Shown here: positions 1 to 64,000 of the stretch, in pieces
How positions within the stretch are numbered: position 1 is the first letter of the stretch
Layout: every line of letters begins with the position of its first letter
DNA from: a virus
IMG/VR virus record: IMGVR_UViG_3300042882_001046
Location: 1 to 64,000 of that record
Strand: one strand, 5' to 3'
Length of the DNA stretch: 64,000 nucleotides
Program-made: the position numbers and the translations under genes
The notes under the pieces: generated by a model
Databases searched by the model: none
What the model saw: only the letters and a program-made list of their open reading frames with translations
Told to the model about the DNA's origin: nothing

Positions 1-1
1 G

Positions 2-3000
2 GTTATATCCACCTGTAATATCAAAAACAGTTGTTCCTCCTGAATAACTTGAACTCTCATATGCGTCAAGTTGAATAACCAACCCTGAAGACACAATACT
101 TGGTGTTGTAGATGGTGTTGGTGTTGACGTATTGGTAGGAGTTACAGTATTGGTTGGTGTAGGTGATGGAATATTATCAATTTGAATATTATCATCATTT
201 TCCGCAGTTGCAACTGAATTATCTTCAAACAGTAAGAAATCTAAATCAGGTAAAGTTGGGGTCGGAGTGTTAGTTGTTGTTGGTGTTGAAGTAATAATTG
301 GTGTTTCAGTTGGGGTATTTGTAGGCGTTTCAGTGTTAGTAGGGGTGTTAGTAGGAGTTGCAGTTTGAGTTGGAGTCTCTGTAGGAGTCTCACTACTTGT
401 TGGTGTAGGTGTTTCTGTGTTAGTTGGAGTTACAGTATTGGTTGTAGTCTGAGTTGGTGTTTCCGTAGGTGTTGGAGTTAATGTTGGGCATATTCCAAAT
501 CCACCAACTTCTAACCCATCATTTAATAAAACAATAATTTGTAAATTATTAAAGTATCCTGTTAAGTTTTCTACACTAGGTCCGACGATTGTATCGTAAA
601 ATATTGAATTATTGTCAAATAAACTTTGGTCTCCGTAAATTGTAACAGGAGAATTGAATTGTTCACAGGCCTCTTCTAATGTTATTCCTGAATAAACTAT
701 AAAAGAAAATCTATTTGCTGTAGGTGTTGGAGTACTTGTTAATGTTTCAGTGTTAGTTGGTGTTGGTGAAGGTGTTTGAGTTTCAGTTGCGGTAGGTGTT
801 AGTCCGACTGTTGCGGTTGTAGTTGGTGTTACCGTTTGTGTAGGAGTTTCTGTTGGAGTTACCGTAGGAGTTTCAGTATTAGTTGGTGTGTTAGTCGGTG
901 TGTTAGTCGGTGTTTTTGTTGGTGTTGATGTTGGAGTTTCAGTTGGAGTTTCAGTTGGAGTTTCAGTTGGAGTGTTTGTAGGAGTCTCACTTGGAGTATT
1001 TGTAGGAGTCTCGGTGTTAGTTGGTGTTGGTGTTTCTGTCGCGGTATTTGTTGGTGTATTAGTTGGGGTTGATGTTGGGCAAGGGATTGAATCATAATAT
1101 AAATCATTACACGGTACTGAAATATAATATAAGTCATTACATGGTGTGAATAAGTAAACTAAGTCATTTGTCGGAACGGTAATTCTACAATTTAAACAAT
1201 CAGGGTCTAATAAATTATATCTTAACTTTAATATTCTAAAGTTGTGTTTTATTTGAGAAGCATTCAAAGGCTCTGTGTACATTCTAAATGCACTCACATC
1301 ACCAATCATGCTACCACCAAAGTATTCTTCTAATTTAATATGTGTTGATAACCCTGAATAAATTGTGTGGTCTAAATCATGAGTTGTTAAACACTCAGGG
1401 TCTTGTTGATAAGTAATTCCACTCACAGATTCTGGACAACCACCAGAGAACGTTAAGTTGTCTTTAAGTCCTTGAGTACCTCCACCCACAGAAATGTTGT
1501 ACCCAACCCCAATTTGTTTTTCTCTTTGAACATCTAACAATCTTGGAATTATCTCTTCAAAGTTTTCGGCAACCATGAATAATTTACCATTAACGTAAAG
1601 TTTCAATGTACCCAATCTATATTTCTTTTCTTCAGTCCATCTATCGTTGAAGTGTACTATTTCAGTTGTAGCTGGGTCATAAGGTAGCTCGTGAGTCAAT
1701 GGAGGTTCAATTAAACTAACACTATTGTTTGCTGGTGTTGCGGTATAAATTGTATCGACAATTAAGCCTAACCCTCCTTTTTCCCAAAGGTCACAAGTAT
1801 CTAACCATTCTTTTCTTTGGAATACGGCATCAATTTGAACCCAATGTTCTAAATTAATATACGGAGTATTTTTACAATCATCAAAAATACCTCTTGTTGA
1901 ACACCATTCAGTTACTGATGTTCCTGTTGTATATGTTAACCCTGTAAGACAGTTTCCACTTGTTTCGCATCCCCCAGTTATTGTGTAAGTTTTAATACAC
2001 AATCTTGGATTCCCTGTGTCCCCACTTAATCGTAACGATAAACCATTTGACACTCCATCATACAATGGGTCTTTTTCCGCGTATTTGGCGTTAACAGTAC
2101 AATTACAAGGACAACCACAATTACAGTTGGTTGATGTCCCTCCTGATATTTGATAAACCTGTAAACAAGTTGATGCTGTGTTTGCAGAACTTGCACATCC
2201 GCAAGTTTCCATACAAGTCAAACCAGAAGTAACTCTTGTATAACCCGTATCTTGTTTTGGTGAACCATCGGCGTAATGATAAAACTTGTTCTCAGCTCTG
2301 GAACCCATATAAAAGAATGTACCCTTATTATCGGGATATCTATTGTTCAATCCAACATCAGTATTTCCAGTCCATCTATATCTTAACATGAACTCGGCAG
2401 TCCAACCTAAGGAAGGTCTTTGCGGGAAAACTTGATAATCATATCCAGGAATTTTGTAGAACCCTTGGAAGAATCCTCCACTTAATCTTGCGAAATATCC
2501 GACACTTCCCCCATCAGTTTCGTAGTTTAAATCGTAACTATAAGAATTATCATTCCATAGTCTATTTTGTGTTGTAGTAAATCCTGTGATAGGATGGAGT
2601 TTCATTCTCCTGTCGTATTTGTATCTACTATATTTGTCCGTATTTGAAGTATAAAGACCTGTGGTGATTTGAATTGTTTCACCCGACATTTTTTTAACAA
2701 GACCATTGTCAATACCCGTTAATCCAACATCACAAAGGTCGGTTGTTTTTGGACAAAAGTTAGGGTCAATATCATCAGGGTTCCAATAATTTTCAGATAC
2801 AATAGTATCATTATCAAAAGTACAAGAACCTGATTGGCATATCGTTGTTCCTGTACTATTAAAATCAAATCTAAATGGCATTCTATTCCCATCCAATTCT
2901 CCTATTAATAAAGGTGAAAAAACAACCTCTTGGTCATAGTCCTTCTCATCCGATGCTAAACAGATATCGGTAATTTCGTTGACGGGTTTAATCCCCCAAC

Positions 3001-3037
3001 GTCTAAAATTGTACTGATTAATATTTTGATATGCCAT
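2..3037 (-). CDS. Large virion/tail-fibre-like protein, 3'-partial (>1010 aa): Cys-rich and LamG-like N-terminal region, long Thr/Pro repeats, start of a second LamG-like domain
   Basis: Not in the ORF track because it runs off the window. ATG at 3037 gives [15 protein letters not shown]; the frame reads open in my manual translation. Contains [31 protein letters not shown] repeats, and ends [26 protein letters not shown] (LamG-type start motif). Confidence 0.8.
95..1080 (-). repeat. Thr/Pro low-complexity coding repeats (12-bp units such as GTTGGAGTTTCA) in three blocks
   Basis: Seen directly at about 95-165, 260-490 and 720-1080; encodes TPTETPTNT. Confidence 0.9.
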
Positions 3038-3046
3038 AAACTAATG

Positions 3047-3073
3047 ATAAATACCTTGTGTCATAGTATTTAT
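3047..3073. promoter_or_regulatory. Divergent pair of TATTTAT motifs (minus 3047-3053, plus 3067-3073)
   Basis: ATAAATA then TATTTAT between the divergent starts at 3037 and 3090; the same motif precedes most late-type genes. Confidence 0.65.
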
Positions 3074-3089
3074 AGATTAAAAAGAAGCG

Positions 3090-3899
3090 ATGATTCCAAC
3101 AGACACTGAATTTTTTTCATCACCATATTATTTCCTTATGAGAGATAAAGGAAATAAATATTCGTTGTATTTCTCTGTAGAGAATACTTTAACCGAAGCA
3201 CGCAAAAAAGATGAGGTTATTCACTTCGCAAAAGAGAAGGGTGAAAAAGTAAAAAAACATTTAAAAAAAGTTGCCAAAGAAAAGAAAATTAAAGATACTA
3301 AATCTTTAAAATCCGATTTAGAGGAGTTAGTAAACTCTGACGGAGCTATGGGTAATTCTAAAATTCCTATTTTAGACCCAAGATTGCACCCAAGAAAAAC
3401 TATGGACCAAACAGTTGCTGCATCAAGAATTACTAACGACCCAATTTCTCGTGGATATAGAACATATTACGGCGAAAGTGAAGTTAAAGAAATTGATATG
3501 TCAGGAGCATTTGGATATGAAGAAACTGAAGATTTAGATGGTGAAGACACATTTAAATATTTGGTTAAAAAGATGGGAATGGAACCTGATGAAGCAAAAG
3601 AAAGAACTAAACAACAAGGTAAAGACCCTTCAGGTAAAAAAGACAAAAAATCAAAATACTACAAAGACCCTAACTTTATAACAAGGGCTACTTTGTCTGA
3701 AATACAAAAACAAAAAGCAATTAAGGTTGTTGAGGACATGTTGGCAAAAAAGAAAAATTCTGATTCTGCCGACATTGGTAAAAAAGATACTGAGGAATTA
3801 CCATCTTTAATACAGAAAAACATCAAGTCATTAATTAAACAAGCGGAAAAACAAGGGGTTTCTAAAAAAGACCTAATCAAATTAATTCAAGGTGAATAA
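3090..3899 (+). CDS. Hypothetical Lys-rich protein
   Basis: 269-aa ORF with TATTTAT upstream; no family recognised. Confidence 0.75.
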   Translation: MIPTDTEFFSSPYYFLMRDKGNKYSLYFSVENTLTEARKKDEVIHFAKEKGEKVKKHLKKVAKEKKIKDTKSLKSDLEELVNSDGAMGNSKIPILDPRLHPRKTMDQTVAASRITNDPISRGYRTYYGESEVKEIDMSGAFGYEETEDLDGEDTFKYLVKKMGMEPDEAKERTKQQGKDPSGKKDKKSKYYKDPNFITRATLSEIQKQKAIKVVEDMLAKKKNSDSADIGKKDTEELPSLIQKNIKSLIKQAEKQGVSKKDLIKLIQGE

Positions 3900-4371
3900 A
3901 GATTTATATAATTCGGCGAAAGGTGAAATTGAATTTCCTGATACAATGAGGGACCACATGAGAGTGTGTTTTCAAATGGTTAAGGGTGCTGATGAAAATA
4001 CCGAAGGATATAATAGAAACCAAGAACTACAAGGAAAAAACTATATTGAATATAAACAACTAAAAAGAATAAAAAACTTTTTTGACAACTTTACTGGTAA
4101 TCAAAAAGAACCTTCATTTATACTTAATGGTGGTGCCGAAATGAAAAATTGGGTTAACAATGAGTTGAGAAAAATGAGAGATTATACCAAAATGACAAAG
4201 AAAAACAAAATGGATGCTGGTATGATGAACCAATTTTTAAAACCTCACGAAAAGAAAAACTTTAATAATGTTAGACCATCTCAGAGGCACTCCTCAAGTA
4301 CAATTACAAGTTTTACCGAATCAGTAAATGAGAGTGTTAAAAGAATAAACGAAATAATGAAAAAATTATAA
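3892..4371 (+). CDS. Hypothetical protein
   Basis: 159-aa ORF overlapping the upstream stop. Confidence 0.75.
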   Translation: MNKDLYNSAKGEIEFPDTMRDHMRVCFQMVKGADENTEGYNRNQELQGKNYIEYKQLKRIKNFFDNFTGNQKEPSFILNGGAEMKNWVNNELRKMRDYTKMTKKNKMDAGMMNQFLKPHEKKNFNNVRPSQRHSSSTITSFTESVNESVKRINEIMKKL

Positions 4372-4373
4372 TT

Positions 4374-4667
4374 ATGGCAAACGAAATTGCAGTCGACTTA
4401 TCGCAAAACGAACCAAACGCTTTAACAGCAATCGCAGATGCGGAAAGAGCTAAACTAATTCCTAAGAATGACTATAACGCAGTTGGTAATGAATATTCAT
4501 CTGTTAATAGAGATGCTGTTGCCGATGGAGATTCTATGGGAAGAGGAACAGGAACATTTTTAGATGTCTATAACGTAAACGCAGGAACAATTGACGACGT
4601 TGTAGAAAGAAAAAACGAAATTAAAATTAACAAATTTAATTCATCAAAAACTTACCCTAACTTTTAA
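4374..4667 (+). CDS. Hypothetical protein
   Basis: 97-aa ORF, coupled to the next gene (TAATG). Confidence 0.7.
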   Translation: MANEIAVDLSQNEPNALTAIADAERAKLIPKNDYNAVGNEYSSVNRDAVADGDSMGRGTGTFLDVYNVNAGTIDDVVERKNEIKINKFNSSKTYPNF

Positions 4668-5140
4668 TGAAACTACAAAACGCACTTAAAGGGTTAATTT
4701 GTGAAATCGCTTCTGTGGATAGCGTTGTTAATGCTATTAAAGGTAAACAGAGAGTGATTGTCTATTATGATGGTGATGAGCCAGGTGGTAGAGGTATTAG
4801 ACAAATTGAACCAGTGTGTTTGGGAACAAGTAAGGCAGGTAATAAAGTTTTAAGAGCGTGGGATGAAGAAGGTTCGTCTCATACCGCATATACAGGAGAA
4901 CAACCTTTACCAGGGTGGAGATTGTTCAGATTAGACAAAATCTTATCTTTAAAACCAACTGGTGAAGTTTACAATACTCCAAGACCAGGTTATAATTTTA
5001 ACGGAGATAAAAGTATGGTGAGCATTATAATAAATGCAGATTTTGATAATGATGGAGATATAGATACTGTCATTACAAACATACCACCTCAACCTCAACC
5101 ACAACAACCAACCGAACCAACTAACGAACCACAACAGTAA
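4667..5140 (+). CDS. Stand-alone WYL-domain protein
   Basis: RQIEPVCLG..LRAWDEEG..WRLFRLDKI matches the WYL pattern; no HTH; Pro/Gln tail. Confidence 0.75.
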   Translation: MKLQNALKGLICEIASVDSVVNAIKGKQRVIVYYDGDEPGGRGIRQIEPVCLGTSKAGNKVLRAWDEEGSSHTAYTGEQPLPGWRLFRLDKILSLKPTGEVYNTPRPGYNFNGDKSMVSIIINADFDNDGDIDTVITNIPPQPQPQQPTEPTNEPQQ

Positions 5141-5151
5141 AAAAAGTTAAC

Positions 5152-5775
5152 ATGAACGAAAACGATTTAATGAGTAGATTAGTGGCATCTAAAGCAATTA
5201 TGGATAGCCCAAAATTTAATAAGAACACAAACTCAATGAACCAAGGATTACCCCCAACTTCATTACAAGAGTTTGATATGCCCAATGTGAAATACAACAT
5301 ACCACAAGAATTTTTACAAGAGTCACCACAAGCACCAATTAATCAACCATATTTGTCCGAGTTACCAAAAGTTAATACAAAACCTGTTGGTGTCCCAACT
5401 GTTGATGCAATCAAAAACTCAAAACTTCCTGATGAGATTAAAAAATTAATGATGGAACATCCGATTGCCCAACCTCAACAACAAAGCCCAACTCTTTCTA
5501 ATGATTTGATTGAAAAAGCATCGAGATTGATGAAAGAGAATCCAGGACAATATGTCCCTGAGTCTGCAAAACCAAAACAACAAACTCAAACCCAACCGTC
5601 AGGTAGTTTTGATTATAAAGTTTTACAAAAAATGATAAATGAGGCAGTTAATAACGCACTAAGAGAAAACGGATTAATTGCTGAATCATCAGAAAAGACT
5701 AACGAGGTATTCAGTTTTAAAGTTGGGAAACACATTTTTGAAGGTAAGGTAACCAAAATTAAAAAGTTGTCCTAA
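5152..5775 (+). CDS. Hypothetical Pro/Gln-rich protein
   Basis: 207-aa ORF. Confidence 0.7.
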   Translation: MNENDLMSRLVASKAIMDSPKFNKNTNSMNQGLPPTSLQEFDMPNVKYNIPQEFLQESPQAPINQPYLSELPKVNTKPVGVPTVDAIKNSKLPDEIKKLMMEHPIAQPQQQSPTLSNDLIEKASRLMKENPGQYVPESAKPKQQTQTQPSGSFDYKVLQKMINEAVNNALRENGLIAESSEKTNEVFSFKVGKHIFEGKVTKIKKLS

Positions 5776-5829
5776 CCCCTTTTCTTATTTGACATAAAAC
5801 CTTATATTTTGAGGTATATATCTTAATTT

Positions 5830-7041
5830 ATGTCAAAAATCAAAATTTTAGTTGTACCATCCGACAGGTCGGGAGTTGGTAAATTTAGGTCAGTAGACCC
5901 TCACATTTTCTTGCAAAATCAATACCCAGAAGATTTTCACGTTGATATTGTGTATGAACCACCGTACGACGATTTTAACTTTTGGACACAATATCAAATT
6001 GTTGCTTACCATAGAAGTATTGGTCCTGATTTTGAAAAGGCTCACCGATTAATTCAAATGTTAAATTCATTAGGTATTATTACCGTTTGTGATATTGACG
6101 ATTATTGGATGCCAGGTAAAGAACACCCAATTCATGATATTATTCGTGTTAATAAGATTAACGAAAAAATTATTGCAAATTTAAAAGTTTCAAAATACGT
6201 TACAACTACCACAACTTTGTTTGCCGACGAAATTAAAAAGGCTAATAAAAACGTAGTTGTATTCCCTAACGCAATAAATCCAAACGAACCACAATTTAAA
6301 GAACCAACTGAAGATTCTGATAGATTAAGAATTGGTTGGTTAGGTGGGTCTTCTCACTTGCACGATATTCAATTACTTGATAATGGATTCTCAAAAGTAA
6401 CAAGTTACAAAGATAAAGTTCAATACGTATTATGCGGATTTGATACAAGAGGTACGGTAACTGAAATAAATGCTCAGACTGGTGAACATACTAAAAGAAA
6501 CATATTACCACCTGAAACTGTGTGGGCTCAATATGAAAAAATATTCACACAAAACTTCTCAATAATCTCTGAAGATTATAAAAAACACTTGTTAAAATAC
6601 AATCAAGAATCATACTCAAATGAAATGAATGAATCATATTTGAGAGTTTGGACAAAACCTGTTACATCCTACGCTAAGAATTATTCAAAATTTGATGTAT
6701 CTTTGGCACCAATTAAAAATACAATGTTTAATAGAATGAAATCTCAACTTAAAGTTATTGAGGCAGGATTCTATAAAAAAGCATTAATTGCGTCTGAAAT
6801 TGGTCCATATACAATAGATTTAAAACATTGTTTAGAAAATGGTAACTTTGTTGACGGAAACGCAATGTTGGTTAAAGAAGTTAGAAACCACAGTGATTGG
6901 GCCAAATACATTGAGAAACTAATAAAGAACCCAAATCTTGTTAAAGATATGGGAGAAAGATTATATGAGACAGTTAAAGACAAATACGATTTAAATGTCG
7001 TAACAAAAACAAGAGCAGAATTTTATAAATCAATTATATGA
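5830..7041 (+). CDS. GT-B (GT4-like) glycosyltransferase
   Basis: IGWLGGSSH and DVSLAPIKNTMFNRMKSQLKVIEAG..ALIASEIGPY. Confidence 0.75.
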   Translation: MSKIKILVVPSDRSGVGKFRSVDPHIFLQNQYPEDFHVDIVYEPPYDDFNFWTQYQIVAYHRSIGPDFEKAHRLIQMLNSLGIITVCDIDDYWMPGKEHPIHDIIRVNKINEKIIANLKVSKYVTTTTTLFADEIKKANKNVVVFPNAINPNEPQFKEPTEDSDRLRIGWLGGSSHLHDIQLLDNGFSKVTSYKDKVQYVLCGFDTRGTVTEINAQTGEHTKRNILPPETVWAQYEKIFTQNFSIISEDYKKHLLKYNQESYSNEMNESYLRVWTKPVTSYAKNYSKFDVSLAPIKNTMFNRMKSQLKVIEAGFYKKALIASEIGPYTIDLKHCLENGNFVDGNAMLVKEVRNHSDWAKYIEKLIKNPNLVKDMGERLYETVKDKYDLNVVTKTRAEFYKSII

Positions 7042-7739
7042 TAAACACCCCACTTACCAAATTATTATTCCTCGATATTGAAACCGTTGGTATTCAACCT
7101 GAATGGGAAGCATTGGAAAACAATAGACCTGAATTAGCGTTTCAGTTTAGAAACTATTTTGATTGGTTTCAAAAAAGATTTCCTGAAGATGCCGATAAAG
7201 GTGTTGAACAAATGTTTGTGAACCGAGCGGCGTTAGTCCCTGAGTTTGCGAAGATTGCTTGTGTTAGTGTTGCCTTTGTAACAGAAAAAGGTGAAACTAA
7301 AATACAATCATTTAGTGATACCGATGAAAAAAAACTTCTTATCGAAGTTCAAAAACTATTAAGAAGAATTGGTGAGCTAGGATTTTTCTTATGTGGTCAC
7401 AACGTAAAAGGATTTGACATCCCAATGTTGGCAAAGAGAATGATTATGAATGGATTACTTCCACCAAAGATATTACCAGGTCATGACACAAAACCTTGGG
7501 AAATTAAAGCTTTGGACACCAAAGAACTTTGGCAATACGGAGGGTACGGTTCTATAGCATCTTTAGAATTAATGTGTGTTTGTATGGGTGTTGAGTCATC
7601 AAAAAACATGGAAGTAACAGGAAATAAAGTACACGAGGCATATTGGGTTAAAAAAGACATCAAAGGTATTGTAGAATACTGTGAAAAAGATGTTTTAGTA
7701 TTAATCGATGTCATAAAAAAAATTACAAATTTAGTATAA
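7038..7739 (+). CDS. PolB-like 3'-5' exonuclease (DEDD)
   Basis: FLDIETV, GHNVKGFDIP and YCEKDV motifs. Confidence 0.85.
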   Translation: MINTPLTKLLFLDIETVGIQPEWEALENNRPELAFQFRNYFDWFQKRFPEDADKGVEQMFVNRAALVPEFAKIACVSVAFVTEKGETKIQSFSDTDEKKLLIEVQKLLRRIGELGFFLCGHNVKGFDIPMLAKRMIMNGLLPPKILPGHDTKPWEIKALDTKELWQYGGYGSIASLELMCVCMGVESSKNMEVTGNKVHEAYWVKKDIKGIVEYCEKDVLVLIDVIKKITNLV

Positions 7740-8359
7740 TGCAACAAATACCAGAAGGGATTGACCCTGAGATTTGGTCTCAAATTCAAGAAACATTTGA
7801 TAAAATTAAAGAAGATGCGGGTATTGAACCTGATGAAGAATATATGTCCGAGTTAGAAGAATTGTTGGGCATGTCTGTTGACGAAATGAATGAAGGTCAC
7901 ATGAAAATGATTAAAACAAGAACTGTAGGTGTTGAATTAGTTCATGACGATGCAAAGTTTCCAACCTACGCATACCCATCAGATTCAGGATTTGATTTAT
8001 ATTCTACAATAGAACATAACTTACCTCCATTTGGTAGAGCATTAATCCCAACAGGATTAAAGTTATCTATTCCTGACGAATATGAAATACAAGTAAGACC
8101 TAAAAGCGGTCTCGCATTAAACCAAGGAATTACAGTATTAAACACACCAGGTACCGTAGATTCAGGGTATGTTGGTGAGATTAAAGTTATTGTTTTTAAT
8201 ACCAATAATGAAACTGTAACAATATCAAAAGGAATGAAAATTGCTCAAGCGGTTCTTTGTCCTGTGGTTAATGGAAAATACGTGTCATTAGAACTTGTTG
8301 AAAAAGTTGAAGATAAAGAAAGGGGTGATAACGGATTTGGAAGTACAGGAATTAAATAA
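7739..8359 (+). CDS. dut: dUTPase with acidic N-terminal extension
   Basis: DSGFDL, RPKSGLA, GTVDSGYVGEI and RGDNGFGSTG motifs. Confidence 0.95.
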   Translation: MQQIPEGIDPEIWSQIQETFDKIKEDAGIEPDEEYMSELEELLGMSVDEMNEGHMKMIKTRTVGVELVHDDAKFPTYAYPSDSGFDLYSTIEHNLPPFGRALIPTGLKLSIPDEYEIQVRPKSGLALNQGITVLNTPGTVDSGYVGEIKVIVFNTNNETVTISKGMKIAQAVLCPVVNGKYVSLELVEKVEDKERGDNGFGSTGIK

Positions 8360-8364
8360 TTAAT

Positions 8365-9990
8365 ATGATTACAGTAGGATATTCGACAAGGGAAAGTAAA
8401 CCAGAATTTATTGATTACTTAAAAAAAAGTTCTGGGTTTAAAAAGATTGACGTTATTGAAAAAGTTAATGACGGTAATAAATCTTTATCTCAAGTTTATA
8501 ATGAAATATTGTCGGAAGCTAAAACTGACATTGTTGTTCTTTGTCATGACGACATTTACTTTGATACAAATTCATGGTACAGTAAGTTAATCAAACATTT
8601 TGAAGCCAGTGATTTTGGAATTATAGGAATGGCTGGAACCACATTAATGCCATCAACAGGAATGTGGTGGCAAGACAGAAAAAAAATGGTTGGTATAGTA
8701 AACCACGAAAGTGGTGGAAAAAAATGGGAATCAAAATATGCACCATCTGTCGGAAATTCAATAATAGAAACCGTTATAGTTGACGGTTTGTTTATTGCAA
8801 TACACAAACAAAGAATCAAAAAACAATTCAATGAAGAATTTAAAGGATTCCATTTTTATGATATTCCATTTTGTTTTGAAAATCATTTAGAGGGGGTTAA
8901 GGTTGGTGTTATAACTAATATCAGAATTACTCACAAATCTATTGGACAAACAAATCAACAATGGGAAGAAAATAGAAAACTTTTTGAAGAAAAATACAAA
9001 TCAAATCTCCCTATAAAACTACCTTTCGACCCGAAGAAAAGAATCAAAGTTTTATTAAGTTGTTTGTTCTTCAGGACTTTTACTGGTTCAGAGCTTTACG
9101 TTTATGAACTTGCCAAAAATTTAATGAAACAAAACTGTGACGTTACTGTCCTATCTCAAATAGGAGGCCCGTTAACAGATATGGCAAAAAGACAAGGTAT
9201 TAAATGTCTACCATTTGAGCAATCTCCAGGATTTAAACTTGGCGATGGTAAGTGGGGAATGAACACCGACAAAGGGTTTCAACCATCACAACCAAACGTA
9301 ATGTATCGTGTATCCGAAGTTGATTTTGATGTTATACATATGCAACACAAACCAATTGCGGAAAGAATGATTCAATTTTACCCTGAAATAGATAAAGTGT
9401 ATTCTATACATTCTGAAGTAATCGAATTAGAAGACCCGATTAAACACGACTCAATTAAAAAATACATCGCAATCAGACCAGAAATTAAAGAACATATTAT
9501 TAATAAGTTTGAAATTCCTAAAGAAATGATTGAAGTTATCTATAATCCAATAGATAATGAAAAATTTAAATCCAAGCAAGTTAAAGAAGAAAACTATGTG
9601 TTATTTGTTGGAACCATAGATTACTTAAGAAAAGAAACAATTATGGATTTAATTGACTATACAAGTGAAAATAACAAAGAATTATGGTTAGTTGGTGAAG
9701 ATAAATCAAATTATCTTCCCGCAATTCTAACTAACTCTCACGTTAAACATTTTCCACCAACATGGAATGTTGAACCTTACGTACAAAAATGTTCTGAAAC
9801 CGCAGGGATACAATTAGGAAGAACAACCATTGAAGGATGGATGTGCGGTAAACCAAGTTGGATTTATAAAGTTGATTCTGGTGGGTTTATTTTATCTAAA
9901 GAAAAATTCAACCCTCCGTCCGACATTGAAAAATATTACGCATCAAATGTTGCGTCACAAATAAAAGAAGAATATAAAAAAGTTTTATAA
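8365..9990 (+). CDS. Fused glycosyltransferase (GT-A Glyco_tranf_2_5-like plus GT-B-like)
   Basis: N-half LCHDDIYF..IVDGLFIA..FHFYDI; C-half TGSELYVYELAKNL..IYNPID..LFVGTI. Confidence 0.75.
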   Translation: MITVGYSTRESKPEFIDYLKKSSGFKKIDVIEKVNDGNKSLSQVYNEILSEAKTDIVVLCHDDIYFDTNSWYSKLIKHFEASDFGIIGMAGTTLMPSTGMWWQDRKKMVGIVNHESGGKKWESKYAPSVGNSIIETVIVDGLFIAIHKQRIKKQFNEEFKGFHFYDIPFCFENHLEGVKVGVITNIRITHKSIGQTNQQWEENRKLFEEKYKSNLPIKLPFDPKKRIKVLLSCLFFRTFTGSELYVYELAKNLMKQNCDVTVLSQIGGPLTDMAKRQGIKCLPFEQSPGFKLGDGKWGMNTDKGFQPSQPNVMYRVSEVDFDVIHMQHKPIAERMIQFYPEIDKVYSIHSEVIELEDPIKHDSIKKYIAIRPEIKEHIINKFEIPKEMIEVIYNPIDNEKFKSKQVKEENYVLFVGTIDYLRKETIMDLIDYTSENNKELWLVGEDKSNYLPAILTNSHVKHFPPTWNVEPYVQKCSETAGIQLGRTTIEGWMCGKPSWIYKVDSGGFILSKEKFNPPSDIEKYYASNVASQIKEEYKKVL

Positions 9991-10784
9991 TGAACCGAAT
10001 TATTGATTATGAAAATTTATCAAATCAAATACAAACTTGGGTACAAAACTACGTTGAAGAAAACAATATAAAAACATTAGTAGTTGGTGTTTCAGGTGGA
10101 ATTGATTCTGCAGTAGTGTCAACATTATGTGCTAAAACAGGAATACCAACCATAGTTGTTGGAATGCCGTTAAACTCAACCCCAAAAAATACCGAGCTTT
10201 CAGAAAAACATATTTCTGAATTATCATCGAAGTATAAACAAAATGTTATTGGTCTACACGTTGACCTATCAAAAACATTTGAAGAATTTAAATCTCACCC
10301 TGTTTTCCGTAAAGATTATAATTCTGAATTAGGATTTGCTAACACCAAATCAAGATTAAGAATGATTACTTTATATCAAATTGCATCATCTAAAGGAGGT
10401 ATCGTTGTTGGTACTGGAAATAAAGTTGAGGATTTTGGTGTTGGTTTTTATACAAAATATGGCGACGGTGGTGTAGACATTTCTCCAATTGCCGACCTAT
10501 ACAAAACAGAGGTTAGAAACTTAGGTCGTTATTTAGGGGTTTGTGAAGAAATAGTCAACGCCGAACCAACGGATGGGTTATGGGATGACAACCGAGTTGA
10601 TGAAACCCAAATTGGAGCGACATATGAAGAACTTGAATGGGCTATGGAGTATGGTGTGGATAAGTTATCATACAGTGAAAAAGAATACAATATTGTAGAA
10701 ATTTATTTAAACTTTAATAAAAAGAATAAACACAAAATGGTATCCATACCAGTTTTTGATTTAAAAGAGAACGAAATTATATGA
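9990..10784 (+). CDS. nadE: NH3-dependent NAD+ synthetase
   Basis: GVSGGIDSAV, GTGNKVE, FYTKYGDGGVDISPIADLYKTEV and PTDGLW. Confidence 0.93.
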   Translation: MNRIIDYENLSNQIQTWVQNYVEENNIKTLVVGVSGGIDSAVVSTLCAKTGIPTIVVGMPLNSTPKNTELSEKHISELSSKYKQNVIGLHVDLSKTFEEFKSHPVFRKDYNSELGFANTKSRLRMITLYQIASSKGGIVVGTGNKVEDFGVGFYTKYGDGGVDISPIADLYKTEVRNLGRYLGVCEEIVNAEPTDGLWDDNRVDETQIGATYEELEWAMEYGVDKLSYSEKEYNIVEIYLNFNKKNKHKMVSIPVFDLKENEII

Positions 10785-11941
10785 AAATAGGAGTTATTGG
10801 TGCGGGAAGGCTAGGATTAACTTTTGCACTTCTTTGTGAAAAGGCGGGTTATTCTGTAATAGTATCTGATAAAAGAGAGGATTACGTATACAATTTAAAC
10901 AAAGGTATTTGTGACACTAACGAACCTTTAATACAAAAAATGTTATTTGAAGTTTATGAGTTTAGTGCAACAACAAATAATATTGAAATTATTGAGAATT
11001 GTGATGTTATATTCACATTTGTTGCAACTCCATCAACAACTGACGGAAGTTATGATACATCCGCAGTGTTTGAAGTTGCCAATGATTTTTACGAAGCATC
11101 TAAATTAGAGATACCAATATTCAATAAAAAATTTATAGTTGGATGCACAACCAATCCTGGAGATGTTGAGCAAATTCAGAAAAAACTTTCTATGTTCAGT
11201 ATACAGGTTGCGTATAACCCAGAGTTTATCGCTCAAGGGGAAATAGTAAAAGGTCTTGAAGAATCGGACATAGTTTTGATAGGTACTGAATATCAAGAAC
11301 TTGCTAACGAATTAATTCAAATTTATGGTAAAGTACAGACTACACCCGTCAATGCTCATGTAATGTCTTGTAAAGCCGCGGAAATTACTAAAATAGGTAT
11401 TAACTGTTTTTTAACAACTAAAATTAGTTATGCAAATATGATGGGTGACATTCTAACAAAATCAAATTTAGAGTATGAAATTGACTCAGTATTAAACGCA
11501 ATTGGTGGTGACACAAGAGTTGGTAAAAAATACATGAAATATGGTTTTGGGTTTGGTGGACCTTGTCTGCCAAGAGATAATAGGGCGTTAGGACACTACG
11601 CTAAAGAACTTGGAATGGAGTTAAACTTACCTTTAACTGTAGATGAATTTAATAAAGAACACTCTTTGTTTTTGAAAAACATTTTCATTAAACAAAACCC
11701 AGATAAGACTATCCCATTTGTTATGAATTACGTAACCTATAAAAGGGGCACCGATATTTTAGAAGAGTCTCAACAATTTAAATTATGTTTAGACCTATTA
11801 GAAGAAGGGTATTATTTGAATGTTATTGAAATTGACCCAGTGGTTAAACAACTATCCGACCTAAGTGAAAAATACAATGGTAAACTTAAGTTCTATAAAC
11901 CAGGCACAACCCCTGAAGGGTTTGTTATTAATTTACAATGA
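10781..11941 (+). CDS. ugd: UDP-glucose/GDP-mannose dehydrogenase family protein
   Basis: GAGRLG, YNPEFIAQG and catalytic GFGGPCLPRD. Confidence 0.88.
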   Translation: MKIGVIGAGRLGLTFALLCEKAGYSVIVSDKREDYVYNLNKGICDTNEPLIQKMLFEVYEFSATTNNIEIIENCDVIFTFVATPSTTDGSYDTSAVFEVANDFYEASKLEIPIFNKKFIVGCTTNPGDVEQIQKKLSMFSIQVAYNPEFIAQGEIVKGLEESDIVLIGTEYQELANELIQIYGKVQTTPVNAHVMSCKAAEITKIGINCFLTTKISYANMMGDILTKSNLEYEIDSVLNAIGGDTRVGKKYMKYGFGFGGPCLPRDNRALGHYAKELGMELNLPLTVDEFNKEHSLFLKNIFIKQNPDKTIPFVMNYVTYKRGTDILEESQQFKLCLDLLEEGYYLNVIEIDPVVKQLSDLSEKYNGKLKFYKPGTTPEGFVINLQ

Positions 11942-12666
11942 TAAAATTTGTTGTTTGCGTTTGGAACGCAGAAAAGTATATTAAAAATTGCATTAGAACT
12001 TTAAAGTCTCAACAAGACACAAATTTTAAAGTTTATATTATTGATGACGTATCTACTGACACTTCGGTAGATGTAATTAAATCTTTAATTCAAGAGGACG
12101 AAAGATTTAATTTAATCATTAATGAAGAAAAAAAATTCAAACTAAAAAACCTTGATGAGTTAATCACCACTTTTGATGATGAAGATATTGTTATTGAATT
12201 AGATGGGGATGATTTTTTATTGAATTCAAATGTTGTTGGGGATATTCGTAAAGTATATTCCGACAAAAAGGTTTGGTTAACCAACGGGTCTTTTATGTAT
12301 ACAAACGGTGACTCAGGTTTTTCACAAAAATGCAACCCAAACACAGTACGTAAAGACGCATTTAGATTTTCTCACCTAAGAACTTGGAAATCGTTTCTTT
12401 GGAAATCAATCCCAAAGAATTATTTAAAAGACGATAATGGAGAATACTTCAAATCCGCCGCGGATGTTGCATACACCTTTTCGCTTTTAGAATTAGCAGG
12501 TGAAGAAAATTATAGATTCTTACCCGAATTGTATTATGTTTATAATGCAGAATCACCATACAATGACCACAAACCAGGTAGTGCTACTGGAGGAGGTCAT
12601 CAAGAACAGGAAAGATGTGCGAACATAATCAGAAATAAAACAAAATTAAACAAGTTAATTAGATGA
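11938..12666 (+). CDS. GT2 glycosyltransferase
   Basis: WNAEKYI..IIDDVSTD..ELDGDD. Confidence 0.85.
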   Translation: MIKFVVCVWNAEKYIKNCIRTLKSQQDTNFKVYIIDDVSTDTSVDVIKSLIQEDERFNLIINEEKKFKLKNLDELITTFDDEDIVIELDGDDFLLNSNVVGDIRKVYSDKKVWLTNGSFMYTNGDSGFSQKCNPNTVRKDAFRFSHLRTWKSFLWKSIPKNYLKDDNGEYFKSAADVAYTFSLLELAGEENYRFLPELYYVYNAESPYNDHKPGSATGGGHQEQERCANIIRNKTKLNKLIR

Positions 12667-13472
12667 GTAACTTAATATCATGTAATTTAATGGGAGGATT
12701 GGGTAATCAGATTTTTCAAGCCGCTCACGCAATTGCACAAGGAATTACACATAACAGAGAAGTGGTATTTGTACCAAGGTCTTGGACTCCAATGCAAGGT
12801 AGACAAACTGAAAACTACCTAAAAAACATTTTCAGAAATATGAAATTTGTTGATAATATAGATGGATTTGAAAAAGTTAGCGAAGGTCCTTGGGAATACA
12901 TTGATGTGTTTGTTAAAGAAGGGAATACCGTTTTTGACGGATACTTTCAAAGTTCAAAAAACTTCTTAGGTCATGATGATAGAATCAGAAACATATTCTC
13001 ACCTACAGAAGAATTCATAAGTGAAATGATGGAAAAACACCCTGAATTAAAACAAGAAAATACACTGTCTGTTCACATTAGAAGAGGTGATTGTTTTATG
13101 AATCCTGATATCCACCCAATCGCAACTGAAAAATATATTGAGAGAGCCGTTAAAGAAATCGGAGAATATTCTCACGTTTTTGTTTTCAGTGATGACAAAG
13201 AATGGGTAAAACAAAACCTTAAGTTTGAAAACGTAACTTACGTTGAGGATGAAGATTATAAAGAAATGTGGTTGATGTCGTTGTGTAAAAACAACATTAT
13301 TGTTAACTCCACATTTTCATGGTGGGGAAGTTTCTTAAATAAAACCCCTAATAAAAAAATAGTAGCACCTTCAATATGGTTTGGACCAAGGGGACCAAGA
13401 AATTATAAAGATATTTATGAACCATACTGGACTGTTTTAGAAGTTAAATACGAAGACGGATGGTTAAATTAA
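12663..13472 (+). CDS. GT11 alpha-1,2-fucosyltransferase-like protein
   Basis: GGLGNQIFQ, GYFQS, VHIRRGD, FSDD and NSTFSWWG. Confidence 0.92.
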   Translation: MSNLISCNLMGGLGNQIFQAAHAIAQGITHNREVVFVPRSWTPMQGRQTENYLKNIFRNMKFVDNIDGFEKVSEGPWEYIDVFVKEGNTVFDGYFQSSKNFLGHDDRIRNIFSPTEEFISEMMEKHPELKQENTLSVHIRRGDCFMNPDIHPIATEKYIERAVKEIGEYSHVFVFSDDKEWVKQNLKFENVTYVEDEDYKEMWLMSLCKNNIIVNSTFSWWGSFLNKTPNKKIVAPSIWFGPRGPRNYKDIYEPYWTVLEVKYEDGWLN

Positions 13473-14278
13473 ACATGTTATCAAGGAACTTTGCTCACGA
13501 CAAAGGTTCTACAGCAAACAAAGCACCTCAATTGATTGAATGGTGTTTTAATAGTTACGACAACCCAATTTCAGTATATTTGGATAACGACCTATTCAAG
13601 GGAATCGAAGACCATAAAGTTGACAATGGTGCAAAGAAAAAATTCCTTTGGGTTATTGAATCAAGAAAGTTTGACGGTGGAGCAATTGATAACATCAAAT
13701 CAAATTTAGATGATGTACTTAACACATTTGAACAGATTTGGACTCACAATGACGAATTACTTTCATTACATCCGAAGTTCAAATGGACACCAGCTTACGG
13801 TAGTTATATCAAAGATTTTGGTATTCACCCAAAAACAAAGATGGCGTCTATGATTACATCTAATAAAAGATGGACTCGTCAACACGAAATCAGACACGAT
13901 TTTGCAATGAACAACATTGATAAGATTGATGTATTCGGTAGAGGTATTAAAGAAATACCAAACAAAGAGGTTGGGTTGAAAGATTATATGTTTTCATTCG
14001 CGGTTGAGAACGATACATATGATACCTACTTTACTGAAAAAATATTGGATTGCTTTGCAACAGGAACTATACCAGTTTATATGGGAACGAAGAAAGTTGT
14101 AGAATATTTTAACCCTGATGGGATAATATTTTTTGACGGTACGTTTGACCTTTCTAAACTAACGGAAGAGTTGTATCAGTCAAAAATGGACGCAATCAAA
14201 GACAACTACGATAGAGTTCAAAAGTATAGTGTGTTGGATGATTGGATTTTTGAAAACTATTTAAAAGAATATGTCTAA
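13460..14278 (+). CDS. GT10 alpha-1,3-fucosyltransferase-like protein
   Basis: YMFSFAVEN..YFTEKILDCFATGTIPVYMG. Confidence 0.8.
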   Translation: MVKLNMLSRNFAHDKGSTANKAPQLIEWCFNSYDNPISVYLDNDLFKGIEDHKVDNGAKKKFLWVIESRKFDGGAIDNIKSNLDDVLNTFEQIWTHNDELLSLHPKFKWTPAYGSYIKDFGIHPKTKMASMITSNKRWTRQHEIRHDFAMNNIDKIDVFGRGIKEIPNKEVGLKDYMFSFAVENDTYDTYFTEKILDCFATGTIPVYMGTKKVVEYFNPDGIIFFDGTFDLSKLTEELYQSKMDAIKDNYDRVQKYSVLDDWIFENYLKEYV

Positions 14279-14975
14279 AATTTGTTTGATAAGGCAACCC
14301 GCTGGAATTGGTGATATTTTTTTCACACAAAAAATAGCTAAGGATTATATCTCAAAAGGATATCTTGTGATATGGCCAGTAATCCCTCAGTTTGAGTTCA
14401 TTAAAGATTATATCAAAATTGATAATTTAATCTTCGTGAATGAAAATGCAGATTTTCCACACAGAAATATCTACATGGAAGGTTATTCTAAACCTATGAT
14501 GATTAACGTAAATGATGTTTATTTACCTATTCAACATTTCGATAGACATTATAACGGTCCTGTAATGCACGCTAAGTATAAATTACTTGATATTGATTTT
14601 AGTGACTGGGTTGAACATTTCACGTTTGAAAGAAATTTGGAGAGAGAACAAAAGTTAATTGACCATTTTGGTGTTAACGATAAAGAATTTGTTTTTGTTA
14701 ATAGAATGTTTGGGTCTCCGCCAGATTCTAAACCTTGTCCACACATGGGTGAATATGAAAACTCTGTAGAGATGTCGTATCTTGGGTGGGACAACCTATT
14801 TGATTGGATAGGATTGTTATTAAAAGCCAAACATATCTATACGGTTGAAACTTCGATATTGTACATCATAAATAAACTAGGATTGAAAAACGTAACCGTT
14901 TATTCAAGGCACAATCCTCCGAGTTTTCATCAGGTGGAACATATGTTTGATAAAGATTTAACTTATATAAAATGA
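14271..14975 (+). CDS. Hypothetical protein, possible GT-B-like
   Basis: IRQPAGIGDIFF N-terminus; position in the glycosylation cluster. Confidence 0.6.
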   Translation: MSKICLIRQPAGIGDIFFTQKIAKDYISKGYLVIWPVIPQFEFIKDYIKIDNLIFVNENADFPHRNIYMEGYSKPMMINVNDVYLPIQHFDRHYNGPVMHAKYKLLDIDFSDWVEHFTFERNLEREQKLIDHFGVNDKEFVFVNRMFGSPPDSKPCPHMGEYENSVEMSYLGWDNLFDWIGLLLKAKHIYTVETSILYIINKLGLKNVTVYSRHNPPSFHQVEHMFDKDLTYIK

Positions 14976-15355
14976 TTTACGTACCAGTTAGTGTTGGAGA
15001 ATTAATTGACAAATTATCAATCCTACACGTAAAAAAAACAAAAATAACTAACGAAGAAAAGTTAGTTTTAGTAAATAAAGAATTTGAACTATTGTATAAT
15101 TTATCCTCAATTTATTTAGATAGTCCAGACATTGAAGCATTGTATCACCAGTTATGTGATATTAATGAAAAATTGTGGGATGTTGAAGATAGATTAAGAG
15201 TCATTGAAACTGAAAAAAGATTTGAAGGTGAATTTATAGACCAAGCAAGAAAAGTATATTTCACAAACGATGAAAGATTCAGATTAAAGAATGAAATTAA
15301 CGCAATCACCGATTCTGAAATTAGAGAGGTGAAAGAATATGTAAAATACCAATAA
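14972..15355 (+). CDS. DUF6165-like protein
   Basis: PVSVGELIDKLSIL..INEKLWDVED..ARKVYFTNDERFRLKNEIN. Confidence 0.7.
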   Translation: MIYVPVSVGELIDKLSILHVKKTKITNEEKLVLVNKEFELLYNLSSIYLDSPDIEALYHQLCDINEKLWDVEDRLRVIETEKRFEGEFIDQARKVYFTNDERFRLKNEINAITDSEIREVKEYVKYQ

Positions 15356-15356
15356 T

Positions 15357-16028
15357 ATGATACACAACATTAAAGAAGCATTAAAAAATTATTTTGAAGA
15401 CGAAAGTTTGATTAACCCTGAAGGAACCCCTGGTTCTGAAACAGGTTACCCAGAAAGAAACGTCAGTTGGATGAAAGAAAATTTAATTCCAAAAATTAAA
15501 AACTTAATAGATAAAAATGTTAATAAGAATTGTTTAGACGTTGGATGTGCTCAAGGATATTTCACCAGAGTTTTAAGTGAAACTTTTGATAAGACTTATG
15601 GAATCGATTTATCTAATAATAGAATTAATTATGCTAAACAATATGAGACTGAAAATTTAAAATTTATTCAATCGGACTTAACTGAAAGTTTTGAAAATAA
15701 GTTTCCAATTAAATTTGATTTCATGTTTACGAACGCAGTCCTTCCTCACATACCTTTAGAATTTAAGTCAGATGTTTTTAAAAATTTAGCGGAAGTGGCA
15801 AATCCAGGATGTATTTTTGTGATGTATGATGGAATGTTAAATGACGATAATAAACATAAACATGACGGGAACGAACAAGCTAATTTTGAAAATTGGAACG
15901 GTAGAGAAATAATTAGAGTTGTTTTTATAAGTGAAAAATGGATACGTGAAAATGCGACGGATTGGGAAATCGTACAAATTACTAACGTTGGTCACGCAAC
16001 TGAAGAAATAATATTAAAAAGAAAATAA
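15357..16028 (+). CDS. Class I SAM-dependent methyltransferase
   Basis: LDVGCAQG, GIDLS and FDFMFTNAVLPH. Confidence 0.88.
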   Translation: MIHNIKEALKNYFEDESLINPEGTPGSETGYPERNVSWMKENLIPKIKNLIDKNVNKNCLDVGCAQGYFTRVLSETFDKTYGIDLSNNRINYAKQYETENLKFIQSDLTESFENKFPIKFDFMFTNAVLPHIPLEFKSDVFKNLAEVANPGCIFVMYDGMLNDDNKHKHDGNEQANFENWNGREIIRVVFISEKWIRENATDWEIVQITNVGHATEEIILKRK

Positions 16029-16029
16029 C

Positions 16030-16683
16030 ATGAGCTTATTTGGAGCGTTTTGGGATAAAGACCCCAATCCAGTTGGAACTGAAAATTTTGGAAACAATAA
16101 AGGTTTGTTTCATAATTTAGATTGGACACCTAAAGGTGTTTTACATATTGGTGCTTGGGATGCTTGGGAAGCAAAACAATACTCTCATTATTGTGGTGAT
16201 AATTCTATTTTCTTGGAGGCGAACCCAAATTCGTACCAAAGGTTTAAAAATGAGATTGAACAGTTTGGTCAAAAGATATACAACTTAGCTGCATGGAATG
16301 AAGACGATTTGGAAATGAATCTTTATTGTCCGTCATCAAATCCTGATTCAAGTTCACTAATAGAACAAAGTGGTAATATTGTTAAAACAAAAACAATAAC
16401 AATTAAAACCTTGTTTGAAAGAGAAAGGTTTGATTTCAAAAACTACGATTTATTAAACATAGATACTGAAGGTGCTGAATTACAGGTATTAGAGGGTATT
16501 GGAGATGAGATTAAAAATTTTACCTACATTATTATTGAAGTATCCGATTTAGGGTCTGACTTTGATAGAAAGGTAAACGAATACATAGTTTCAAAAGGAT
16601 TTGAGTTTATTAAAGACAGTACTCACCATAGAAGTTCGGTGACAGGTAAAATGTTTTGTGATAAATTATATAAGAAAATTTAA
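16030..16683 (+). CDS. FkbM-family methyltransferase
   Basis: HIGAW, LEANP and NIDTEGAELQVLEG. Confidence 0.88.
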   Translation: MSLFGAFWDKDPNPVGTENFGNNKGLFHNLDWTPKGVLHIGAWDAWEAKQYSHYCGDNSIFLEANPNSYQRFKNEIEQFGQKIYNLAAWNEDDLEMNLYCPSSNPDSSSLIEQSGNIVKTKTITIKTLFERERFDFKNYDLLNIDTEGAELQVLEGIGDEIKNFTYIIIEVSDLGSDFDRKVNEYIVSKGFEFIKDSTHHRSSVTGKMFCDKLYKKI

Positions 16684-17513
16684 TGAAGAGTTCTGTTGTA
16701 CTATCATCAAGAAACGATAACTATGGTGGAAATTTACATAAAAGAACCACCATGGCATTAACCTCCCTGATTGAAAATCATGATGAGGTTATTTTTGTTG
16801 ATTGGAAGACCGTTAATGGTGAAGGTGTTATTTCAAACATAAAACATAATATACCCCACACAGGTAAATTAAAACACATACAAGTTCCAAAAGAACTATT
16901 AAAAGAAAAGTACCCCGAACTTAATCAATATAACATGATTGAATCAATCAGTCGTAATGTAGGGGTTAGACGAGCTCAGAATGACTTTATTGTATCTACT
17001 AACATAGACATAGTGACAACTCCACTGGATTTTAATACTCTTGACACAGGTTCGTTTTATACAGTACAAAGAAGGGACGTGGATGAAAAACTTCATTTAT
17101 CATTCAACGATTATCAATCACTATATAATCACCTTAATAGTCGTAGAGATTCATTTAGGGCTAAAGAACTATTTGAAAGTGAAAACGACCGTTGGTCTTT
17201 AATTAATTGTTGTGGAGATTATCAGATTGGACATAGAGATATTTGGTTTAAAATGAAAGGGTTTGAAGAATCAGTTTTATTTGGATGTGGTATTGACACA
17301 AACGTAATGAAGAAATCGTCATTCTATTCAGACATTAAAATTTTAGACCATTACATTTTTCATTTAAATCACGGTAAAGGTGGCGATAGAGATGAGGACG
17401 AATCAGTTCCTCCAATGTCTGACCAAAACGAAATTATTCGAGATTTCACACAAACCTCTAATTCAGAAAATTGGGGTATGTATAACGAAGATTTACCAAT
17501 AGAAATTATATGA
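16683..17513 (+). CDS. GT-A fold glycosyltransferase-like protein
   Basis: SRNDNYGG..FVDW..RNVGVRRAQNDFIVSTNIDI..GDYQIGHR. Confidence 0.65.
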   Translation: MKSSVVLSSRNDNYGGNLHKRTTMALTSLIENHDEVIFVDWKTVNGEGVISNIKHNIPHTGKLKHIQVPKELLKEKYPELNQYNMIESISRNVGVRRAQNDFIVSTNIDIVTTPLDFNTLDTGSFYTVQRRDVDEKLHLSFNDYQSLYNHLNSRRDSFRAKELFESENDRWSLINCCGDYQIGHRDIWFKMKGFEESVLFGCGIDTNVMKKSSFYSDIKILDHYIFHLNHGKGGDRDEDESVPPMSDQNEIIRDFTQTSNSENWGMYNEDLPIEII

Positions 17514-18148
17514 GCGAACCAAAATCAATAATAATTGTCGGTGGCTCGGCAGGTGCAAAAATTGCAACAAACATTTTTAAAATAACTCACCCGAGACACG
17601 TACTATATTATGTCGAATGTTATGCCGACGAAATTATAACCAACCGTTTATATTCAACGGTTGAAAAATCCTTAGAACATCTTAAGTCCCCTAACATAGA
17701 ATATTTTATTGCAACGGGAGACAATTTGTTAAGAAAAAAACATTACGAGTTAATCAAAGAACATACAAAGAAAGAACCAATAAATTGTATTCACCCAACT
17801 GCTGTTGTCGAATCCAAAAGGTTTGGACATGGTAATTTGGTTTGTCCCAACGCGGTTGTTCACATCGACTCTCATATTGGAGATTGTACAATTATTAATA
17901 CGGGTTCTGTTGTAGAACACGATTGTCATGTTGGGGATTATTCACAAATATCTCCAAATACAACTCTATGTGGTTATGTTCATATTGGTGAGAATTGTTT
18001 TATTAGTGCGGGAAGTACTATAATTCCTAAAGTTACAGTTGGTGATAACTCTATTGTTGCCGCGGGTTCAGTTGTAATAACTGATGTCCCACCAAATGTT
18101 ATGGTTGCAGGTATACCATCAAAAGTTAAAAAAGTTTATAAATTATGA
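17510..18148 (+). CDS. NeuD/PglD-family hexapeptide acetyltransferase
   Basis: IHPTAVV, IINTGSVVEHDC, hexapeptide repeats and VAGIPSK. Confidence 0.9.
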   Translation: MSEPKSIIIVGGSAGAKIATNIFKITHPRHVLYYVECYADEIITNRLYSTVEKSLEHLKSPNIEYFIATGDNLLRKKHYELIKEHTKKEPINCIHPTAVVESKRFGHGNLVCPNAVVHIDSHIGDCTIINTGSVVEHDCHVGDYSQISPNTTLCGYVHIGENCFISAGSTIIPKVTVGDNSIVAAGSVVITDVPPNVMVAGIPSKVKKVYKL

Positions 18149-19308
18149 GAAAATTAAGTATTCCAATTTTTAGATTGAAATTTGATTTCAAATCCAAAGT
18201 TAAATTCCTAAGAGGTTCTTGGGATATATTGTCTTCTGACAGACCATTAGGTGAATCCAAATACGTTAAAGAGTTTGAAGATAAATTTGCCAAGATGAGT
18301 GATGCAAAATATGCGTTAGCCTGTTCAAATGGTACCACCGCTATTGAGTTAGCGTTAAAGTCTCTTGGAGTATATGGTAAAAAAGTTTTGATGCCGTCAA
18401 ATACATTTTTCGCAACTAGTGTTGCAGTTACAAATGCTGGAGGTATTGTTGAATTATTAGATATGGAATCGCAATCATTTTCAATTTGTCTGAAAGATTT
18501 GGAATCTAAAATAACTTCGGAAACAGGTGCGGTTATTATTGTTCACATTGGTGGTATCATATCACACGATATTAATAAGATTGTTCAGTTATGTAAAAAA
18601 CATAATGTTCCATTAGTTGAAGACGCGGCCCACGCCCACTTTTCTTTAAAAGGTACTCAACGAGCAGGAGTTATTGGTGATGTAGGTACCTTCTCATTCT
18701 TCCCAACAAAAGTTATGACAACAGGTGAAGGTGGTATGATTACTACAAATAACAAAGAACTTTATGAAAAAATGAAATCATTAAAGAACTTTGGTAGACA
18801 TCTTGAGGATGCGGGTGTTATTGTCGCACCAAATGGAAACAACTTTAAGATTAACGAATTTACTGGATTATTAGGTAGTATAGAATGTGATAGAGTTCAT
18901 GACAGAATTGAACAAAGAAGTTATCTTTTAGAGAGATACCGAAAAAATTTAGAAAAGACCAAATACACAGTTATCAAACAAAAAGGTAAGGGTATTTGTG
19001 CGAACTATAAGGCAATTGTTATTACCCCTATGGACGGTGCTTGGTTAAAAAAATATTGTAAAGAAAGAGGTATTTCATTAACGGGAGAGGTATATAGAAT
19101 CCCCGTTCATCAACAACCTTTATATAAAGAGCAATTTTCCTCTGTAAATTTACCAAATACTGATTATTATTGTAAACATCACGTATGCCCTCCTCTATAC
19201 CCTGAGTTATCAATAAAAGAGGTCGATTACATTTGTGATGTTTTAAAACAAGCTTTAATCGATTATGAAGAACAGAGTAGCAAAACTAACTCAGATAAGA
19301 AAGATTGA
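18145..19308 (+). CDS. DegT/DnrJ/EryC1/StrS aminotransferase
   Basis: SNGTTAI, VEDAAHAH and FSFFPTKVMTTGEGG (PLP lysine). Confidence 0.93.
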   Translation: MRKLSIPIFRLKFDFKSKVKFLRGSWDILSSDRPLGESKYVKEFEDKFAKMSDAKYALACSNGTTAIELALKSLGVYGKKVLMPSNTFFATSVAVTNAGGIVELLDMESQSFSICLKDLESKITSETGAVIIVHIGGIISHDINKIVQLCKKHNVPLVEDAAHAHFSLKGTQRAGVIGDVGTFSFFPTKVMTTGEGGMITTNNKELYEKMKSLKNFGRHLEDAGVIVAPNGNNFKINEFTGLLGSIECDRVHDRIEQRSYLLERYRKNLEKTKYTVIKQKGKGICANYKAIVITPMDGAWLKKYCKERGISLTGEVYRIPVHQQPLYKEQFSSVNLPNTDYYCKHHVCPPLYPELSIKEVDYICDVLKQALIDYEEQSSKTNSDKKD

Positions 19309-20293
19309 GATTTTTGAGGAAGAAATTCCAAAATTAAAGGAAGGTCAAATACTTGTCGCAATGAAATCTGTTGGAATCTGTGGTTCCGACATGCATTACT
19401 TTAAAGAAGGAGGATTAGGCTCCTTTAAAAATCCTCTCCCAATGTATATGGGACATGAACCTGCGGGGGTCATAGTTGACGCCAACGGGTCTAAAAAATT
19501 CAAAGATGGTGATAGAGTCGCAGTTGAACCTGGGATGCCTTGTATCACATCTTATTGGTCTTTAAGAGGTAAACATAACTTATGTGATAAGGGAACTTTC
19601 ATGGGAGCAAATTCTCAAGGAGCGTTTGCCGATTATGTTGTGGTTGAAGAACTACAATTGGCAAAGATACCCGATTCAATGTCATTCAACTTGGCAAGTT
19701 TACTTGAACCTCTTGGAGTTTGTCTTCACACCGCAAATTTAATTGAACCTAAATTTACTGAATCTGCAACCATCTTTGGTGCGGGTCCAATTGGTTTATG
19801 TATGTTTTCAATTTTAAAGAAGGCAGGAGTTAAAGATATTTTCATGATTGACAAACTACCTTACCGAACCAAATTCGCAAAAGATTTCGGAGCAACCGAA
19901 TCATTTTTACTTGCCGATGACTACGCAAGAAAAATCAAAGAACTTACTGGTGGAATGGGAACAACCATGGCTATCGACACAGGAGGTACAACAGAATCTA
20001 TTGATGGTTGTATTAATGTGGCAGCGGTTAATGGTAAAGTTGCATTAATCGGGATACCTGAAGCGGATTTTGTAACCTACAACCCACACAGAATGAGAAC
20101 CAAAGAATTAACAATCAAAAACGTAAGAAGGTCGAATCAAACTTTGGATGACTGTGTTAAGAACTACACAGGAGACAAAGAGATTGAGGGTATTATTTCC
20201 CATGAATTTGAATTTAACGATATTCAAAAAGCATTTGATACTGTTGCGGATTATAAAGACCAAATCCTAAAATGTATTATAAAAAATAACTAA
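19265..20293 (+). CDS. Zn-dependent alcohol/polyol dehydrogenase (MDR)
   Basis: GICGSDMH, GHEPAG and FGAGPIG. Confidence 0.9.
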   Translation: MKNRVAKLTQIRKIEIFEEEIPKLKEGQILVAMKSVGICGSDMHYFKEGGLGSFKNPLPMYMGHEPAGVIVDANGSKKFKDGDRVAVEPGMPCITSYWSLRGKHNLCDKGTFMGANSQGAFADYVVVEELQLAKIPDSMSFNLASLLEPLGVCLHTANLIEPKFTESATIFGAGPIGLCMFSILKKAGVKDIFMIDKLPYRTKFAKDFGATESFLLADDYARKIKELTGGMGTTMAIDTGGTTESIDGCINVAAVNGKVALIGIPEADFVTYNPHRMRTKELTIKNVRRSNQTLDDCVKNYTGDKEIEGIISHEFEFNDIQKAFDTVADYKDQILKCIIKNN

Positions 20294-20294
20294 T

Positions 20295-20903
20295 ATGAAA
20301 TTAAATTTAGATTATACAGGTGACAGTAGATGGGAACAAATGTCCGACATACATAAGACATCATTACCAATACCTAACTTATTTGTTAGTTTACTTTACC
20401 AGTACCAAGACAAAATCCCAAACTTAAACGAAATAAATTTTGCAATTGAAACAGGAACTCATGACGCAAGAACTTCAATATTCTTGGCTGAACATTTTGA
20501 TGTTACATTCACAGTAGAATTATTTCCTGACCGTAATCCTTACGATGGAAAAAGTTATAGAGAATCATATCAAAAACTTTCTGAACAATACGGTAACCTT
20601 ACTTTCTTGGAAGGTAATTCAGGAGATGTATTAAAATCTGTATTAGAAGAATTACCTGATGAAAGATTCTTTATTCTATTAGATGCTCACAGTATGTTAG
20701 AAGGTCCATTAAGAGAAGAATTAGGCGCGATTAAAGAGGCAAGCAATCGTAACGACCACGTTATGTTAATTGACGACTGTAAAGATTTAGGACAAGGAAA
20801 CTTCCCAACCTTACAGGAATTTAAAGATGCTCTTCATAGTATCAATCCAAATTATACAATCATAAACACAGAACAAGGAAACCACATTTATTTGGTTTAT
20901 TAA
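20295..20903 (+). CDS. Putative SAM methyltransferase
   Basis: IETGT..VEL..GNSGDVL..LLDAH..LIDD. Confidence 0.65.
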   Translation: MKLNLDYTGDSRWEQMSDIHKTSLPIPNLFVSLLYQYQDKIPNLNEINFAIETGTHDARTSIFLAEHFDVTFTVELFPDRNPYDGKSYRESYQKLSEQYGNLTFLEGNSGDVLKSVLEELPDERFFILLDAHSMLEGPLREELGAIKEASNRNDHVMLIDDCKDLGQGNFPTLQEFKDALHSINPNYTIINTEQGNHIYLVY

Positions 20904-20904
20904 T

Positions 20905-21840
20905 ATGAAAAAATATATAATTACAACTACGATTAACGAACCAACCGAAGCAACCATAAAATTTTGTGAGATTGCAGATAAAAAAGATTTTACATTTGTA
21001 ATTGTTGGAGATACAAAAACTCCTCACCAATCATACGTTGATTTAACTGAAAAATATAACAACGTAATTTACCTTAATCCTGAAGCTCAAGACAGATTAT
21101 ATCCTGAGTTATCTGAGGTTATTGGATGGAAAACAATACAAAGAAGAAATATTGGATTAGTTTACGCATATCAAAGTGGTGCAGAAATTATTGCAACAGT
21201 TGATGATGACAACATACCTTATGATTTCTGGGGTGACAATATATTACTGGGTCAAGAAATTGAAGTAGATGAATACGAAAATTTGTCGTGTCCTTATTTT
21301 GACGCGATTTCAACAACAGAACATAACGACTTGTGGCATAGAGGATTTCCAATCGAATACCTTCAAGTAAAAAATAACATTGAATACAAAGGTAAAACAA
21401 AAATTAGACCGATGATTCAAGCAGAATTCTGGGATGGTGACCCAGACATCGACGCAATTTGTCGATTAAGTAAAAAACCAATCGTAAAATTTAACTCATT
21501 TGAACCTTTCACAACAAAACAACTTACACCGTTTAACTCACAAAATACATTTATTCACAGAGATGTTCTTAAACATTACTCTGTCTTTCCTTATACAGGT
21601 AGAATGGATGACATTTGGGGGTCCTATGTCTTACAACATCATTTTCCGAACTCTGTTATATTTGCAAAAGCATCGGTATATCAAGCAAGAAACCCTCAAG
21701 ACTTGGTTAGAAACTTGGAGAATGAGGTAATTGGATATAGAGGAACACTAAACTTATTAGAGAACTTATCAGACTATAGAAATATCCTACCTGAAAAGAC
21801 GGTTGAATATTTTGACATCTACCAAAAATATTTCAATTAA
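20905..21840 (+). CDS. STELLO/DUF288 (RGP-related) GT-like protein
   Basis: TTTIN, VGDTKTP, RRNIG, TVDDDN, DGDPDIDA, PFNSQNT and RMDDIW. Confidence 0.75.
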   Translation: MKKYIITTTINEPTEATIKFCEIADKKDFTFVIVGDTKTPHQSYVDLTEKYNNVIYLNPEAQDRLYPELSEVIGWKTIQRRNIGLVYAYQSGAEIIATVDDDNIPYDFWGDNILLGQEIEVDEYENLSCPYFDAISTTEHNDLWHRGFPIEYLQVKNNIEYKGKTKIRPMIQAEFWDGDPDIDAICRLSKKPIVKFNSFEPFTTKQLTPFNSQNTFIHRDVLKHYSVFPYTGRMDDIWGSYVLQHHFPNSVIFAKASVYQARNPQDLVRNLENEVIGYRGTLNLLENLSDYRNILPEKTVEYFDIYQKYFN

Positions 21841-22742
21841 TGAAAACAGTTGCGGTTTGTATTTCAGGGCAATTCAGAAGTTTTGACAAATGCCTTCCTT
21901 CAATTTTTAAGAATTTGATTTTAACTAACTCAAACTATAAGTTAAAATTTTTCACATCCTTTGCAAAAGAAGAAGACAAACCCATTAATATACCCGCAGA
22001 TTTTTTTAAAATATCATCAGTAATTAAAATCGAGGAGGACTCAGTTCTCCCCGATTTAAGTTACCAAAAATCAAAATACAAATACCAAGATTATCAACTT
22101 GATAGTGAAAACGACCCAAAGTTAATTTACTATCAATTAAAACAATTCCAATCTGTATTCAATATGGTTAAGGAATATGAGAAAGATAATAACATGACAT
22201 TTGATTATGTTATGAGATTAAGACCTGACTTGGAGTTTAAAAGTATTTTTAATTGGAAATCCTTGGGAGAATTTATAATAACTCCGTCAGAGGACCACTT
22301 TGGAGGATGTAACGATAGGTTTGCAATTGGACCTCGAAATCTAATGGAGGTATATATGAACCGATTAGATTATTGGATGTCTGAAAATGATGACATTAAT
22401 TTTACAACTCAAAATGAAGTTAACTTAAAACATCATTTAGATAATCACAATATATCGGTTAATAAAATACCAATTGATTTACAATACATTAGGTATAATG
22501 ATTTCACTAAACCTAAATTGAAGATTACATCTATAACAAACGATGAGGCACATTTCATCAATATAACTAAAGAGGAATTACCTTTAAAACTTAAAATATG
22601 TTGTGGTAAAGAAGTGATTTATTCTAAGTCACTTAACGTACCACCAAACTTAGGATGGTTCGTTGGAAGTCCAAATAAATGTACAAATAAGAAAGTTATT
22701 TTTCAAGGAAATGACCTATACTTAGAATATAAAATGAATTAA
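21840..22742 (+). CDS. Putative glycosyltransferase-associated protein
   Basis: AVCISGQFR..FDYVMRLRPDL..GCNDRFAIG. Confidence 0.6.
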   Translation: MKTVAVCISGQFRSFDKCLPSIFKNLILTNSNYKLKFFTSFAKEEDKPINIPADFFKISSVIKIEEDSVLPDLSYQKSKYKYQDYQLDSENDPKLIYYQLKQFQSVFNMVKEYEKDNNMTFDYVMRLRPDLEFKSIFNWKSLGEFIITPSEDHFGGCNDRFAIGPRNLMEVYMNRLDYWMSENDDINFTTQNEVNLKHHLDNHNISVNKIPIDLQYIRYNDFTKPKLKITSITNDEAHFINITKEELPLKLKICCGKEVIYSKSLNVPPNLGWFVGSPNKCTNKKVIFQGNDLYLEYKMN

Positions 22743-22751
22743 AATTAAACA

Positions 22752-23843
22752 ATGAAAAAAATAGTAGTATTAGGCGGAGGAGGGTTCATAGGTGGACACC
22801 TTGCCAAAAGATTAAAAGAAGAAGGAAATCACGTAAGAGTATGTGATATTAAAAAACACGAATACTTCTTTCAAGACGAGTTCTGTCATGAATTTATTTT
22901 AGGAGATTTAACAGACCCTAAAGTTGTAGAACTTGTAATTGAAGAAGGTGTTGATGAAGTATATCAACTTGCTGCCGATATGGGTGGAGCATTGTATATC
23001 TTTACAGGTGAACACGATGCAGATGTTATGTATAATTCAGCAACAATTAATCTTAACGTAGTAAGAGAATGTGTTAAGAAAAAAGTGGGTAAAGTATTCT
23101 ATTCATCATCAGCATGTATGTACCCTGAACACAATCAGTTAGACCCTGAAAATCCAAATTGTGAGGAATCATCGGCTTACCCTGCTAACCCTGATTCTGA
23201 ATATGGATGGGAGAAACTATTTTCAGAAAGATTATACTTGGCTTTTAATAGAAACTACGGTTTAGATGTTAGAGTTGCAAGATTCCACAATATCTTTGGA
23301 CCTCAAGGTACATGGACAGGTGGTAGAGAAAAATCACCAGCGGCAATGTGTAGAAAAGCTGCTGAAGCTAAAGACGGAGACGTTATTGAGGTTTGGGGTA
23401 GCGGAATGCAAACTCGTTCTTTCTTATACGTTGATGAATGTGTTGAAGCGGTATTGAGATTAATGGAGAGTGATTTTGTTGGTCCTGTTAATATTGGTAG
23501 TGAAGAAATGGTTACAATTAATCAATTAGCAGGAATGGCAATTGCAATTTCAGATAAAGATATAGAAATCAAAAATATTGAAGGACAACAATTTATTGAT
23601 AAGTATGGTTTCAAATGTCCATTAGGTGTTCAAGGAAGAAATTCAGATAACAAACTTTATAGAGAAAAAGTTGGTTGGGAAGTTAGTCAACCACTTTCTA
23701 TAGGACTTAAAAAAACATATCAATGGATTAAATCACAAGTTGATAAAAAAGAATTAGAAACTAAATGGATTTATGAAAGTCCAGATGGAGAAACGATTTA
23801 CAAAAGAGAGATTGGAAATGTTGAAAGACATAAAATTAAATAA
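22752..23843 (+). CDS. GDP-mannose 3,5-epimerase-like extended SDR
   Basis: GGGGFIG, LAADMGG, SSSACMYPE, YGWEK and GGREKSPAAMCRK, with the GME catalytic Cys and Lys positions present. Confidence 0.88.
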   Translation: MKKIVVLGGGGFIGGHLAKRLKEEGNHVRVCDIKKHEYFFQDEFCHEFILGDLTDPKVVELVIEEGVDEVYQLAADMGGALYIFTGEHDADVMYNSATINLNVVRECVKKKVGKVFYSSSACMYPEHNQLDPENPNCEESSAYPANPDSEYGWEKLFSERLYLAFNRNYGLDVRVARFHNIFGPQGTWTGGREKSPAAMCRKAAEAKDGDVIEVWGSGMQTRSFLYVDECVEAVLRLMESDFVGPVNIGSEEMVTINQLAGMAIAISDKDIEIKNIEGQQFIDKYGFKCPLGVQGRNSDNKLYREKVGWEVSQPLSIGLKKTYQWIKSQVDKKELETKWIYESPDGETIYKREIGNVERHKIK

Positions 23844-23849
23844 TTAAAA

Positions 23850-24584
23850 ATGGGTAAAGTATTAAAACCTAAACCTACCTCAACTTTGTCAAGTGACGAA
23901 GTTCCAGTTAGAAATAAGAAACAGCAAATCTGTTCAATAATTAAACGAAAAACAAAAGAAAAATTTTTATCAGAAAGTCAAAAAGAATATTATAGTAAAT
24001 TATCTTCAAATCAAATTACAATATGTTCAGGTCCAGCAGGTGTTGGTAAAAGTTATATCGCAATGAAATGTGCGGTAGATTTATTAGCCGACCCAAACAC
24101 ACCATATGAAAAAATAATCATAGTAAGACCAGCGGTTGAAGCTGAAGAAAAATTAGGTAGTTTACCTGGTGGTGTTGAAGAAAAATTAGACCCATATATT
24201 TTCCCATCATATTATTTGTTAAATAAAATAATTGGAAAAGAATCTAGAGAAAAATTAAAAGAGATTGAGGCAATCGAAGTTTTTGCCTTGGCTTACATGA
24301 GAGGGATGAATATTGATAATTCAATATTAATATTTGAGGAAGCTCAAAATTCAACCCCGAGTCAAATGAAACTTTTATTAACAAGAATTGGATTTAATTC
24401 TAAATTTTTTATCTCGGGTGATTTGGAACAATTTGATAGACACAAAGATAAAACTCACACAGGATTGTGGGACGCACTACAAAAATTTCAAAATATGAAT
24501 GATGTTGGCGTATTTGAATTTAAATCTACAGACATTGTTAGAAATCCATTAATTTCAAAAATATTAGAAAGATACGAAGAATGA
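23850..24584 (+). CDS. phoH: PhoH-family ATPase
   Basis: GPAGVGKS, YMRG, FEEAQN, LLTRIG and IVRNPLI. Confidence 0.93.
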   Translation: MGKVLKPKPTSTLSSDEVPVRNKKQQICSIIKRKTKEKFLSESQKEYYSKLSSNQITICSGPAGVGKSYIAMKCAVDLLADPNTPYEKIIIVRPAVEAEEKLGSLPGGVEEKLDPYIFPSYYLLNKIIGKESREKLKEIEAIEVFALAYMRGMNIDNSILIFEEAQNSTPSQMKLLLTRIGFNSKFFISGDLEQFDRHKDKTHTGLWDALQKFQNMNDVGVFEFKSTDIVRNPLISKILERYEE

Positions 24585-25177
24585 AAATAGGTATTGAATT
24601 AAATGGAGTACTTAGAGACACTTTAAAAAAAATCCAACAAGAGTACGAAAAATGGTACATTGAAAATCCTTTCAAAGAAGAAGAGGAAGATGATTTCAAA
24701 TATGAGGTCATTTCTGAATTAACTTCATTAGATATTTCCAAACATTTAAAATTTAGAGATAGTAATGAGTTATACGATTTTTTGTATAAAGAACACACAA
24801 TGGAAATATTTGGTCACGCGGGTTCGGTTGAACCATCTGGTCTTTTAGATTTTAATGATTTTTATTTGGACATGAGAGAAGAACACGACATTCTTATTGT
24901 TTCAGATGAAATAGGTAAATCAAAACCAGCTTCGTTATTTTTTATTTCTAAGTTTGGATGCTTGGTTGAGTCTGTAAAATTTTATAGTGAAAGCACAATT
25001 AATTCTTTATGGGATTCAGTAGACGTTTTACTTACTGCTAATCCTAACCTATTATTAAACCATCCCAAAGATAAAGTGGTTATTAAGTTTAACACAGTTT
25101 ATAATAAGGATATTGAATTTGAACACAAAATTTCAAGTTTAAAAGAACTTAAATTAAAAATACAAGAAATACTATGA
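24581..25177 (+). CDS. NT5C/HAD-like protein with degenerate motif I
   Basis: KIGIELNGVLRD in place of IDIDGVLxD. Confidence 0.55.
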   Translation: MKIGIELNGVLRDTLKKIQQEYEKWYIENPFKEEEEDDFKYEVISELTSLDISKHLKFRDSNELYDFLYKEHTMEIFGHAGSVEPSGLLDFNDFYLDMREEHDILIVSDEIGKSKPASLFFISKFGCLVESVKFYSESTINSLWDSVDVLLTANPNLLLNHPKDKVVIKFNTVYNKDIEFEHKISSLKELKLKIQEIL

Positions 25178-25458
25178 TACCAGTGTTAGGCGAAAATTAT
25201 TTTATCGATTTAGATAAAATTGAAGGTTACTTAGATATGGGTCAGGATGATAACACATCTGATTCATTGACAGGGGTTACAGAAACAAGAATTAATATTA
25301 TTAAATTTGAAATGGTTAAAATGTTATTAGAAACCGTTTTAACTGAACAGGAAATTATGGACGAAAAACTTGGAATGAAGTCAAACTCAAACACCAGTAT
25401 TCCTTTCAGAATAGCATTTAATAGCTTACTAAATAAAAAACTAATCAATCATTATTAA
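25174..25458 (+). CDS. Hypothetical protein
   Basis: 94-aa coupled ORF. Confidence 0.7.
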   Translation: MIPVLGENYFIDLDKIEGYLDMGQDDNTSDSLTGVTETRINIIKFEMVKMLLETVLTEQEIMDEKLGMKSNSNTSIPFRIAFNSLLNKKLINHY

Positions 25459-25459
25459 T

Positions 25460-26512
25460 ATGGAAAACCAATTGCAAGACAAAGTAAAACAATCCATTAA
25501 GGTATTGAGAGACAAACAAGCCAGAATCTATTTTTTAGTGCAAGACACTAAAGGTAATGCTAAGGCTTCTGTTAGACTTATATACCAAATGGCAAAAACA
25601 TTAAAAGATAACGGATTCAACCCAATTATACTACACGAAAAGGCAGACTACGCTGGTGTGATTGCGTGGTTGGATGAAGAATATATGTCATTACCACACA
25701 AAGCCATCGAAGGTCAAAATTTAGAAATCTCACCTGAAGACTTTTTAGTTATTCCTGAAGTTTTTGGATTTGTTATGGACCAAGTTAAACAATTACCATG
25801 TGCAAAAATAGTGTTAACACAACAATATGCACACATGTTAGAAACACTTCAACCAGGACAAACTTGGAATCAATTTGGATTTTTAAAATGCATTACAACA
25901 TCAAACAAACAAAAAGAATATATTGAGAGAGTAATGAGACAAATATCATTTGATATTGTGGAACCTTTAATAGGTGAAGAATTTACCCCAAAGTCAACTC
26001 CATCAATGCCAATTATTGGTATTCATACTAAAGAACAAAGCGATGCCATTAACATTATTAAAACATTTTATTTAAAGTTCCCACAATACAGATGGTTTAC
26101 CTTTAGAGATTTAAGAGGTCTATCTGAAAAAGAATTTGCAAATTCACTTAGAGATTGTTTTTTAAGTGTTTGGATTGATGACCACAGTGGTTTTGGTACA
26201 TTCCCATTAGAGTCTATGAAATCTAATGTTCCTGTAATTGGTAAAGTACCAAATTTATCACCTGATTGGATGACGGAAGACAATGGTATTTGGATTACAG
26301 ACCAAACATTATTCCCTGACCTTATTGCCGATTATGTACAGAATTGGTTAGAAGATAACATTGACCCTAAAATATTTGGGGAAATGAAGACCACAGTTGA
26401 AAGATATTCAGATAAACCAAAATTCGAATCTTCAATAGTTTCACTATTTGAGGGGTACTTGAACACAAGAGCAGACTCATTCGAAAATCAAATTTCTAAA
26501 ACAGAAGAATAA
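25460..26512 (+). CDS. GT-B-like glycosyltransferase
   Basis: VIPEVF..GFGTFPLESMKSNVPVIG. Confidence 0.65.
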   Translation: MENQLQDKVKQSIKVLRDKQARIYFLVQDTKGNAKASVRLIYQMAKTLKDNGFNPIILHEKADYAGVIAWLDEEYMSLPHKAIEGQNLEISPEDFLVIPEVFGFVMDQVKQLPCAKIVLTQQYAHMLETLQPGQTWNQFGFLKCITTSNKQKEYIERVMRQISFDIVEPLIGEEFTPKSTPSMPIIGIHTKEQSDAINIIKTFYLKFPQYRWFTFRDLRGLSEKEFANSLRDCFLSVWIDDHSGFGTFPLESMKSNVPVIGKVPNLSPDWMTEDNGIWITDQTLFPDLIADYVQNWLEDNIDPKIFGEMKTTVERYSDKPKFESSIVSLFEGYLNTRADSFENQISKTEE

Positions 26513-26513
26513 T

Positions 26514-27320
26514 ATGAACAATACATTATCATTATCAGTTATATTACCAATAAAATCAGCAAAGGCAAAAGATTTTACTGAGTACTTTGAAAAAGCAATC
26601 ACATCTTTAAAGAACCAACAAATTGTATTTGAAGAATTAGTTATTGTTCACACTCAAGAACAATCGTTAGTTGAAATTTTAGACACTTACGATTTTGGAG
26701 AATTAAACGTCACAAAACTTCTATGGGACAAAGAATCTAATTATGCGGACCAAGTTAATCACGGTATTAAAAACGCTAAAGGAACTTGGGTTTCTCTTTT
26801 TGAATTTGATGACGAATATTCTTCTATTTGGTTTAAGAATGTAAAAAACTATATTGACTCATATCCAGAAGTTCAAATGTTTTTACCCGTGGTTGTTGAA
26901 ACGGATGAAAAAGGATTGTTTGCTGGTTTTACAAATGAAGCAACATTCGCAGCAAATTTCTCACAGGAAATGGGAATTTTAACAAACGACACATTACAAG
27001 AATATCAAAATTTTCAAACCGCAGGTTCAGTATTTAAAAAATCGATTATAGAAGATTTTGGAGGATTTAAACCTTCCATCAAGTTAACTTTCATCTACGA
27101 GTTCTTATTAAGATTGACGTACAACTCAATTTCAATTATGACAATCCCTAGACTTGGATACAAACACGTAAACTTGAGAGAGGGTTCTATTTTTTGGAAC
27201 TACAAGTATGGTGAAAACAAAATGGTTGAAGACGAAGTAAAATTTTGGATTCAAACCGCAAAACGAGAATATTTCTTCACTGACGACAGAGTCATAAAAT
27301 ATCAATCTGAAAATGCGTAA
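26514..27320 (+). CDS. GT2-like glycosyltransferase
   Basis: SVILPI..VNHGIKNAKGTWVSLFEFDD. Confidence 0.75.
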   Translation: MNNTLSLSVILPIKSAKAKDFTEYFEKAITSLKNQQIVFEELVIVHTQEQSLVEILDTYDFGELNVTKLLWDKESNYADQVNHGIKNAKGTWVSLFEFDDEYSSIWFKNVKNYIDSYPEVQMFLPVVVETDEKGLFAGFTNEATFAANFSQEMGILTNDTLQEYQNFQTAGSVFKKSIIEDFGGFKPSIKLTFIYEFLLRLTYNSISIMTIPRLGYKHVNLREGSIFWNYKYGENKMVEDEVKFWIQTAKREYFFTDDRVIKYQSENA

Positions 27321-28067
27321 ATGCAAGAAACACTCTCTGCCACAACAGAAGATGTTTTATCTAAAAAAAGAGGAAGAAAAGCGGTTAACTTAAATTATTT
27401 TGATGTAAGAGAAGAGGAGGCGGTAAGAAATTTTCTAATCGCCGAAACATCATACGAAAAGAATAAGATTTATAACGAATTTTTAAGAGGCCCTCTTGAT
27501 AAGATGATTTCATCTATTATTAGGCGATATAAATTATATCGAAAGGATATGGACTTCAATGAAATTCATACGGATACCCATTCCTTTTTAATGACCAAAG
27601 TTGACAAGTTTAAGCCTGACAAAAACAAAAAGGCTTATTCTTATTTTGGGACTATTTGCAAGAACTACTTGATGGGTCAAATCATTAAGGACCAAAAAGA
27701 AACTAATAGAAAAATATCTTACGAAGACATTTCATCTAGCCTTGAGGAAAGGGCTGACATGTCTTATAGAATAGATGATGACGTAATTGAAACTCATGTT
27801 ATTATTAATGAATATCTTAAAGAGTTAAAGGAATTCATTGAATCTGAACAGTTAAATGATAATGAACGAAAATTAGGTTATGCCTTAATTGATTTGTTTG
27901 ATAACTACGAAAGCATATTCTCAGGTGCGGATAATAACAAATTTAATAAAAATGTTATTCTATTATCACTACGAGAAATGACAAATTTAAGTACAAAAGA
28001 GATTCGTAGTTCTATCAAAAGATTCAAAAAATTATATACAATCATTCAGGTTAAAATGAAAAACTAA
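27321..28067 (+). CDS. T4 gp55-like late sigma factor
   Basis: NYF..KFKPDKNKKAYSYFGTICKNYL resembles gp55/sigma region 2. Confidence 0.7.
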   Translation: MQETLSATTEDVLSKKRGRKAVNLNYFDVREEEAVRNFLIAETSYEKNKIYNEFLRGPLDKMISSIIRRYKLYRKDMDFNEIHTDTHSFLMTKVDKFKPDKNKKAYSYFGTICKNYLMGQIIKDQKETNRKISYEDISSSLEERADMSYRIDDDVIETHVIINEYLKELKEFIESEQLNDNERKLGYALIDLFDNYESIFSGADNNKFNKNVILLSLREMTNLSTKEIRSSIKRFKKLYTIIQVKMKN

Positions 28068-28075
28068 TAAAAAAG

Positions 28076-28082
28076 TATTTAT
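28076..28082 (+). promoter_or_regulatory. TATTTAT putative late promoter, 4 nt before ATG 28087
   Basis: GTATTTATAGGT-ATG. Confidence 0.65.
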
Positions 28083-28086
28083 AGGT

Positions 28087-28455
28087 ATGCCAAGACCACA
28101 GAGAAAAGAAATTAATTTTACTAAAGATTCTATATTATCGCTTATGCAAGAAATCTATAATGAGCTTGTCGAGCAAAGACAGACTGCAATTAGAATTCAA
28201 AATAAAATGTTAGCAATGTTGAAAGACCCTGCTGATATGACAACTATTGGCCCTGTAATTGAAAAACAACAAAAAATTGTTAATGATTGTGTTGAGAAAA
28301 AAATCAGTTTGTCAAAATTACAATCCAGCATTTGGGAAAAATCAAACAATAACAAAGAAGAATCATTTTCAATTGCAGATTTGGATGACGATTTAATACA
28401 GAATCTTATTGAAAAAGATGTTTCCAACGATGAGGAATCATATAAAATGAGATAA
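28087..28455 (+). CDS. Hypothetical coiled-coil protein
   Basis: 122-aa ORF. Confidence 0.7.
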   Translation: MPRPQRKEINFTKDSILSLMQEIYNELVEQRQTAIRIQNKMLAMLKDPADMTTIGPVIEKQQKIVNDCVEKKISLSKLQSSIWEKSNNNKEESFSIADLDDDLIQNLIEKDVSNDEESYKMR

Positions 28456-28458
28456 GAT

Positions 28459-30558
28459 ATGCCATTAGATTTAAATTCTACTCAACAATCGATATCAAGC
28501 AAACTTGATGCATTTAAAACCTATACAGACGTATCAAGGTCTGAAAAAGGTTTTTTAGGCAAGTTGGCAAATTCTGCATCAGAGGCAAATTCACAAATTA
28601 CAAGTCAGTTAGACAAGGTAAAAGATTTACAAAAAAGATTTCAGAGAGACCCAAAAAACTCAATGGACCAACTTCTTGGGTTTTTAGGTCAAACACAGGG
28701 AAATGGGTCTGGTACTTTAACATATTTAAGAAAAAAAATATTAGAGGCCGCGGCAAAAATTGAGCCCAAGTTATCTGGCATAATGAAAGAAGAAACAATC
28801 AAAGCCCTTGGTTGTTCTGTTGAACAGACGTATAATGGTACTTCTTCCGCTAGTTTATCTATCCAACCTTTACCTTTAAGGCCTCAACAAGAAGGAATAT
28901 ATATTCCCGTAAATTCTATAGATTTTTTTTCAAATTTAAAACAATCGCCAGAAACAAAATTTGGTAAGGTTTATTACGAAAAACCAGAACCATCAGGTAG
29001 TCTTACATTCAAACCATTTGGAGGAAGCGTTCCTTTCCCAATGAACAAACAGTTATATAACTTAATGACCTCAGATAACGAAAATAGGTCTTTTAGTCAA
29101 ATAAATGGTAAAAATTATTTAGGTAAATCAGGTCAAAATCTTTTTGATATTCAGTATTCCAAAACAAATAGTTTTGGAGTTACTGGCGATTATTATAGAA
29201 TTATTTTAGTTGATAGGGAAGATGGTTCGGGAAATTTAACTAATAATGTTGGTGAATTTATATCCGATTATTATAGCACAATTAAATTGATTGATACAGT
29301 TGATATTGGAGCTCAAATTGTGAATTTAATATCAGGTGCAATAAATATACAAGCACAAGTTGGGTACGGAGCATTAGATAACCAAAGTAGATTTAGTTTA
29401 ATTGCTGCAAGAATACTTGGACTTTGTTTTGACGATAGAAGAGAAATTGATGTAAGCGGAGTTGCCAAAGTTGCAGAATTGGACGGCGTTGACGATTCTT
29501 TTTTCGAATTAAATGAAATTGATTTACGAAACATTGAAGTTCAGATTTCAAACATTCAAAAAGGAATAATAGAATTTCAAGATTGTGATAATATAAAGTT
29601 ACCTGTAGATTCTGAAGTTTTAGTTGATGAATTGATTGACTTTAGGGATACCGAAAGCGGTACTACGGTTGAAGAACAAGTTGCAGTTTTAGAAACAATT
29701 ATTGATTCAATATCAAATAATCCTGATTGGTCTTTGAATGGTCCTAACAGTTTAAATGTTAAAGTATCAATAGATACAAACGTAATTAAAAAAATTCCTT
29801 TAGCGGTAGCCGCGGGAGTTTTAACACCTAAAAATCTATTACCACTATACACTTTATTATCTGTTGTACAATCAGGCGCAACATACACATATAATCAAGC
29901 AGTATCAAGCGCAAACACTTTTATAAATTCCGCAAACACAATAAGTACTAATGTCGGTAACGCAGGTGCAAACATTGGTAAACAGGGTAGTAATATTGTT
30001 AACGACGGAGCGGACTTTTTAAAAAAATATAAAACATTTTCAATTCAGGTAATTTCAAAAATAAATGCTGAGTTTTTAAAAGTTTTATATGAAATACTAA
30101 AAAAAGATATTATAAATTTAGTTTCTATTATTATTCAAGATGCGGTAAAATCTAAGATTCTAAAAAAATATGCCATTATTTTAAGATTAGTTCAATTAGC
30201 ACTTATTATATCTCAATTAATTAATGACTATAGAAAGTGTAAAAGTCTTTTAGATAATATTTTACTATTGTTAAATTTGGTTGGTCAATTTGTTAAAAAA
30301 CCAGGAAATGAAATACCTCTTCCTTTATTGGCATTGGCAAGTTTGTTACCTGGTACTTCTCCCGAAAGAACAACAACAAATGCAATTGAAGGTCTTCAAG
30401 GATTAGGAATTCCAACAGGTACCTTACCTGATGGTTCACCAAATTTGATGTTATTATATAATCTTGTTTCAAATAAAGCAATTGATAGGGAAGAAGCTGA
30501 AAATGGTAAAATTGAGGTTGTTACTTTATCAGGACCAGGATTCGGTAAAAAATTATAA
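28459..30558 (+). CDS. Hypothetical, probably virion protein
   Basis: 699-aa ORF upstream of the baseplate hub gene. Confidence 0.7.
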   Translation: MPLDLNSTQQSISSKLDAFKTYTDVSRSEKGFLGKLANSASEANSQITSQLDKVKDLQKRFQRDPKNSMDQLLGFLGQTQGNGSGTLTYLRKKILEAAAKIEPKLSGIMKEETIKALGCSVEQTYNGTSSASLSIQPLPLRPQQEGIYIPVNSIDFFSNLKQSPETKFGKVYYEKPEPSGSLTFKPFGGSVPFPMNKQLYNLMTSDNENRSFSQINGKNYLGKSGQNLFDIQYSKTNSFGVTGDYYRIILVDREDGSGNLTNNVGEFISDYYSTIKLIDTVDIGAQIVNLISGAINIQAQVGYGALDNQSRFSLIAARILGLCFDDRREIDVSGVAKVAELDGVDDSFFELNEIDLRNIEVQISNIQKGIIEFQDCDNIKLPVDSEVLVDELIDFRDTESGTTVEEQVAVLETIIDSISNNPDWSLNGPNSLNVKVSIDTNVIKKIPLAVAAGVLTPKNLLPLYTLLSVVQSGATYTYNQAVSSANTFINSANTISTNVGNAGANIGKQGSNIVNDGADFLKKYKTFSIQVISKINAEFLKVLYEILKKDIINLVSIIIQDAVKSKILKKYAIILRLVQLALIISQLINDYRKCKSLLDNILLLLNLVGQFVKKPGNEIPLPLLALASLLPGTSPERTTTNAIEGLQGLGIPTGTLPDGSPNLMLLYNLVSNKAIDREEAENGKIEVVTLSGPGFGKKL

Positions 30559-30560
30559 AA

Positions 30561-30773
30561 ATGAAAGACGAAAAATTTGAAGAAATTATAAATGGGATAT
30601 CCAATCTAAAGGATTTACCTAATACTAAATTAGTTGAGTATTTAGACTTATTGTCGTCAGATTTTGAGTCAACAAAAGAATCGATTATAAAAGGTACTCT
30701 TTATTTAGATAAAGTAGAAGAGATGTATAACAGAATATTAAAAACATATCAAGAAAGAAATAATGGAAAATAA
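30561..30773 (+). CDS. Hypothetical protein
   Basis: 70-aa coupled ORF. Confidence 0.65.
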   Translation: MKDEKFEEIINGISNLKDLPNTKLVEYLDLLSSDFESTKESIIKGTLYLDKVEEMYNRILKTYQERNNGK

Positions 30774-32298
30774 CTCAATATTTTTTCAGTGTAGGGTATT
30801 AAATACAGAAGACCCAATGATGCTTGGTAGAATCAGGGGTGTTCGACTTATTGACAATTACGATGACATTCTTAAAGGTATTAGTGACCCTCCATGGAAT
30901 GAGGAGAAAGACATTTGGACATCTAGAGACCCATTTGTTTTTAACACATTACTCCCATATTTTGTATACTCAGTTCCAAAAGTTGACGAGTTAGTACAGG
31001 TTATTTATGTAAACAAAGATTTTCAATACCAAAATCAGTACTACGTACAAAATACTTTTTCTAGTCCCACCGCAACCTTTAAAGAATTTTATTTCGGAGG
31101 AAATAAATTTACAGGTACGGGTATGCAAATTAAAAACCCAAAACCATTAAAAAATCAAGACGGTACTTTAACAGACCAATCTGTACATAAAGGTGTGTTT
31201 CCTCAACCTGGGGATAACGCTCTTATGGGTAGAGGTAGTGCTGATGTTGTGGTTAAACAAGATGAAATTTTAATTAGAGCTGGAAAATTCAAAGGAGCAC
31301 AACTTCAACCAAACGTAATTCCTGTCGCCAATCAACAAAGAGGATTTCTTCAGTTATCAAAATTTCAAAGTGTATTACAAAATTTAGAACCTAAAGTTTA
31401 CTACGAATTGAGGGATGATGTTTTGATGACAAAATATCTTATCGAATGGGTTATTGTTAATCCTGAAAACGCTCAAGATAAATTTACTGGTTCTGTGTAT
31501 TTGTACCAACTAAAACCTGACGTAACAGTAAACTCAAAAAACATTACAGTTGATAGTGTTGTTGCGGATAATTTAAAAAAATTAGTTGCAACCGAAACAT
31601 TTACGTCACTATCAAAACAAGACGTTATAAGATTTATTAATAATTTTATAAAAACGTGTAACTCTAAAAATGTTACCGAAAGTGGAATTAAATTATTTGA
31701 TGACAATAACGCGTCATCTAAATTTCCAATGTATTACAGACCAAGTACGTTGATGTATTCTAAATTAAGTCCATCAACTAATATGGGTTCTTCCGCAACC
31801 GCAATAGAAGTAAAAAACATTAGTGAAATTTATAAAGGAATTAAATTAAACCCAGCACTTAAAGGAGGGTTTGGATTAATTTATTCCAAAGGTAAAGTTG
31901 GTATTCCAAGGACCCCAATTAAAAAAGTTGCCAAACAACAAAAATATGTAAATCAAGAGTCTTCATATGGTGCATTAGGAAGTGACATATTATTTTTAGT
32001 TTCTCATAATTCACAAATTCCAGGTAAAGGAAAAATTAATTTTGACGATACTTTATATGGAATTTCACCTGAAAAATTTACAAATGAATTTTTACCAAAA
32101 ACATCAAGTATGGTTAGAGGTGAAGAATTAATTGAATTGATTTCACTTATTGTTAGGTTCTTAGTTACACACACTCACGCATATCCTGGATTACCACCAG
32201 TACCTGTTACACAAGATGGGACATCCGCACAAGGCATACTTACAGAACTTCAAAACGCAGCAAATAAGATTCTAAACGGAAATATCCGACTTAATTGA
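30763..32298 (+). CDS. gp5/VgrG-like baseplate hub/spike protein
   Basis: N-terminal OB-fold motif CRVLNTEDPMMLGRIR..VPKVDELVQV; C-terminal THTHAYPG (HxH tip). Confidence 0.7.
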   Translation: MENNSIFFQCRVLNTEDPMMLGRIRGVRLIDNYDDILKGISDPPWNEEKDIWTSRDPFVFNTLLPYFVYSVPKVDELVQVIYVNKDFQYQNQYYVQNTFSSPTATFKEFYFGGNKFTGTGMQIKNPKPLKNQDGTLTDQSVHKGVFPQPGDNALMGRGSADVVVKQDEILIRAGKFKGAQLQPNVIPVANQQRGFLQLSKFQSVLQNLEPKVYYELRDDVLMTKYLIEWVIVNPENAQDKFTGSVYLYQLKPDVTVNSKNITVDSVVADNLKKLVATETFTSLSKQDVIRFINNFIKTCNSKNVTESGIKLFDDNNASSKFPMYYRPSTLMYSKLSPSTNMGSSATAIEVKNISEIYKGIKLNPALKGGFGLIYSKGKVGIPRTPIKKVAKQQKYVNQESSYGALGSDILFLVSHNSQIPGKGKINFDDTLYGISPEKFTNEFLPKTSSMVRGEELIELISLIVRFLVTHTHAYPGLPPVPVTQDGTSAQGILTELQNAANKILNGNIRLN

Positions 32299-32305
32299 TA
32301 TTTAT
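32299..32305 (+). promoter_or_regulatory. TATTTAT motif upstream of 32320
   Basis: GATATTTATTG, 14 nt before ATG. Confidence 0.55.
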
Positions 32306-32319
32306 TGAATAAAAGATAA

Positions 32320-33828
32320 ATGTCGATTTTAAGGTCTTACATAAATAAAAATAACACCATCATTTCTAACTCATATGTTAACACGGGAAGAAACCCTGTT
32401 ATTGAGTTAAATTTTGGTGCTTCGGATTTAATAGTTCCGAATTACGGTTACACAAGATTTATCTTTGATTTGGATTTATCTTTACTGCGCCAGAATATTT
32501 CTTCGGGAGTTATTTCTACAGGTTGCACCTCAGCAATGACTCATACATTAAAAATGACTAACACATCTTCGTTTGACAATGAACTATTAAATTCATTTAT
32601 GTCTAACGAAAGAAGAAGAGCAACATCATTTGATTTAATTCTTTTTAGAATTCCACAAATATCAGGAGACACAGGTGGTCCACAATATTGGGACGAAGGA
32701 GTTGGATACGATTATAATGATTTTAACATTGCACAAAACAGTGCAAATGGTGGGGCGTCTCCCTTAACATATGTTGATAGTAGAGCATATTCTACAAGAC
32801 CTTCAAACTGGTATCAAACAACAACAATATCAGGTTGGTCTCAAAACGGTATCTACAACAATAAGAATGAGGGCACTGTAAACTATTCAGGGTTAACAAT
32901 CGTAGCAAGACAACATTTTGAACTTGGTAACGAAGACCTTAATATGGATATGAGTAGTGAAATTAACGGTGTATTGAATGGTTCTATTACAGGTGTAACA
33001 GGATGGGGATTGGCATATCTTCCTCAGATAGAAAACATTACAGGTCTTACCGACAGTTATAGTGTGGCGTTTTTCTCAAGACAAACTCAAACATTCTATC
33101 AACCTTTTTTACTTACAGATTATAATGATTTAATTCAAGATAATAGAAACCAATTTTTAAAGAACCAAGAAAACAAATTGTTTTTATACGTTTATCAGAA
33201 TGGTGATTTAGTTAATTTAGATTCCGACCCATACGTTAGAATTGAAGATAGAAATGGGGATGCTGTTAGTGGTATGTCTTCTTTGAATACTTGTTTAAGG
33301 ACTAAAGGGGTTTACGAAGTTGTTGTTCCTAACGGATTTTCAAATTATCCAACGCCATGTTTATTTTATGATGTTTGGTCAGGTTTAACAATCAATGGAC
33401 AATCTATTCCTAATGTAACAAATCAATTCACATTACAACCATATAGTGCGGGTATTCAAATTGGTTCAATGTCAAAAGAACCTCAAATTTATGGATTTGA
33501 TTTTTACGGTATTTTACAAAACGAAAAAATATTAAACACAGATATTCGTAAAGTTGGTGTAACAATCAAACAGGCATATACAGGTCAACAACTATTATTA
33601 GATGTTTCTGGATTCTATAGAGTGTATGTTATGGAAGGAACAACAGAGGTTCTTGTTCAAGATTGGACTCCAATTAACAGAACACCAAATGAGTATTATT
33701 TTATATTTGACATGAGAGACAAAATTCCAAATCAATATTATGTCGACATTCAAGTGAATACTTCAGGAGAAAAAGATACTTATAAAAGACAATTAACATT
33801 TTCAATTGTAAATACGAAACAATCATGA
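32320..33828 (+). CDS. Hypothetical virion structural protein
   Basis: 502 aa, beta-rich composition, late motif upstream. Confidence 0.7.
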   Translation: MSILRSYINKNNTIISNSYVNTGRNPVIELNFGASDLIVPNYGYTRFIFDLDLSLLRQNISSGVISTGCTSAMTHTLKMTNTSSFDNELLNSFMSNERRRATSFDLILFRIPQISGDTGGPQYWDEGVGYDYNDFNIAQNSANGGASPLTYVDSRAYSTRPSNWYQTTTISGWSQNGIYNNKNEGTVNYSGLTIVARQHFELGNEDLNMDMSSEINGVLNGSITGVTGWGLAYLPQIENITGLTDSYSVAFFSRQTQTFYQPFLLTDYNDLIQDNRNQFLKNQENKLFLYVYQNGDLVNLDSDPYVRIEDRNGDAVSGMSSLNTCLRTKGVYEVVVPNGFSNYPTPCLFYDVWSGLTINGQSIPNVTNQFTLQPYSAGIQIGSMSKEPQIYGFDFYGILQNEKILNTDIRKVGVTIKQAYTGQQLLLDVSGFYRVYVMEGTTEVLVQDWTPINRTPNEYYFIFDMRDKIPNQYYVDIQVNTSGEKDTYKRQLTFSIVNTKQS

Positions 33829-34295
33829 GCAGAATAGTAAAGTTAACAGAAAAAGATATAACTAAGTTAGTTAATAAAGTTTTGAAGGAACAAGAACAAG
33901 AAACTGAAAACTATATGTTTTTTAGTAATCTAAAACAAATGGCAAGACAATGTCAAATGTTATTAGATATGGACCCACAAATGCTTGATGAAATCATTAA
34001 GGATGGTCACGATTGGGCGGATGACCACGTAACAGAAGCCAAAACGAATATGGACCAAGTTTTTGACTTTTTTATGAATGAAAAAAATAAAAGAGAACAA
34101 TATGTTGATTACGAAGACATTAGTGAAGGAAGAAAAAAAACTGGTACCAAACTTTGTTCAAGAGGAAAAGCAGCCGCGAAATCAAAATTCAAGGTTTATC
34201 CATCCGCTTATGCTAATGGATACGCAGTCCAAGTTTGTAAAGGTAAAATGCCAGGTTTAGACGGTAAGAAACATTGTTCAGGCACCTATTGTTAA
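33825..34295 (+). CDS. Hypothetical protein with basic Cys-containing C-terminal domain
   Basis: KLTEKDITKLVNKVLKEQ N-terminus; KLCSRGKAAAKSKFKVYPSAYANGYAVQVCKGK C-terminus. Confidence 0.75.
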   Translation: MSRIVKLTEKDITKLVNKVLKEQEQETENYMFFSNLKQMARQCQMLLDMDPQMLDEIIKDGHDWADDHVTEAKTNMDQVFDFFMNEKNKREQYVDYEDISEGRKKTGTKLCSRGKAAAKSKFKVYPSAYANGYAVQVCKGKMPGLDGKKHCSGTYC

Positions 34296-34311
34296 TCCAA
34301 AATTTTTGCCT

Positions 34312-34319
34312 TAAATTTG
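34312..34319 (+). promoter_or_regulatory. Bacteroidetes-type -7 promoter element TAAATTTG
   Basis: Matches TAnnTTTG; 4 nt before ATG 34324. Confidence 0.6.
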
Positions 34320-34323
34320 CCAT

Positions 34324-34743
34324 ATGGAAAAGAAAGACAAGAGGACATTGGGGTATTTTACAAAAATACTATATAAATTCTATTTAAAACTTAAAGATAA
34401 ATTTGACCCTTCACCAAAAATTACGGACGAAGAAAGATATTGTGTTCAAATTTGTATGAAGTTGTTGGATAATTATCTATCCAAATTGACATTTGCTCCT
34501 GTGTCCGAAAGTAGATATATTGTTAATGAAGACAAACAAATGTTTGTTGTAATTAACAACCACACAATCAACATTACAAATCATGTATATTCATACACCA
34601 TTTATATTCAAGACCATTCATCGTATTCAAGACTAACTAAAAAATTTGATTCAATTCTTGAAGAGGAAAGACAAAATATTCAAGATGAAATAAGACGTAA
34701 CATTAAACATTCGTTACAAACTATTTTGGACGGACTTGATTAA
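34324..34743 (+). CDS. Hypothetical protein
   Basis: 139-aa ORF. Confidence 0.7.
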   Translation: MEKKDKRTLGYFTKILYKFYLKLKDKFDPSPKITDEERYCVQICMKLLDNYLSKLTFAPVSESRYIVNEDKQMFVVINNHTINITNHVYSYTIYIQDHSSYSRLTKKFDSILEEERQNIQDEIRRNIKHSLQTILDGLD

Positions 34744-35413
34744 TATGTTCTCTTAATACCTTACGTATCGTATTTGTTATTGATTCATTTTTAGGTTTGT
34801 ACGATACCATTTTTGGTTTGTTGCCAGTACCCACTTTTGAGTGGGTTTTTTCTGCCTTTCTTTTTTGAGCACAAGCCGCTCTTTTCTGACTATCAGACAT
34901 TTTTGATGCAACTCCCGCGGCTCTACATTTAGGATATCCTTTATCTGTTGCATTTGGTCTACCACACGGAGGATGACCACCACCTTCTTTTTTTCTACAA
35001 ATATTTACCCACGGACCTTTTGGTTGTTTTGAACCTTTAGGTTTTTTCTTAGTGCCAAACCAAACCGCCAAGTCTTCTTTTAAAAGAGATTCTTTTAAGG
35101 GCTCCCCACTTATTGTTGGGTTAATCGCAGAACCTTCTTCATCGTTCTGCCCTGTATAGAATTGTTTTAAATAATCGTCAACTTTACTAATCTTTTTGGT
35201 TCTTTTTTCAATTCTTTCTCTTTCTTCAGGAGATTCAAGATAATCTCCGTCGGCTTCTTGATATGCTAACTGAGCGTTTGTGTATTTGTAAACAGGGTTT
35301 ATAAAAGGACCCAATTCTTCCTCAGTCCAATCTTGTGGAGCTAAAATGATTGGAACTTTAAATTTTCCAGAACTACCTGAACTAGTTGCCTCTTTTAGTG
35401 TATTTTTTTTCAT
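34721..35413 (-). CDS. Hypothetical protein with basic Cys-containing domain
   Basis: EDLAVWFG..WVNIC..PPCGR..YPKCR; ATAAATA at 35427-35433 upstream. Confidence 0.75.
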   Translation of the reverse strand: MKKNTLKEATSSGSSGKFKVPIILAPQDWTEEELGPFINPVYKYTNAQLAYQEADGDYLESPEERERIEKRTKKISKVDDYLKQFYTGQNDEEGSAINPTISGEPLKESLLKEDLAVWFGTKKKPKGSKQPKGPWVNICRKKEGGGHPPCGRPNATDKGYPKCRAAGVASKMSDSQKRAACAQKRKAEKTHSKVGTGNKPKMVSYKPKNESITNTIRKVLREHINQVRPK

Positions 35414-35451
35414 ATTATTTACTATAATAAATATACAAACAGATTAGAATT

Positions 35452-35685
35452 ATGACAGAGAAACAACCAATAGGATTACTTTTTGATAGTGTTGCTTATT
35501 ACACGCCAAATGATGTGAATAGATTATGTGATGATATGAACTTAGAACAGGCTTATTACATGATGATTAAAGCGTTAGAATTTGCACACAACGCAAGAAT
35601 TTTTACACTACAAGAATCAGAATTAGTTTCTAAATCTTTGAGAGTAATGAACACCCATTTTACAGAACAACCAAATGAAGAATAA
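35452..35685 (+). CDS. Hypothetical protein
   Basis: 77-aa ORF followed by a hairpin. Confidence 0.65.
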   Translation: MTEKQPIGLLFDSVAYYTPNDVNRLCDDMNLEQAYYMMIKALEFAHNARIFTLQESELVSKSLRVMNTHFTEQPNEE

Positions 35686-35711
35686 AAAAGAGGTCTCACG
35701 GGACCTCTTTT
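35686..35711. terminator. Bidirectional intrinsic terminator
   Basis: AAAAGAGGTC-tcacgg-GACCTCTTTT between convergent genes. Confidence 0.85.
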
Positions 35712-35714
35712 ATT

Positions 35715-36485
35715 TTATAATTTGTTTCCACAAGAAGGACAAAACTTAAAATTTCTTTTAATTTTTGTACCACACTCGGTACAATACTGTCTTATTTCTT
35801 CAACATTAATATTCTTAGTACCCAACGGAAGTATTTTAAATTTAACCGTATGAGAGGTGTGGTAGTTAAACTGCTCATAAGAATTAGTAAAGTTTTGGTT
35901 TGACTTTTCTCCCTTTTCAATTCTTCCAGTCTCAATTGATTTTTTTGATTTTAAAGACCTTATGTTTGGTCCTGTAGGTGTTGATGTTGAAGAATAAAAT
36001 GAGGTTGATGTGGAGCCAACAATATTACTATTACTTGTGGTAAATGTCATGTTACCGTAATAAGGTGACCCTGTATTAATAGTTGTCCAACCAGTACCCC
36101 AATTTCCACCTGAAAGGTGAGGGTAAACCCTAACTTCTTGTTCATCATAGAACTCAACCAATACATCCCCATTTAAGTCAATTGCAGACCTATTCTCGGA
36201 CGTATCTTTTACTTTGTAGGTAGAGAACTCAAACTTGTTATTTGTGTCAAGGAAACGTTCTAAAAACACTCTCTGACCAGGTCTTAATACAACACCTGAG
36301 GTTGAGATGTAATTTCCGTTTAACTTAATCTTACAGAGAACAGATTTGTGAGTTGGGTTATGAAGTTCAAATTCAAAATTGTCTTTATCAGTTAGAAAGA
36401 CATTGTGGCCGTTGTAGACCTTAAGACGTGACTTTTTCTTTGTGATGTGCGCAGTCGGTTTGCCCACTTGTGTTGTGTAATACAT
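35715..36485 (-). CDS. Hypothetical protein with C-terminal zinc ribbon
   Basis: CTECG..FCPSCG; likely ATG at 36485 (track start 36503). Confidence 0.75.
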   Translation of the reverse strand: MYYTTQVGKPTAHITKKKSRLKVYNGHNVFLTDKDNFEFELHNPTHKSVLCKIKLNGNYISTSGVVLRPGQRVFLERFLDTNNKFEFSTYKVKDTSENRSAIDLNGDVLVEFYDEQEVRVYPHLSGGNWGTGWTTINTGSPYYGNMTFTTSNSNIVGSTSTSFYSSTSTPTGPNIRSLKSKKSIETGRIEKGEKSNQNFTNSYEQFNYHTSHTVKFKILPLGTKNINVEEIRQYCTECGTKIKRNFKFCPSCGNKL

Positions 36486-36606
36486 TTGTTTTAGTTTTAA
36501 CAATAGTTTTATGACTATGTTACCAATACCTTTGTATCCGTGAATACTCTACAGTCGTTAAAACTGGGGACTGATAAACTTAAATCTATTTATAATTATA
36601 ATTTAA

Positions 36607-36639
36607 TTTGGAAAATTGAAAATAATTTCCTTATCTTTG
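36607..36639 (+). promoter_or_regulatory. Bacteroidetes sigma-A-type promoter (TTTG -33, TATCTTTG -7)
   Basis: TTTG 36607-36610, 21-nt spacer, TATCTTTG 36632-36639, then 4 nt to ATG 36644. Confidence 0.75.
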
Positions 36640-36643
36640 TTCT

Positions 36644-36994
36644 ATGAAAAAAATATTATTTGTTTTTTTGTTATTAATTTCATCAGTTTCTTTTGGACAA
36701 AAGAAAACTGAGGGTAGTCCTTTGGTTAAATACCTTTCAGAAAAAATTAATCAAGACATAACTTTTGTTGTGTGGGAAGAAAAAATGGACTCATTTAGAG
36801 TCCATGAAATAACTTATTATGACTTTAAAAAAGAAAATTACATTACTTTAGGCGAATCAGAAATAAAATTAATGTATCCTGAATTATTAAATTGGTTTAC
36901 AATTAAAAAAAATCTTCCACGACGTAGAACCAACAGGGCAAACATTAATAACCTTAATACTATCAAGACCGTCGACTTTGGGAATCGGCCCTAA
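36644..36994 (+). CDS. Secreted hypothetical protein
   Basis: Signal peptide MKKILFVFLLLISSVSFG followed by Q (Bacteroidetes-like). Confidence 0.7.
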   Translation: MKKILFVFLLLISSVSFGQKKTEGSPLVKYLSEKINQDITFVVWEEKMDSFRVHEITYYDFKKENYITLGESEIKLMYPELLNWFTIKKNLPRRRTNRANINNLNTIKTVDFGNRP

Positions 36995-38113
36995 GTTTTT
37001 AACAATATTACCGCCAATTTCGGATGTCACAATTCCCCAAGGAAAATCTGGTCCCAATTTTTTAAAAAGTTTACCTTTTCGACCGTCATCATCAAACTCA
37101 CTAAACGCTTTCATATAATTTTCATTACCTAAAGGTGGAAATCTAAAAGTATTTTTGAAACTATCCTCTAGTTTCCAATCTTTCATTGCTGGTAATGCTG
37201 CGGACAATCTTGGGTCATCCATACTTATTCTTTCATAAGTTGTGTCCCCGTATTGAGATGGTAATGGTCCTCCTCCATATTTTGCCATTAATGCGGTTCC
37301 TAAAAATATTCTATACTCATCTGAAGAATCTCCTCTAAACATGGCGTCTCCATATGTTTTTCCATTATACTCAAAGTATATTATGTCAGGTTGATAATAA
37401 GTTTCATATGAAATGAAAACATTACCCTCACCAGCACCTAATGTCTTATCATAAATTTTCGTATAATCATTTTTAGGTAGTAGGTATCCCCCTCCAGCAT
37501 TTAACGGAGTCGTATTACAGAGTAATTTTGTTTTTGTACTTGTTGTAGTTTTAGTACCCTGTCCAACTATATCAAAATCTACAAATTGTTCTTTAGAATA
37601 CGCTTCAGCATATTTTTGTTTAAATTCTTCTGATTTGGCTCTATTATATGGCGTTTGACCAATCTTAACTTCTTTTACGTCCTTAGGGGCATTAATAACT
37701 AATGTCCCACTTTTAATCAAATCAGGGAATAACTCCTCAAAATAATTTTTTATACTGTTAGCTCTAGCTAAAGCTAAACTACCTTTTTCTTCAAAACCTT
37801 TTGGGTTTGTTACTAGTGATTCTCCCGCACTAATATTAACTGTAAATTTTGAAGAATCTGAATCTTTAATAAAATTTTCAATTTGAGGCTTTAAGTCGGA
37901 TAATGATTTTTTTACAGCGTCTGATTCATATTTACCAAACCCAAACTTATCACCTAATTTTGTTGTTGGGAAATTTTTATTTTCAGTTTTAGTTTCGGTA
38001 CCAACAACAACAGATGTTTGTTCTGACAAATATAAATTTTTTGTTGCAGACTCGTGTAAATTAAGAATTCTTAATCTTTCACTTTCAACTATATTCCAAT
38101 TTTGTTTAATCAT
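36887..38113 (-). CDS. Hypothetical late protein with OmpA-C-like segment
   Basis: Likely start MIKQNW at 38113; VNISAGES..LALARANSIKNYF. Confidence 0.7.
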   Translation of the reverse strand: MIKQNWNIVESERLRILNLHESATKNLYLSEQTSVVVGTETKTENKNFPTTKLGDKFGFGKYESDAVKKSLSDLKPQIENFIKDSDSSKFTVNISAGESLVTNPKGFEEKGSLALARANSIKNYFEELFPDLIKSGTLVINAPKDVKEVKIGQTPYNRAKSEEFKQKYAEAYSKEQFVDFDIVGQGTKTTTSTKTKLLCNTTPLNAGGGYLLPKNDYTKIYDKTLGAGEGNVFISYETYYQPDIIYFEYNGKTYGDAMFRGDSSDEYRIFLGTALMAKYGGGPLPSQYGDTTYERISMDDPRLSAALPAMKDWKLEDSFKNTFRFPPLGNENYMKAFSEFDDDGRKGKLFKKLGPDFPWGIVTSEIGGNIVKNLGPIPKVDGLDSIKVINVCPVGSTSWKIFFNCKPI

Positions 38114-38117
38114 ATTA

Positions 38118-38124
38118 ATAAATA
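38118..38124 (-). promoter_or_regulatory. TATTTAT motif 4 nt before ATG 38113
   Basis: Minus strand GATATTTATTAAT-ATG. Confidence 0.65.
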
Positions 38125-38135
38125 TCATATAATAA

Positions 38136-38163
38136 AAAAAAGGGTCCCATTGGGACCCTTTTT
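38136..38163 (-). terminator. Intrinsic terminator after the major capsid gene
   Basis: AAAAAGGGTCCCA-t-TGGGACCCTTTTT. Confidence 0.9.
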
Positions 38164-38183
38164 AATATTGGTTAGACCATAGA

Positions 38184-39974
38184 TTATCTCAATTCTCTCA
38201 AGTCAAATGTTCTAACACCATCAACTGTGATTCTTCCGTAGAATCTGTTGTTCACCATTTTCTTAGCGTATCTAGTCATGATACCTTTGATTGGTGTAAA
38301 GTTGAATGGGTTGTACATTGTTGGAGTTAATTGTAGAGGTACGTATGGTGCGTAGATGTAACCTGTGTCAAGTAAAGATGTACCTTTGTGACCCATTAAC
38401 ACTTGGTTAGGTGGGAAGTAAGGGTCTCTATACACTTGGTAACGACCTGCTAATGTACCAACTCTCTCAATACCCATGTTGTATTGGTCTTGCTCAGGAG
38501 CTGCGTTTGATACGTGGAAATATTCCAAGTCATCAAAAATTGCACTGATTTCAGAAGATACAACAATCCAGTTAGCTCCACCTCTCAAGGTAGATTTGTG
38601 GATTTGAGCTGAAATTTGGTTAATCGCTGTGATAAGCGTTTGGTTCCAGTCTTTCTGAGTATAAGGTACTGCAGAAGAACCTAATCTCTTCCAACCGTTG
38701 TAATCCCATCTTAAGTTCCAAGCCGCACCTTTTCTAAGGTCTCTCAAGATTTCTCTATCGATTTCAGCCGCAACTTGCTCAGATAATAAAGCTGTTAATT
38801 CAGCTTCAGCATCGATGTTGTGGAATGCCGCAACGTCTTGTGCCATTTCTGGAGACCATTGTGCTCTTAATTTTCTTTCAGTTACAGAAACTGTTACTGA
38901 CATAAGGTCGAAAGAAACCTCACCGATTCTATCTTCGAATTCTAAGTTCTTATAGATTCTATAAGTTGCTGTGAATGCGTTTGATGTATCAACTGTTGAT
39001 ACGAATGTAGAACCTGTGTAACCGTCTAATGAACCACCACAAGTGATACATACTGGTACCTGTAAATCAACTTCTAAATAGATTTTTCCTTCAGCATCAC
39101 ATAAGTTGTCATATTGACCACCATCAGTTTTACTGTTAGGGAATACTAACGTAGCGTTGTTGTTACCGTACTGTACAATACCTTTACCATATCTTTGAGT
39201 TACAACTCTGAATAAATAAGGGTTAGTTGTGTTAGCAGAAGTTGTTGTGTTTCCAGAAACACCATAGATTGTCAAATCAGATAAGAAAGCTTCGTTATCC
39301 ATTGGTTGACCATCAGGACCGATTAATTTACCTGCTCCATCAGATGCGAAACCTGACATAACTACTAATACTTTTCTGTAATCAGATTGAGTATAAGCAG
39401 AAGGAACTAAATTATCAGCTAACCAAGCAACTGTAGTTACAGGAGCTGTGATTGCAGAAAACTGTCCTTTTGAATAGTCGAATAAACCTGGTGGGTCTAA
39501 CGCTGGTTCGTTACCTTCATAGAATCTATCGTAAAGGTCTTTTGTGTTGTTATAGTCATAACCTGAGTTTGGAGTTTGGTTAGCAGCTGCGTTTGGTGAA
39601 CCGTAAGGTGCCCAGTGCTGATTTTGTGCATTCTCATAAGACTGAATGTTAGGTACGAAGTAGAATAATTTACCGATTGGTAAGTTCATAGCTTGTACTG
39701 AAACGATATCGTTTGCTAATAATTTAGAGAAAACTCTTCTAACGATAGGGAAAACAACTGTTTCAAATGCACCTGTATCAGATGTAGATGATGCTTCGTT
39801 AATTAAGTGTGAAGCTTGGTTTTCGTAAAGTTGAGCTACGTTCTCTCTCATGTGACCTTTAAGACCCTCTAAGAATCCTAATTTGTCCCATTTGTTGATT
39901 GTATCTTCTTTGATAACTTTAAGGTGCTTAAGACCGATGTTACCAACAAGACCTGATTCTAATAATGCTCCCAT
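38184..39974 (-). CDS. gp23: Major capsid protein (T4 gp23-like)
   Basis: FPIVRRVF, VSVQAMNLPIGKLFY, RKLRAQWSPEMAQD..HNIDAEAEL and YAPYVPL. Confidence 0.96.
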   Translation of the reverse strand: MGALLESGLVGNIGLKHLKVIKEDTINKWDKLGFLEGLKGHMRENVAQLYENQASHLINEASSTSDTGAFETVVFPIVRRVFSKLLANDIVSVQAMNLPIGKLFYFVPNIQSYENAQNQHWAPYGSPNAAANQTPNSGYDYNNTKDLYDRFYEGNEPALDPPGLFDYSKGQFSAITAPVTTVAWLADNLVPSAYTQSDYRKVLVVMSGFASDGAGKLIGPDGQPMDNEAFLSDLTIYGVSGNTTTSANTTNPYLFRVVTQRYGKGIVQYGNNNATLVFPNSKTDGGQYDNLCDAEGKIYLEVDLQVPVCITCGGSLDGYTGSTFVSTVDTSNAFTATYRIYKNLEFEDRIGEVSFDLMSVTVSVTERKLRAQWSPEMAQDVAAFHNIDAEAELTALLSEQVAAEIDREILRDLRKGAAWNLRWDYNGWKRLGSSAVPYTQKDWNQTLITAINQISAQIHKSTLRGGANWIVVSSEISAIFDDLEYFHVSNAAPEQDQYNMGIERVGTLAGRYQVYRDPYFPPNQVLMGHKGTSLLDTGYIYAPYVPLQLTPTMYNPFNFTPIKGIMTRYAKKMVNNRFYGRITVDGVRTFDLRELR

Positions 39975-40006
39975 TTTAGTATTTGTTTGTTTTAATTTAT
40001 TTTTTA

Positions 40007-41626
40007 TTACCCAATTTTACTCATTAAATCCTTCATTCTCATGAACTGAGGATTTTCGTAAGTTTTTGATTCAATTAAGGTAGTTGATGAACCTGTTGAA
40101 ACGTTTTTGTTTAATTTTGTTTCAACTGATTCGTTAATTGGTGTTGATTCAGTTTTAGATAATTCATCTTTAATTGACTTGTAAAGATTTTTTGATTCTT
40201 TCAAAGTTTCTACATTATCAAATCTTCTAAGAATATTTATTTTTTCTTTTTTAGTAGTCGAATGTTCTGTGAATAATCTAGTTGCATATGCTAAGTTTGA
40301 GTTGAAGATTGCAACTTCGTTAAGCTTTTCTCTGAAAATATTTAACGCTTTTCTGTATTCTTCATTCTTTTCTCTCAACATATTAACTTCTTCTTGAGTA
40401 GATTCTACTTTAACACCACTTTTACCATAAACATAGTTTCTGTTATTTGTGATGCCTTTTCTTAGACCTCTACCTTCTTTTGAACCCATGCCATAAGTTC
40501 TAGCAGCTTCTTTGGTTTCTCTTTTTTCAAAACCTGCGTCATCTCTACGAGCTTTAGTCGTTTTAAGGTTTTTTGGAGCAATTTTACCGTGCTTCATTGA
40601 TAACCTTTCATCTTCCTTGTCTTTGTATCCTTGACCTTCTTTTGTTTCTGCTTTAACAACTTTTGACTTGCCTTCCATATTTGCGCCTTTCTTGTATTCG
40701 AATTTTGCTTTACCAGTACCTACTGATTTAGGACCTTCTTTTTTGTCCTCTTTAAATCCACCTGCAGCTTTATCTTTGTAAGTGAATTTAGGTCCTGAGC
40801 CAATTCCAACACCTTTAGGTTTTACTGTCGATTTACCTTCTCTAACAGCTCTTCTATGGTTGTAAGATTCGTCCAAATCTTCTTCGTCGTCTTCTTCCAT
40901 CATGTCTTCATCTTCTGATTCCATCATGTCTTCATCATCTGATTCCATCATGTCTTCGTCTTCTGATTCCATCATGTCGTCTTCATCTTCTTCTTCCATC
41001 ATGTCCTCATCATCTGATTCCATCATGTCGTCTTCTGAATCAAACTCGATTTCATACATAACTTCTTCGTCTTGGTCAACGTCGATATCTTCAACGTCTC
41101 CGTCTTTTGAGAAAATTGCGTTGATTACATCTTCAGTATCAACATCCATTTCATCGATTTCATCTATCATAGTTTCATCCATTTCTTCCTCAGACTCACC
41201 AAGCTTAACTAAATATTCTGCATCAGCGTCGTTGTCAGTTAAGTGAATATCTTCACCATCTTTTTTAACGATGATTCCGTCTTCTTCACCCATAGCCTTA
41301 AACACCTTAAGAATTTCTTCGTCAGAAGCGTCAGTCAAATCTATTGGACTTTCTTCAGAATCCATATCCATGTCCATGTCAAATTCCATGTCCATTTCCA
41401 TATCATCCTCATTATCAGTATCCATGTCAACGTCTTCGTCGTCCATGTCTACATCTAATTCAACCTCATCTTCCATATCTTGTTCTGATAGAGATTCTTT
41501 TACTAACTGATTGATTTCTTCCTTCATAGTTGAAGCAAGTATTCCTTTTGCATTCTCGGCGATAGCCTCCTCAACATTTTTCATTTGAATGAGCGCCTCT
41601 TGTACTAAGTTTTTATTTTCTTGCAT
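40007..41626 (-). CDS. Prohead core/scaffold protein (gp22-like), highly acidic
   Basis: Lies between protease and MCP; acidic N-half and coiled-coil C-half. Confidence 0.75.
   Translation of the reverse strand: MQENKNLVQEALIQMKNVEEAIAENAKGILASTMKEEINQLVKESLSEQDMEDEVELDVDMDDEDVDMDTDNEDDMEMDMEFDMDMDMDSEESPIDLTDASDEEILKVFKAMGEEDGIIVKKDGEDIHLTDNDADAEYLVKLGESEEEMDETMIDEIDEMDVDTEDVINAIFSKDGDVEDIDVDQDEEVMYEIEFDSEDDMMESDDEDMMEEEDEDDMMESEDEDMMESDDEDMMESEDEDMMEEDDEEDLDESYNHRRAVREGKSTVKPKGVGIGSGPKFTYKDKAAGGFKEDKKEGPKSVGTGKAKFEYKKGANMEGKSKVVKAETKEGQGYKDKEDERLSMKHGKIAPKNLKTTKARRDDAGFEKRETKEAARTYGMGSKEGRGLRKGITNNRNYVYGKSGVKVESTQEEVNMLREKNEEYRKALNIFREKLNEVAIFNSNLAYATRLFTEHSTTKKEKINILRRFDNVETLKESKNLYKSIKDELSKTESTPINESVETKLNKNVSTGSSTTLIESKTYENPQFMRMKDLMSKIG
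40896..41029 (-). repeat. Six 24/27-bp tandem repeats encoding D-M-M-E units
   Basis: TCCATCATGTC at 40896, 40920, 40944, 40968, 40995 and 41019. Confidence 0.95.
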
Positions 41627-41649
41627 GAAAAAATTATTTAATTTATCAT

Positions 41650-41656
41650 ATAAATA
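41650..41656 (-). promoter_or_regulatory. TATTTAT motif upstream of the scaffold gene
   Basis: 23 nt before ATG 41626. Confidence 0.55.
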
Positions 41657-41685
41657 GTGTCAAAATGAAAAAAAATTCATTTTGA

Positions 41686-42009
41686 TTATACCACTACGTA
41701 AGATTTATTTGATTGTTGTACTGATTTAACTAATTGATATCCTTGTGAATCCAACCAAGATGTGAGTGAATCAAAATTGGTTTCCCAAACTATGCATATT
41801 ATTGGGGTACCTAATGCATCCAATGCGGTAACCTGATAAGAATTTGTTCCAACAACATTATAGTGAATTGTAGCTTGAGGAATCAATTGTATTGAGTTAA
41901 TACTTAAACCAGTACCTTCACAATACGCCAAACAAGATGACCAAGTATTGGCAGAAATAACATGTTGTTGTTGAGATGGGGTAGTCCCTAATATTGCTAA
42001 GAAATTCAT
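41686..42009 (-). CDS. Hypothetical protein
   Basis: 107 aa; TATTTAT at 42023-42029. Confidence 0.65.
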   Translation of the reverse strand: MNFLAILGTTPSQQQHVISANTWSSCLAYCEGTGLSINSIQLIPQATIHYNVVGTNSYQVTALDALGTPIICIVWETNFDSLTSWLDSQGYQLVKSVQQSNKSYVVV

Positions 42010-42042
42010 ATATTTTTTTTATATAAATATCCCCCAAACAAA

Positions 42043-42067
42043 AAAAGTGGTCATTAAGACCACTTTT
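42043..42067 (-). terminator. Intrinsic terminator
   Basis: AAAAGTGGTC-attaa-GACCACTTTT. Confidence 0.85.
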
Positions 42068-42090
42068 AAATTAATTAACGTTTAAGTCAA

Positions 42091-42300
42091 TTATTCAATA
42101 ACTTCATCGATTTTACTTTCAGACACCGCAGTGATTCTCCAATCATGTGTGAACCCCTCGTATTTTTTTGTTACTTTCGCTTCAACGTCTGTAACTGAAA
42201 AACCTTTTACAAGTTTTTCTTCTCTGATTTTTTTAATCTTTCCTGAATTTTCATCAGGGAAATCGTACTGAATTTTTGCTACAAAATATTTTTCTTCCAT
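42091..42300 (-). CDS. DUF4494-like small protein
   Basis: YFVAKIQY..KKIREEKLVKGFSVTDVEAKV resembles Bacteroidetes DUF4494. Confidence 0.65.
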   Translation of the reverse strand: MEEKYFVAKIQYDFPDENSGKIKKIREEKLVKGFSVTDVEAKVTKKYEGFTHDWRITAVSESKIDEVIE

Positions 42301-42304
42301 AATT

Positions 42305-43021
42305 TTATTTTCCTAAAAAATCGTTCAATTTTTTCATTAAGTCAACTGATTTTTCAACATAATCATTTCCTTGTTTTGTTTTTATTTCTTCGTCTAAATT
42401 TTCCTCATACTTATTTCTGTCATCAGGATTTGAAAACAAATAAGCTCCTGGTGTAGATGGTGACGAAACTAAGTCAAAACATATAAGTTCAAAATCATCT
42501 TGAACTTCATTTCTTTCTCCAACTTTTTTAAGTGAACCAACCCCTCTTGATGATACTCCCATAGTAACACCTTGTCTCATTAAATTTGCTGCAATGTCTC
42601 CTTTTGTTGAAACAATTCCTCTTTCATGAAACCCTGGAGAAGTTAATAATTTTAACTTACCCATTAAGATATTTTTGTCCCACCAAATATCTGTGATAAT
42701 GTGAGACACTCTATCTAAGTCAATAAGTGATGATTCAGGGTGATTTAATTCTGAAGTTGATAATCCTTTAGCAATGGATTGTTTATATCTTTCGGCTTCT
42801 CTTTTTAATATTCTTTCAGGATAAGTTCTACCGTTTCTATTTGGTGTATCGTATTTCTGAAGTACCGCGTAAAATTCGAAAGGATTTCTATAATCAAGAT
42901 TTGTTGCTTCTTTTAATACCTCGATGTTACGAACATCGGTTGGGGAAACAAATCCAGCATCCATTTCAATCAATATACCATGACCAATCTCGCTGGCCTC
43001 TAAAATTCTTAAATTTTTCAT
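42305..43021 (-). CDS. gp21: Prohead protease (T4 gp21-like)
   Basis: NRNGRTYP, ELNHP, GVSSRGVGS and FDLVSSPSTPGA; TATTTAT at 43035-43041. Confidence 0.93.
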   Translation of the reverse strand: MKNLRILEASEIGHGILIEMDAGFVSPTDVRNIEVLKEATNLDYRNPFEFYAVLQKYDTPNRNGRTYPERILKREAERYKQSIAKGLSTSELNHPESSLIDLDRVSHIITDIWWDKNILMGKLKLLTSPGFHERGIVSTKGDIAANLMRQGVTMGVSSRGVGSLKKVGERNEVQDDFELICFDLVSSPSTPGAYLFSNPDDRNKYEENLDEEIKTKQGNDYVEKSVDLMKKLNDFLGK

Positions 43022-43057
43022 CTAATCTTTTAAGATAAATATACCGTTTTGAATAGT

Positions 43058-43498
43058 TTATTGAGTAACTTCTTTTTTTGAGTTTGAAAATTCAAAGTAT
43101 TTGTTTTGTATTACGTTATTTTTGTATACCGATTTTACTATAGTTTTTACTGAATCTTTAATTTCATTACATTTAAAATCCATTTCACATAAGGTATATA
43201 AGTTAATTTCTAAATTAAAAAAAGATTTTTTTCCTTTTGATATTCCACTTGTCCTTAGGTCTAAATCAACAATACTTTTTTCTTTAAATAGTTTTGGGTT
43301 TATGGATTCGAAAACAGAATGTTTTATTTCTCTTCCTAAGTTTGAAACAACTCTGTTCCAATTATCGTAGTCATCTTTTGGTGTTACCCACGATTGAATG
43401 TTAATGTATACCGATTTTAAATTTTTAGAATCAACAGTTCCATACACAGACTTAATGGGATTGAATAGGTTAAGCTTTACACTTTTTCCTTTTTTCAT
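43058..43498 (-). CDS. Hypothetical protein
   Basis: 146-aa ORF. Confidence 0.7.
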   Translation of the reverse strand: MKKGKSVKLNLFNPIKSVYGTVDSKNLKSVYINIQSWVTPKDDYDNWNRVVSNLGREIKHSVFESINPKLFKEKSIVDLDLRTSGISKGKKSFFNLEINLYTLCEMDFKCNEIKDSVKTIVKSVYKNNVIQNKYFEFSNSKKEVTQ

Positions 43499-43596
43499 TA
43501 ATGTTCATATTATATACGTTTATTTTGTTAATCAAAAAATACGACATATATACCTAATTGTCAAAATTTTTTTTAAATCGGAGATATTTCTAGAAT

Positions 43597-43788
43597 ATGT
43601 TAATAGTAAAAATCAACCAAGGGGAAAATCTTGAGAGAGCTCTTAAGACCCTAAAATCAAAAGTAATCAAAACAAAACAAACTCAAAAGTTGTTTGAGAA
43701 AAAAGAGTATACAAAAAAATCTGTACTTAGAAGAGCACAGATTTTAAAGGCAAAATACATACAACGCAAAAATTCAGAATTAAATTGA
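43597..43788 (+). CDS. rpsU: Ribosomal protein bS21, Bacteroidetes-type
   Basis: MLIVKINQGENLERALKTLKSKV..KKSVLRRAQILKAKYIQ; antisense within the head module. Confidence 0.9.
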   Translation: MLIVKINQGENLERALKTLKSKVIKTKQTQKLFEKKEYTKKSVLRRAQILKAKYIQRKNSELN

Positions 43789-44478
43789 TTCTTCTAAATT
43801 CTTTAATTTTAAAAAGTTAAGTTGGTCAAACTTCTCGAGTTTAACTTTGTCTATAGTTTCAGAAATTCTTGTTTTCATTTCTTCAGCTTCTTCTTTTTCT
43901 AAAATATTATTTAATTTAGAAATTGCACTTTCACGAATAGTTTCAAATTTAGTTTCTAAAACTTTTGTATCTTCAGACACTAATTGAAAAAATTCTTTTT
44001 TAGAGTTTTCATCTAATGTTTCTATATAATTTCTAATGGTTTGGTTTGCAACCGTAACCATAGAACTTATTGGAATATTCACACTTTCCTTAATTGATTC
44101 TTTATTAGATGTTAGAATTTTAATTAGGTTCTTTTTAGCATTAACCCTTTCAACTAAATTAATTCTTTGGCTATAAACTAAAGTATCAATATCCGAATAA
44201 TTATTTTCAGTTTTTTCAGAAACGTTTGACGGAAGTTTTACTGTTGGTAACACTTTGTTTAAAATATTGATTCCCTCTTCAATAAAATATTTAGCGTCCT
44301 GTTCACTTAAACCTTGTGGAGTACTTAACTGGTCGTATATAGTATACGCCTTAGACATAGATTTATTACTCAAAACATTGTGTTTGAATTCTCTCAATGT
44401 CTTCTTGAATTCCTTTTCATTTTTGTAGGACTCCAAAAGATTTTTTTCAATAAGGGATTTTACGGCTCCAAAGGTCAT
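43780..44478 (-). CDS. Hypothetical helical protein
   Basis: Likely ATG at 44478 (MTFGAVKS); TATTTAT at 44494-44500. Confidence 0.7.
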   Translation of the reverse strand: MTFGAVKSLIEKNLLESYKNEKEFKKTLREFKHNVLSNKSMSKAYTIYDQLSTPQGLSEQDAKYFIEEGINILNKVLPTVKLPSNVSEKTENNYSDIDTLVYSQRINLVERVNAKKNLIKILTSNKESIKESVNIPISSMVTVANQTIRNYIETLDENSKKEFFQLVSEDTKVLETKFETIRESAISKLNNILEKEEAEEMKTRISETIDKVKLEKFDQLNFLKLKNLEESI

Positions 44479-44500
44479 TTTGTTCTTTTTCAAATAAATA

Positions 44501-46351
44501 TTATGAATTTAATAACTTATCCAATTCTTTTGAAATTTCTCCTAAAGAATCTTGTCCGTGACCTAAATTTATCATTTCCGCCCCCTCAATTAGATTATTT
44601 TCAACCAAAATATTAAGGTCTTTCATTTTTGATTCTGGTGTTACTTCTCCTCCTGCTGGTGGAGCTTCAGCTGGTGGGGCTTCAGGTAATGGAGGTTCTC
44701 CTCCTGATAAATCACCTCCACCAAATGATGGTGGTGGTGCCAATTCTTCACCTCCATCAGGAGTTGTTGCCGCTCCTGCACTTGGTGTTGCACCTGTTGC
44801 ACTTCCATAAAGTTTATCAATATTATCAAATAAACCTGTCTTGGTAATAACAGTAGGTGTTGCCTTAAGTTCTTCCCCAACCGCTCTTTCAATTCTTTGT
44901 TGTTGTAAGTCAAGACGAACTTCTTCATCAGACCAACCAAAGATATGTTTCTTAGCCCATGTAGATGAAGTTGCCTGAATACCGTTTCCTGGGTCAGCAA
45001 CCAAATCTTTGTATAACAATACCTTTTCTTTCCAAACATCAATTTTTAATAAATCCGCTTGAGTTGATGGATTTGTTAATCCTATTGTAAAGTTTGATAA
45101 TTCATCTTCAAATCCTAATAAAAATAAGTGAACGATTGCAATTTTGTTCAACTCTGCTAACATACTCTTTTGGATTCTGTTGATTGTACGAGCGAATCTA
45201 ATGTCTTGTAGTGCCAAGTTTTTACCATCACCAACAACTTCCTCAAATCCTAAGAATGCCTTAGGTACACGAAGAGCAGTTAATAGTTTCTTTTGGATAT
45301 ATTCAATATCTGCAATTTCAGATAGGTTAGTTGCACCAGGTAATGTTGTAATTGGGTCTGGTGCTGCTGGGTCACGTACAGGGATGAAGTAATCTTGGTC
45401 AACCGCCATTTGGTTGAATCTCATATCTACATTACCTGTCTTACTATCTACAATTTGCTCTCTTTTAAATTTGTTGGCAACACGTTGTACATATGCTTCA
45501 ACATCATCGTCATTCATATTTCCAACAAATACCTTGAACATTCTTCTTTCAGGTGCTCTTGATGTACGATAAATCAACATCGCGTCTTCCGATAATAAAA
45601 GTTGTTTCCAAATTCTTCTTGCTTTTTCCAACATAGAAGTACCATAAGGAAGTTTTCTATCATCACCCAATAATCTAAAGTGAGCAATTTCCCATGATTG
45701 GAATTCCATGTTTTTGTTCTTCCAAGTGAAATGTAGAGCCTTTCTATCCTTATCAACTTCTTGTTTTACGTCCGTTGCAATTTTACCACTTGCACCTACC
45801 TCATGTCTTTCAATTTCAATTGTAGGTAATTGTTGTACTCCAACAATTCCTTTTTCAGGGTCTAATTTTAAATAAACAAAGTTATCACCGTACTTACAAG
45901 TGTTTCTAGTCCACATTGGTAAGTTAGTGTTGATGTCTAAGGCGTTGTTAAATAAGTCGGCCAACACACCTTTAATTCTTTTTGATTCTGAATATATCTG
46001 TAAGATGAATCCATCTTCATTAGTGGTTGTTGATTCCTCAGCGTAGATATCTAATGCGGCAGAAATCTCAGGAGTATACTCCATTGATTCATAATCATAC
46101 TGAGCCGATAATCTTGTTGGTTCATAATAAATTGCTTGTGAATAAAGGTTGTTTTCTACCTTTGTCCACTGATTAGTAAGATAATAAGTTTGTTGTGCCT
46201 GAAGTTTTTCTTTCTCGTATTCTTCTCTACTTTTTGTGCGTAGAAGTTCCTTTTTATCAAACTTGAATGTTGGATAATCCTGTTGTAAAAGTGAGTTCGG
46301 TCCAAATGTTTGTGACAGTCGTTGCCAAACCGTCATATTCTGTTCTGCCAT
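44501..46351 (-). CDS. gp20: Portal protein (T4 gp20-like)
   Basis: YTPEISAALDIY, EDAMLIYRTSRAPERR, EDIEYIQKK-like DIEYIQKKLLTALRVP and QDIRFARTINRIQ; TATTTAT at 46381-46387. Confidence 0.93.
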   Translation of the reverse strand: MAEQNMTVWQRLSQTFGPNSLLQQDYPTFKFDKKELLRTKSREEYEKEKLQAQQTYYLTNQWTKVENNLYSQAIYYEPTRLSAQYDYESMEYTPEISAALDIYAEESTTTNEDGFILQIYSESKRIKGVLADLFNNALDINTNLPMWTRNTCKYGDNFVYLKLDPEKGIVGVQQLPTIEIERHEVGASGKIATDVKQEVDKDRKALHFTWKNKNMEFQSWEIAHFRLLGDDRKLPYGTSMLEKARRIWKQLLLSEDAMLIYRTSRAPERRMFKVFVGNMNDDDVEAYVQRVANKFKREQIVDSKTGNVDMRFNQMAVDQDYFIPVRDPAAPDPITTLPGATNLSEIADIEYIQKKLLTALRVPKAFLGFEEVVGDGKNLALQDIRFARTINRIQKSMLAELNKIAIVHLFLLGFEDELSNFTIGLTNPSTQADLLKIDVWKEKVLLYKDLVADPGNGIQATSSTWAKKHIFGWSDEEVRLDLQQQRIERAVGEELKATPTVITKTGLFDNIDKLYGSATGATPSAGAATTPDGGEELAPPPSFGGGDLSGGEPPLPEAPPAEAPPAGGEVTPESKMKDLNILVENNLIEGAEMINLGHGQDSLGEISKELDKLLNS

Positions 46352-46388
46352 ATTATAAGTTTACTTATTACCTTGATAATATAAATAG

Positions 46389-48149
46389 TTATTTGGCACC
46401 AAATAACCACCCATATTTTTGGTAATCGGCTTTGGACGCCCCGTTATTCGTAAGGTGGGGGTCTCTTCCCATTTGGGGAACCATCGGATTAAAAAATTCT
46501 GACGTGTTTTTATTTTCACTCATAACAGTAGACCATGAATTCAACATTGCCTTTGTATGATTAACAACTTTACTTAAAGACGCAAATGATTTTTCTGCAA
46601 TGTATATTGCCATAGATAAACCCATTATACAGTCATCGTGTTGTCCTTTTTGGTGGTCAGGTCTTCCGTTTATGTAAACAAAAGTATTCATTTCGTTGTA
46701 AGTCCTATGAGAATATATTTTAAACCCGTGTCTAACCGCTTCCTCAAATGCCGCAATAATTTGAACCCTTTTTGTGTTAAAATTAATACCAGGTATTTTG
46801 TCATTAATTTTTGGGTCCCATTTCCATTTGTTTGTTGTATCAACACCATCAACATATAATCCCCCTTCGTATTGAAGTTCTTGCATTTTTCTTGCGGTTG
46901 AAACTCCCATACCACCTGTAATATCAATTACACAATAAGCATTATACATTGTACCCCACTTGTAGGCAATTTCAGCTAATATATCTGGAGGTATTTTTCC
47001 AACATATTCAAAAACTTGTTCTCTATCGTCAAAATCAATAATTTCTATTGATGAAAAATCTTCTGAATCTCCTCTTGAAACGTCGACACCCATTACGTAC
47101 TTATGTCCATTAACTGGTTCTTTAAAAATCCACAAGGAATTACCCATCAATTTTGCTTGAGGGTCTCTTAATTGATTTTTAGAAATATTCTGCATTAACT
47201 CAGAATCAAATACGTTATCCCCTGAACCCAAGAAATTACATTCCAACTCCTGAGCCACTTTACGTCTATCGTATTTAAGTTTTTTTACCATACTCTCAAA
47301 CCATGAAGAACACGGTTTGTACCCTTGCTCAACATAATTTTTTACAACACTATGGTCTCTCTCATATGGATTATCCATAGATAAGTCTATCAAAACATCA
47401 ACTGGATAATCTTCCCTGTTCAATAGATAATGAACTAAATCATTTGTCTTAACCATGTAAAGGTCTTTTGTATATCGAGGGTCTCTGAACCAAAACATTT
47501 CAGAGATTTTGAAATCGTTCATACCTCGTAAGGCTTGGTCATAAATTTCGTAATAGATTGGGTCGTAACCGTTTGGTGTGGATACAACAATAACTTTACC
47601 TCCCGTTGATAGTGAGGCCATACACGCTGACCAGAAATCTCCGTCAGCCTCGATAAACGCCGCCTCATCAAAAATAAGAATGGTTGGGGTATATCCCCTC
47701 AAAGCATCTTTTGAAGTTGCAACCGCCTTAACTTCACATCCGTTGTTAAGTTTAAAGTGTCTTTGTGAATTTTTTTCCACAGAGAATCCAATACCAACCC
47801 AAGCAGGCCATTGTTCTGTAAAACTTCTAACCTTATTTGCCATCTCCATGGAGGTATCCAACTTGTTGGCAATGATTAGAATTTTTTCAGGTTTTTCTTT
47901 TCTTGCAAATGCAAGTTTTTTTGACGCCCAAGCGGCTGTAACTGTAGATACACCTGCCTGACGATACTTCAAGGCGATGTTTTCGTTGTAGTTTTCGTAA
48001 TCTTCTAATAGGGAAACTTGGTCTGGAAATAAATCCAATGGAACATACTTAGAGACTGTGTTGTCGTATGTTTGTAAATAAGTACGAAGTGCGTAAGGAG
48101 TACTCCTCATACACTTCGTATATTCTATAATTAATTGTTCTTTAGTCAC
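46389..48149 (-). CDS. terL: Terminase large subunit (gp17-like), GTG start
   Basis: KYRQAGVST, FDEAAFI, VSTPNG, GVDVSRG and HDDCIM. Confidence 0.95.
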   Translation of the reverse strand: MTKEQLIIEYTKCMRSTPYALRTYLQTYDNTVSKYVPLDLFPDQVSLLEDYENYNENIALKYRQAGVSTVTAAWASKKLAFARKEKPEKILIIANKLDTSMEMANKVRSFTEQWPAWVGIGFSVEKNSQRHFKLNNGCEVKAVATSKDALRGYTPTILIFDEAAFIEADGDFWSACMASLSTGGKVIVVSTPNGYDPIYYEIYDQALRGMNDFKISEMFWFRDPRYTKDLYMVKTNDLVHYLLNREDYPVDVLIDLSMDNPYERDHSVVKNYVEQGYKPCSSWFESMVKKLKYDRRKVAQELECNFLGSGDNVFDSELMQNISKNQLRDPQAKLMGNSLWIFKEPVNGHKYVMGVDVSRGDSEDFSSIEIIDFDDREQVFEYVGKIPPDILAEIAYKWGTMYNAYCVIDITGGMGVSTARKMQELQYEGGLYVDGVDTTNKWKWDPKINDKIPGINFNTKRVQIIAAFEEAVRHGFKIYSHRTYNEMNTFVYINGRPDHQKGQHDDCIMGLSMAIYIAEKSFASLSKVVNHTKAMLNSWSTVMSENKNTSEFFNPMVPQMGRDPHLTNNGASKADYQKYGWLFGAK

Positions 48150-48157
48150 ACATTTAG

Positions 48158-49489
48158 TTATTTAGGTCTCGATATACCTAAACCGCTAAAGAAATCATCA
48201 AGTCCATCGTCCTCGTCATCATCGTCTGAATCACCAGGTCCTAAACTACCTAAGAAATCACTCATTTCTTCATCGTCATTACTTTGTTTGTAGTCGTCGT
48301 ACTCGGTTTTAAGTTGTTGAGCTTCTCTCATAATTTCTTTGAATTTTGAAGTTGCTTTTCTAACTTTTGATTCATCCTCTGAAATTGCAAGTCCGATTAA
48401 TTCTAAAAACTCTTCGGCTGGTATCTGGTATAATACAGTGTGAAACCAGTTTATCAGGCCCTTGTTTGATTCTGAATACATTTCATCAGGTAATGCAAAC
48501 CTGATTTTTTCAACAATCTCAGGACCTATTCTAAGTTGCATAGGTTCGTTTGACAGGAGGTCTGTTTGACCCATAACTCTTTGAGCCATTTCAGGGTCTT
48601 GAGGTAATCCATATCTACCTTTTGCTTCTTCAATACCTTTAATAATTTCATGACATAGGATAGGAAAAATCATACCGTCGGCAATAATTTTAGTGTTTGA
48701 AGATTCTCCTCCCTCATCATCGCCACTTTCTTCTTCATCATCATTGTCTTCAAGTTTAACTTTTCCAGCAACACCTTGACCACTTTGACTCATCATTTCA
48801 ATCATTTGTTCCATACTAAAATACATGAAATCGTTGATTGCCATAATACCCAAATAATCTCTGTACAAAGAAGGGTTGATTGCGTCTAATCTTGCTTTGA
48901 CATCAGGTTTTTGAAAAATATAATGTCCTTTCTTTGCAGCTCCTTGAACAATTGCGTTGATGATATTTCTCTTATGTTTTTCTAATTCTAAAATTTCCTC
49001 GTCGGTCAAATCTTCAACATCGAACGATGGAATTTCTGGCATCTCAGGTTTTTCTTTTTTCTCAGGTTTTTCTTCTTGATATCTAAAGTCAGAAGTATCG
49101 ATACCATCTCTATTCAATCTAGCCTCAATTTCAAACCAATCCTCAGGAACCTCAGTTTCTTCTAATGAAGCCTCCTTTGCTAAATCTTCCAACTCTTCTC
49201 TATGTGCCGCCTCAATTCTCATAATTGCAGGAAGTTTTCTCATCATTTCTTGGTAAACCATACCTTGAACTTGTTGAGAACTAATATCTTCTATACCTGT
49301 AACTTGTTTTAATTTGTCCGCAACTTTTCCAAATCTTGAACTAACTAATCTTTGTACATCCTGTGCACCTTTTTTCATGGCAGGATTCTGAGCGTATAAA
49401 CTTTCAGGGCTAGCTAATTTTCTTTCTAACCTTGGGTCCATTCTTTCAGGTCTGTCCCCGTAATTTATTTGTTCTTTAATCTTTGCCAT
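48158..49489 (-). CDS. Hypothetical acidic protein
   Basis: 443-aa ORF. Confidence 0.75.
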   Translation of the reverse strand: MAKIKEQINYGDRPERMDPRLERKLASPESLYAQNPAMKKGAQDVQRLVSSRFGKVADKLKQVTGIEDISSQQVQGMVYQEMMRKLPAIMRIEAAHREELEDLAKEASLEETEVPEDWFEIEARLNRDGIDTSDFRYQEEKPEKKEKPEMPEIPSFDVEDLTDEEILELEKHKRNIINAIVQGAAKKGHYIFQKPDVKARLDAINPSLYRDYLGIMAINDFMYFSMEQMIEMMSQSGQGVAGKVKLEDNDDEEESGDDEGGESSNTKIIADGMIFPILCHEIIKGIEEAKGRYGLPQDPEMAQRVMGQTDLLSNEPMQLRIGPEIVEKIRFALPDEMYSESNKGLINWFHTVLYQIPAEEFLELIGLAISEDESKVRKATSKFKEIMREAQQLKTEYDDYKQSNDDEEMSDFLGSLGPGDSDDDDEDDGLDDFFSGLGISRPK

Positions 49490-49490
49490 T

Positions 49491-50309
49491 TTATTTTTTC
49501 AATAGGTTTAAAATTACGTCAATCACTTTATCCTTAGCGTCTTCAGGAGAAATCTTTCCTGCCTTAGGTGCTGGGTTTACTCCAGGGTTTGGATTTTGAC
49601 CAGGATGTTTTGGTCTTGGTCTTGTACCTGGTTTTGTAGTTGGTTTTGTTGCTGGTTTTGTTGGTGCCGTAGCAGGACCTTGTTCAGACAAATGTCTTAT
49701 CAAATCACCCTTGGTGATTCTTGGAGGTAAGTTTTTTTCTACTATTTTCATAATTTGAGATTCAATAAACAAAGATACAGGATTTTTTCCTTCTCCCAAC
49801 TGTTTTTTTACTTCTTTTACACATCTTTCCCATTTTCTAGATTTTTTTGGTCCAACTTGGGAATGACAAATAGCCCATGGGTTTGGTTTGTTTTTCTTTG
49901 CTTCAGACATTCCCATCATATTTCTGTTATCATCCGAATCATCATCCATTCCATCAGGTGCCATATCATTAGCATCATGAGGGGCTTCTTGACCTGTAAG
50001 ATTTTGTAGTGCGTCTGCACCTAAAGCGTTTTTGTCTGTAACATCATCTGTTTCAGTTTCTTTCATTTCACCCTCTTCCGCAGTAACCATAACTTCTTTT
50101 GTGTTAGGGTCTTGTGAAACAACAACATTACCTATTTTACCACCTTTAGGTCCTACTTTATAAGTTTTTTTAGCGGGTATTTCAGTAACTTGTTCTGATA
50201 TGAACAATTTTGTGTGAAGAGTTTCGACTTGTGATTCTGTTAACTTACTAACAGTTTTTGATGACAATCCCTTTTCAATTAACTCAAGGGCTTTTTTATT
50301 AATTTTCAT
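49491..50309 (-). CDS. Hypothetical protein
   Basis: Contains NPWAICHSQVG..KWERCVKEVK and a Lys/Pro/Thr linker. Confidence 0.75.
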   Translation of the reverse strand: MKINKKALELIEKGLSSKTVSKLTESQVETLHTKLFISEQVTEIPAKKTYKVGPKGGKIGNVVVSQDPNTKEVMVTAEEGEMKETETDDVTDKNALGADALQNLTGQEAPHDANDMAPDGMDDDSDDNRNMMGMSEAKKNKPNPWAICHSQVGPKKSRKWERCVKEVKKQLGEGKNPVSLFIESQIMKIVEKNLPPRITKGDLIRHLSEQGPATAPTKPATKPTTKPGTRPRPKHPGQNPNPGVNPAPKAGKISPEDAKDKVIDVILNLLKK

Positions 50310-50694
50310 ATACTACTTTCTTTTCGAATTCTAATATCAAATCTCTCTCGTAGAGTTTGTCTTTTATTTCTTGTTCTGACATTCCGAATCTAAAAACCAT
50401 TCTTTTTTGATTTTCTAATTCTTCTGTTTCCCAGGCTAATGCAACAACATCATCCATCGCATCTATCATACAAAAAAAATCGGAGTTCTGAATCAATTCC
50501 AATTTTACATCAGTATTCCTCAGAACTCCTACCTTTTTGATATATTGTATTTCAGGAGGACTAGGATAACCGTTTGACGGTTTACTTTCCCAAGAATCTC
50601 CCCACACATCAAGACTATTAGAGAAAATGAACTCGTAAAGATTGTCCCCTTTATAATTGGGTCCTAAACCATTTACGTATATCAATTGACTCAT
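50299..50694 (-). CDS. Hypothetical protein
   Basis: 131-aa coupled ORF. Confidence 0.7.
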   Translation of the reverse strand: MSQLIYVNGLGPNYKGDNLYEFIFSNSLDVWGDSWESKPSNGYPSPPEIQYIKKVGVLRNTDVKLELIQNSDFFCMIDAMDDVVALAWETEELENQKRMVFRFGMSEQEIKDKLYERDLILEFEKKVVYEN

Positions 50695-51914
50695 ACTAAT
50701 AATCCTTCAGGTGATATTTTTACTTCTTTTCCTTTATTTTCAAACACCAAATTTTTCTTGTTAGTTTTTCCAACAATTTTAGCTGAGATGTTTTCTTCTA
50801 AAAATTTTTGAGCCGCTAATTCTTGTTCAACTGTTTCAGTAAGTTTGATAACGGATTTCATTTGTTTTCTAACTTCAGAAACAACCGCAAGTTTTTTATT
50901 AGCATACTTTTCTTTGTTTTCAAGAATTTCTTTTTTAGTTAATTCAAAATATTTTGAAATTACTTTATCTACTGGTGATTCCGAAAAAATACTGTCAATA
51001 ATTGCCCCGTTTCCGTAATCTTCTTCATCCATTTCACTTTCAACTGGAATATCCATATCCGCTTGGATGTCTTCAACTTCAGTATCATCTGTAAAATCCT
51101 CTCCATCCATATCATCACCACCTAAATCTTCAGCATCTTCTTCAAATTTTGCTAAGATGTCTTCTTTGTCTTCTTCAGATAAAATTTTAAGGTCTAATGC
51201 AGATATCACCATGTTGATAACATACTTCACATCTTCAGATGTCATACCTTCTTGGTTATCTAAAGTTCTGATTTTTTGGGTTAACTTTCCTGTAAGTTTT
51301 TGAATCGTTCTAAAAGTTACTGTTTCTTCTCCGTCCATTTCAGGTGCTTCAATATCCATTTCCGCATCAACTTCAACATCTCCTTCAGGTCCCATGTCTT
51401 CCATACCCATATCTAAATTCATTTCATCTTCTCCCGAAGGCATTTCTGCATTAGGTGATGGTGGTAAAGATGGTGCAGGTACCGCTGGTGGTGCCGCAGG
51501 AACTTCAGCCATTGGAGCTGGTTCCGCCTTAGGTTTAGGAGTTTTTAAGACAAACTTTTTTTGTTCTCCAAATAAAGAAATACCTTCTTCATTTTCATTA
51601 AGTCTGTTTAATTCTCCAGCAACTAAATTTAATCTTTTGAATGCTTGAGAATATGAAGAATAGTATTTTCTATTTTTCATTGGCTCAATGTACTCAGTTT
51701 CAGATTCGGAAATAGTTTTTTTAATAATATATCCTTGTCTTTCTTTAACAATTTCATATTTGTTGCCGTCTGCAAGACCGATAGAATATTCAGTTTTGGC
51801 AGTTTCATTTATATTCGATGGAACTACTTCGTTAAAACGTGCAATTTCCATGATTCTTTTTAATTTATCTTGGCCAGTTAATTTTTCACTACCAATTGGT
51901 TTTAAATCTCCCAT
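50691..51914 (-). CDS. Hypothetical acidic/Pro-rich protein
   Basis: 407-aa ORF. Confidence 0.75.
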   Translation of the reverse strand: MGDLKPIGSEKLTGQDKLKRIMEIARFNEVVPSNINETAKTEYSIGLADGNKYEIVKERQGYIIKKTISESETEYIEPMKNRKYYSSYSQAFKRLNLVAGELNRLNENEEGISLFGEQKKFVLKTPKPKAEPAPMAEVPAAPPAVPAPSLPPSPNAEMPSGEDEMNLDMGMEDMGPEGDVEVDAEMDIEAPEMDGEETVTFRTIQKLTGKLTQKIRTLDNQEGMTSEDVKYVINMVISALDLKILSEEDKEDILAKFEEDAEDLGGDDMDGEDFTDDTEVEDIQADMDIPVESEMDEEDYGNGAIIDSIFSESPVDKVISKYFELTKKEILENKEKYANKKLAVVSEVRKQMKSVIKLTETVEQELAAQKFLEENISAKIVGKTNKKNLVFENKGKEVKISPEGLLV

Positions 51915-51937
51915 ATTACGATTTATTTATTTTTACT

Positions 51938-52690
51938 TTAGTTGTTTAATCCTTGGAATCCTCCTAAAGATATTGCGTTTAGTTGGACAATAACCTCATC
52001 ACCATCTTCACTTGTCATAACTGAATATGGTACTGTAGAACCAGATGGTGCAGTACCTCCACTAAATGACCCTAACATACCAATAGTGTATTGATATTGT
52101 TGGTTTACTTCAATAACAAATCCAATAGTTACACTTGGAGTTGGTGTAGATGTTGGTGTAGATGCTGGAGTTCCAGTTGGTGTTGGTGTTACTCCCGCAG
52201 TTCCTGTTGGAGACGCGGTAATACTTGGTGTTGGTGTTTTAGTTGCCGTGTTTGTTGGCGTTTGAGTTTGAGTATTTGTTACACTTGGTGTTGGTGTATT
52301 TGTTGTGGTTGCCGTGTTTGTTGGCGTTTGAGTGTTAGTTGCGGTATTTGTTGGCGTTTGAGTATTAGTTGGTGTAGGTGTTGGTGTTTTAGTTGCCGTA
52401 TTAGTTGGTGTTTGTGTTTGAGTTGTAGTAGGTGTTGGTGTTGAAGTGTTAGACGCTGTTGGGGTTGGAGTTACGTCTCCTAAACATTCAATACAAGTAT
52501 TCCATGGTCCATTAAATATTGTTGCCGTAAAGGCCAATGGAGTATCAAATCCAGGTGCAATTGTATAACAACCGTTGGCACCAGGAATTACAAGGTCATA
52601 AATTTTTCCCTCTATTAAGTCTGTTTCTATCTTTATGTAATAGTTCGTAGACGAACTACACGAAGAAGCTATATAATAATTAAGCGCCAT
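51938..52690 (-). CDS. Thr/Pro-rich (mucin-like) protein with Cys-containing N-domain
   Basis: WNTCIECLG followed by about 110 aa of [12 protein letters not shown]; TATTTAT at 52705-52711. Confidence 0.8.
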
Positions 52691-52745
52691 CTAATTTTTT
52701 CTTTATAAATATACGATTATTCACATTTATTTAAAGTAATGAAGG

Positions 52746-53489
52746 TTACTCTTCTATTTTTCTCTCAACAGACAATTCTTTATCCAAGGCTTTATTTGAA
52801 CTATCAAACAATCTTTGAATATGTTCTGACCTTCTTAAGAATTTAAAAACCAAATTTTCATACGAAAGTTCTCCTTCTTTTTCTAATCCAGATTTTCTAT
52901 AATCTTTCAATTTTTCTTTAATGGAATCGATTAGTTTTTGATTATCTTCAGATTCTTCCGAATCTAAAACCTTGTCAATTTTTTCGGTCCAGTTTTTAAT
53001 TTTCTTTTCAAGAACTGATTTATCTATTTCGTTTTTAAACTTTTTTGGGTTTGTAACCCACTCATCATTCATTACTGAATAAACTCCTGTGGCAAAATGA
53101 GGTTCCTCATTGTCTTGAGCATATAACTCAACATCATATCCGTAAATCTTGATGTCGTGTTTATCATTAAAAACTTGTTTTTTTAAATTATATAATTCTT
53201 TATACAATGGAGCCTCATCTTCATATTGTTGTAAGTCAACAATGATGTGTAAATCAAAATCCGAAAACTCGGACCAGTTAAAATTGGCCAAAGAACCTGT
53301 TAAAACAATGTCCTCAACAAATACATCCTCACCTAAATAATTAATAAATTCTTCGGAAATTCGCATAAGAGCTTTCCTAACTTTAGGAACCATTGTTGCC
53401 TTTTCGGGGTCATTAGGATTTTCCCAAACTTTAGGGTTTAATGTTTTTTTTACCAAAAAACTATTAAGAATTTGTTGGAATTTACTCAT
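52746..53489 (-). CDS. Pol-beta-superfamily nucleotidyltransferase
   Basis: LTGSLANFNWSEFSDFDLHIIVD..DVELYAQD; TATTTAT 4 nt before ATG (53494-53500). Confidence 0.75.
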   Translation of the reverse strand: MSKFQQILNSFLVKKTLNPKVWENPNDPEKATMVPKVRKALMRISEEFINYLGEDVFVEDIVLTGSLANFNWSEFSDFDLHIIVDLQQYEDEAPLYKELYNLKKQVFNDKHDIKIYGYDVELYAQDNEEPHFATGVYSVMNDEWVTNPKKFKNEIDKSVLEKKIKNWTEKIDKVLDSEESEDNQKLIDSIKEKLKDYRKSGLEKEGELSYENLVFKFLRRSEHIQRLFDSSNKALDKELSVERKIEE

Positions 53490-53500
53490 TTATATAAATA

Positions 53501-53740
53501 CTATAGTTTTTTGTACTTAAACGCTTTTGAAATATCGGTGGTAAAGAATTTACCTTGAGATTCCGCCATTCTGAATTTGGTATAAATTTGGTGAGGTACT
53601 TCATCATATTCATACTTAAATCCGTTATTGAATTCAACAACAAGTTTTTTTGTCTCGGTGTCGTATTCGCTTTTTTTAATGTTTGAAGATTTTATCTCGT
53701 TAATAATCTTCGTTCCCTGAATCGTCTCTTTTACTATCAT
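53501..53740 (-). CDS. KTSC-domain protein
   Basis: SSNIKKSEYD..LVVEFNNG..YEYDEVP..AESQGKFF. Confidence 0.88.
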   Translation of the reverse strand: MIVKETIQGTKIINEIKSSNIKKSEYDTETKKLVVEFNNGFKYEYDEVPHQIYTKFRMAESQGKFFTTDISKAFKYKKL

Positions 53741-54041
53741 ATAATTTCCAATCTTTGAGCGGCGTTAATTCATTTATTTTTTGAAGAAGTGGCATTACAT
53801 AATCCTGTACTTCTTTTTTAGTTGCATCGAATCCGTAATCTTTAACCGATGCAATGACTTTATTTAGTTTGTTTTGGAATCTTTCTTGTAAGTTCATCAT
53901 TTTCATCGTGTAAGTTGGAGGACTTTCTAAATCTGATTCACTAAATCCTAATTCTTGTAAATGTTGTCTAAGCTCCAAATATATGTCTAAAAGCTCTCTT
54001 AGTATAGACGCAGTTGCCAAAAATTTCTCAAACGGTTTCAT
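53700..54041 (-). CDS. Hypothetical protein
   Basis: Likely start MKPFEKF at 54041, 5 nt after TATTTAT (54047-54053). Confidence 0.65.
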   Translation of the reverse strand: MKPFEKFLATASILRELLDIYLELRQHLQELGFSESDLESPPTYTMKMMNLQERFQNKLNKVIASVKDYGFDATKKEVQDYVMPLLQKINELTPLKDWKLYDSKRDDSGNEDY

Positions 54042-54052
54042 ATTTAATAAAT

Positions 54053-54628
54053 ATGGACTACACCGATACTTTTCTATTACACGGTAAAATTGATGTTGAC
54101 CCAATCATAAAAATCATTACTGATAATAATTTGGATTGGGATGAATACACCGAAAGACAAAATAAATGGGGTACAGAACATCTATACACCAAAACAATAC
54201 CAATAATTTTTGACAAGTCTTTTAATTTTAATCATTTAAAAATTATTCCAACCGAAAATTATCCATTGTTTATTGACGAAATTTCAAAAATAGAAGAACA
54301 AATTAAATCAAACACAGGTGAAAGCGGAAAAATTATGAGAGCCCTATTGGTTAAATTAACGGCAGGTAAATTAATTAGACCTCACGTTGATACCGTAGGG
54401 TTTAGTTTAGTTGTTTGTAGAAGAATCCATATTCCAATTCAAACTAATGATGAATGTTTCTTTACTGTCGGTGATGATAAAAGAAATTTAAAGATTGGTG
54501 AAATGTGGGAAATCAACAACGACAAAAAAATGCACTCGGTTGAAAATTTTGGAAGTACTGACAGAATACATTTGATTGTAGATTGGGTTGAGGAATCATT
54601 ATTTGAAAAATATGATAGACAAAACTAA
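54053..54628 (+). CDS. Asp/Asn beta-hydroxylase-like 2OG-Fe(II) oxygenase
   Basis: IRPHVD..RIHIP..HSVENFGSTDRIHLIVD; likely ATG at 54053. Confidence 0.85.
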   Translation: MDYTDTFLLHGKIDVDPIIKIITDNNLDWDEYTERQNKWGTEHLYTKTIPIIFDKSFNFNHLKIIPTENYPLFIDEISKIEEQIKSNTGESGKIMRALLVKLTAGKLIRPHVDTVGFSLVVCRRIHIPIQTNDECFFTVGDDKRNLKIGEMWEINNDKKMHSVENFGSTDRIHLIVDWVEESLFEKYDRQN

Positions 54629-55277
54629 AAAACTTATTGTTTTGATGCCGCCCAAAACCGCATCAAATTCTATACGAGTCTTATTGGAGCAACATGGTTA
54701 CTTTTTTTCTAAAGACTCTAAAAAAACAAATTACCCCCAAATACATTTAAGGTTAAGTGAAATTGTGGATTTCTACAATATCAATAATTTAGACGAATAT
54801 AGAATAATACAAATTACCAGAAACCCATATCATCGGTACGTCTCGTCTTTTTACTTTCAAAAAAAAATTATCCCTCAAAACTTCTCTGTTAAATTTAAAG
54901 ATTATACTTTAGAACAATTTTCAAACCATTTATTGGAATCAAAAAAAACAAATAATTTTATTGATAATTTTTATGGTGATTCGTCATTTGTTAATCACAC
55001 AATTAATAATGGTATTAGTTGGGGTGGGACCAGATTTTATGATAAACAATTTGATTGGAATGATTTGGGGATGGACGTAAAATATTTTAAGTTAGAAAAC
55101 ATAATTGATGATATAAGTGAATTAGAAAATTTTTTAAATCTACCTATTAAAACTTTACCATTAATAAATTCACAAGGATTGAATGTTGATTATCTATCTT
55201 TAATAACACCAAAAATTCAAGATATTATTATTGAATTATTTGGAGAAGATTTTGATAAACTTAACTACTCAAAATAA
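54612..55277 (+). CDS. Sulfotransferase family 2 protein
   Basis: PKTASNSIR (5'-PSB) and RNPYHRYVSSF (3'-PB); likely ATG at 54612. Confidence 0.8.
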   Translation: MIDKTKKLIVLMPPKTASNSIRVLLEQHGYFFSKDSKKTNYPQIHLRLSEIVDFYNINNLDEYRIIQITRNPYHRYVSSFYFQKKIIPQNFSVKFKDYTLEQFSNHLLESKKTNNFIDNFYGDSSFVNHTINNGISWGGTRFYDKQFDWNDLGMDVKYFKLENIIDDISELENFLNLPIKTLPLINSQGLNVDYLSLITPKIQDIIIELFGEDFDKLNYSK

Positions 55278-55302
55278 AAAACCCCCGATATGTCGAGGGT
55301 TT
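55278..55302. terminator. Hairpin between convergent genes
   Basis: AAACCCCCGA-tatg-TCGAGGGTTT, one mismatch. Confidence 0.7.
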
Positions 55303-55306
55303 AATT

Positions 55307-55687
55307 TTACTTTTTCAAGTTTTTAATTTGGTCTCTAAGCTCAATTGATTTTTCAAACTCTTGGTTTTCAATTGACTTCTTTAATTCCAATTCAAGTTTC
55401 TCAATAGATTTTTGATTTTTTTCAAAGCCTTTGATTTGGTCTCTAAGTTTAACTGCCGATTCAAAATCTTCGTTCTCAATTGCTCTTTCAAGTTGATACT
55501 TTAAAGATTCTAATCCTCCTGTTTCTTTAGATGAGTCTCCTCCTCTATAATAAGTTGTTACTTTTATTGTACCATCATCAGATACTCTACTTTGCGATTT
55601 CCATTCCCCTTGGGTTAAATCAAAATGAGAGAACATTTCATCAAACGCTCTAAAGATGTCATTGTAGTTTTTTCTGTTTCCAAACAT
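55307..55687 (-). CDS. Tandem UVR (UvrB/UvrC motif) protein
   Basis: LERAIENEDFESAVKLRDQIK and LKKSIENQEFEKSIELRDQIK. Confidence 0.85.
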   Translation of the reverse strand: MFGNRKNYNDIFRAFDEMFSHFDLTQGEWKSQSRVSDDGTIKVTTYYRGGDSSKETGGLESLKYQLERAIENEDFESAVKLRDQIKGFEKNQKSIEKLELELKKSIENQEFEKSIELRDQIKNLKK

Positions 55688-55759
55688 AATTTTATTTTTT
55701 TAATTCAGATTTATTAATTACCTTTGTGGTATTCAAATAATATACCAACTGAATCTTAA

Positions 55760-55803
55760 TGTCAAGATGTCAGGTAAAATAATTATAACCTGACAATTTG
55801 TCA
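55760..55803. promoter_or_regulatory. Operator-like array of TGTCA/TGACA half-sites
   Basis: TGTCA-aga-TGTCA; inverted repeat TGTCAGGT-N12-ACCTGACA; TGACA-att-TGTCA. Confidence 0.5.
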
Positions 55804-55857
55804 AAAGATTTGGAGAAGTCCAATATTTGATATTACTTTGTAAAAAATTAGAAACAT

Positions 55858-57873
55858 ATGAACGACTTAATGGACGATGACGACAAAATGATGAGTAAGA
55901 AACAGAAATCGACTGGCGACAGTACGACTCCTGTGTTAGACAACTTCAGTCGAGATTTGAATAAACTTGCTGAGGAAGGTAAATTGGACCCTGTCATTGG
56001 ACGTGACAGAGAGATTTTGAGAATAGCTCAAATTTTATCTCGTAGAAAAAAGAACAACCCAATCATCGTTGGTGAACCTGGTTGTGGTAAGACCGCAATT
56101 GTGGAAGGTTTGGCGATGAAGATTGTTAGTGGTGAATGTCCACGTAATCTTTTGGATAAACGTTTAGTCAATCTTGACTTAACTTCTGTTGTTGCTGGTA
56201 CAAAATACCGTGGACAATTTGAAGAGAGAATGAAGGTAATTATCGAAGAACTTCAAGCAAATCCTAACATCATTGTATTCATTGATGAAATCCATACTCT
56301 TGTAGGTTCTGGTAATTCTGCAGGTTCTATGGATGGTTCAAACATTTTTAAACCCGCACTTGCTCGTGGTGAAGTCCAAGTAATTGGTGCCACCACATTG
56401 GATGAGTTCCGTAAGAATATTGAAAAAGACGGAGCGTTAGAACGTAGGTTTCAAAAAGTTGTGGTTGAACCTTCAACTGTTGTTGAGACAATTCAAATCT
56501 TGAAAAACGTTCGCGACAAATATGAGTCTTATCATAAAGTCACGTATTCTGACGAGGTTATTGAAACTTGTGTTAAGTTGGCAGACCGTTATATCACGGA
56601 CCGTGAGTTCCCTGATAAAGCATTTGACATCTTAGATGAAGTTGGAGCTCGTATGCAAACAGAACTTAAAGTTCCTGAAGTTGTTGAAGAGTTAAAACGT
56701 AAAGCGGCTGAAATCAAACAACAAAAAATTGATGTTGTTAAGAAACAAAACTACGAACAAGCTGCTCAGTTAAGAGACAAAGAGAAAAAGGTATTGGATA
56801 AATTGGAGGATGAAAAACGTAAGTTTGAAGAACAGATGTCAAAAGACAAACAAAAAGTTACATTAGAGGATGTGTACGATGTTGTTTCAAACATGACCAA
56901 AATTCCTGTAAACAAAATGTCTGTTGATGATACCAAAGCTTTGTTGAACTTGGATAAACACATTGTTGGTACCGTAATCGGTCAGGACGCCGCTGTTATT
57001 AAAGTGGCTAAATCTATCAAAAGAAATAGATTGGGTATTAAAGACCCGAACCGTCCGATTGGTTCATTTGTGTTCCTTGGTTCAACAGGTGTTGGTAAAA
57101 CTCACTTGGCAAAACAATTGGCTAAGGAAATGTTTGGTAGCGAAGATTCATTAATTCGTGTGGATATGTCCGAGTACCAAGAGAAACACACCGTATCTAA
57201 ATTGGTTGGAGCCCCTCCAGGTTATGTTGGATACGAAGAAGGTGGATTGTTAACTGAAAAAGTTAAAAACAAACCATATTCAGTGATTTTATTTGATGAG
57301 GTTGAAAAAGCTCACAAAGATGTATTCACAGTATTACTACAAATCTTGGACGATGGTCACGTTACAGATAGTTTAGGTAGAAAGATTAACTTCAAAAATA
57401 CCTTAATTATCTTAACCTCAAACCTTGGGGTTAAAAAATTACAGGACTTTGGAACGGGTATTGGATTCGGTACAAACTCTTACAGTAATGAAGAGGCAAA
57501 AAAAGACATTTTGATGAAAGAGATGAAGAACTTCTTCTCTCCTGAGTTTATCAACCGTATTGACGATACTATTGTTTTTAACTCACTTTCTCAAGAAGAT
57601 ATCAAAAAGATTACGGATATCGAACTTAAAAAATTGATGAAACGTCTTGAAGATATGAAGTACAAGATTAATTATGACGATAGTTTAGTTGAGTACATTG
57701 CAAAAATTGGATATGATGAAAGTTATGGGGCAAGACCTATGAAAAGAGCAATCCAAGACAAAGTGGAGGACTTACTATCCGAAGAAGTTCTAACCGACAA
57801 AATTGTGGAAGGTAAATCTTACGTGATTAAGGTTGAGGACGAAACGGTAAAGGTCGTTAAAAAAGGACGATAA
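55858..57873 (+). CDS. clpC: ClpC-type AAA+ unfoldase lacking the N-terminal Clp-repeat domain
   Basis: Walker A GEPGCGKT and GSTGVGKT, UVR-type M-domain (QNYEQAAQLRD), ClpP-docking GIGF loop; 671 aa starting just before NBD1. Confidence 0.92.
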   Translation: MNDLMDDDDKMMSKKQKSTGDSTTPVLDNFSRDLNKLAEEGKLDPVIGRDREILRIAQILSRRKKNNPIIVGEPGCGKTAIVEGLAMKIVSGECPRNLLDKRLVNLDLTSVVAGTKYRGQFEERMKVIIEELQANPNIIVFIDEIHTLVGSGNSAGSMDGSNIFKPALARGEVQVIGATTLDEFRKNIEKDGALERRFQKVVVEPSTVVETIQILKNVRDKYESYHKVTYSDEVIETCVKLADRYITDREFPDKAFDILDEVGARMQTELKVPEVVEELKRKAAEIKQQKIDVVKKQNYEQAAQLRDKEKKVLDKLEDEKRKFEEQMSKDKQKVTLEDVYDVVSNMTKIPVNKMSVDDTKALLNLDKHIVGTVIGQDAAVIKVAKSIKRNRLGIKDPNRPIGSFVFLGSTGVGKTHLAKQLAKEMFGSEDSLIRVDMSEYQEKHTVSKLVGAPPGYVGYEEGGLLTEKVKNKPYSVILFDEVEKAHKDVFTVLLQILDDGHVTDSLGRKINFKNTLIILTSNLGVKKLQDFGTGIGFGTNSYSNEEAKKDILMKEMKNFFSPEFINRIDDTIVFNSLSQEDIKKITDIELKKLMKRLEDMKYKINYDDSLVEYIAKIGYDESYGARPMKRAIQDKVEDLLSEEVLTDKIVEGKSYVIKVEDETVKVVKKGR

Positions 57874-57874
57874 T

Positions 57875-57900
57875 AAAAAGGGGGATTATTCCCCCTTTTT
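57875..57900 (+). terminator. Intrinsic terminator after clpC
   Basis: AAAAAGGGGGA-ttat-TCCCCCTTTTT. Confidence 0.9.
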
Positions 57901-57903
57901 TTG

Positions 57904-57910
57904 TATTTAT
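57904..57910 (+). promoter_or_regulatory. TATTTAT motif 4 nt before ATG 57915
   Basis: GTATTTATAATC-ATG. Confidence 0.65.
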
Positions 57911-57914
57911 AATC

Positions 57915-58523
57915 ATGAGTAATTTTTCAAAACTATTAGACCATTTTAGACAAAGTTTCCCAGACGAATTAAAGTCCAAGGTTGACGTTATTGAAAAATT
58001 TGTTGTTAACTATATTAAAAAACACAACATTACAGTTAAGTTTTTAAATTCGTGTGGTACTGGTTTTAGTGGGGTTAGAACAAGAGACCAAGTAATTATT
58101 TGCTCACCAGCAAACATGAGAACTATCGGTGATTTTTTATACACCATATTTCATGAAATTCGGCACGAACAACAAGTTAGGGATATAAAAATGGATAACC
58201 CACTTACTGATTACGATTTAGAAGATTTTGAAAAATTATATCAGCAATATTGGGAAATGGAGTTGGATGCCGACCAGTTTGCAAAAAATATGATTGCTAA
58301 ATTAGTTATTAAATTAAACATACCCATTTGGTTTGCAAAAGGTCAATTCGGACTATCTTATTATATTGAACAATATCCTTCTATGTCAAAATCAGTTGAG
58401 ATGTCTTTGAGGTCAATTGTGTCAACAATTCAACACCTAAAAAAATCGGGGGCCGAGTATGAAGACATACAAGACCACCCGATGGTTAAAAGGTTTATAG
58501 ATAAGTTAGAAAATTTTATCTAA
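57915..58523 (+). CDS. HExxH metallopeptidase-like protein (ImmA/IrrE-like)
   Basis: FHEIRH plus downstream ELDADQFA. Confidence 0.6.
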   Translation: MSNFSKLLDHFRQSFPDELKSKVDVIEKFVVNYIKKHNITVKFLNSCGTGFSGVRTRDQVIICSPANMRTIGDFLYTIFHEIRHEQQVRDIKMDNPLTDYDLEDFEKLYQQYWEMELDADQFAKNMIAKLVIKLNIPIWFAKGQFGLSYYIEQYPSMSKSVEMSLRSIVSTIQHLKKSGAEYEDIQDHPMVKRFIDKLENFI

Positions 58524-59369
58524 TTAGAATAACAAATCTCTATTGTTATAACTGTATTGTTTTGCTTCTTTAAAGTGTAGGGTGTGTCCCAAATCCTGAA
58601 TCATTTTTCTACCCATTTCAATCCCATTGAACACGTCATCAATAACGACATATTCATTTGGAGTGTGATAATCATAATACCCAATCGAGAAGTTAATACA
58701 AGAGAAGTCAAATTTACCTCTTAAGGCATAAACGTCAGTATATGGGTGAACCATGTATCTCATATCTTCATTAACCATTCCTTCGGTTAGGACTTTATCA
58801 ATTTTTTGGAAGAAGTCTGAATCTCTATCAAACAAAACTTGACCAAAACATTTTTCAGTAATCATCCAGTTTTCAGGGGCATCAAATTGGATTCCGTATC
58901 CAACATTTTCAAAAAACTTTGGGTCGGCAACTCTTGAGCCATGACATCCTGTTTCTTCAGATACAAAAAATGCTGCTTTTAGATATGGTAATTCTTTTAA
59001 TAATGTTAAACAAGCAAATACACCACATTTGTCATCACCACCAATACCAGTTGGTTTCCCCTCATTGTTATAGGCTTTGAGGGATGGTTTTAACACGTCT
59101 TGTGCGTTTGGTAACATCATTTCTTTGATGTTAATTGTATCAATATTGTGAACGGTGTCTGTGTGAGAAATTACACACGGGAAATAAAAATCTTCAGGTA
59201 GTTCTGAATTTTCTTGTTTTGTTGCATAGACATTCATTTTGTCATCAACATAATGGTCTATATTGTTTTCAGTCAACCAATTAACCAAGAATTCCACCAT
59301 TTGGTGTTCTTGATAGGTTTTTGTGGGTACACTTAAAACTTCTTTTAGAAGTGCTATTTTTTCTGTCAT
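58524..59369 (-). CDS. M28/M20-family metallopeptidase
   Basis: SHTDTV, GGDDKCG, SEETGCHGS and QFD. Confidence 0.85.
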   Translation of the reverse strand: MTEKIALLKEVLSVPTKTYQEHQMVEFLVNWLTENNIDHYVDDKMNVYATKQENSELPEDFYFPCVISHTDTVHNIDTINIKEMMLPNAQDVLKPSLKAYNNEGKPTGIGGDDKCGVFACLTLLKELPYLKAAFFVSEETGCHGSRVADPKFFENVGYGIQFDAPENWMITEKCFGQVLFDRDSDFFQKIDKVLTEGMVNEDMRYMVHPYTDVYALRGKFDFSCINFSIGYYDYHTPNEYVVIDDVFNGIEMGRKMIQDLGHTLHFKEAKQYSYNNRDLLF

Positions 59370-59373
59370 AGCA

Positions 59374-59405
59374 CAAAGATAAGAATAATTTATATTTCAT
59401 CCAAA
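59374..59405 (-). promoter_or_regulatory. Bacteroidetes sigma-A-type promoter
   Basis: Minus-strand TTTG (59402-59405), 20-nt spacer, TATCTTTG (59374-59381), then 4 nt to ATG 59369. Confidence 0.75.
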
Positions 59406-60436
59406 TTAAATAATGTTGGTTGATATAATAAATTATAAAAATTATCCTCAGACAATTTAACTTTTTTCTGTTGGAATCCTTTTTGTAGTATTACCACTAC
59501 TTTCATACCAGGGTATTCAAATCCTTCGATTTTGAATCTGGTTTCTTTTTTTGGGTCTTTAGGTAGATTATAAAATTTGTCTTGTTCAAATTTTTTAGTA
59601 ATTCTATCAGTCATTTCAGTGAAGTCGTGAACAGTAACTCCGTCTTCTCCTGGACCGTCTTCCAATTTTTCTAAAATATCATCTAATTTTCTCGAAGTAT
59701 AATTATTGAAACTTTCTGTGTCAAAATTATCGTCGTTCATATATTGATACGTGTCATCGGCCCAACCTCCTGGAGATGTTACGTTTCGTATTATATCATC
59801 AATCAAATCTTCAAGAGATAAGTGTATTTTATTTTCTTTTAAATACAACATTATCAGGTTAGCAACCGTGGTTCTGAATCCGTCACCATAAGATTCAAAC
59901 CCAAGTTGGTCCAAGAATTCATCAAATTCTTTATTAACCGAGTCTCTAGCACTTGTCCGAGCCTCACTGTTTCTTTCTGATTGATAATCTGAAATTATAT
60001 CTTCCGTTTCACGTCTAAAGTTAGTTAATAGTTTTTCTGAAAGTTGGTTTCTAAATTGTTCACTGTCAAAATCTACTTTAATTGGTAGAATTATCTTTGA
60101 AATTTGTGCGAGTTTTTCTTTATTATCATCATTCAAATTATAATATAGTCCCCAACCATTCTCAAAATCTTCTTTAGCCGAATGCCAATCCATAAATTCG
60201 TAATCACTATATGGAGAATTGATTACACGATAGAACCAACTGTCATCATCACTAAGACCCATCGCCTCTAAAAACTTTTCCTCGTTTTTAAACTCAACGT
60301 TAATCTTACTTTGACCTCTGTTCTGTCTATCTTCCCTTACTTCAGTGAATAACTCGTCCGCGTTTTCAAGTTCGTAAGCATTTATCTTACCTCTAACGTA
60401 GTTCCTTAAAGCAATGAATGTGTCTAATACCGCCAT
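59390..60436 (-). CDS. Hypothetical protein
   Basis: 348 aa; TATTTAT at 60443-60449. Confidence 0.75.
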   Translation of the reverse strand: MAVLDTFIALRNYVRGKINAYELENADELFTEVREDRQNRGQSKINVEFKNEEKFLEAMGLSDDDSWFYRVINSPYSDYEFMDWHSAKEDFENGWGLYYNLNDDNKEKLAQISKIILPIKVDFDSEQFRNQLSEKLLTNFRRETEDIISDYQSERNSEARTSARDSVNKEFDEFLDQLGFESYGDGFRTTVANLIMLYLKENKIHLSLEDLIDDIIRNVTSPGGWADDTYQYMNDDNFDTESFNNYTSRKLDDILEKLEDGPGEDGVTVHDFTEMTDRITKKFEQDKFYNLPKDPKKETRFKIEGFEYPGMKVVVILQKGFQQKKVKLSEDNFYNLLYQPTLFNLDEI

Positions 60437-60459
60437 ATGAATATAAATACAACTTCCAC

Positions 60460-60490
60460 TTGGATTTAAACATATTTATACTTACCTTTG
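60460..60490 (+). promoter_or_regulatory. ssrA promoter region (TTG..TACCTTTG, with overlapping TATTTAT)
   Basis: TACCTTTG 60483-60490 lies 20 nt after TTG; TATTTAT at 60473-60479. Confidence 0.65.
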
Positions 60491-60509
60491 TAATGTTCTT
60501 TGAAAATAT

Positions 60510-60932
60510 GGGGATGAAATGGTATCGATTGGCATTGTTGGGGATAAGTGGCACGTAGTCAGAATTCATCTATGACTTTAATCTATGGTGAAGACAATTA
60601 GCTGGCAATACTTTTGCTAAGATGGCGACTTTAGGTTTAACTAGAGAAGCTTCTGTTGTAGCTGCCTAAGAGGTAGTCACAACCGTTACTCCAACCAAGT
60701 TGGTGTAACCTCGGGTCGATTAGGACGTTAACCTAGGAACAGAAGTCCAATATACGGGTCACAGGTCAGAGCTCGTTTAAAATAATTCTGAGACCAGGTT
60801 GTTTGTAAGTTTGGTTCCCACATACATCAAACTTAATATTTCGGAACGTTGAGAAACAACGTTGTACTAAACGTGTAGTCATTTATTGTCAAAGTGAGCA
60901 AGACGCGGGTTCGACTCCCGCCATCTCCACCA
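60510..60932 (+). ncRNA. ssrA: tmRNA; predicted tag (A)GNTFAKMATLGLTREASVVAA at 60604-60669
   Basis: Acceptor stem GGGGATG/CATCTCC with G3-U wobble, A discriminator and CCA; T-arm GCGGGTTCGACTCCCGC; internal ORF ending GCT GCC TAA. Confidence 0.93.
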
Positions 60933-60943
60933 ATTTAAATTTT

Positions 60944-61336
60944 ATGGGAGTAGATTGTAATATATGTAGCAACAAGTGTTTCGGGGTACCAGGGTACCAC
61001 GGAAGTTGTTGCACCATAGAGGACCGTGATTATATCATAGGTTCTCATCACGACACCCAAGAATTTATTGACTCTCTATCTAATAAATTTGGTAGAGAAG
61101 TTTCCTATAATGAAGTGTTTGTTGATTACGAAGAGGGAAAAACTTTATTCCCAAACAAATCAACTTGGCAAAATCCAAATAGCTATCCCGCACTTCGAGT
61201 TGATTTTTACAACCCAAGATTCCCATGTATTTTTTATAACACAAAAATTAAGGCGTGTTCTGTATACGACATACGTCCTAAAACCTGTAGAGAATACGAG
61301 TGTGATTATTTAAAGGAGCACACAACCAACATTTAA
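60944..61336 (+). CDS. YkgJ-family cysteine-cluster (CxxCxxCC-type) protein
   Basis: CNICSNKC..SCC..PCIFY..CSVYDIRPKTCREYEC. Confidence 0.85.
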   Translation: MGVDCNICSNKCFGVPGYHGSCCTIEDRDYIIGSHHDTQEFIDSLSNKFGREVSYNEVFVDYEEGKTLFPNKSTWQNPNSYPALRVDFYNPRFPCIFYNTKIKACSVYDIRPKTCREYECDYLKEHTTNI

Positions 61337-61362
61337 TAATTTCATAATACATTATTAATACA
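61334..61362 (+). promoter_or_regulatory. Three TAATA(CA) direct repeats with 11-nt period
   Basis: TAATA at 61334, 61345 and 61356, upstream of the TonB-dependent receptor. Confidence 0.4.
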
Positions 61363-61411
61363 CTTACAGACATACTTTCATAGTTATTGGGGAACTAATT
61401 TAAATAATTTT

Positions 61412-63889
61412 ATGAAGTATTTTCTTTTATTTTTATTGCTACTTCCAACATTAGCAATTGGACAAATAACCGTAAACGGTTTAACAAAATCAAAATCCGA
61501 AAACATATATTTTTCACATATAAGTTTTAAACACTCAGACGGTGCCACATATTCAACAATTTCAAATGAAAACGCGGAATATAAATTAAACCTTAAATCT
61601 GGTTTATATACAATAAAAGCGTCATACATTGGATATAAAGAATTCACAAAAGAATTAAATGTAACGTCCGACTTAACCTTTGATATAATATTTGAAGAAA
61701 CTGAAACTCAGTTGTCAGAAGTTGTTGTAAGGGCGGCTCCACAAAAAGTAACCGAAGCATCAATTGTTAGGTCAATACGAAATAATAATGTCGTATCCGA
61801 TGGACTATCAATTGAATTTATTAAGAAAACTCCTGACAGAAACGTTGGTGACGCACTTAAAAGAGTTGGTGGGGTAACCATCCAAAACGATAAATTTGTA
61901 TTGGTAAGAGGTTTGGCAGACCGTTATAATTCTGCATTATTAAATAAAACCCCACTACCGTCAACTGAACCAGATAAAAGAGCGTTTTCTTTTGACATAA
62001 TCCCAACTTCTTTAATTGACAACATTATTGTTGCTAAATCATCGTCAGCAAATTTGCCTGGTGATTGGAGTGGGGGATTAGTTCAAATAACAACAAAAGA
62101 AGTTTCTGATAAATTTTTTAATCTGTCATTGGGAAGTGGTTGGGGTTCGGTTTCAACCTTTAGAGATTTTAAGTTAGTTCAAGCTACCGATTTCCCTTCC
62201 ACATTCCCTTCAACTTATAGATACCGTATATCATCAAACGGAGATAAAAGGGCGTATACTAAATTAATTGGTAATCCATCAGTTGAACAGACTAAATCAA
62301 CCCCTAATTTAAATGGAGGATTATCATTTGGTCACGCAAATGGAAAATGGAATTCATTATTTAGTTCTACAATTAGAAATTCATATACACTAAACAATAT
62401 TGAAAGAAAAGATTATCAATCATCAACAGAGTTAGCTTATGACTATAAAGATGTTTTATTTACAAAAAGATTTTCAACAAACAGTTTGTTTAATTTAACT
62501 TACTTGGGTGAAAATAGATACAGTTGGAAAACTTTAGTAAACTACCAAATTGAAGATTCATATCTAAACCGTAATGGCGATAATTTTGATAACGTTCAGA
62601 ATGTTTTAACAACGTCTTCGAATCATGTTAACAACGTTGTAATTAGTTCTCAATTTGACGGTAAAATTAAAACATTAAATTTTAATTTAGGATACAATTA
62701 TACGTTTAGAGAACAACCAGATTATAGGATTAATCCAATCACAAAATCATTAGGTGTTAACGAACCTTACGCAACTGCGTGGAGAGACACATATCGTTTT
62801 TGGAGTGTAATGGATGAAAACTCATTTAACGGTAACATAAATAAAGAACTCAATAATATTAAAATTGGTGGTGGGTACATTAAAAGGTTTAGAGGTTTTA
62901 ACGCTAGAATATTTCGTTATCTATCAACAGACATGATGGATGAAATAACAAACAACACCGACAGATATACTGCCGATTTTGATTTGGGGTCTCTTTACTC
63001 GATGTATGAAAACGAATTTGGTAAATGGAAAATAAATGGTGGAATAAGAGGTGAATATAATTTATTTAATGTTCAAACCGCAGATTTTAGTGGTACGGAA
63101 GTGAATGTTAACAGAAAATATTTAGACCTTTTACCTTCGTTAAATCTCTCATACAACGAAGAAAAAACAAAGTATAGATTCTCAGTAAGTAAAACATTGG
63201 CAAGACCTGAATTCAGAGAAGTTGCTAATTTTGCTTATTATGATTTTGTAAGAAATGCTCAAATATTGGGAAATTCAAAGTTAGAAAAATCTGACATATA
63301 TAATTTAGACCTTAAATACGAATGGTACCCAAAGACAGGTGAAAACATTTCGGTTTCTTTATTTGGTAAAAATTTCATTAAACCAATTGAACAAATTGTT
63401 GCAGACGGCTCAGTTCCTTCAAATCTTCTTTTAACTTACACAAACCCTAATTCAGCAATCTTATACGGTATTGAATTTGAAGTTCGTAAAAAGATAAGTG
63501 ATTGGTTTGATGTTTATACAAATGCTTCGGTAATGAATTCAGAAGTAGAAGTTAATGGTATCAAAAGACAATTACAGGGTCAATCAAACTATGTTTTAAA
63601 CGGAGGAGTAAACATACATAAAAAGAAAAACACCCTTAATTTAACTTATAATAGAGTTGGTGATAGAATATCATCTGTAGGGTTTCAGGGGTATCCTGAT
63701 ATATTCGAAAATAGTAGAGATGTATTAGACATTACATTCTTACATAAACTTTCAAAAGGAGAAATAAAATTGGCAATAGGTGATGTATTTGCTCAACCAT
63801 CAATTTATTACCAAAAGGTACAAAACCGAAATCTAATAAAAATAAACAATGAGCAAACAATTTCATTAACATTAAATCTAACATTATGA
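61412..63889 (+). CDS. TonB-dependent outer-membrane receptor (Bacteroidetes-type)
   Basis: Signal peptide followed by Q, CarboxypepD-like domain (KASYIGYK), plug (DALKRVGGV..VRGLADRYN..FDIIP) and barrel motifs (RPEFRE, NSKLEKSDIYNLDLKYEWY). Confidence 0.9.
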   Translation: MKYFLLFLLLLPTLAIGQITVNGLTKSKSENIYFSHISFKHSDGATYSTISNENAEYKLNLKSGLYTIKASYIGYKEFTKELNVTSDLTFDIIFEETETQLSEVVVRAAPQKVTEASIVRSIRNNNVVSDGLSIEFIKKTPDRNVGDALKRVGGVTIQNDKFVLVRGLADRYNSALLNKTPLPSTEPDKRAFSFDIIPTSLIDNIIVAKSSSANLPGDWSGGLVQITTKEVSDKFFNLSLGSGWGSVSTFRDFKLVQATDFPSTFPSTYRYRISSNGDKRAYTKLIGNPSVEQTKSTPNLNGGLSFGHANGKWNSLFSSTIRNSYTLNNIERKDYQSSTELAYDYKDVLFTKRFSTNSLFNLTYLGENRYSWKTLVNYQIEDSYLNRNGDNFDNVQNVLTTSSNHVNNVVISSQFDGKIKTLNFNLGYNYTFREQPDYRINPITKSLGVNEPYATAWRDTYRFWSVMDENSFNGNINKELNNIKIGGGYIKRFRGFNARIFRYLSTDMMDEITNNTDRYTADFDLGSLYSMYENEFGKWKINGGIRGEYNLFNVQTADFSGTEVNVNRKYLDLLPSLNLSYNEEKTKYRFSVSKTLARPEFREVANFAYYDFVRNAQILGNSKLEKSDIYNLDLKYEWYPKTGENISVSLFGKNFIKPIEQIVADGSVPSNLLLTYTNPNSAILYGIEFEVRKKISDWFDVYTNASVMNSEVEVNGIKRQLQGQSNYVLNGGVNIHKKKNTLNLTYNRVGDRISSVGFQGYPDIFENSRDVLDITFLHKLSKGEIKLAIGDVFAQPSIYYQKVQNRNLIKINNEQTISLTLNLTL

Positions 63890-64000
63890 AAAAATTATTA
63901 ATTGCTATTTTAGCATTAGGATTATTGAGTTGCGAAAAAGATTTAGGTGGTGGAGAAGATGGACCAATTAACATTCCAACTTCAACAACACTTTCAGGTA
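63886..64000 (+). CDS. Lipoprotein, 3'-partial
   Basis: MKKLLIAILALGLLS-CEKD lipobox; ATGA-coupled to the receptor; absent from the track because it is truncated. Confidence 0.8.
   Translation, partial: MKKLLIAILALGLLSCEKDLGGGEDGPINIPTSTTLSG

Follow-up and report, generated by a model that had tools for sequence, protein, structure and literature searches.

The bacterial SsrA tag is degraded by ClpXP or ClpAP with SspB, and in some bacteria by ClpC-ClpP. UVR-motif proteins acting with ClpC include bacterial McsA and, reportedly, ClpF of chloroplasts; both act through the ClpC N-domain or McsB. It is the Hsp100 pore, not the N-domain, that recognizes the SsrA degron (Jenne et al., 2025; PMC12583610). 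In that study, deltaN-ClpC alone was inactive on GFP-SsrA, and deltaN-ClpC-F436A degraded this substrate as well as MecA-activated ClpC did. Among phages, tmRNA occurs as a complete gene in large tRNA-rich genomes, sometimes with SmpB co-encoded (PMC4131195; PMC7162821), and the ClpP, ClpS and ClpA/ClpX proteins of jumbo phages have been taken to act against host proteins or to aid assembly (Iyer et al., 2021; PMC7824862). Here, we analyzed a gene cluster in a ~300-kb lake-water phage (IMGVR_UViG_3300042882_001046), using as our window the first 64,000 nucleotides of the record. A first-pass annotation had placed a UVR protein, ClpC, two peptidases and a tmRNA at 55307-60932, and all five were confirmed at these coordinates. 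We give about an even chance to the explanation that the phage carries its own bacterial protein quality-control parts, with tmRNA tagging leading to a headless ClpC and ClpP. The features are as follows.

42305-43021 of the contig: head-maturation protease, in the usual T4 position
55307..55687, minus strand: double-UVR mini-protein, 126 aa (PF02151, E 1.3e-15, two motifs)
55688..55857, no strand: 170-bp AT-rich intergenic spacer separating the divergent UVR and ClpC genes, read directly
55858..57873, plus strand: N-domain-less ClpC-type double AAA+ unfoldase, 671 aa (Pfam and PHROGs matches)
57875..57900, plus strand: strong intrinsic-terminator-like hairpin directly 3′ of the ClpC stop codon
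57915..58523, plus strand: HExxH protein, 202 aa (HExxH motif; phrog_1914)
58524..59369, minus strand: M20/M28-type (MH clan) metallo-exopeptidase, 281 aa (PF01546, phrog_4191)
59390..60436, minus strand: ORF348, conserved phage protein, 348 aa, between the peptidase and the tmRNA
60510..60932, plus strand: one-piece tmRNA (ARAGORN; Rfam RF00023)
60604..60669, plus strand: tag reading frame, 21 codons and a stop, ending V-V-A-A
86174-86854 of the contig: cellular-type ClpP, ~25 kb downstream of the cluster (PF00574, 4e-57)

The viral origin claimed for this DNA was upheld. The contig bears a Gp23 capsid match (1e-71), a T4-type portal match (9e-76), a terminase gene, the head-maturation protease and an array of 23 tRNAs, and is a true phage. 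It belongs to a large family of uncultured freshwater jumbo phages, whose complete genomes span 309-321 kb and whose probable hosts are Cytophagales such as Aquirufa; the host of the contig itself is probably an Aquirufa-like member of the Bacteroidota. The ClpC, ClpP and tmRNA genes are of cellular type and a TonB-dependent receptor gene adjoins the tmRNA, as would fit bacterial DNA misfiled as viral, the genes being ordinary host housekeeping. However, the phage hallmark genes lie on the same contig, as does the tRNA array, the 321-kb relatives have direct terminal repeats, and the Aquirufa ClpC locus has none of these neighbors. We rejected this reading, which we consider extremely improbable.

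The tmRNA matches RF00023 with 98.6 bits (gathering score 47) over model positions 1-374. Its one-piece form, G3:U70 acceptor pair, encoded CCA end, resume site and tag frame are shared with bacterial trans-translation, and the gene is complete and predicted to be chargeable with alanine. Exact-match contigs from four metatranscriptome libraries cover 60549-60898. ARAGORN placed the tag frame at 95-160 of the gene and reported "Tag not identified". The frame is kept in 59 distinct homologues, in which the tag measures 21-23 residues and changes in length are by whole codons. Residues G11 and L12 are invariant, K6 occurs in 57 of the 59 and a terminal A in 55, giving a conserved core, K-[ML]-x3-G-L, and a variable ending, V-x-[VA]-A, with last residues VAA, VVA, AVA, TVA, VKA, VEA or VTI. 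Entropy at the three codon positions is 0.90, 0.65 and 1.28, third positions varying most; this excess, together with conservation at the amino-acid level, shows that the tag is under selection as a peptide. The variable ending would be unusual in a strict C-terminal degron.

Bacterial tags are ~10 residues long and end in A-L-A-A or A-M-A-A; that of Aquirufa, GNTSYAMAA, has 9 residues. The phage tag thus differs from that of the probable host in length and ending, in keeping with the two tags having been treated as separate at the outset. Such a difference might also be expected if the phage tmRNA were a competitor or sensor and not a degradation tagger, displacing host tmRNA and adding a tag that is invisible to host ClpXP or has some other function, e.g., localization; possible SmpB titration has been discussed for the tmRNA fragment of mycobacteriophage DS6A (PMC4131195). 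However, the tmRNA described here is a full-length molecule whose resume site is present and whose tag frame is conserved and closed by a stop, and most tags still end in small hydrophobic residues and Ala, as degrons do, so we regard a competitor role as improbable. The gene itself can be likened to those of Bacillus phage G, cluster C mycobacteriophages such as Bxz1, and huge phages (Al-Shayeb et al., 2020). In the phage-tmRNA literature, we found no description of a long tag conserved across a whole family, or of a tmRNA gene with a constant location next to a headless ClpC, a peptidase and ORF348.

The phage ClpC aligns in a single stretch to residues 146-795 of S. aureus ClpC (~50% identity) and is 57% identical to Aquirufa ClpC, which has 857-859 aa. 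It matches AAA_2 (2.4e-68), AAA_lid_9, ClpB_D2-small and phrog_4871 (9e-244), and consists of two AAA+ modules and a short M-domain, with Walker A motifs at 72 and 408, Walker B motifs at 139 and 476, and pore loops KYRG and GYVG. The ClpP-docking (IGF) loop is G-I-G-F, residues 534-537; among 80 aligned ClpC sequences, G-[IVL]-G-F occurs in 79 and IGF in the remaining one. The M-domain tip motif is kept, with Tyr at the F436 position. Relatives have a ClpC of 630-710 aa, and the N-domain is missing from every family member. As judged from the alignment and these motifs, ClpC has lost its regulatory N-domain while keeping all of its ATPase motifs, pore loops, M-domain tip and ClpP-docking loop. 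The tip motif and ClpP loop are the same as in the ClpC-ClpP of S. aureus and other Firmicutes, whereas the Firmicutes N-domain, to which MecA, McsB and phospho-arginine dock, is missing throughout the phage family. Compared with the Firmicutes system with MecA or McsA/McsB, no MecA or McsB was seen in the phage, and no SspB or ClpS homologue was found there. The phage protein corresponds in nature to the engineered deltaN-ClpC, which degrades SsrA-tagged GFP without an adaptor once its M-domain contacts are broken (PMC12583610).

The search for smpB and clpP elsewhere, suggested in the first-pass annotation, located both. The contig's own ClpP has an intact Ser-His-Asp triad and scores 236 bits against NCBIfam ClpP models vs. 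71-84 bits against two head-protease models; a separate head protease exists beside it. SmpB is encoded by two of three complete relatives (G002 and G003) and is lacking from the other; ClpP is absent from one complete relative, different from the one without SmpB. As in the jumbo phages surveyed by Iyer et al. (2021), cellular-type ClpP and Clp ATPases have been acquired. Unlike in those phages (PMC7824862), the ATPase here is an N-domain-less ClpC; its gene belongs to the core set of the lineage and occurs together with a tmRNA and a candidate partner, the double-UVR protein. A Clp unfoldase with a ClpP-docking loop, a ClpP on the genome and SmpB in relatives are shared with bacterial trans-translation and its Clp proteases; here, by contrast, all parts are virus-borne, and the unfoldase near the tmRNA is the headless ClpC and not ClpX. 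In infected cells, stalled ribosomes would be freed by the phage tmRNA, aided by SmpB of phage or host origin, and the unfinished proteins would receive the phage tag. The likeliest reader of this tag would be headless ClpC, engaging it through the ClpC pore while docked on ClpP from either source. This combination of rescue and Clp degradation is plausible, and the published deltaN-ClpC data fit it (PMC12583610).

Synteny was examined in 80 related IMG/VR loci whose ClpC is 68-100% identical. The genes are not scattered in these close relatives: the order ClpC, peptidase, ORF348, tmRNA is kept in 63 of the 63 loci of sufficient length, a peptidase gene comes after ClpC in 75 of the 75 reaching that point, and the tmRNA is present, on a constant side and strand, in all 63 that extend far enough. 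Co-location is not a chance feature of one contig. However, the packaging neighbors from terminase to KTSC are equally colinear, and since the cluster is no tighter than these, descent alone can explain its order. The cluster forms the end of a conserved core block running from terminase to tmRNA. ClpC lies ~7.7 kb from the terminase gene, inside the conserved head and packaging block, a location that would be explained if it mainly assisted morphogenesis of the large T4-type head, as a chaperone or by removing scaffold, and the tmRNA were unrelated; phage Clp ATPases have earlier been proposed to act in assembly (PMC7824862). We think this doubtful, with only a slim chance of being correct, because the conserved ClpP-docking loop and cellular-type ClpP indicate proteolysis, head maturation has its own dedicated protease in the usual place, and the nucleotidyltransferase and KTSC genes between terminase and ClpC are not structural.

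The strand changes four times within the cluster, and terminator-like hairpins lie 3′ of ClpC (an 11-bp stem with a G5/C5 core and a T-run, terminator-like on the minus strand too) and 3′ of the UVR gene (55302-55279); 10 terminator-like sites were found vs. 3.1 expected from shuffles. Alternating strands and hairpins indicate that the genes are not co-transcribed and that the cluster is not an operon. Some relatives carry inserts of up to ~4 kb between ClpC and the peptidase, or of ~1 kb between ORF348 and the tmRNA. The UVR gene (39 of 80 relatives) and the HExxH gene (24 of 80) are accessory. The parts also occur separately: the peptidase family is common in small phages, including Cellulophaga phi38:1-like and Klebsiella KP34-like ones, whose genera are absent from the ClpC match tally, and in three other huge phages with this ClpC type no tmRNA lies within 20 kb of ClpC. 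Two of those three had no tmRNA match above Rfam's gathering score, and the third has one 360 kb from ClpC with a different, short tag. Of the phage-run pipeline first proposed, ribosome rescue with Clp degradation thus retains the support of the phage genome, kept order, clpP and smpB, distinct tag and ClpP loop, while its standing as a unit is weakened by the strand changes and hairpins, the packaging comparison, the two accessory genes and the separate occurrence of its parts.

These same observations, i.e., strands, hairpins, colinearity of the entire terminase-to-tmRNA block and separate parts, along with the variable presence of ClpP and SmpB, favor the alternative that the genes adjoin by descent only. 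The tmRNA would then keep ribosomes free, the peptidases would act independently, and the tag would be handled by host ClpXP, Lon or tail-specific protease, or matter little. ClpC-ClpP would act on other substrates (e.g., defence proteins, host regulators or host protein in bulk), in line with the view of jumbo-phage Clps as anti-host-protein tools or assembly aids (PMC7824862). On the other hand, the tag's length, its specificity to the family and its conservation as a peptide imply that something reads it; its ending differs from the A-M-A-A of Aquirufa; and it is the loss of its N-domain that gives ClpC access to SsrA-type substrates in vitro (PMC12583610). We consider descent alone possible, though rather unlikely. 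Under the preferred explanation of tagging followed by degradation on ClpC and ClpP, descent also accounts for the neighboring M20/M28-type peptidase, HExxH protein and ORF348; any part of theirs in such a route, and the amino-acid recycling first proposed, would be putative.

The UVR protein comprises a small N-terminal domain and the motif [FY]-E-x-[AS]-x-x-L-R-D, which occurs twice. Its gene is transcribed divergently from ClpC, at a constant position in all 39 relatives that have it, and the intergenic region presumably holds promoters for both. Its best NCBIfam match is to the C-terminal UVR part of McsA only (46 bits vs. a cut-off of 210), and unlike McsA it is without zinc fingers. As with ClpF and McsA, a small UvrB/C-motif protein stands beside ClpC, a resemblance that is a lead only; the phage, in contrast, is without both of their routes, the ClpC N-domain and McsB. 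Since the protein has two copies of the M-domain tip motif, ClpC would probably be tuned through its M-domain in lineages with the UVR protein. The ClpC tip motif shows the same degree of conservation whether or not a UVR gene adjoins, giving no co-variation signal. Metagenomic homologues number at least 690.

Both genes claimed as peptidases are peptidase-like. The M20/M28-type product scores 27.5 bits against Peptidase_M20 (cut-off 24.6) and 1e-32 against phrog_4191 ("peptidase"), and its metal-ligand motifs (H-x-D, D-D, E-E, H) align with those of PepT (3gb0). It is a minimal enzyme, comprising the catalytic domain alone without lid or dimerization domain, and is a core gene, present in all 75 relatives reaching it. 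The HExxH protein matches phrog_1914, of unknown function in PHROGs, at 3.4e-5. In an alignment of 18 homologues, some of which have an N-terminal zinc ribbon, H80, E81, R83 and H84 are invariant, together with E116, D118, D120, D187 and H188. Weak fold matches of its structure model (pLDDT 78) include many zincin metallopeptidases, with ArdC best (Z 6.9) and IrrE/PprI, BlaR1, CapP and Wss1/SprT among the other top matches, all below the level proving a shared fold; a zincin-like metallopeptidase is probable.

ORF348, whose start faces the tmRNA gene across a 73-bp gap, had no match in Pfam, NCBIfam, PHROGs or the ESM Atlas, and its confident model (pLDDT 91.5) had no convincing structural match. 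It shows no peptidase features and no conserved His, Cys, Ser or Glu set. An iterated HMM found it in 68 loci, with homologues of 343-626 aa, and a paralogue lies at 65517-67016 of the contig. RNA-library contigs from three studies are identical to the tmRNA, ClpC, UVR, HExxH and peptidase genes.

The first-pass annotation had described a proteostasis island at 55307-60932, a phage pipeline leading from tmRNA through ClpC to peptidases. The UVR, ClpC, peptidase-like and tmRNA elements that it named are all in place, and the cluster reads as follows.

55307-55687, minus strand: double-UVR protein, 126 aa, with two UvrB/C motifs
55858-57873, plus strand: ClpC-type double AAA+ protein, 671 aa (Pfam AAA, AAA_lid_9, AAA_2 and ClpB_D2-small)
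57915-58523, plus strand: HExxH protein, 202 aa, with H80, E81 and H84 invariant in 18 homologues
58524-59369, minus strand: M20/M28-type (MH clan) peptidase, 281 aa, catalytic domain (PF01546, 27.5 bits vs. 24.6)
59390-60436, minus strand: ORF348, 348 aa, confident structural model with no detectable family or fold relative
60510-60932, plus strand: full one-piece tmRNA (Rfam RF00023, 98.6 bits vs. a gathering score of 47, model 1-374 of 374)
60604-60669, plus strand: tag frame of the tmRNA, 21 codons and a stop, preceded by the resume site; the tag ends V-V-A-A

The window covers the first 64 kb of a 118,268-base IMG/VR virus record with a CheckV completeness of 39%. The contig is a real phage, and its structural, packaging and tRNA genes include the following.

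38184-39974: T4-type major capsid protein (Gp23, 1e-71)
42305-43021: head-maturation protease (phrog_207, 9e-43), in the T4 position
44501-46351: T4-type portal (9e-76)
46389-48149: large terminase
Contig 72299-80840, outside the window, minus strand: 23 clustered tRNA genes whose anticodons cover all 20 amino acids

Small ORFs are interspersed among the tRNA genes. The terminase is at most 29% identical to any GenBank phage protein, and no close cultured phage was found; the three complete relatives (309-321 kb) include 321-kb genomes with direct terminal repeats. A clue to the host comes from the gene directly after the tmRNA region.

61412-63889, plus strand: full-length TonB-dependent outer-membrane receptor, 825 aa (CarboxypepD_reg, Plug and beta-barrel domains)

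The identity of this receptor to Aquirufa proteins (62%) points to freshwater Cytophagales as hosts. Its gene occurs in only two of 80 relatives, where it is inverted, and it may be a recent pick-up from the host and a useful indication of it. An outer-membrane receptor encoded by a phage is unusual. The DNA runs in which the region was found are lake-water metagenomes, and the lineage, of which at least 80 related contigs were examined, is abundant in lakes.

Scanning IMG/VR with ClpC gave at least 594 confirmed relatives, and the best 80 loci (68-100% identical) were examined. Wherever a contig reaches, the order is terminase, five conserved genes, nucleotidyltransferase, KTSC protein, ClpC, peptidase, ORF348 and tmRNA. 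The peptidase is present in 75 of 75 loci extending to its place and the tmRNA, detected with an nhmmer profile, in 63 of 63, while each of the 17 loci lacking a tmRNA ends short of where it is expected; ARAGORN alone recovered only 10 of the tmRNAs found by the profile. Scattering of these genes among relatives, which had been put forward as an argument against a unit, is thus not seen within the lineage. The order is also conserved far outside the proposed island, which in some relatives is interrupted by variable inserts, so that descent alone can explain the order. Flanking genes on both sides include the following.

52746-53740, minus strand: nucleotidyltransferase-fold protein (phrog_36119) and KTSC-domain protein, lineage core genes between the packaging genes and ClpC
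54014-55277, plus strand: Asp/Asn beta-hydroxylase-like and sulfotransferase-like genes, between the KTSC and UVR genes
60944-61336, plus strand: small protein with a weak match to a CxxCxxCC zinc/iron-chelating domain, after the tmRNA; in nine of 80 relatives

Since the beta-hydroxylase-like gene occurs in only five and the sulfotransferase-like gene in only two of the 80 relatives, they occupy a variable insertion spot inside the conserved block. Genes 3′ of the tmRNA are likewise variable among relatives.

The cluster is not an operon. Its genes lie on the minus, plus, plus, minus, minus and plus strands in turn, and terminator-like structures follow both ClpC, where an 11-bp G/C-rich hairpin with a T-run lies after the stop codon, and the UVR gene. 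The mixed strands, the hairpins, the variable inserts and the separate occurrence of the parts in other lineages argue against a single operon or dedicated cassette. A sigma-70 promoter scan was disregarded because Bacteroidota promoters differ.

Three GenBank huge phages carry ClpC of the same headless (N-domain-less) type, 50-58% identical and with the docking loop kept, and none has the M20/M28-type peptidase, the UVR gene or a tmRNA within 20 kb of it. Two of the three have no tmRNA match above the Rfam gathering score; in the third, the tmRNA lies 360 kb from ClpC and has a different predicted tag. The tmRNA of the 484-kb huge phage LR756508.1 is at 92434-92880, and ARAGORN predicts for it a short tag of a quite different kind (GRRKPLSW). 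That genome has a second, partial tmRNA-like match (58 bits) at 414804-414915. Small phages of Cellulophaga, Klebsiella, Vibrio and Pectobacterium commonly carry the M20/M28-type peptidase family; in the tally of ClpC matches, the top ten genera include Klebsiella with 11 records (230 for the peptidase) and Vibrio with seven, and neither Cellulophaga nor Pectobacterium is among them. The ClpC region of Aquirufa contains no UVR mini-protein, peptidase, HExxH protein or ORF348 homologue, which rules out that the cluster is a copied host operon. This separability of the parts in huge phages, small phages and Aquirufa weakens the idea of a dedicated cassette. In our literature searches, we found neither this lineage nor its long tag nor a headless ClpC beside a tmRNA described.

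Genome surveys have catalogued phage tmRNAs and, separately, phage Clp genes. Known examples of the former are those of Bacillus phage G and the cluster C mycobacteriophages (PMC4131195), and tmRNA together with SmpB has been reported from huge phages (PMC7162821). The tRNA-like domain of the present tmRNA has the G3:U70 alanine identity pair, its acceptor strand GGGGAUG pairs with CAUCUCC, followed by ACCA, and the 3′ CCA end is encoded. In blastn searches against GenBank phages, the only matches were of 31-32 nt, all to the tmRNA 3′ end. The tag is not recognized by ARAGORN. Among 59 distinct homologues, the tag frame is retained, length differences amount to whole codons, and entropy by codon position is 0.90, 0.65, and 1.28, third positions being the most variable; G11 and L12 are invariant, K6 is found in 57 and the final Ala in 55. 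Together, these features indicate that the tag peptide itself is under selection. In three Aquirufa genomes, the corresponding position of the gene specifies a short tag, GNTSYAMAA or GNTQYAMAA. The phage tag shares their G-N-T start, but is 12-14 residues longer and ends differently. SmpB, which had been suggested as a gene to look for elsewhere along with ClpP, is absent from the 118-kb contig, itself only 39% complete; of the three complete relatives, two encode it, well away from the cluster, and host SmpB could substitute for it.

The ClpC-type protein has Walker A motifs at 72 and 408, Walker B motifs at 139 and 476, and pore loops KYRG and GYVG; it aligns in one continuous stretch to residues 146-795 of Staphylococcus aureus ClpC vs. 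two stretches for ClpB, and its M-domain is short, of ClpC rather than ClpB length, with the UVR-like tip Q-N-Y-E-Q-A-A-Q-L-R-D. The ClpP-docking loop in D2 is G-I-G-F (534-537), and 79 of 80 aligned ClpC sequences have G-[IVL]-G-F, the remaining one IGF. What is missing is the N-terminal Clp_N repeat domain, with its adaptor and phospho-arginine site, as the alignment begins only where S. aureus ClpC has residue 146. The space upstream, up to a gene on the opposite strand, is only 170 bp, and the relatives' ClpC proteins are 630-710 aa vs. 857-859 aa in Aquirufa.

A candidate partner protease is encoded farther along the contig, together with two neighboring genes.

Contig 81091-81582: HNH endonuclease
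Contig 82261-83928: carbamoyltransferase (NodU/CmcH type), 2.2 kb upstream of ClpP
Contig 86174-86854, outside the window: ClpP (peptidase S14; PF00574, 4.3e-57, over 5-181 of 182)

The catalytic triad of ClpP is kept, with Ser (G-M-A-A-S-M-G), His (M-L-H-Q), and Asp (R-D-L-W) aligning with the solved ClpP 1y7o. Its best NCBIfam model, NF011091, scores 236 bits, below the cut-off of 361, vs. 71-84 bits for two models of ClpP-like head proteases. Judged by sequence, the protein is a diverged ClpP of the cellular type. A role as head protease was rejected, as the head-maturation protease is present in the T4 position, and the existence of that separate enzyme leaves ClpP free to pair with ClpC. 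Of the complete relatives, two have ClpP at a distance of 27-32 kb from ClpC and the third lacks it, and ClpS was not found in the contig or in four relatives. Jumbo phages are already on record as carrying ClpP, ClpS and ClpA/ClpX (PMC7824862), and phage SPO1 has an adaptor-like protein for host ClpC (PMC6873191).

Loss of the N-domain may bear on substrate choice. Jenne et al. (2025, PMC12583610) report that recognition of the SsrA degron lies with the Hsp100 pore and not with the N-domain, and that S. aureus ΔN-ClpC, inactive on GFP-SsrA by itself, degrades it adaptor-free only when F436A breaks the head-to-head contacts of the M-domains (PMC12583610). In comparison with the engineered enzyme, the phage ClpC is a natural ΔN-ClpC with Tyr at the F436 position. 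The double-UVR protein holds two copies of the M-domain tip motif ([FY]-E-x-[AS]-x-x-L-R-D), from which we infer that it could cap M-domains and so release active ClpC hexamers. Limits on this proposal are that the tip is equally conserved with and without the UVR gene, showing no co-variation, and that the gene is missing from half of the relatives; where present (39 of 80 loci), it is invariably directly upstream of ClpC and divergent. Complex prediction for ClpC and the UVR protein gave 0.08 vs. a mark of 0.32, which speaks neither for nor against binding. Resemblance to McsA is confined to the UVR part (46 bits vs. a cut-off of 210, model 138-176 of 182); the N-terminal zinc fingers of McsA are not matched and the sequence holds no Cys pairs.

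On this evidence, it is plausible that the phage carries out ribosome rescue and Clp proteolysis with machinery of its own. The initial interpretation is thus supported in part; the pipeline as a unit, the targeting of defense proteins and the recycling of amino acids are conjecture. The reading that we find most attractive links the phage tag to the headless ClpC, and we put its chances at roughly even. A more far-reaching version, which we consider unlikely, holds that tag, ClpC and phage ClpP form a private degron system orthogonal to that of the host, with ClpC specific for the phage tag. The tmRNA would write a tag of 21-23 residues with the conserved core K-[ML]-x3-G-L, help in reading it might come from the double-UVR protein, as a decoy for M-domains, or from ORF348, in the role of an adaptor, and host-tagged proteins would remain with ClpXP. 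In this way the virus would decide what becomes of the products of ribosomes that host RNA-cleaving defenses have stalled.

The lineage offers a natural ClpC without the regulatory N-domain, whose loss is what gives S. aureus ClpC access to SsrA-tagged substrates, together with a distinctive tmRNA tag conserved as a peptide and a virus-borne double-UVR copy of the M-domain tip. If ClpC reads the tag, the virus would own a tag-and-degrade route, engineering would gain a compact orthogonal pair of degron and protease, and current models of ClpC control could be put to a natural test. If it does not, the cluster still serves as a clearly delimited marker block for a large family of uncultured phages.

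In the M20/M28-type protein, the metal ligands H-x-D, D, E-E and H (S-H-T-D, G-D-D-K, S-E-E, and Y-H-T) align with PepT 3gb0, residues 10-164 and 222-259 matching PepT 14-168 and 333-370; the M20 lid/dimerization domain is missing, about 55 residues replacing an insert of about 165. The HExxH protein, whose gene occurs in 24 of 80 relatives, has no match in Pfam or NCBIfam. Its best fold matches, ArdC (Z 6.9, 120 residues, rmsd 5.4) and PprI (Z 5.5), are weak, with Foldseek E-values of 0.2 or worse, and the weak matches include many zincin metallopeptidases (ArdC, IrrE/PprI, BlaR1, CapP, and Wss1/SprT). The earlier count of two peptidases thus holds if the HExxH protein is included with the M20/M28-type enzyme. 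ORF348 is a peptidase by no test, and was dropped as the second one because conserved catalytic-type residues are absent. Searches of Pfam, NCBIfam, PHROGs and the ESM Atlas gave no match for it, and its model has no convincing counterpart in PDB by Foldseek (best E 0.04), by VIA wide (best Z 5.7, confined to helical segments) or in BFVD. Homologues of 343 to 626 aa form a phage-specific family beside the tmRNA, and a paralogue of about 500 aa lies a few kilobases downstream (contig 65517-67016, plus strand) in this phage and at least 13 relatives.

Four metatranscriptome libraries from three studies hold contigs identical to the tmRNA (60549-60898) and to the ClpC, UVR, HExxH and peptidase genes. 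This is consistent with transcription of the cluster genes in lakes, although such contigs cannot prove or rank expression and DNA carry-over is possible. No RNA-library contigs are listed over 59619-60420 in ORF348, from which we conclude nothing. Word depth is 25-230 for tmRNA contigs vs. 2-8 for those of neighboring genes, which is only suggestive since contig depth cannot be used to rank genes and parts of the tmRNA are common to related phages.

Elsewhere, the ORFs scanned include the following.

About 8365-19308, plus strand: glycosyltransferase (families 2 and 4), UDP-glucose/GDP-mannose dehydrogenase and DegT-type aminotransferase
Contig 67755-68378: protein with the HAD domain of 'Swiss Army Knife' RNA-repair proteins
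Contig 70026-71942: M23 peptidase

The glycan-type genes lie within a long same-strand gene run (~3-34 kb) and suggest a phage-borne sugar or glycan pathway. For the gene at 9990-10784, a 642-kb huge phage has a counterpart with 56% identity.

Follow-up and report, generated by a model that had tools for sequence, protein, structure and literature searches.

Phages that carry tmRNA genes raise the question of what these genes are for. Large phages may carry a complete ssrA gene (PMC4131195), tmRNA and SmpB have been reported for huge phages (PMC7162821), and a tmRNA was found in 402 of 18,146 phage genomes, i.e., about 2% (PMC9004378). The encoded tag comprises 25 residues in mycobacteriophage Bxz1 and 13 in Bacillus phage G. 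The tag of Mycoplasma pneumoniae has 27 residues as compared with 11 for E. coli and 14 for B. subtilis (PMC8403727), and PMC8403727 and PMC3985003 describe the extended ssrA tag of Mycoplasma as retuned to Lon, not ClpXP. In proteobacteria, ssrA recognition is bipartite, with a site for the adaptor SspB and the C-terminal degron ALAA (PMC3985003). In the genome of Bacillus phage G (L182, JN638751, about 411.9 kb), a tRNA gene with the anticodon UUA, which would read UAA stops, is located about 55 nt upstream of the tmRNA gene.

The tmRNA gene described here belongs to a very large family of uncultured freshwater jumbo phages, which constitutes a natural experiment on this question; no published description of this long-tag phage tmRNA family was found in the literature. 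The likeness to the Bxz1 group, phage G, Melnitz-like marine phages and huge phages lies in a complete ssrA gene, sometimes accompanied by smpB, beside tRNA genes, and the likeness to Bxz1 extends to the long tag. Unlike in the published phage tmRNAs, which are unrelated in sequence and belong to phages of other host phyla, the tag has been preserved in more than 130 variants and appears to be derived from the host tag by extension, and its strict linkage partners are a ClpC without N-domain and an M20-like peptidase. As with the Mycoplasma tag and Lon, the tag has about twice the usual length or more, and here the extra residues are under selection; however, Mycoplasmas lack ClpXP, whereas the host here possesses ClpX, and the candidate reader is a phage ClpC-ClpP rather than Lon. 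A conserved N-proximal and internal part combined with a hydrophobic C-terminus suggests two recognition elements, as in the SspB/ALAA system, although an SspB-like protein was not identified here.

The tmRNA gene and its phage family

The window, i.e., the whole stretch of 64,000 nt that was analyzed, represents the first 64 kb of the viral record IMGVR_UViG_3300042882_001046. The record comprises 118 kb with a completeness estimate of 39%, which implies a full phage genome of about 300 kb. Since a major head protein, a portal protein and a large terminase are encoded in the window, the tmRNA is a phage gene. For the ClpC-like gene of the window, at least 594 relatives were found on viral contigs, among them contigs of 309–321 kb, two with terminal repeats. 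No cultured relative was found: blastn of the tmRNA against GenBank phages returned only 31–32-nt matches to its 3' end in unrelated phages, and the top tblastn match of ClpC (58% identity) was located in uncultured phages of 635–642 kb.

The initial annotation, made from the letters alone, had placed a phage tmRNA at positions 60510–60932 (+), and both programs applied agreed. ARAGORN detected a single tmRNA within the window, at this position, and the Rfam model RF00023 aligned end to end (model positions 1–374 of 374) at identical coordinates with 98.6 bits, as compared with a gathering score of 47 (E 2.9e-37). The gene (ssrA) has a length of 423 nt, specifies a one-piece tmRNA and encodes the CCA end. 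Its tRNA-like domain could be read in the sequence, with a 7-bp acceptor stem, G3:U70, a T-arm, the discriminator A and a 3' CCA. The 5' strand of the acceptor stem, GGGGAUG (60510–60516, +), contains G3 of the alanine-identity pair G3:U70 and pairs with 60922–60928. The T-arm, the 3' acceptor strand, the discriminator A and the CCA (60905–60932, +) match the Rfam consensus exactly.

Related loci were taken from the best 80 of the at least 594 ClpC-like matches. With an nhmmer profile, the tmRNA was found in 62 of these 80 loci, at a constant distance of about 4.6 kb from the clpC start. ARAGORN detected it in only 10 of the 80, and 4 of the 10 tags were mis-called, with a short internal tag in three loci and an implausible tag in the fourth. 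Surveys of phage tmRNAs based on ARAGORN would under-count and mis-read this family. A second scan of viral contigs with a degenerate tag pattern yielded at least 118 contigs, and a tmRNA was present in 79 of 79 loci checked. The pooled family set contained 173 copies, representing 131 distinct RNAs and about 72–75 distinct tags, all of 21–22 residues; two 23-residue and "DG..." entries were artefacts of a search pattern that started one codon early.

The fold is conserved within the family. Of 59 copies, 58 contained G3:U70 and 57 the discriminator A. Compensatory variants matched on both strands were seen in the acceptor stems, and the T-arm covaried too. In the RNAalifold consensus of 30 sequences, double compensatory changes were observed in 36 of 43 predicted pairs, with the tag region unpaired. 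This covariation and the recurrence of the gene in the two sets of loci go far beyond chance. Helix 2 and a hairpin at the position of PK1 covaried as well, and the Rfam alignment over PK2–PK4 was of low posterior probability. A scan for sigma-70 promoters and terminators around the tmRNA, which excludes promoters of the Bacteroidota type, gave nothing above shuffled sequences. The RNA thus has a tRNA-like domain with alanine identity, and its fold is conserved and covaries. Judged by sequence and covariation, the element appears to be a functional phage-encoded tmRNA gene, and trans-translation is predicted.

The host-type tag module and its extension

The tag frame is preceded by the motif TAGCT (60599–60603, +), which occupies positions -5 to -1 upstream of the resume codon and shows A at -4 and T or C at -5 in 59 of 59 copies. 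Together with the resume codon GGC it spans 60599–60606 (TAGCT|GGC). From GGC, 21 sense codons lead to the stop codon TAA at 60667–60669 (tag frame 60604–60669, +). The coding part given by ARAGORN corresponds to gene positions 95–160, stop included, and in the Rfam alignment the consensus resume codon falls on GGC at 60604. All 59 distinct copies that were examined first keep this frame open, for 21 codons in 47 copies and for 22 codons in 12, and the resume context and 21-residue reading frame that had been noticed at the outset thus stand. The tag added to stalled peptides is predicted to comprise 22 residues, i.e., 21 encoded residues and the alanine borne by the tmRNA.

Just downstream of the tmRNA, the gene 61412–63889 (+) resembles TonB-dependent receptors and shares 62% identity with genes from Aquirufa species and a Spirosomataceae MAG. 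This identity points to freshwater Cytophagales as the host lineage, and the host is likely Aquirufa or a relative. The gene is complete, with CarboxypepD_reg, Plug and OMP beta-barrel domains, and was present in 3 of 60 related loci. It looks like recent host-derived cargo, which is odd for a phage; possible roles are those of a receptor decoy, in superinfection exclusion or in nutrient uptake.

The one-piece tmRNA of Aquirufa shares with the phage RNA the family RF00023, the alanine-identity tRNA-like domain, the resume context, the first three tag residues and M-A at positions 7–8. Its resume site TAGCT|GGC AAT ACT is identical to that of the phage over 14 nt. In contrast, its tag (GNTSYAMAA or GNTQYAMAA) stops after 9 codons where the phage reads 12 more, and its RNA body, i.e., the pseudoknot region, is not alignable with the phage RNA. 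In the host phylum, a tmRNA was found in 147 of 151 sampled genomes, and the about 70 tags read had 8–10 residues, with the exception of three doubtful ARAGORN calls. The short tags on which the initial annotation had based its comparison are therefore confirmed, and even the longest tag read in that phylum has less than half the length of the phage tag. The latter had been called unusually long, which is correct relative to the host phylum but not in absolute terms, given the 25 residues of Bxz1 and the 27 of Mycoplasma. The long-tag pattern occurred in 0 of 401 Bacteroidota genomes; across these genomes and the scan of viral contigs, the long-tag version was found only on viral contigs.

The phage tag can be divided into two parts. 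Codons 1–9 (60604–60630, +) form a host-type module that aligns with the whole 9-residue Aquirufa tag: between GNTSYAMAA and phage residues 1–9, GNTFAKMAT, the residues G, N, T, M and A are common to both. Across the family, codon 7 specifies M or L in 47 of 47 cases, codon 8 A, S or E, and codon 9 mostly A or T, and in certain relatives the first nine residues look canonical, ending in L-A-A or M-A-A. Codons 10–21 (60631–60666, +) form an extension specific to the phage, whose [LIV]-G-L core is invariant and which provides a new, hydrophobic C-terminus. Its consensus is [LIV]-G-L-[ITVL]-[RK]-x-x-x-V-x-[VA]-A, in which G11 and L12 never change although their codons vary synonymously, and V18, V19 and A21 predominate. 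It is more likely than not, judging from the alignment of the tags, that the phage tag arose from a 9-residue tag of the Cytophagales type (G-N-T-x-x-x-[ML]-A-A) by loss of the stop codon and gain of an extension of 12–13 residues. This derivation is weakened by the shortness of the 9-mer alignment, by convergence that the frame-selection machinery of the host could impose, and by the phage RNA outside the tRNA-like domain not being alignable with host tmRNAs. Using blastn and the family nhmmer profile, only the 3' 65–80 nt aligned with cellular Bacteroidota tmRNAs, with at most 36 bits. A recent capture of a host ssrA gene was ruled out on this basis, and the lack of alignment beyond the tRNA-like domain indicates that the phage lineage is old.

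Purifying selection on the extra residues is supported by the conservation of the extension. The segment that the initial annotation had singled out as a possible private recognition site is thus indeed selected, with G11 and L12 invariant, but it is a C-terminal extension of a host-like 9-mer and not an internal insert. The amphipathic character ascribed to it did not hold up, as its helical hydrophobic moment of 0.38, compared with 0.29 for shuffled sequences, was reached by 26% of the shuffles. Nor is a terminal A-A, taken at first as the degron, a feature of the family: among 75 distinct tags, 49 ended in VA and 8 in AA, and GA, TA and even TI or VS also occurred. The window tag itself ends in the minority form V-V-A-A, while most family tags end in V-x-V-A. 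Canonical ClpXP-type ssrA tags have 8–14 residues and end in [AY]-[LM]-A-A; the window tag is longer and lacks a C-terminal [LM]-A-A, with [ML]-A-[AT] located internally at positions 7–9.

Linked Clp genes and candidate readers of the tag

A ClpC-type double-AAA+ unfoldase without N-domain is encoded at 55858–57873 (+), 2.6 kb upstream of the tmRNA. The protein has 671 aa, with the Pfam domains AAA, AAA_lid_9, AAA_2 and ClpB_D2-small and a weak UVR motif at 281–311, in line with the ClpC layout of two AAA+ modules, a short middle domain and a C-terminal D2-small domain. Its best solved relatives are the ClpC proteins of S. aureus and B. subtilis (E about 1e-220), and it aligns with residues 146–795 of the 818 residues of S. 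aureus ClpC. The N-terminal Clp_N domain is absent: phrog_4871 is matched only from position 157 onward, and the ClpA model only from position 148. Host ClpC, of 857–859 aa, is 57% identical to the phage protein and was matched from position 2. The N-domain of ClpC is the site of regulatory input by adaptors and phospho-arginine. The ClpP-docking loop ([LIVA]-G-[FL]) in D2 was retained: IGF at residues 543–545, within G-I-G-F at 542–545, is the counterpart of A-G-F in the alignment to S. aureus ClpC, and the tripeptide is the same as in host ClpC and E. coli ClpX.

The phage ClpC to which the initial annotation had alluded is not only present but linked to the tmRNA: each of the 60 relatives with enough sequence encodes it upstream of the tmRNA, as do 33 of 33 tag-seeded loci with at least 5 kb of upstream sequence. 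The conserved block consists of ClpC (60/60), an M20-like peptidase (60/60), orf348 (52/60) and the tmRNA. The peptidase, at 58524–59369 (-), is a short form of an M20-family-like zinc peptidase with 281 aa (Pfam Peptidase_M20, E 3.5e-6; phrog_4191 peptidase, E 1.1e-32). The conserved gene orf348 (59390–60436, -) abuts the tmRNA and had no match in Pfam, PHROG, NCBIfam or the ESM Atlas. Its AlphaFold2 model (pLDDT 90.9) gave generic helical bundles with VIA-align (best Z of 5.5) and nothing at E <= 1e-3 with Foldseek. Sequence and structure searches gave no informative match that would support a role of orf348 as adaptor or second peptidase, and the lack of a match does not point to a new fold. 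The variable gene orf202 (57915–58523, +), flanked by clpC and the peptidase gene, matched only phrog_1914, whose function is unknown (E 3.4e-5), and occurs in 21 of 60 relatives.

Divergently from clpC, a 126-aa protein with two UVR motifs is encoded (55307–55687, -; Pfam PF02151, E 1.3e-15, two stretches), which shows weak likeness to the UVR end of McsA. Since it was detected in only 29 of 60 relatives, the idea that a UVR protein recognizes the tag, raised initially beside ClpC, is weakened. No SspB-like protein was identified, and the double-UVR protein and orf348 are without a demonstrated adaptor fold. Just upstream of the UVR and ClpC genes (54014–55277, +) lie two genes that are almost confined to this phage, which suggests another recent insertion: one resembling Asp/Asn beta-hydroxylases (E 8.6e-15), with a counterpart in 1 of 60 relatives, and one resembling sulfotransferases, with counterparts in 0 of 60. 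Directly after the tmRNA, a small putative metal-binding protein of the CxxCxxCC type is encoded (60944–61336, +; weak Pfam match, E 2.7e-4), with counterparts in 9 of 60 relatives.

Further components are encoded elsewhere in these genomes and are mosaic in their distribution. ClpP, with a full-length Pfam match and visible Ser, His and Asp motifs in its translation, is encoded in the record of the window but outside the window, at about 86174–86854 (L090:1366–2046). It was also present in the complete relative G001 and in G002, and absent from the complete relative G003, which retains the long tag. SmpB was found in the complete relatives G002 and G003 and not in G001. The sites of these mosaic ClpP and SmpB parts are about 86174–86854 in G000, the record of the window, 23555–23968 in G002 and 187024–187425 in G003. 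No ClpX was found in the three complete phages, while the host has ClpX; no ClpA was found in the host, whose Clp set of that type consists of ClpC and ClpB only. With a long tag but no phage ClpP in G003, and no SmpB in G001, the parts are not an obligate set.

The best overall account of these findings, held to be somewhat probable, is that a functional phage tmRNA would encode an extended tag of host derivation, for which phage ClpC-ClpP is the leading candidate reader. Readers of the ClpX type need [ML]-A-A as a free C-terminus. The extension would bury this old end and create a new hydrophobic C-terminus together with an invariant internal motif, and it probably changes which protease or adaptor sees the rescued products. 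During infection, the phage tmRNA would use host AlaRS, EF-Tu and SmpB, or the phage SmpB in some relatives; it would thereby raise the capacity for ribosome rescue and mark the rescued products with a tag unlike that of the host. The extended tag could then be read by the N-domain-less phage ClpC docked on ClpP, which is phage-encoded in the genome of the window, and the linked M20-like peptidase may trim the resulting peptides. These last two steps, reading by phage ClpC-ClpP and trimming by the peptidase, are proposed only tentatively. That ClpC, peptidase and tmRNA are linked in related phages may reflect inherited synteny and not functional coupling, and the variable C-terminus of the tag (VA, AA, GA, TA, TI, VS) also speaks against this account.

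A stricter version, which appears rather unlikely, is an orthogonal tag-and-destroy circuit. In such a circuit, the buried host-type end would make tagged products invisible to host ClpXP or poor substrates for it, the unregulated, N-domain-less phage ClpC would degrade them with ClpP, and the M20-like peptidase would recycle the peptides to amino acids. Phage ClpC might read K...[LIV]-G-L...V-x-V-A, or the [LIV]-G-L core might dock on ClpP itself. If true, the circuit would be a virus-encoded counterpart of the switch in specificity between the Mycoplasma tag and Lon. The combination of a host-related tag, a conserved extension module and a constant, stripped-down ClpC leads to a testable hypothesis on how viruses control proteolysis and ribosome rescue, and it could provide an orthogonal pair of degron and protease of practical use.

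It is also possible, though doubtful, that host proteases read the tag. Host ClpXP, Lon, FtsH or ClpC-ClpP would recognize its hydrophobic C-terminus, the conserved internal motif would serve a host adaptor or compatibility with the ribosome and SmpB, and the phage ClpC would act in general proteostasis, unrelated to the tag. The host possesses ClpX and a full-length ClpC, and the long tag of G003 has to do without a phage ClpP. Moreover, the window tag still ends in A-A, its first nine residues and resume context mimic those of the host, and the tmRNA genes of Bxz1 and phage G sit in tRNA arrays with no Clp gene nearby. However, most family tags end in V-x-V-A instead of [ML]-A-A, the old [ML]-A-A being buried, and a specific partner is required to account for invariant G11-L12 and K6. 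In addition, the linkage to ClpC is perfect in 93 informative loci, and the phage ClpC has lost the domain that takes regulatory input.

An improbable alternative is that degradation is not the main purpose of the tag. Selection would act on ribosome rescue, with the extension shielding the products from host ClpXP, or with [LIV]-G-L binding to the pockets of ClpP. The [LIV]-G-L-[IVTL] core is present in all distinct family tags and resembles the docking loops of ClpA, ClpX and ClpC, i.e., S-I-G-L-I in E. coli ClpA and G-I-G-F in ClpX, host ClpC and phage ClpC; in addition, the phage tag holds the host-type end at an internal position. This likeness to ClpP-docking loops is weak, as it covers 3–4 residues and could easily arise by chance, and the host lacks the ClpA whose loop carries G-L. 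A hydrophobic C-terminus was kept, as expected for a degron.

Codon-level evidence for the tag frame

That the true resume codon lies further downstream, resulting in a tag of normal length, is very improbable. This alternative, which the initial annotation had named as the finding that would overturn its reading, draws on the 8-residue tags starting at internal codons that ARAGORN gave for L015, L016 and L035, yet these three loci carry the same open 21-codon frame. Among the 59 distinct copies, the only indels in the tag region were of 3 nt, and the median open length of the two alternative frames was 9 and 13 codons. The clearest periodicity of the tag was observed in codons 1–11, where the entropy at codon positions 1, 2 and 3 was 0.84, 0.36 and 1.18, respectively. 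G1, K6, G11 and L12 are preserved through synonymous codon changes, and the synonymous share of differing codons was 0.30 in frame as compared with 0.19 and 0.07 out of frame. The resume codons of the family are GGC, GGA or GAC, and the invariant A at -4, the placement of the Rfam consensus resume codon on GGC and the identical context in Aquirufa all favor the upstream start. Since codons 1–11 show periodicity and synonymous variation, as expected for translated codons under selection, and the resume context is identical to that of the host, a downstream resume codon was ruled out.

Attachment sites of phages and islands often contain the 3' end of ssrA. Although the GenBank phage matches by blastn were such 3' ends only, a dead remnant, e.g., an attP-type fragment of host ssrA or a pseudogene, is barely conceivable and was ruled out by the full-length Rfam match of a gene that has diverged strongly from host tmRNAs except in the tRNA-like domain, by its conservation in no fewer than 131 distinct versions that covary and keep a reading frame under selection, and by a genome make-up of a large lytic-type phage with no integrase seen near the tmRNA. 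On the opposite strand, a 58-aa open reading frame (60393–60569, -) overlaps the 5' end of the tmRNA gene and is most likely spurious.
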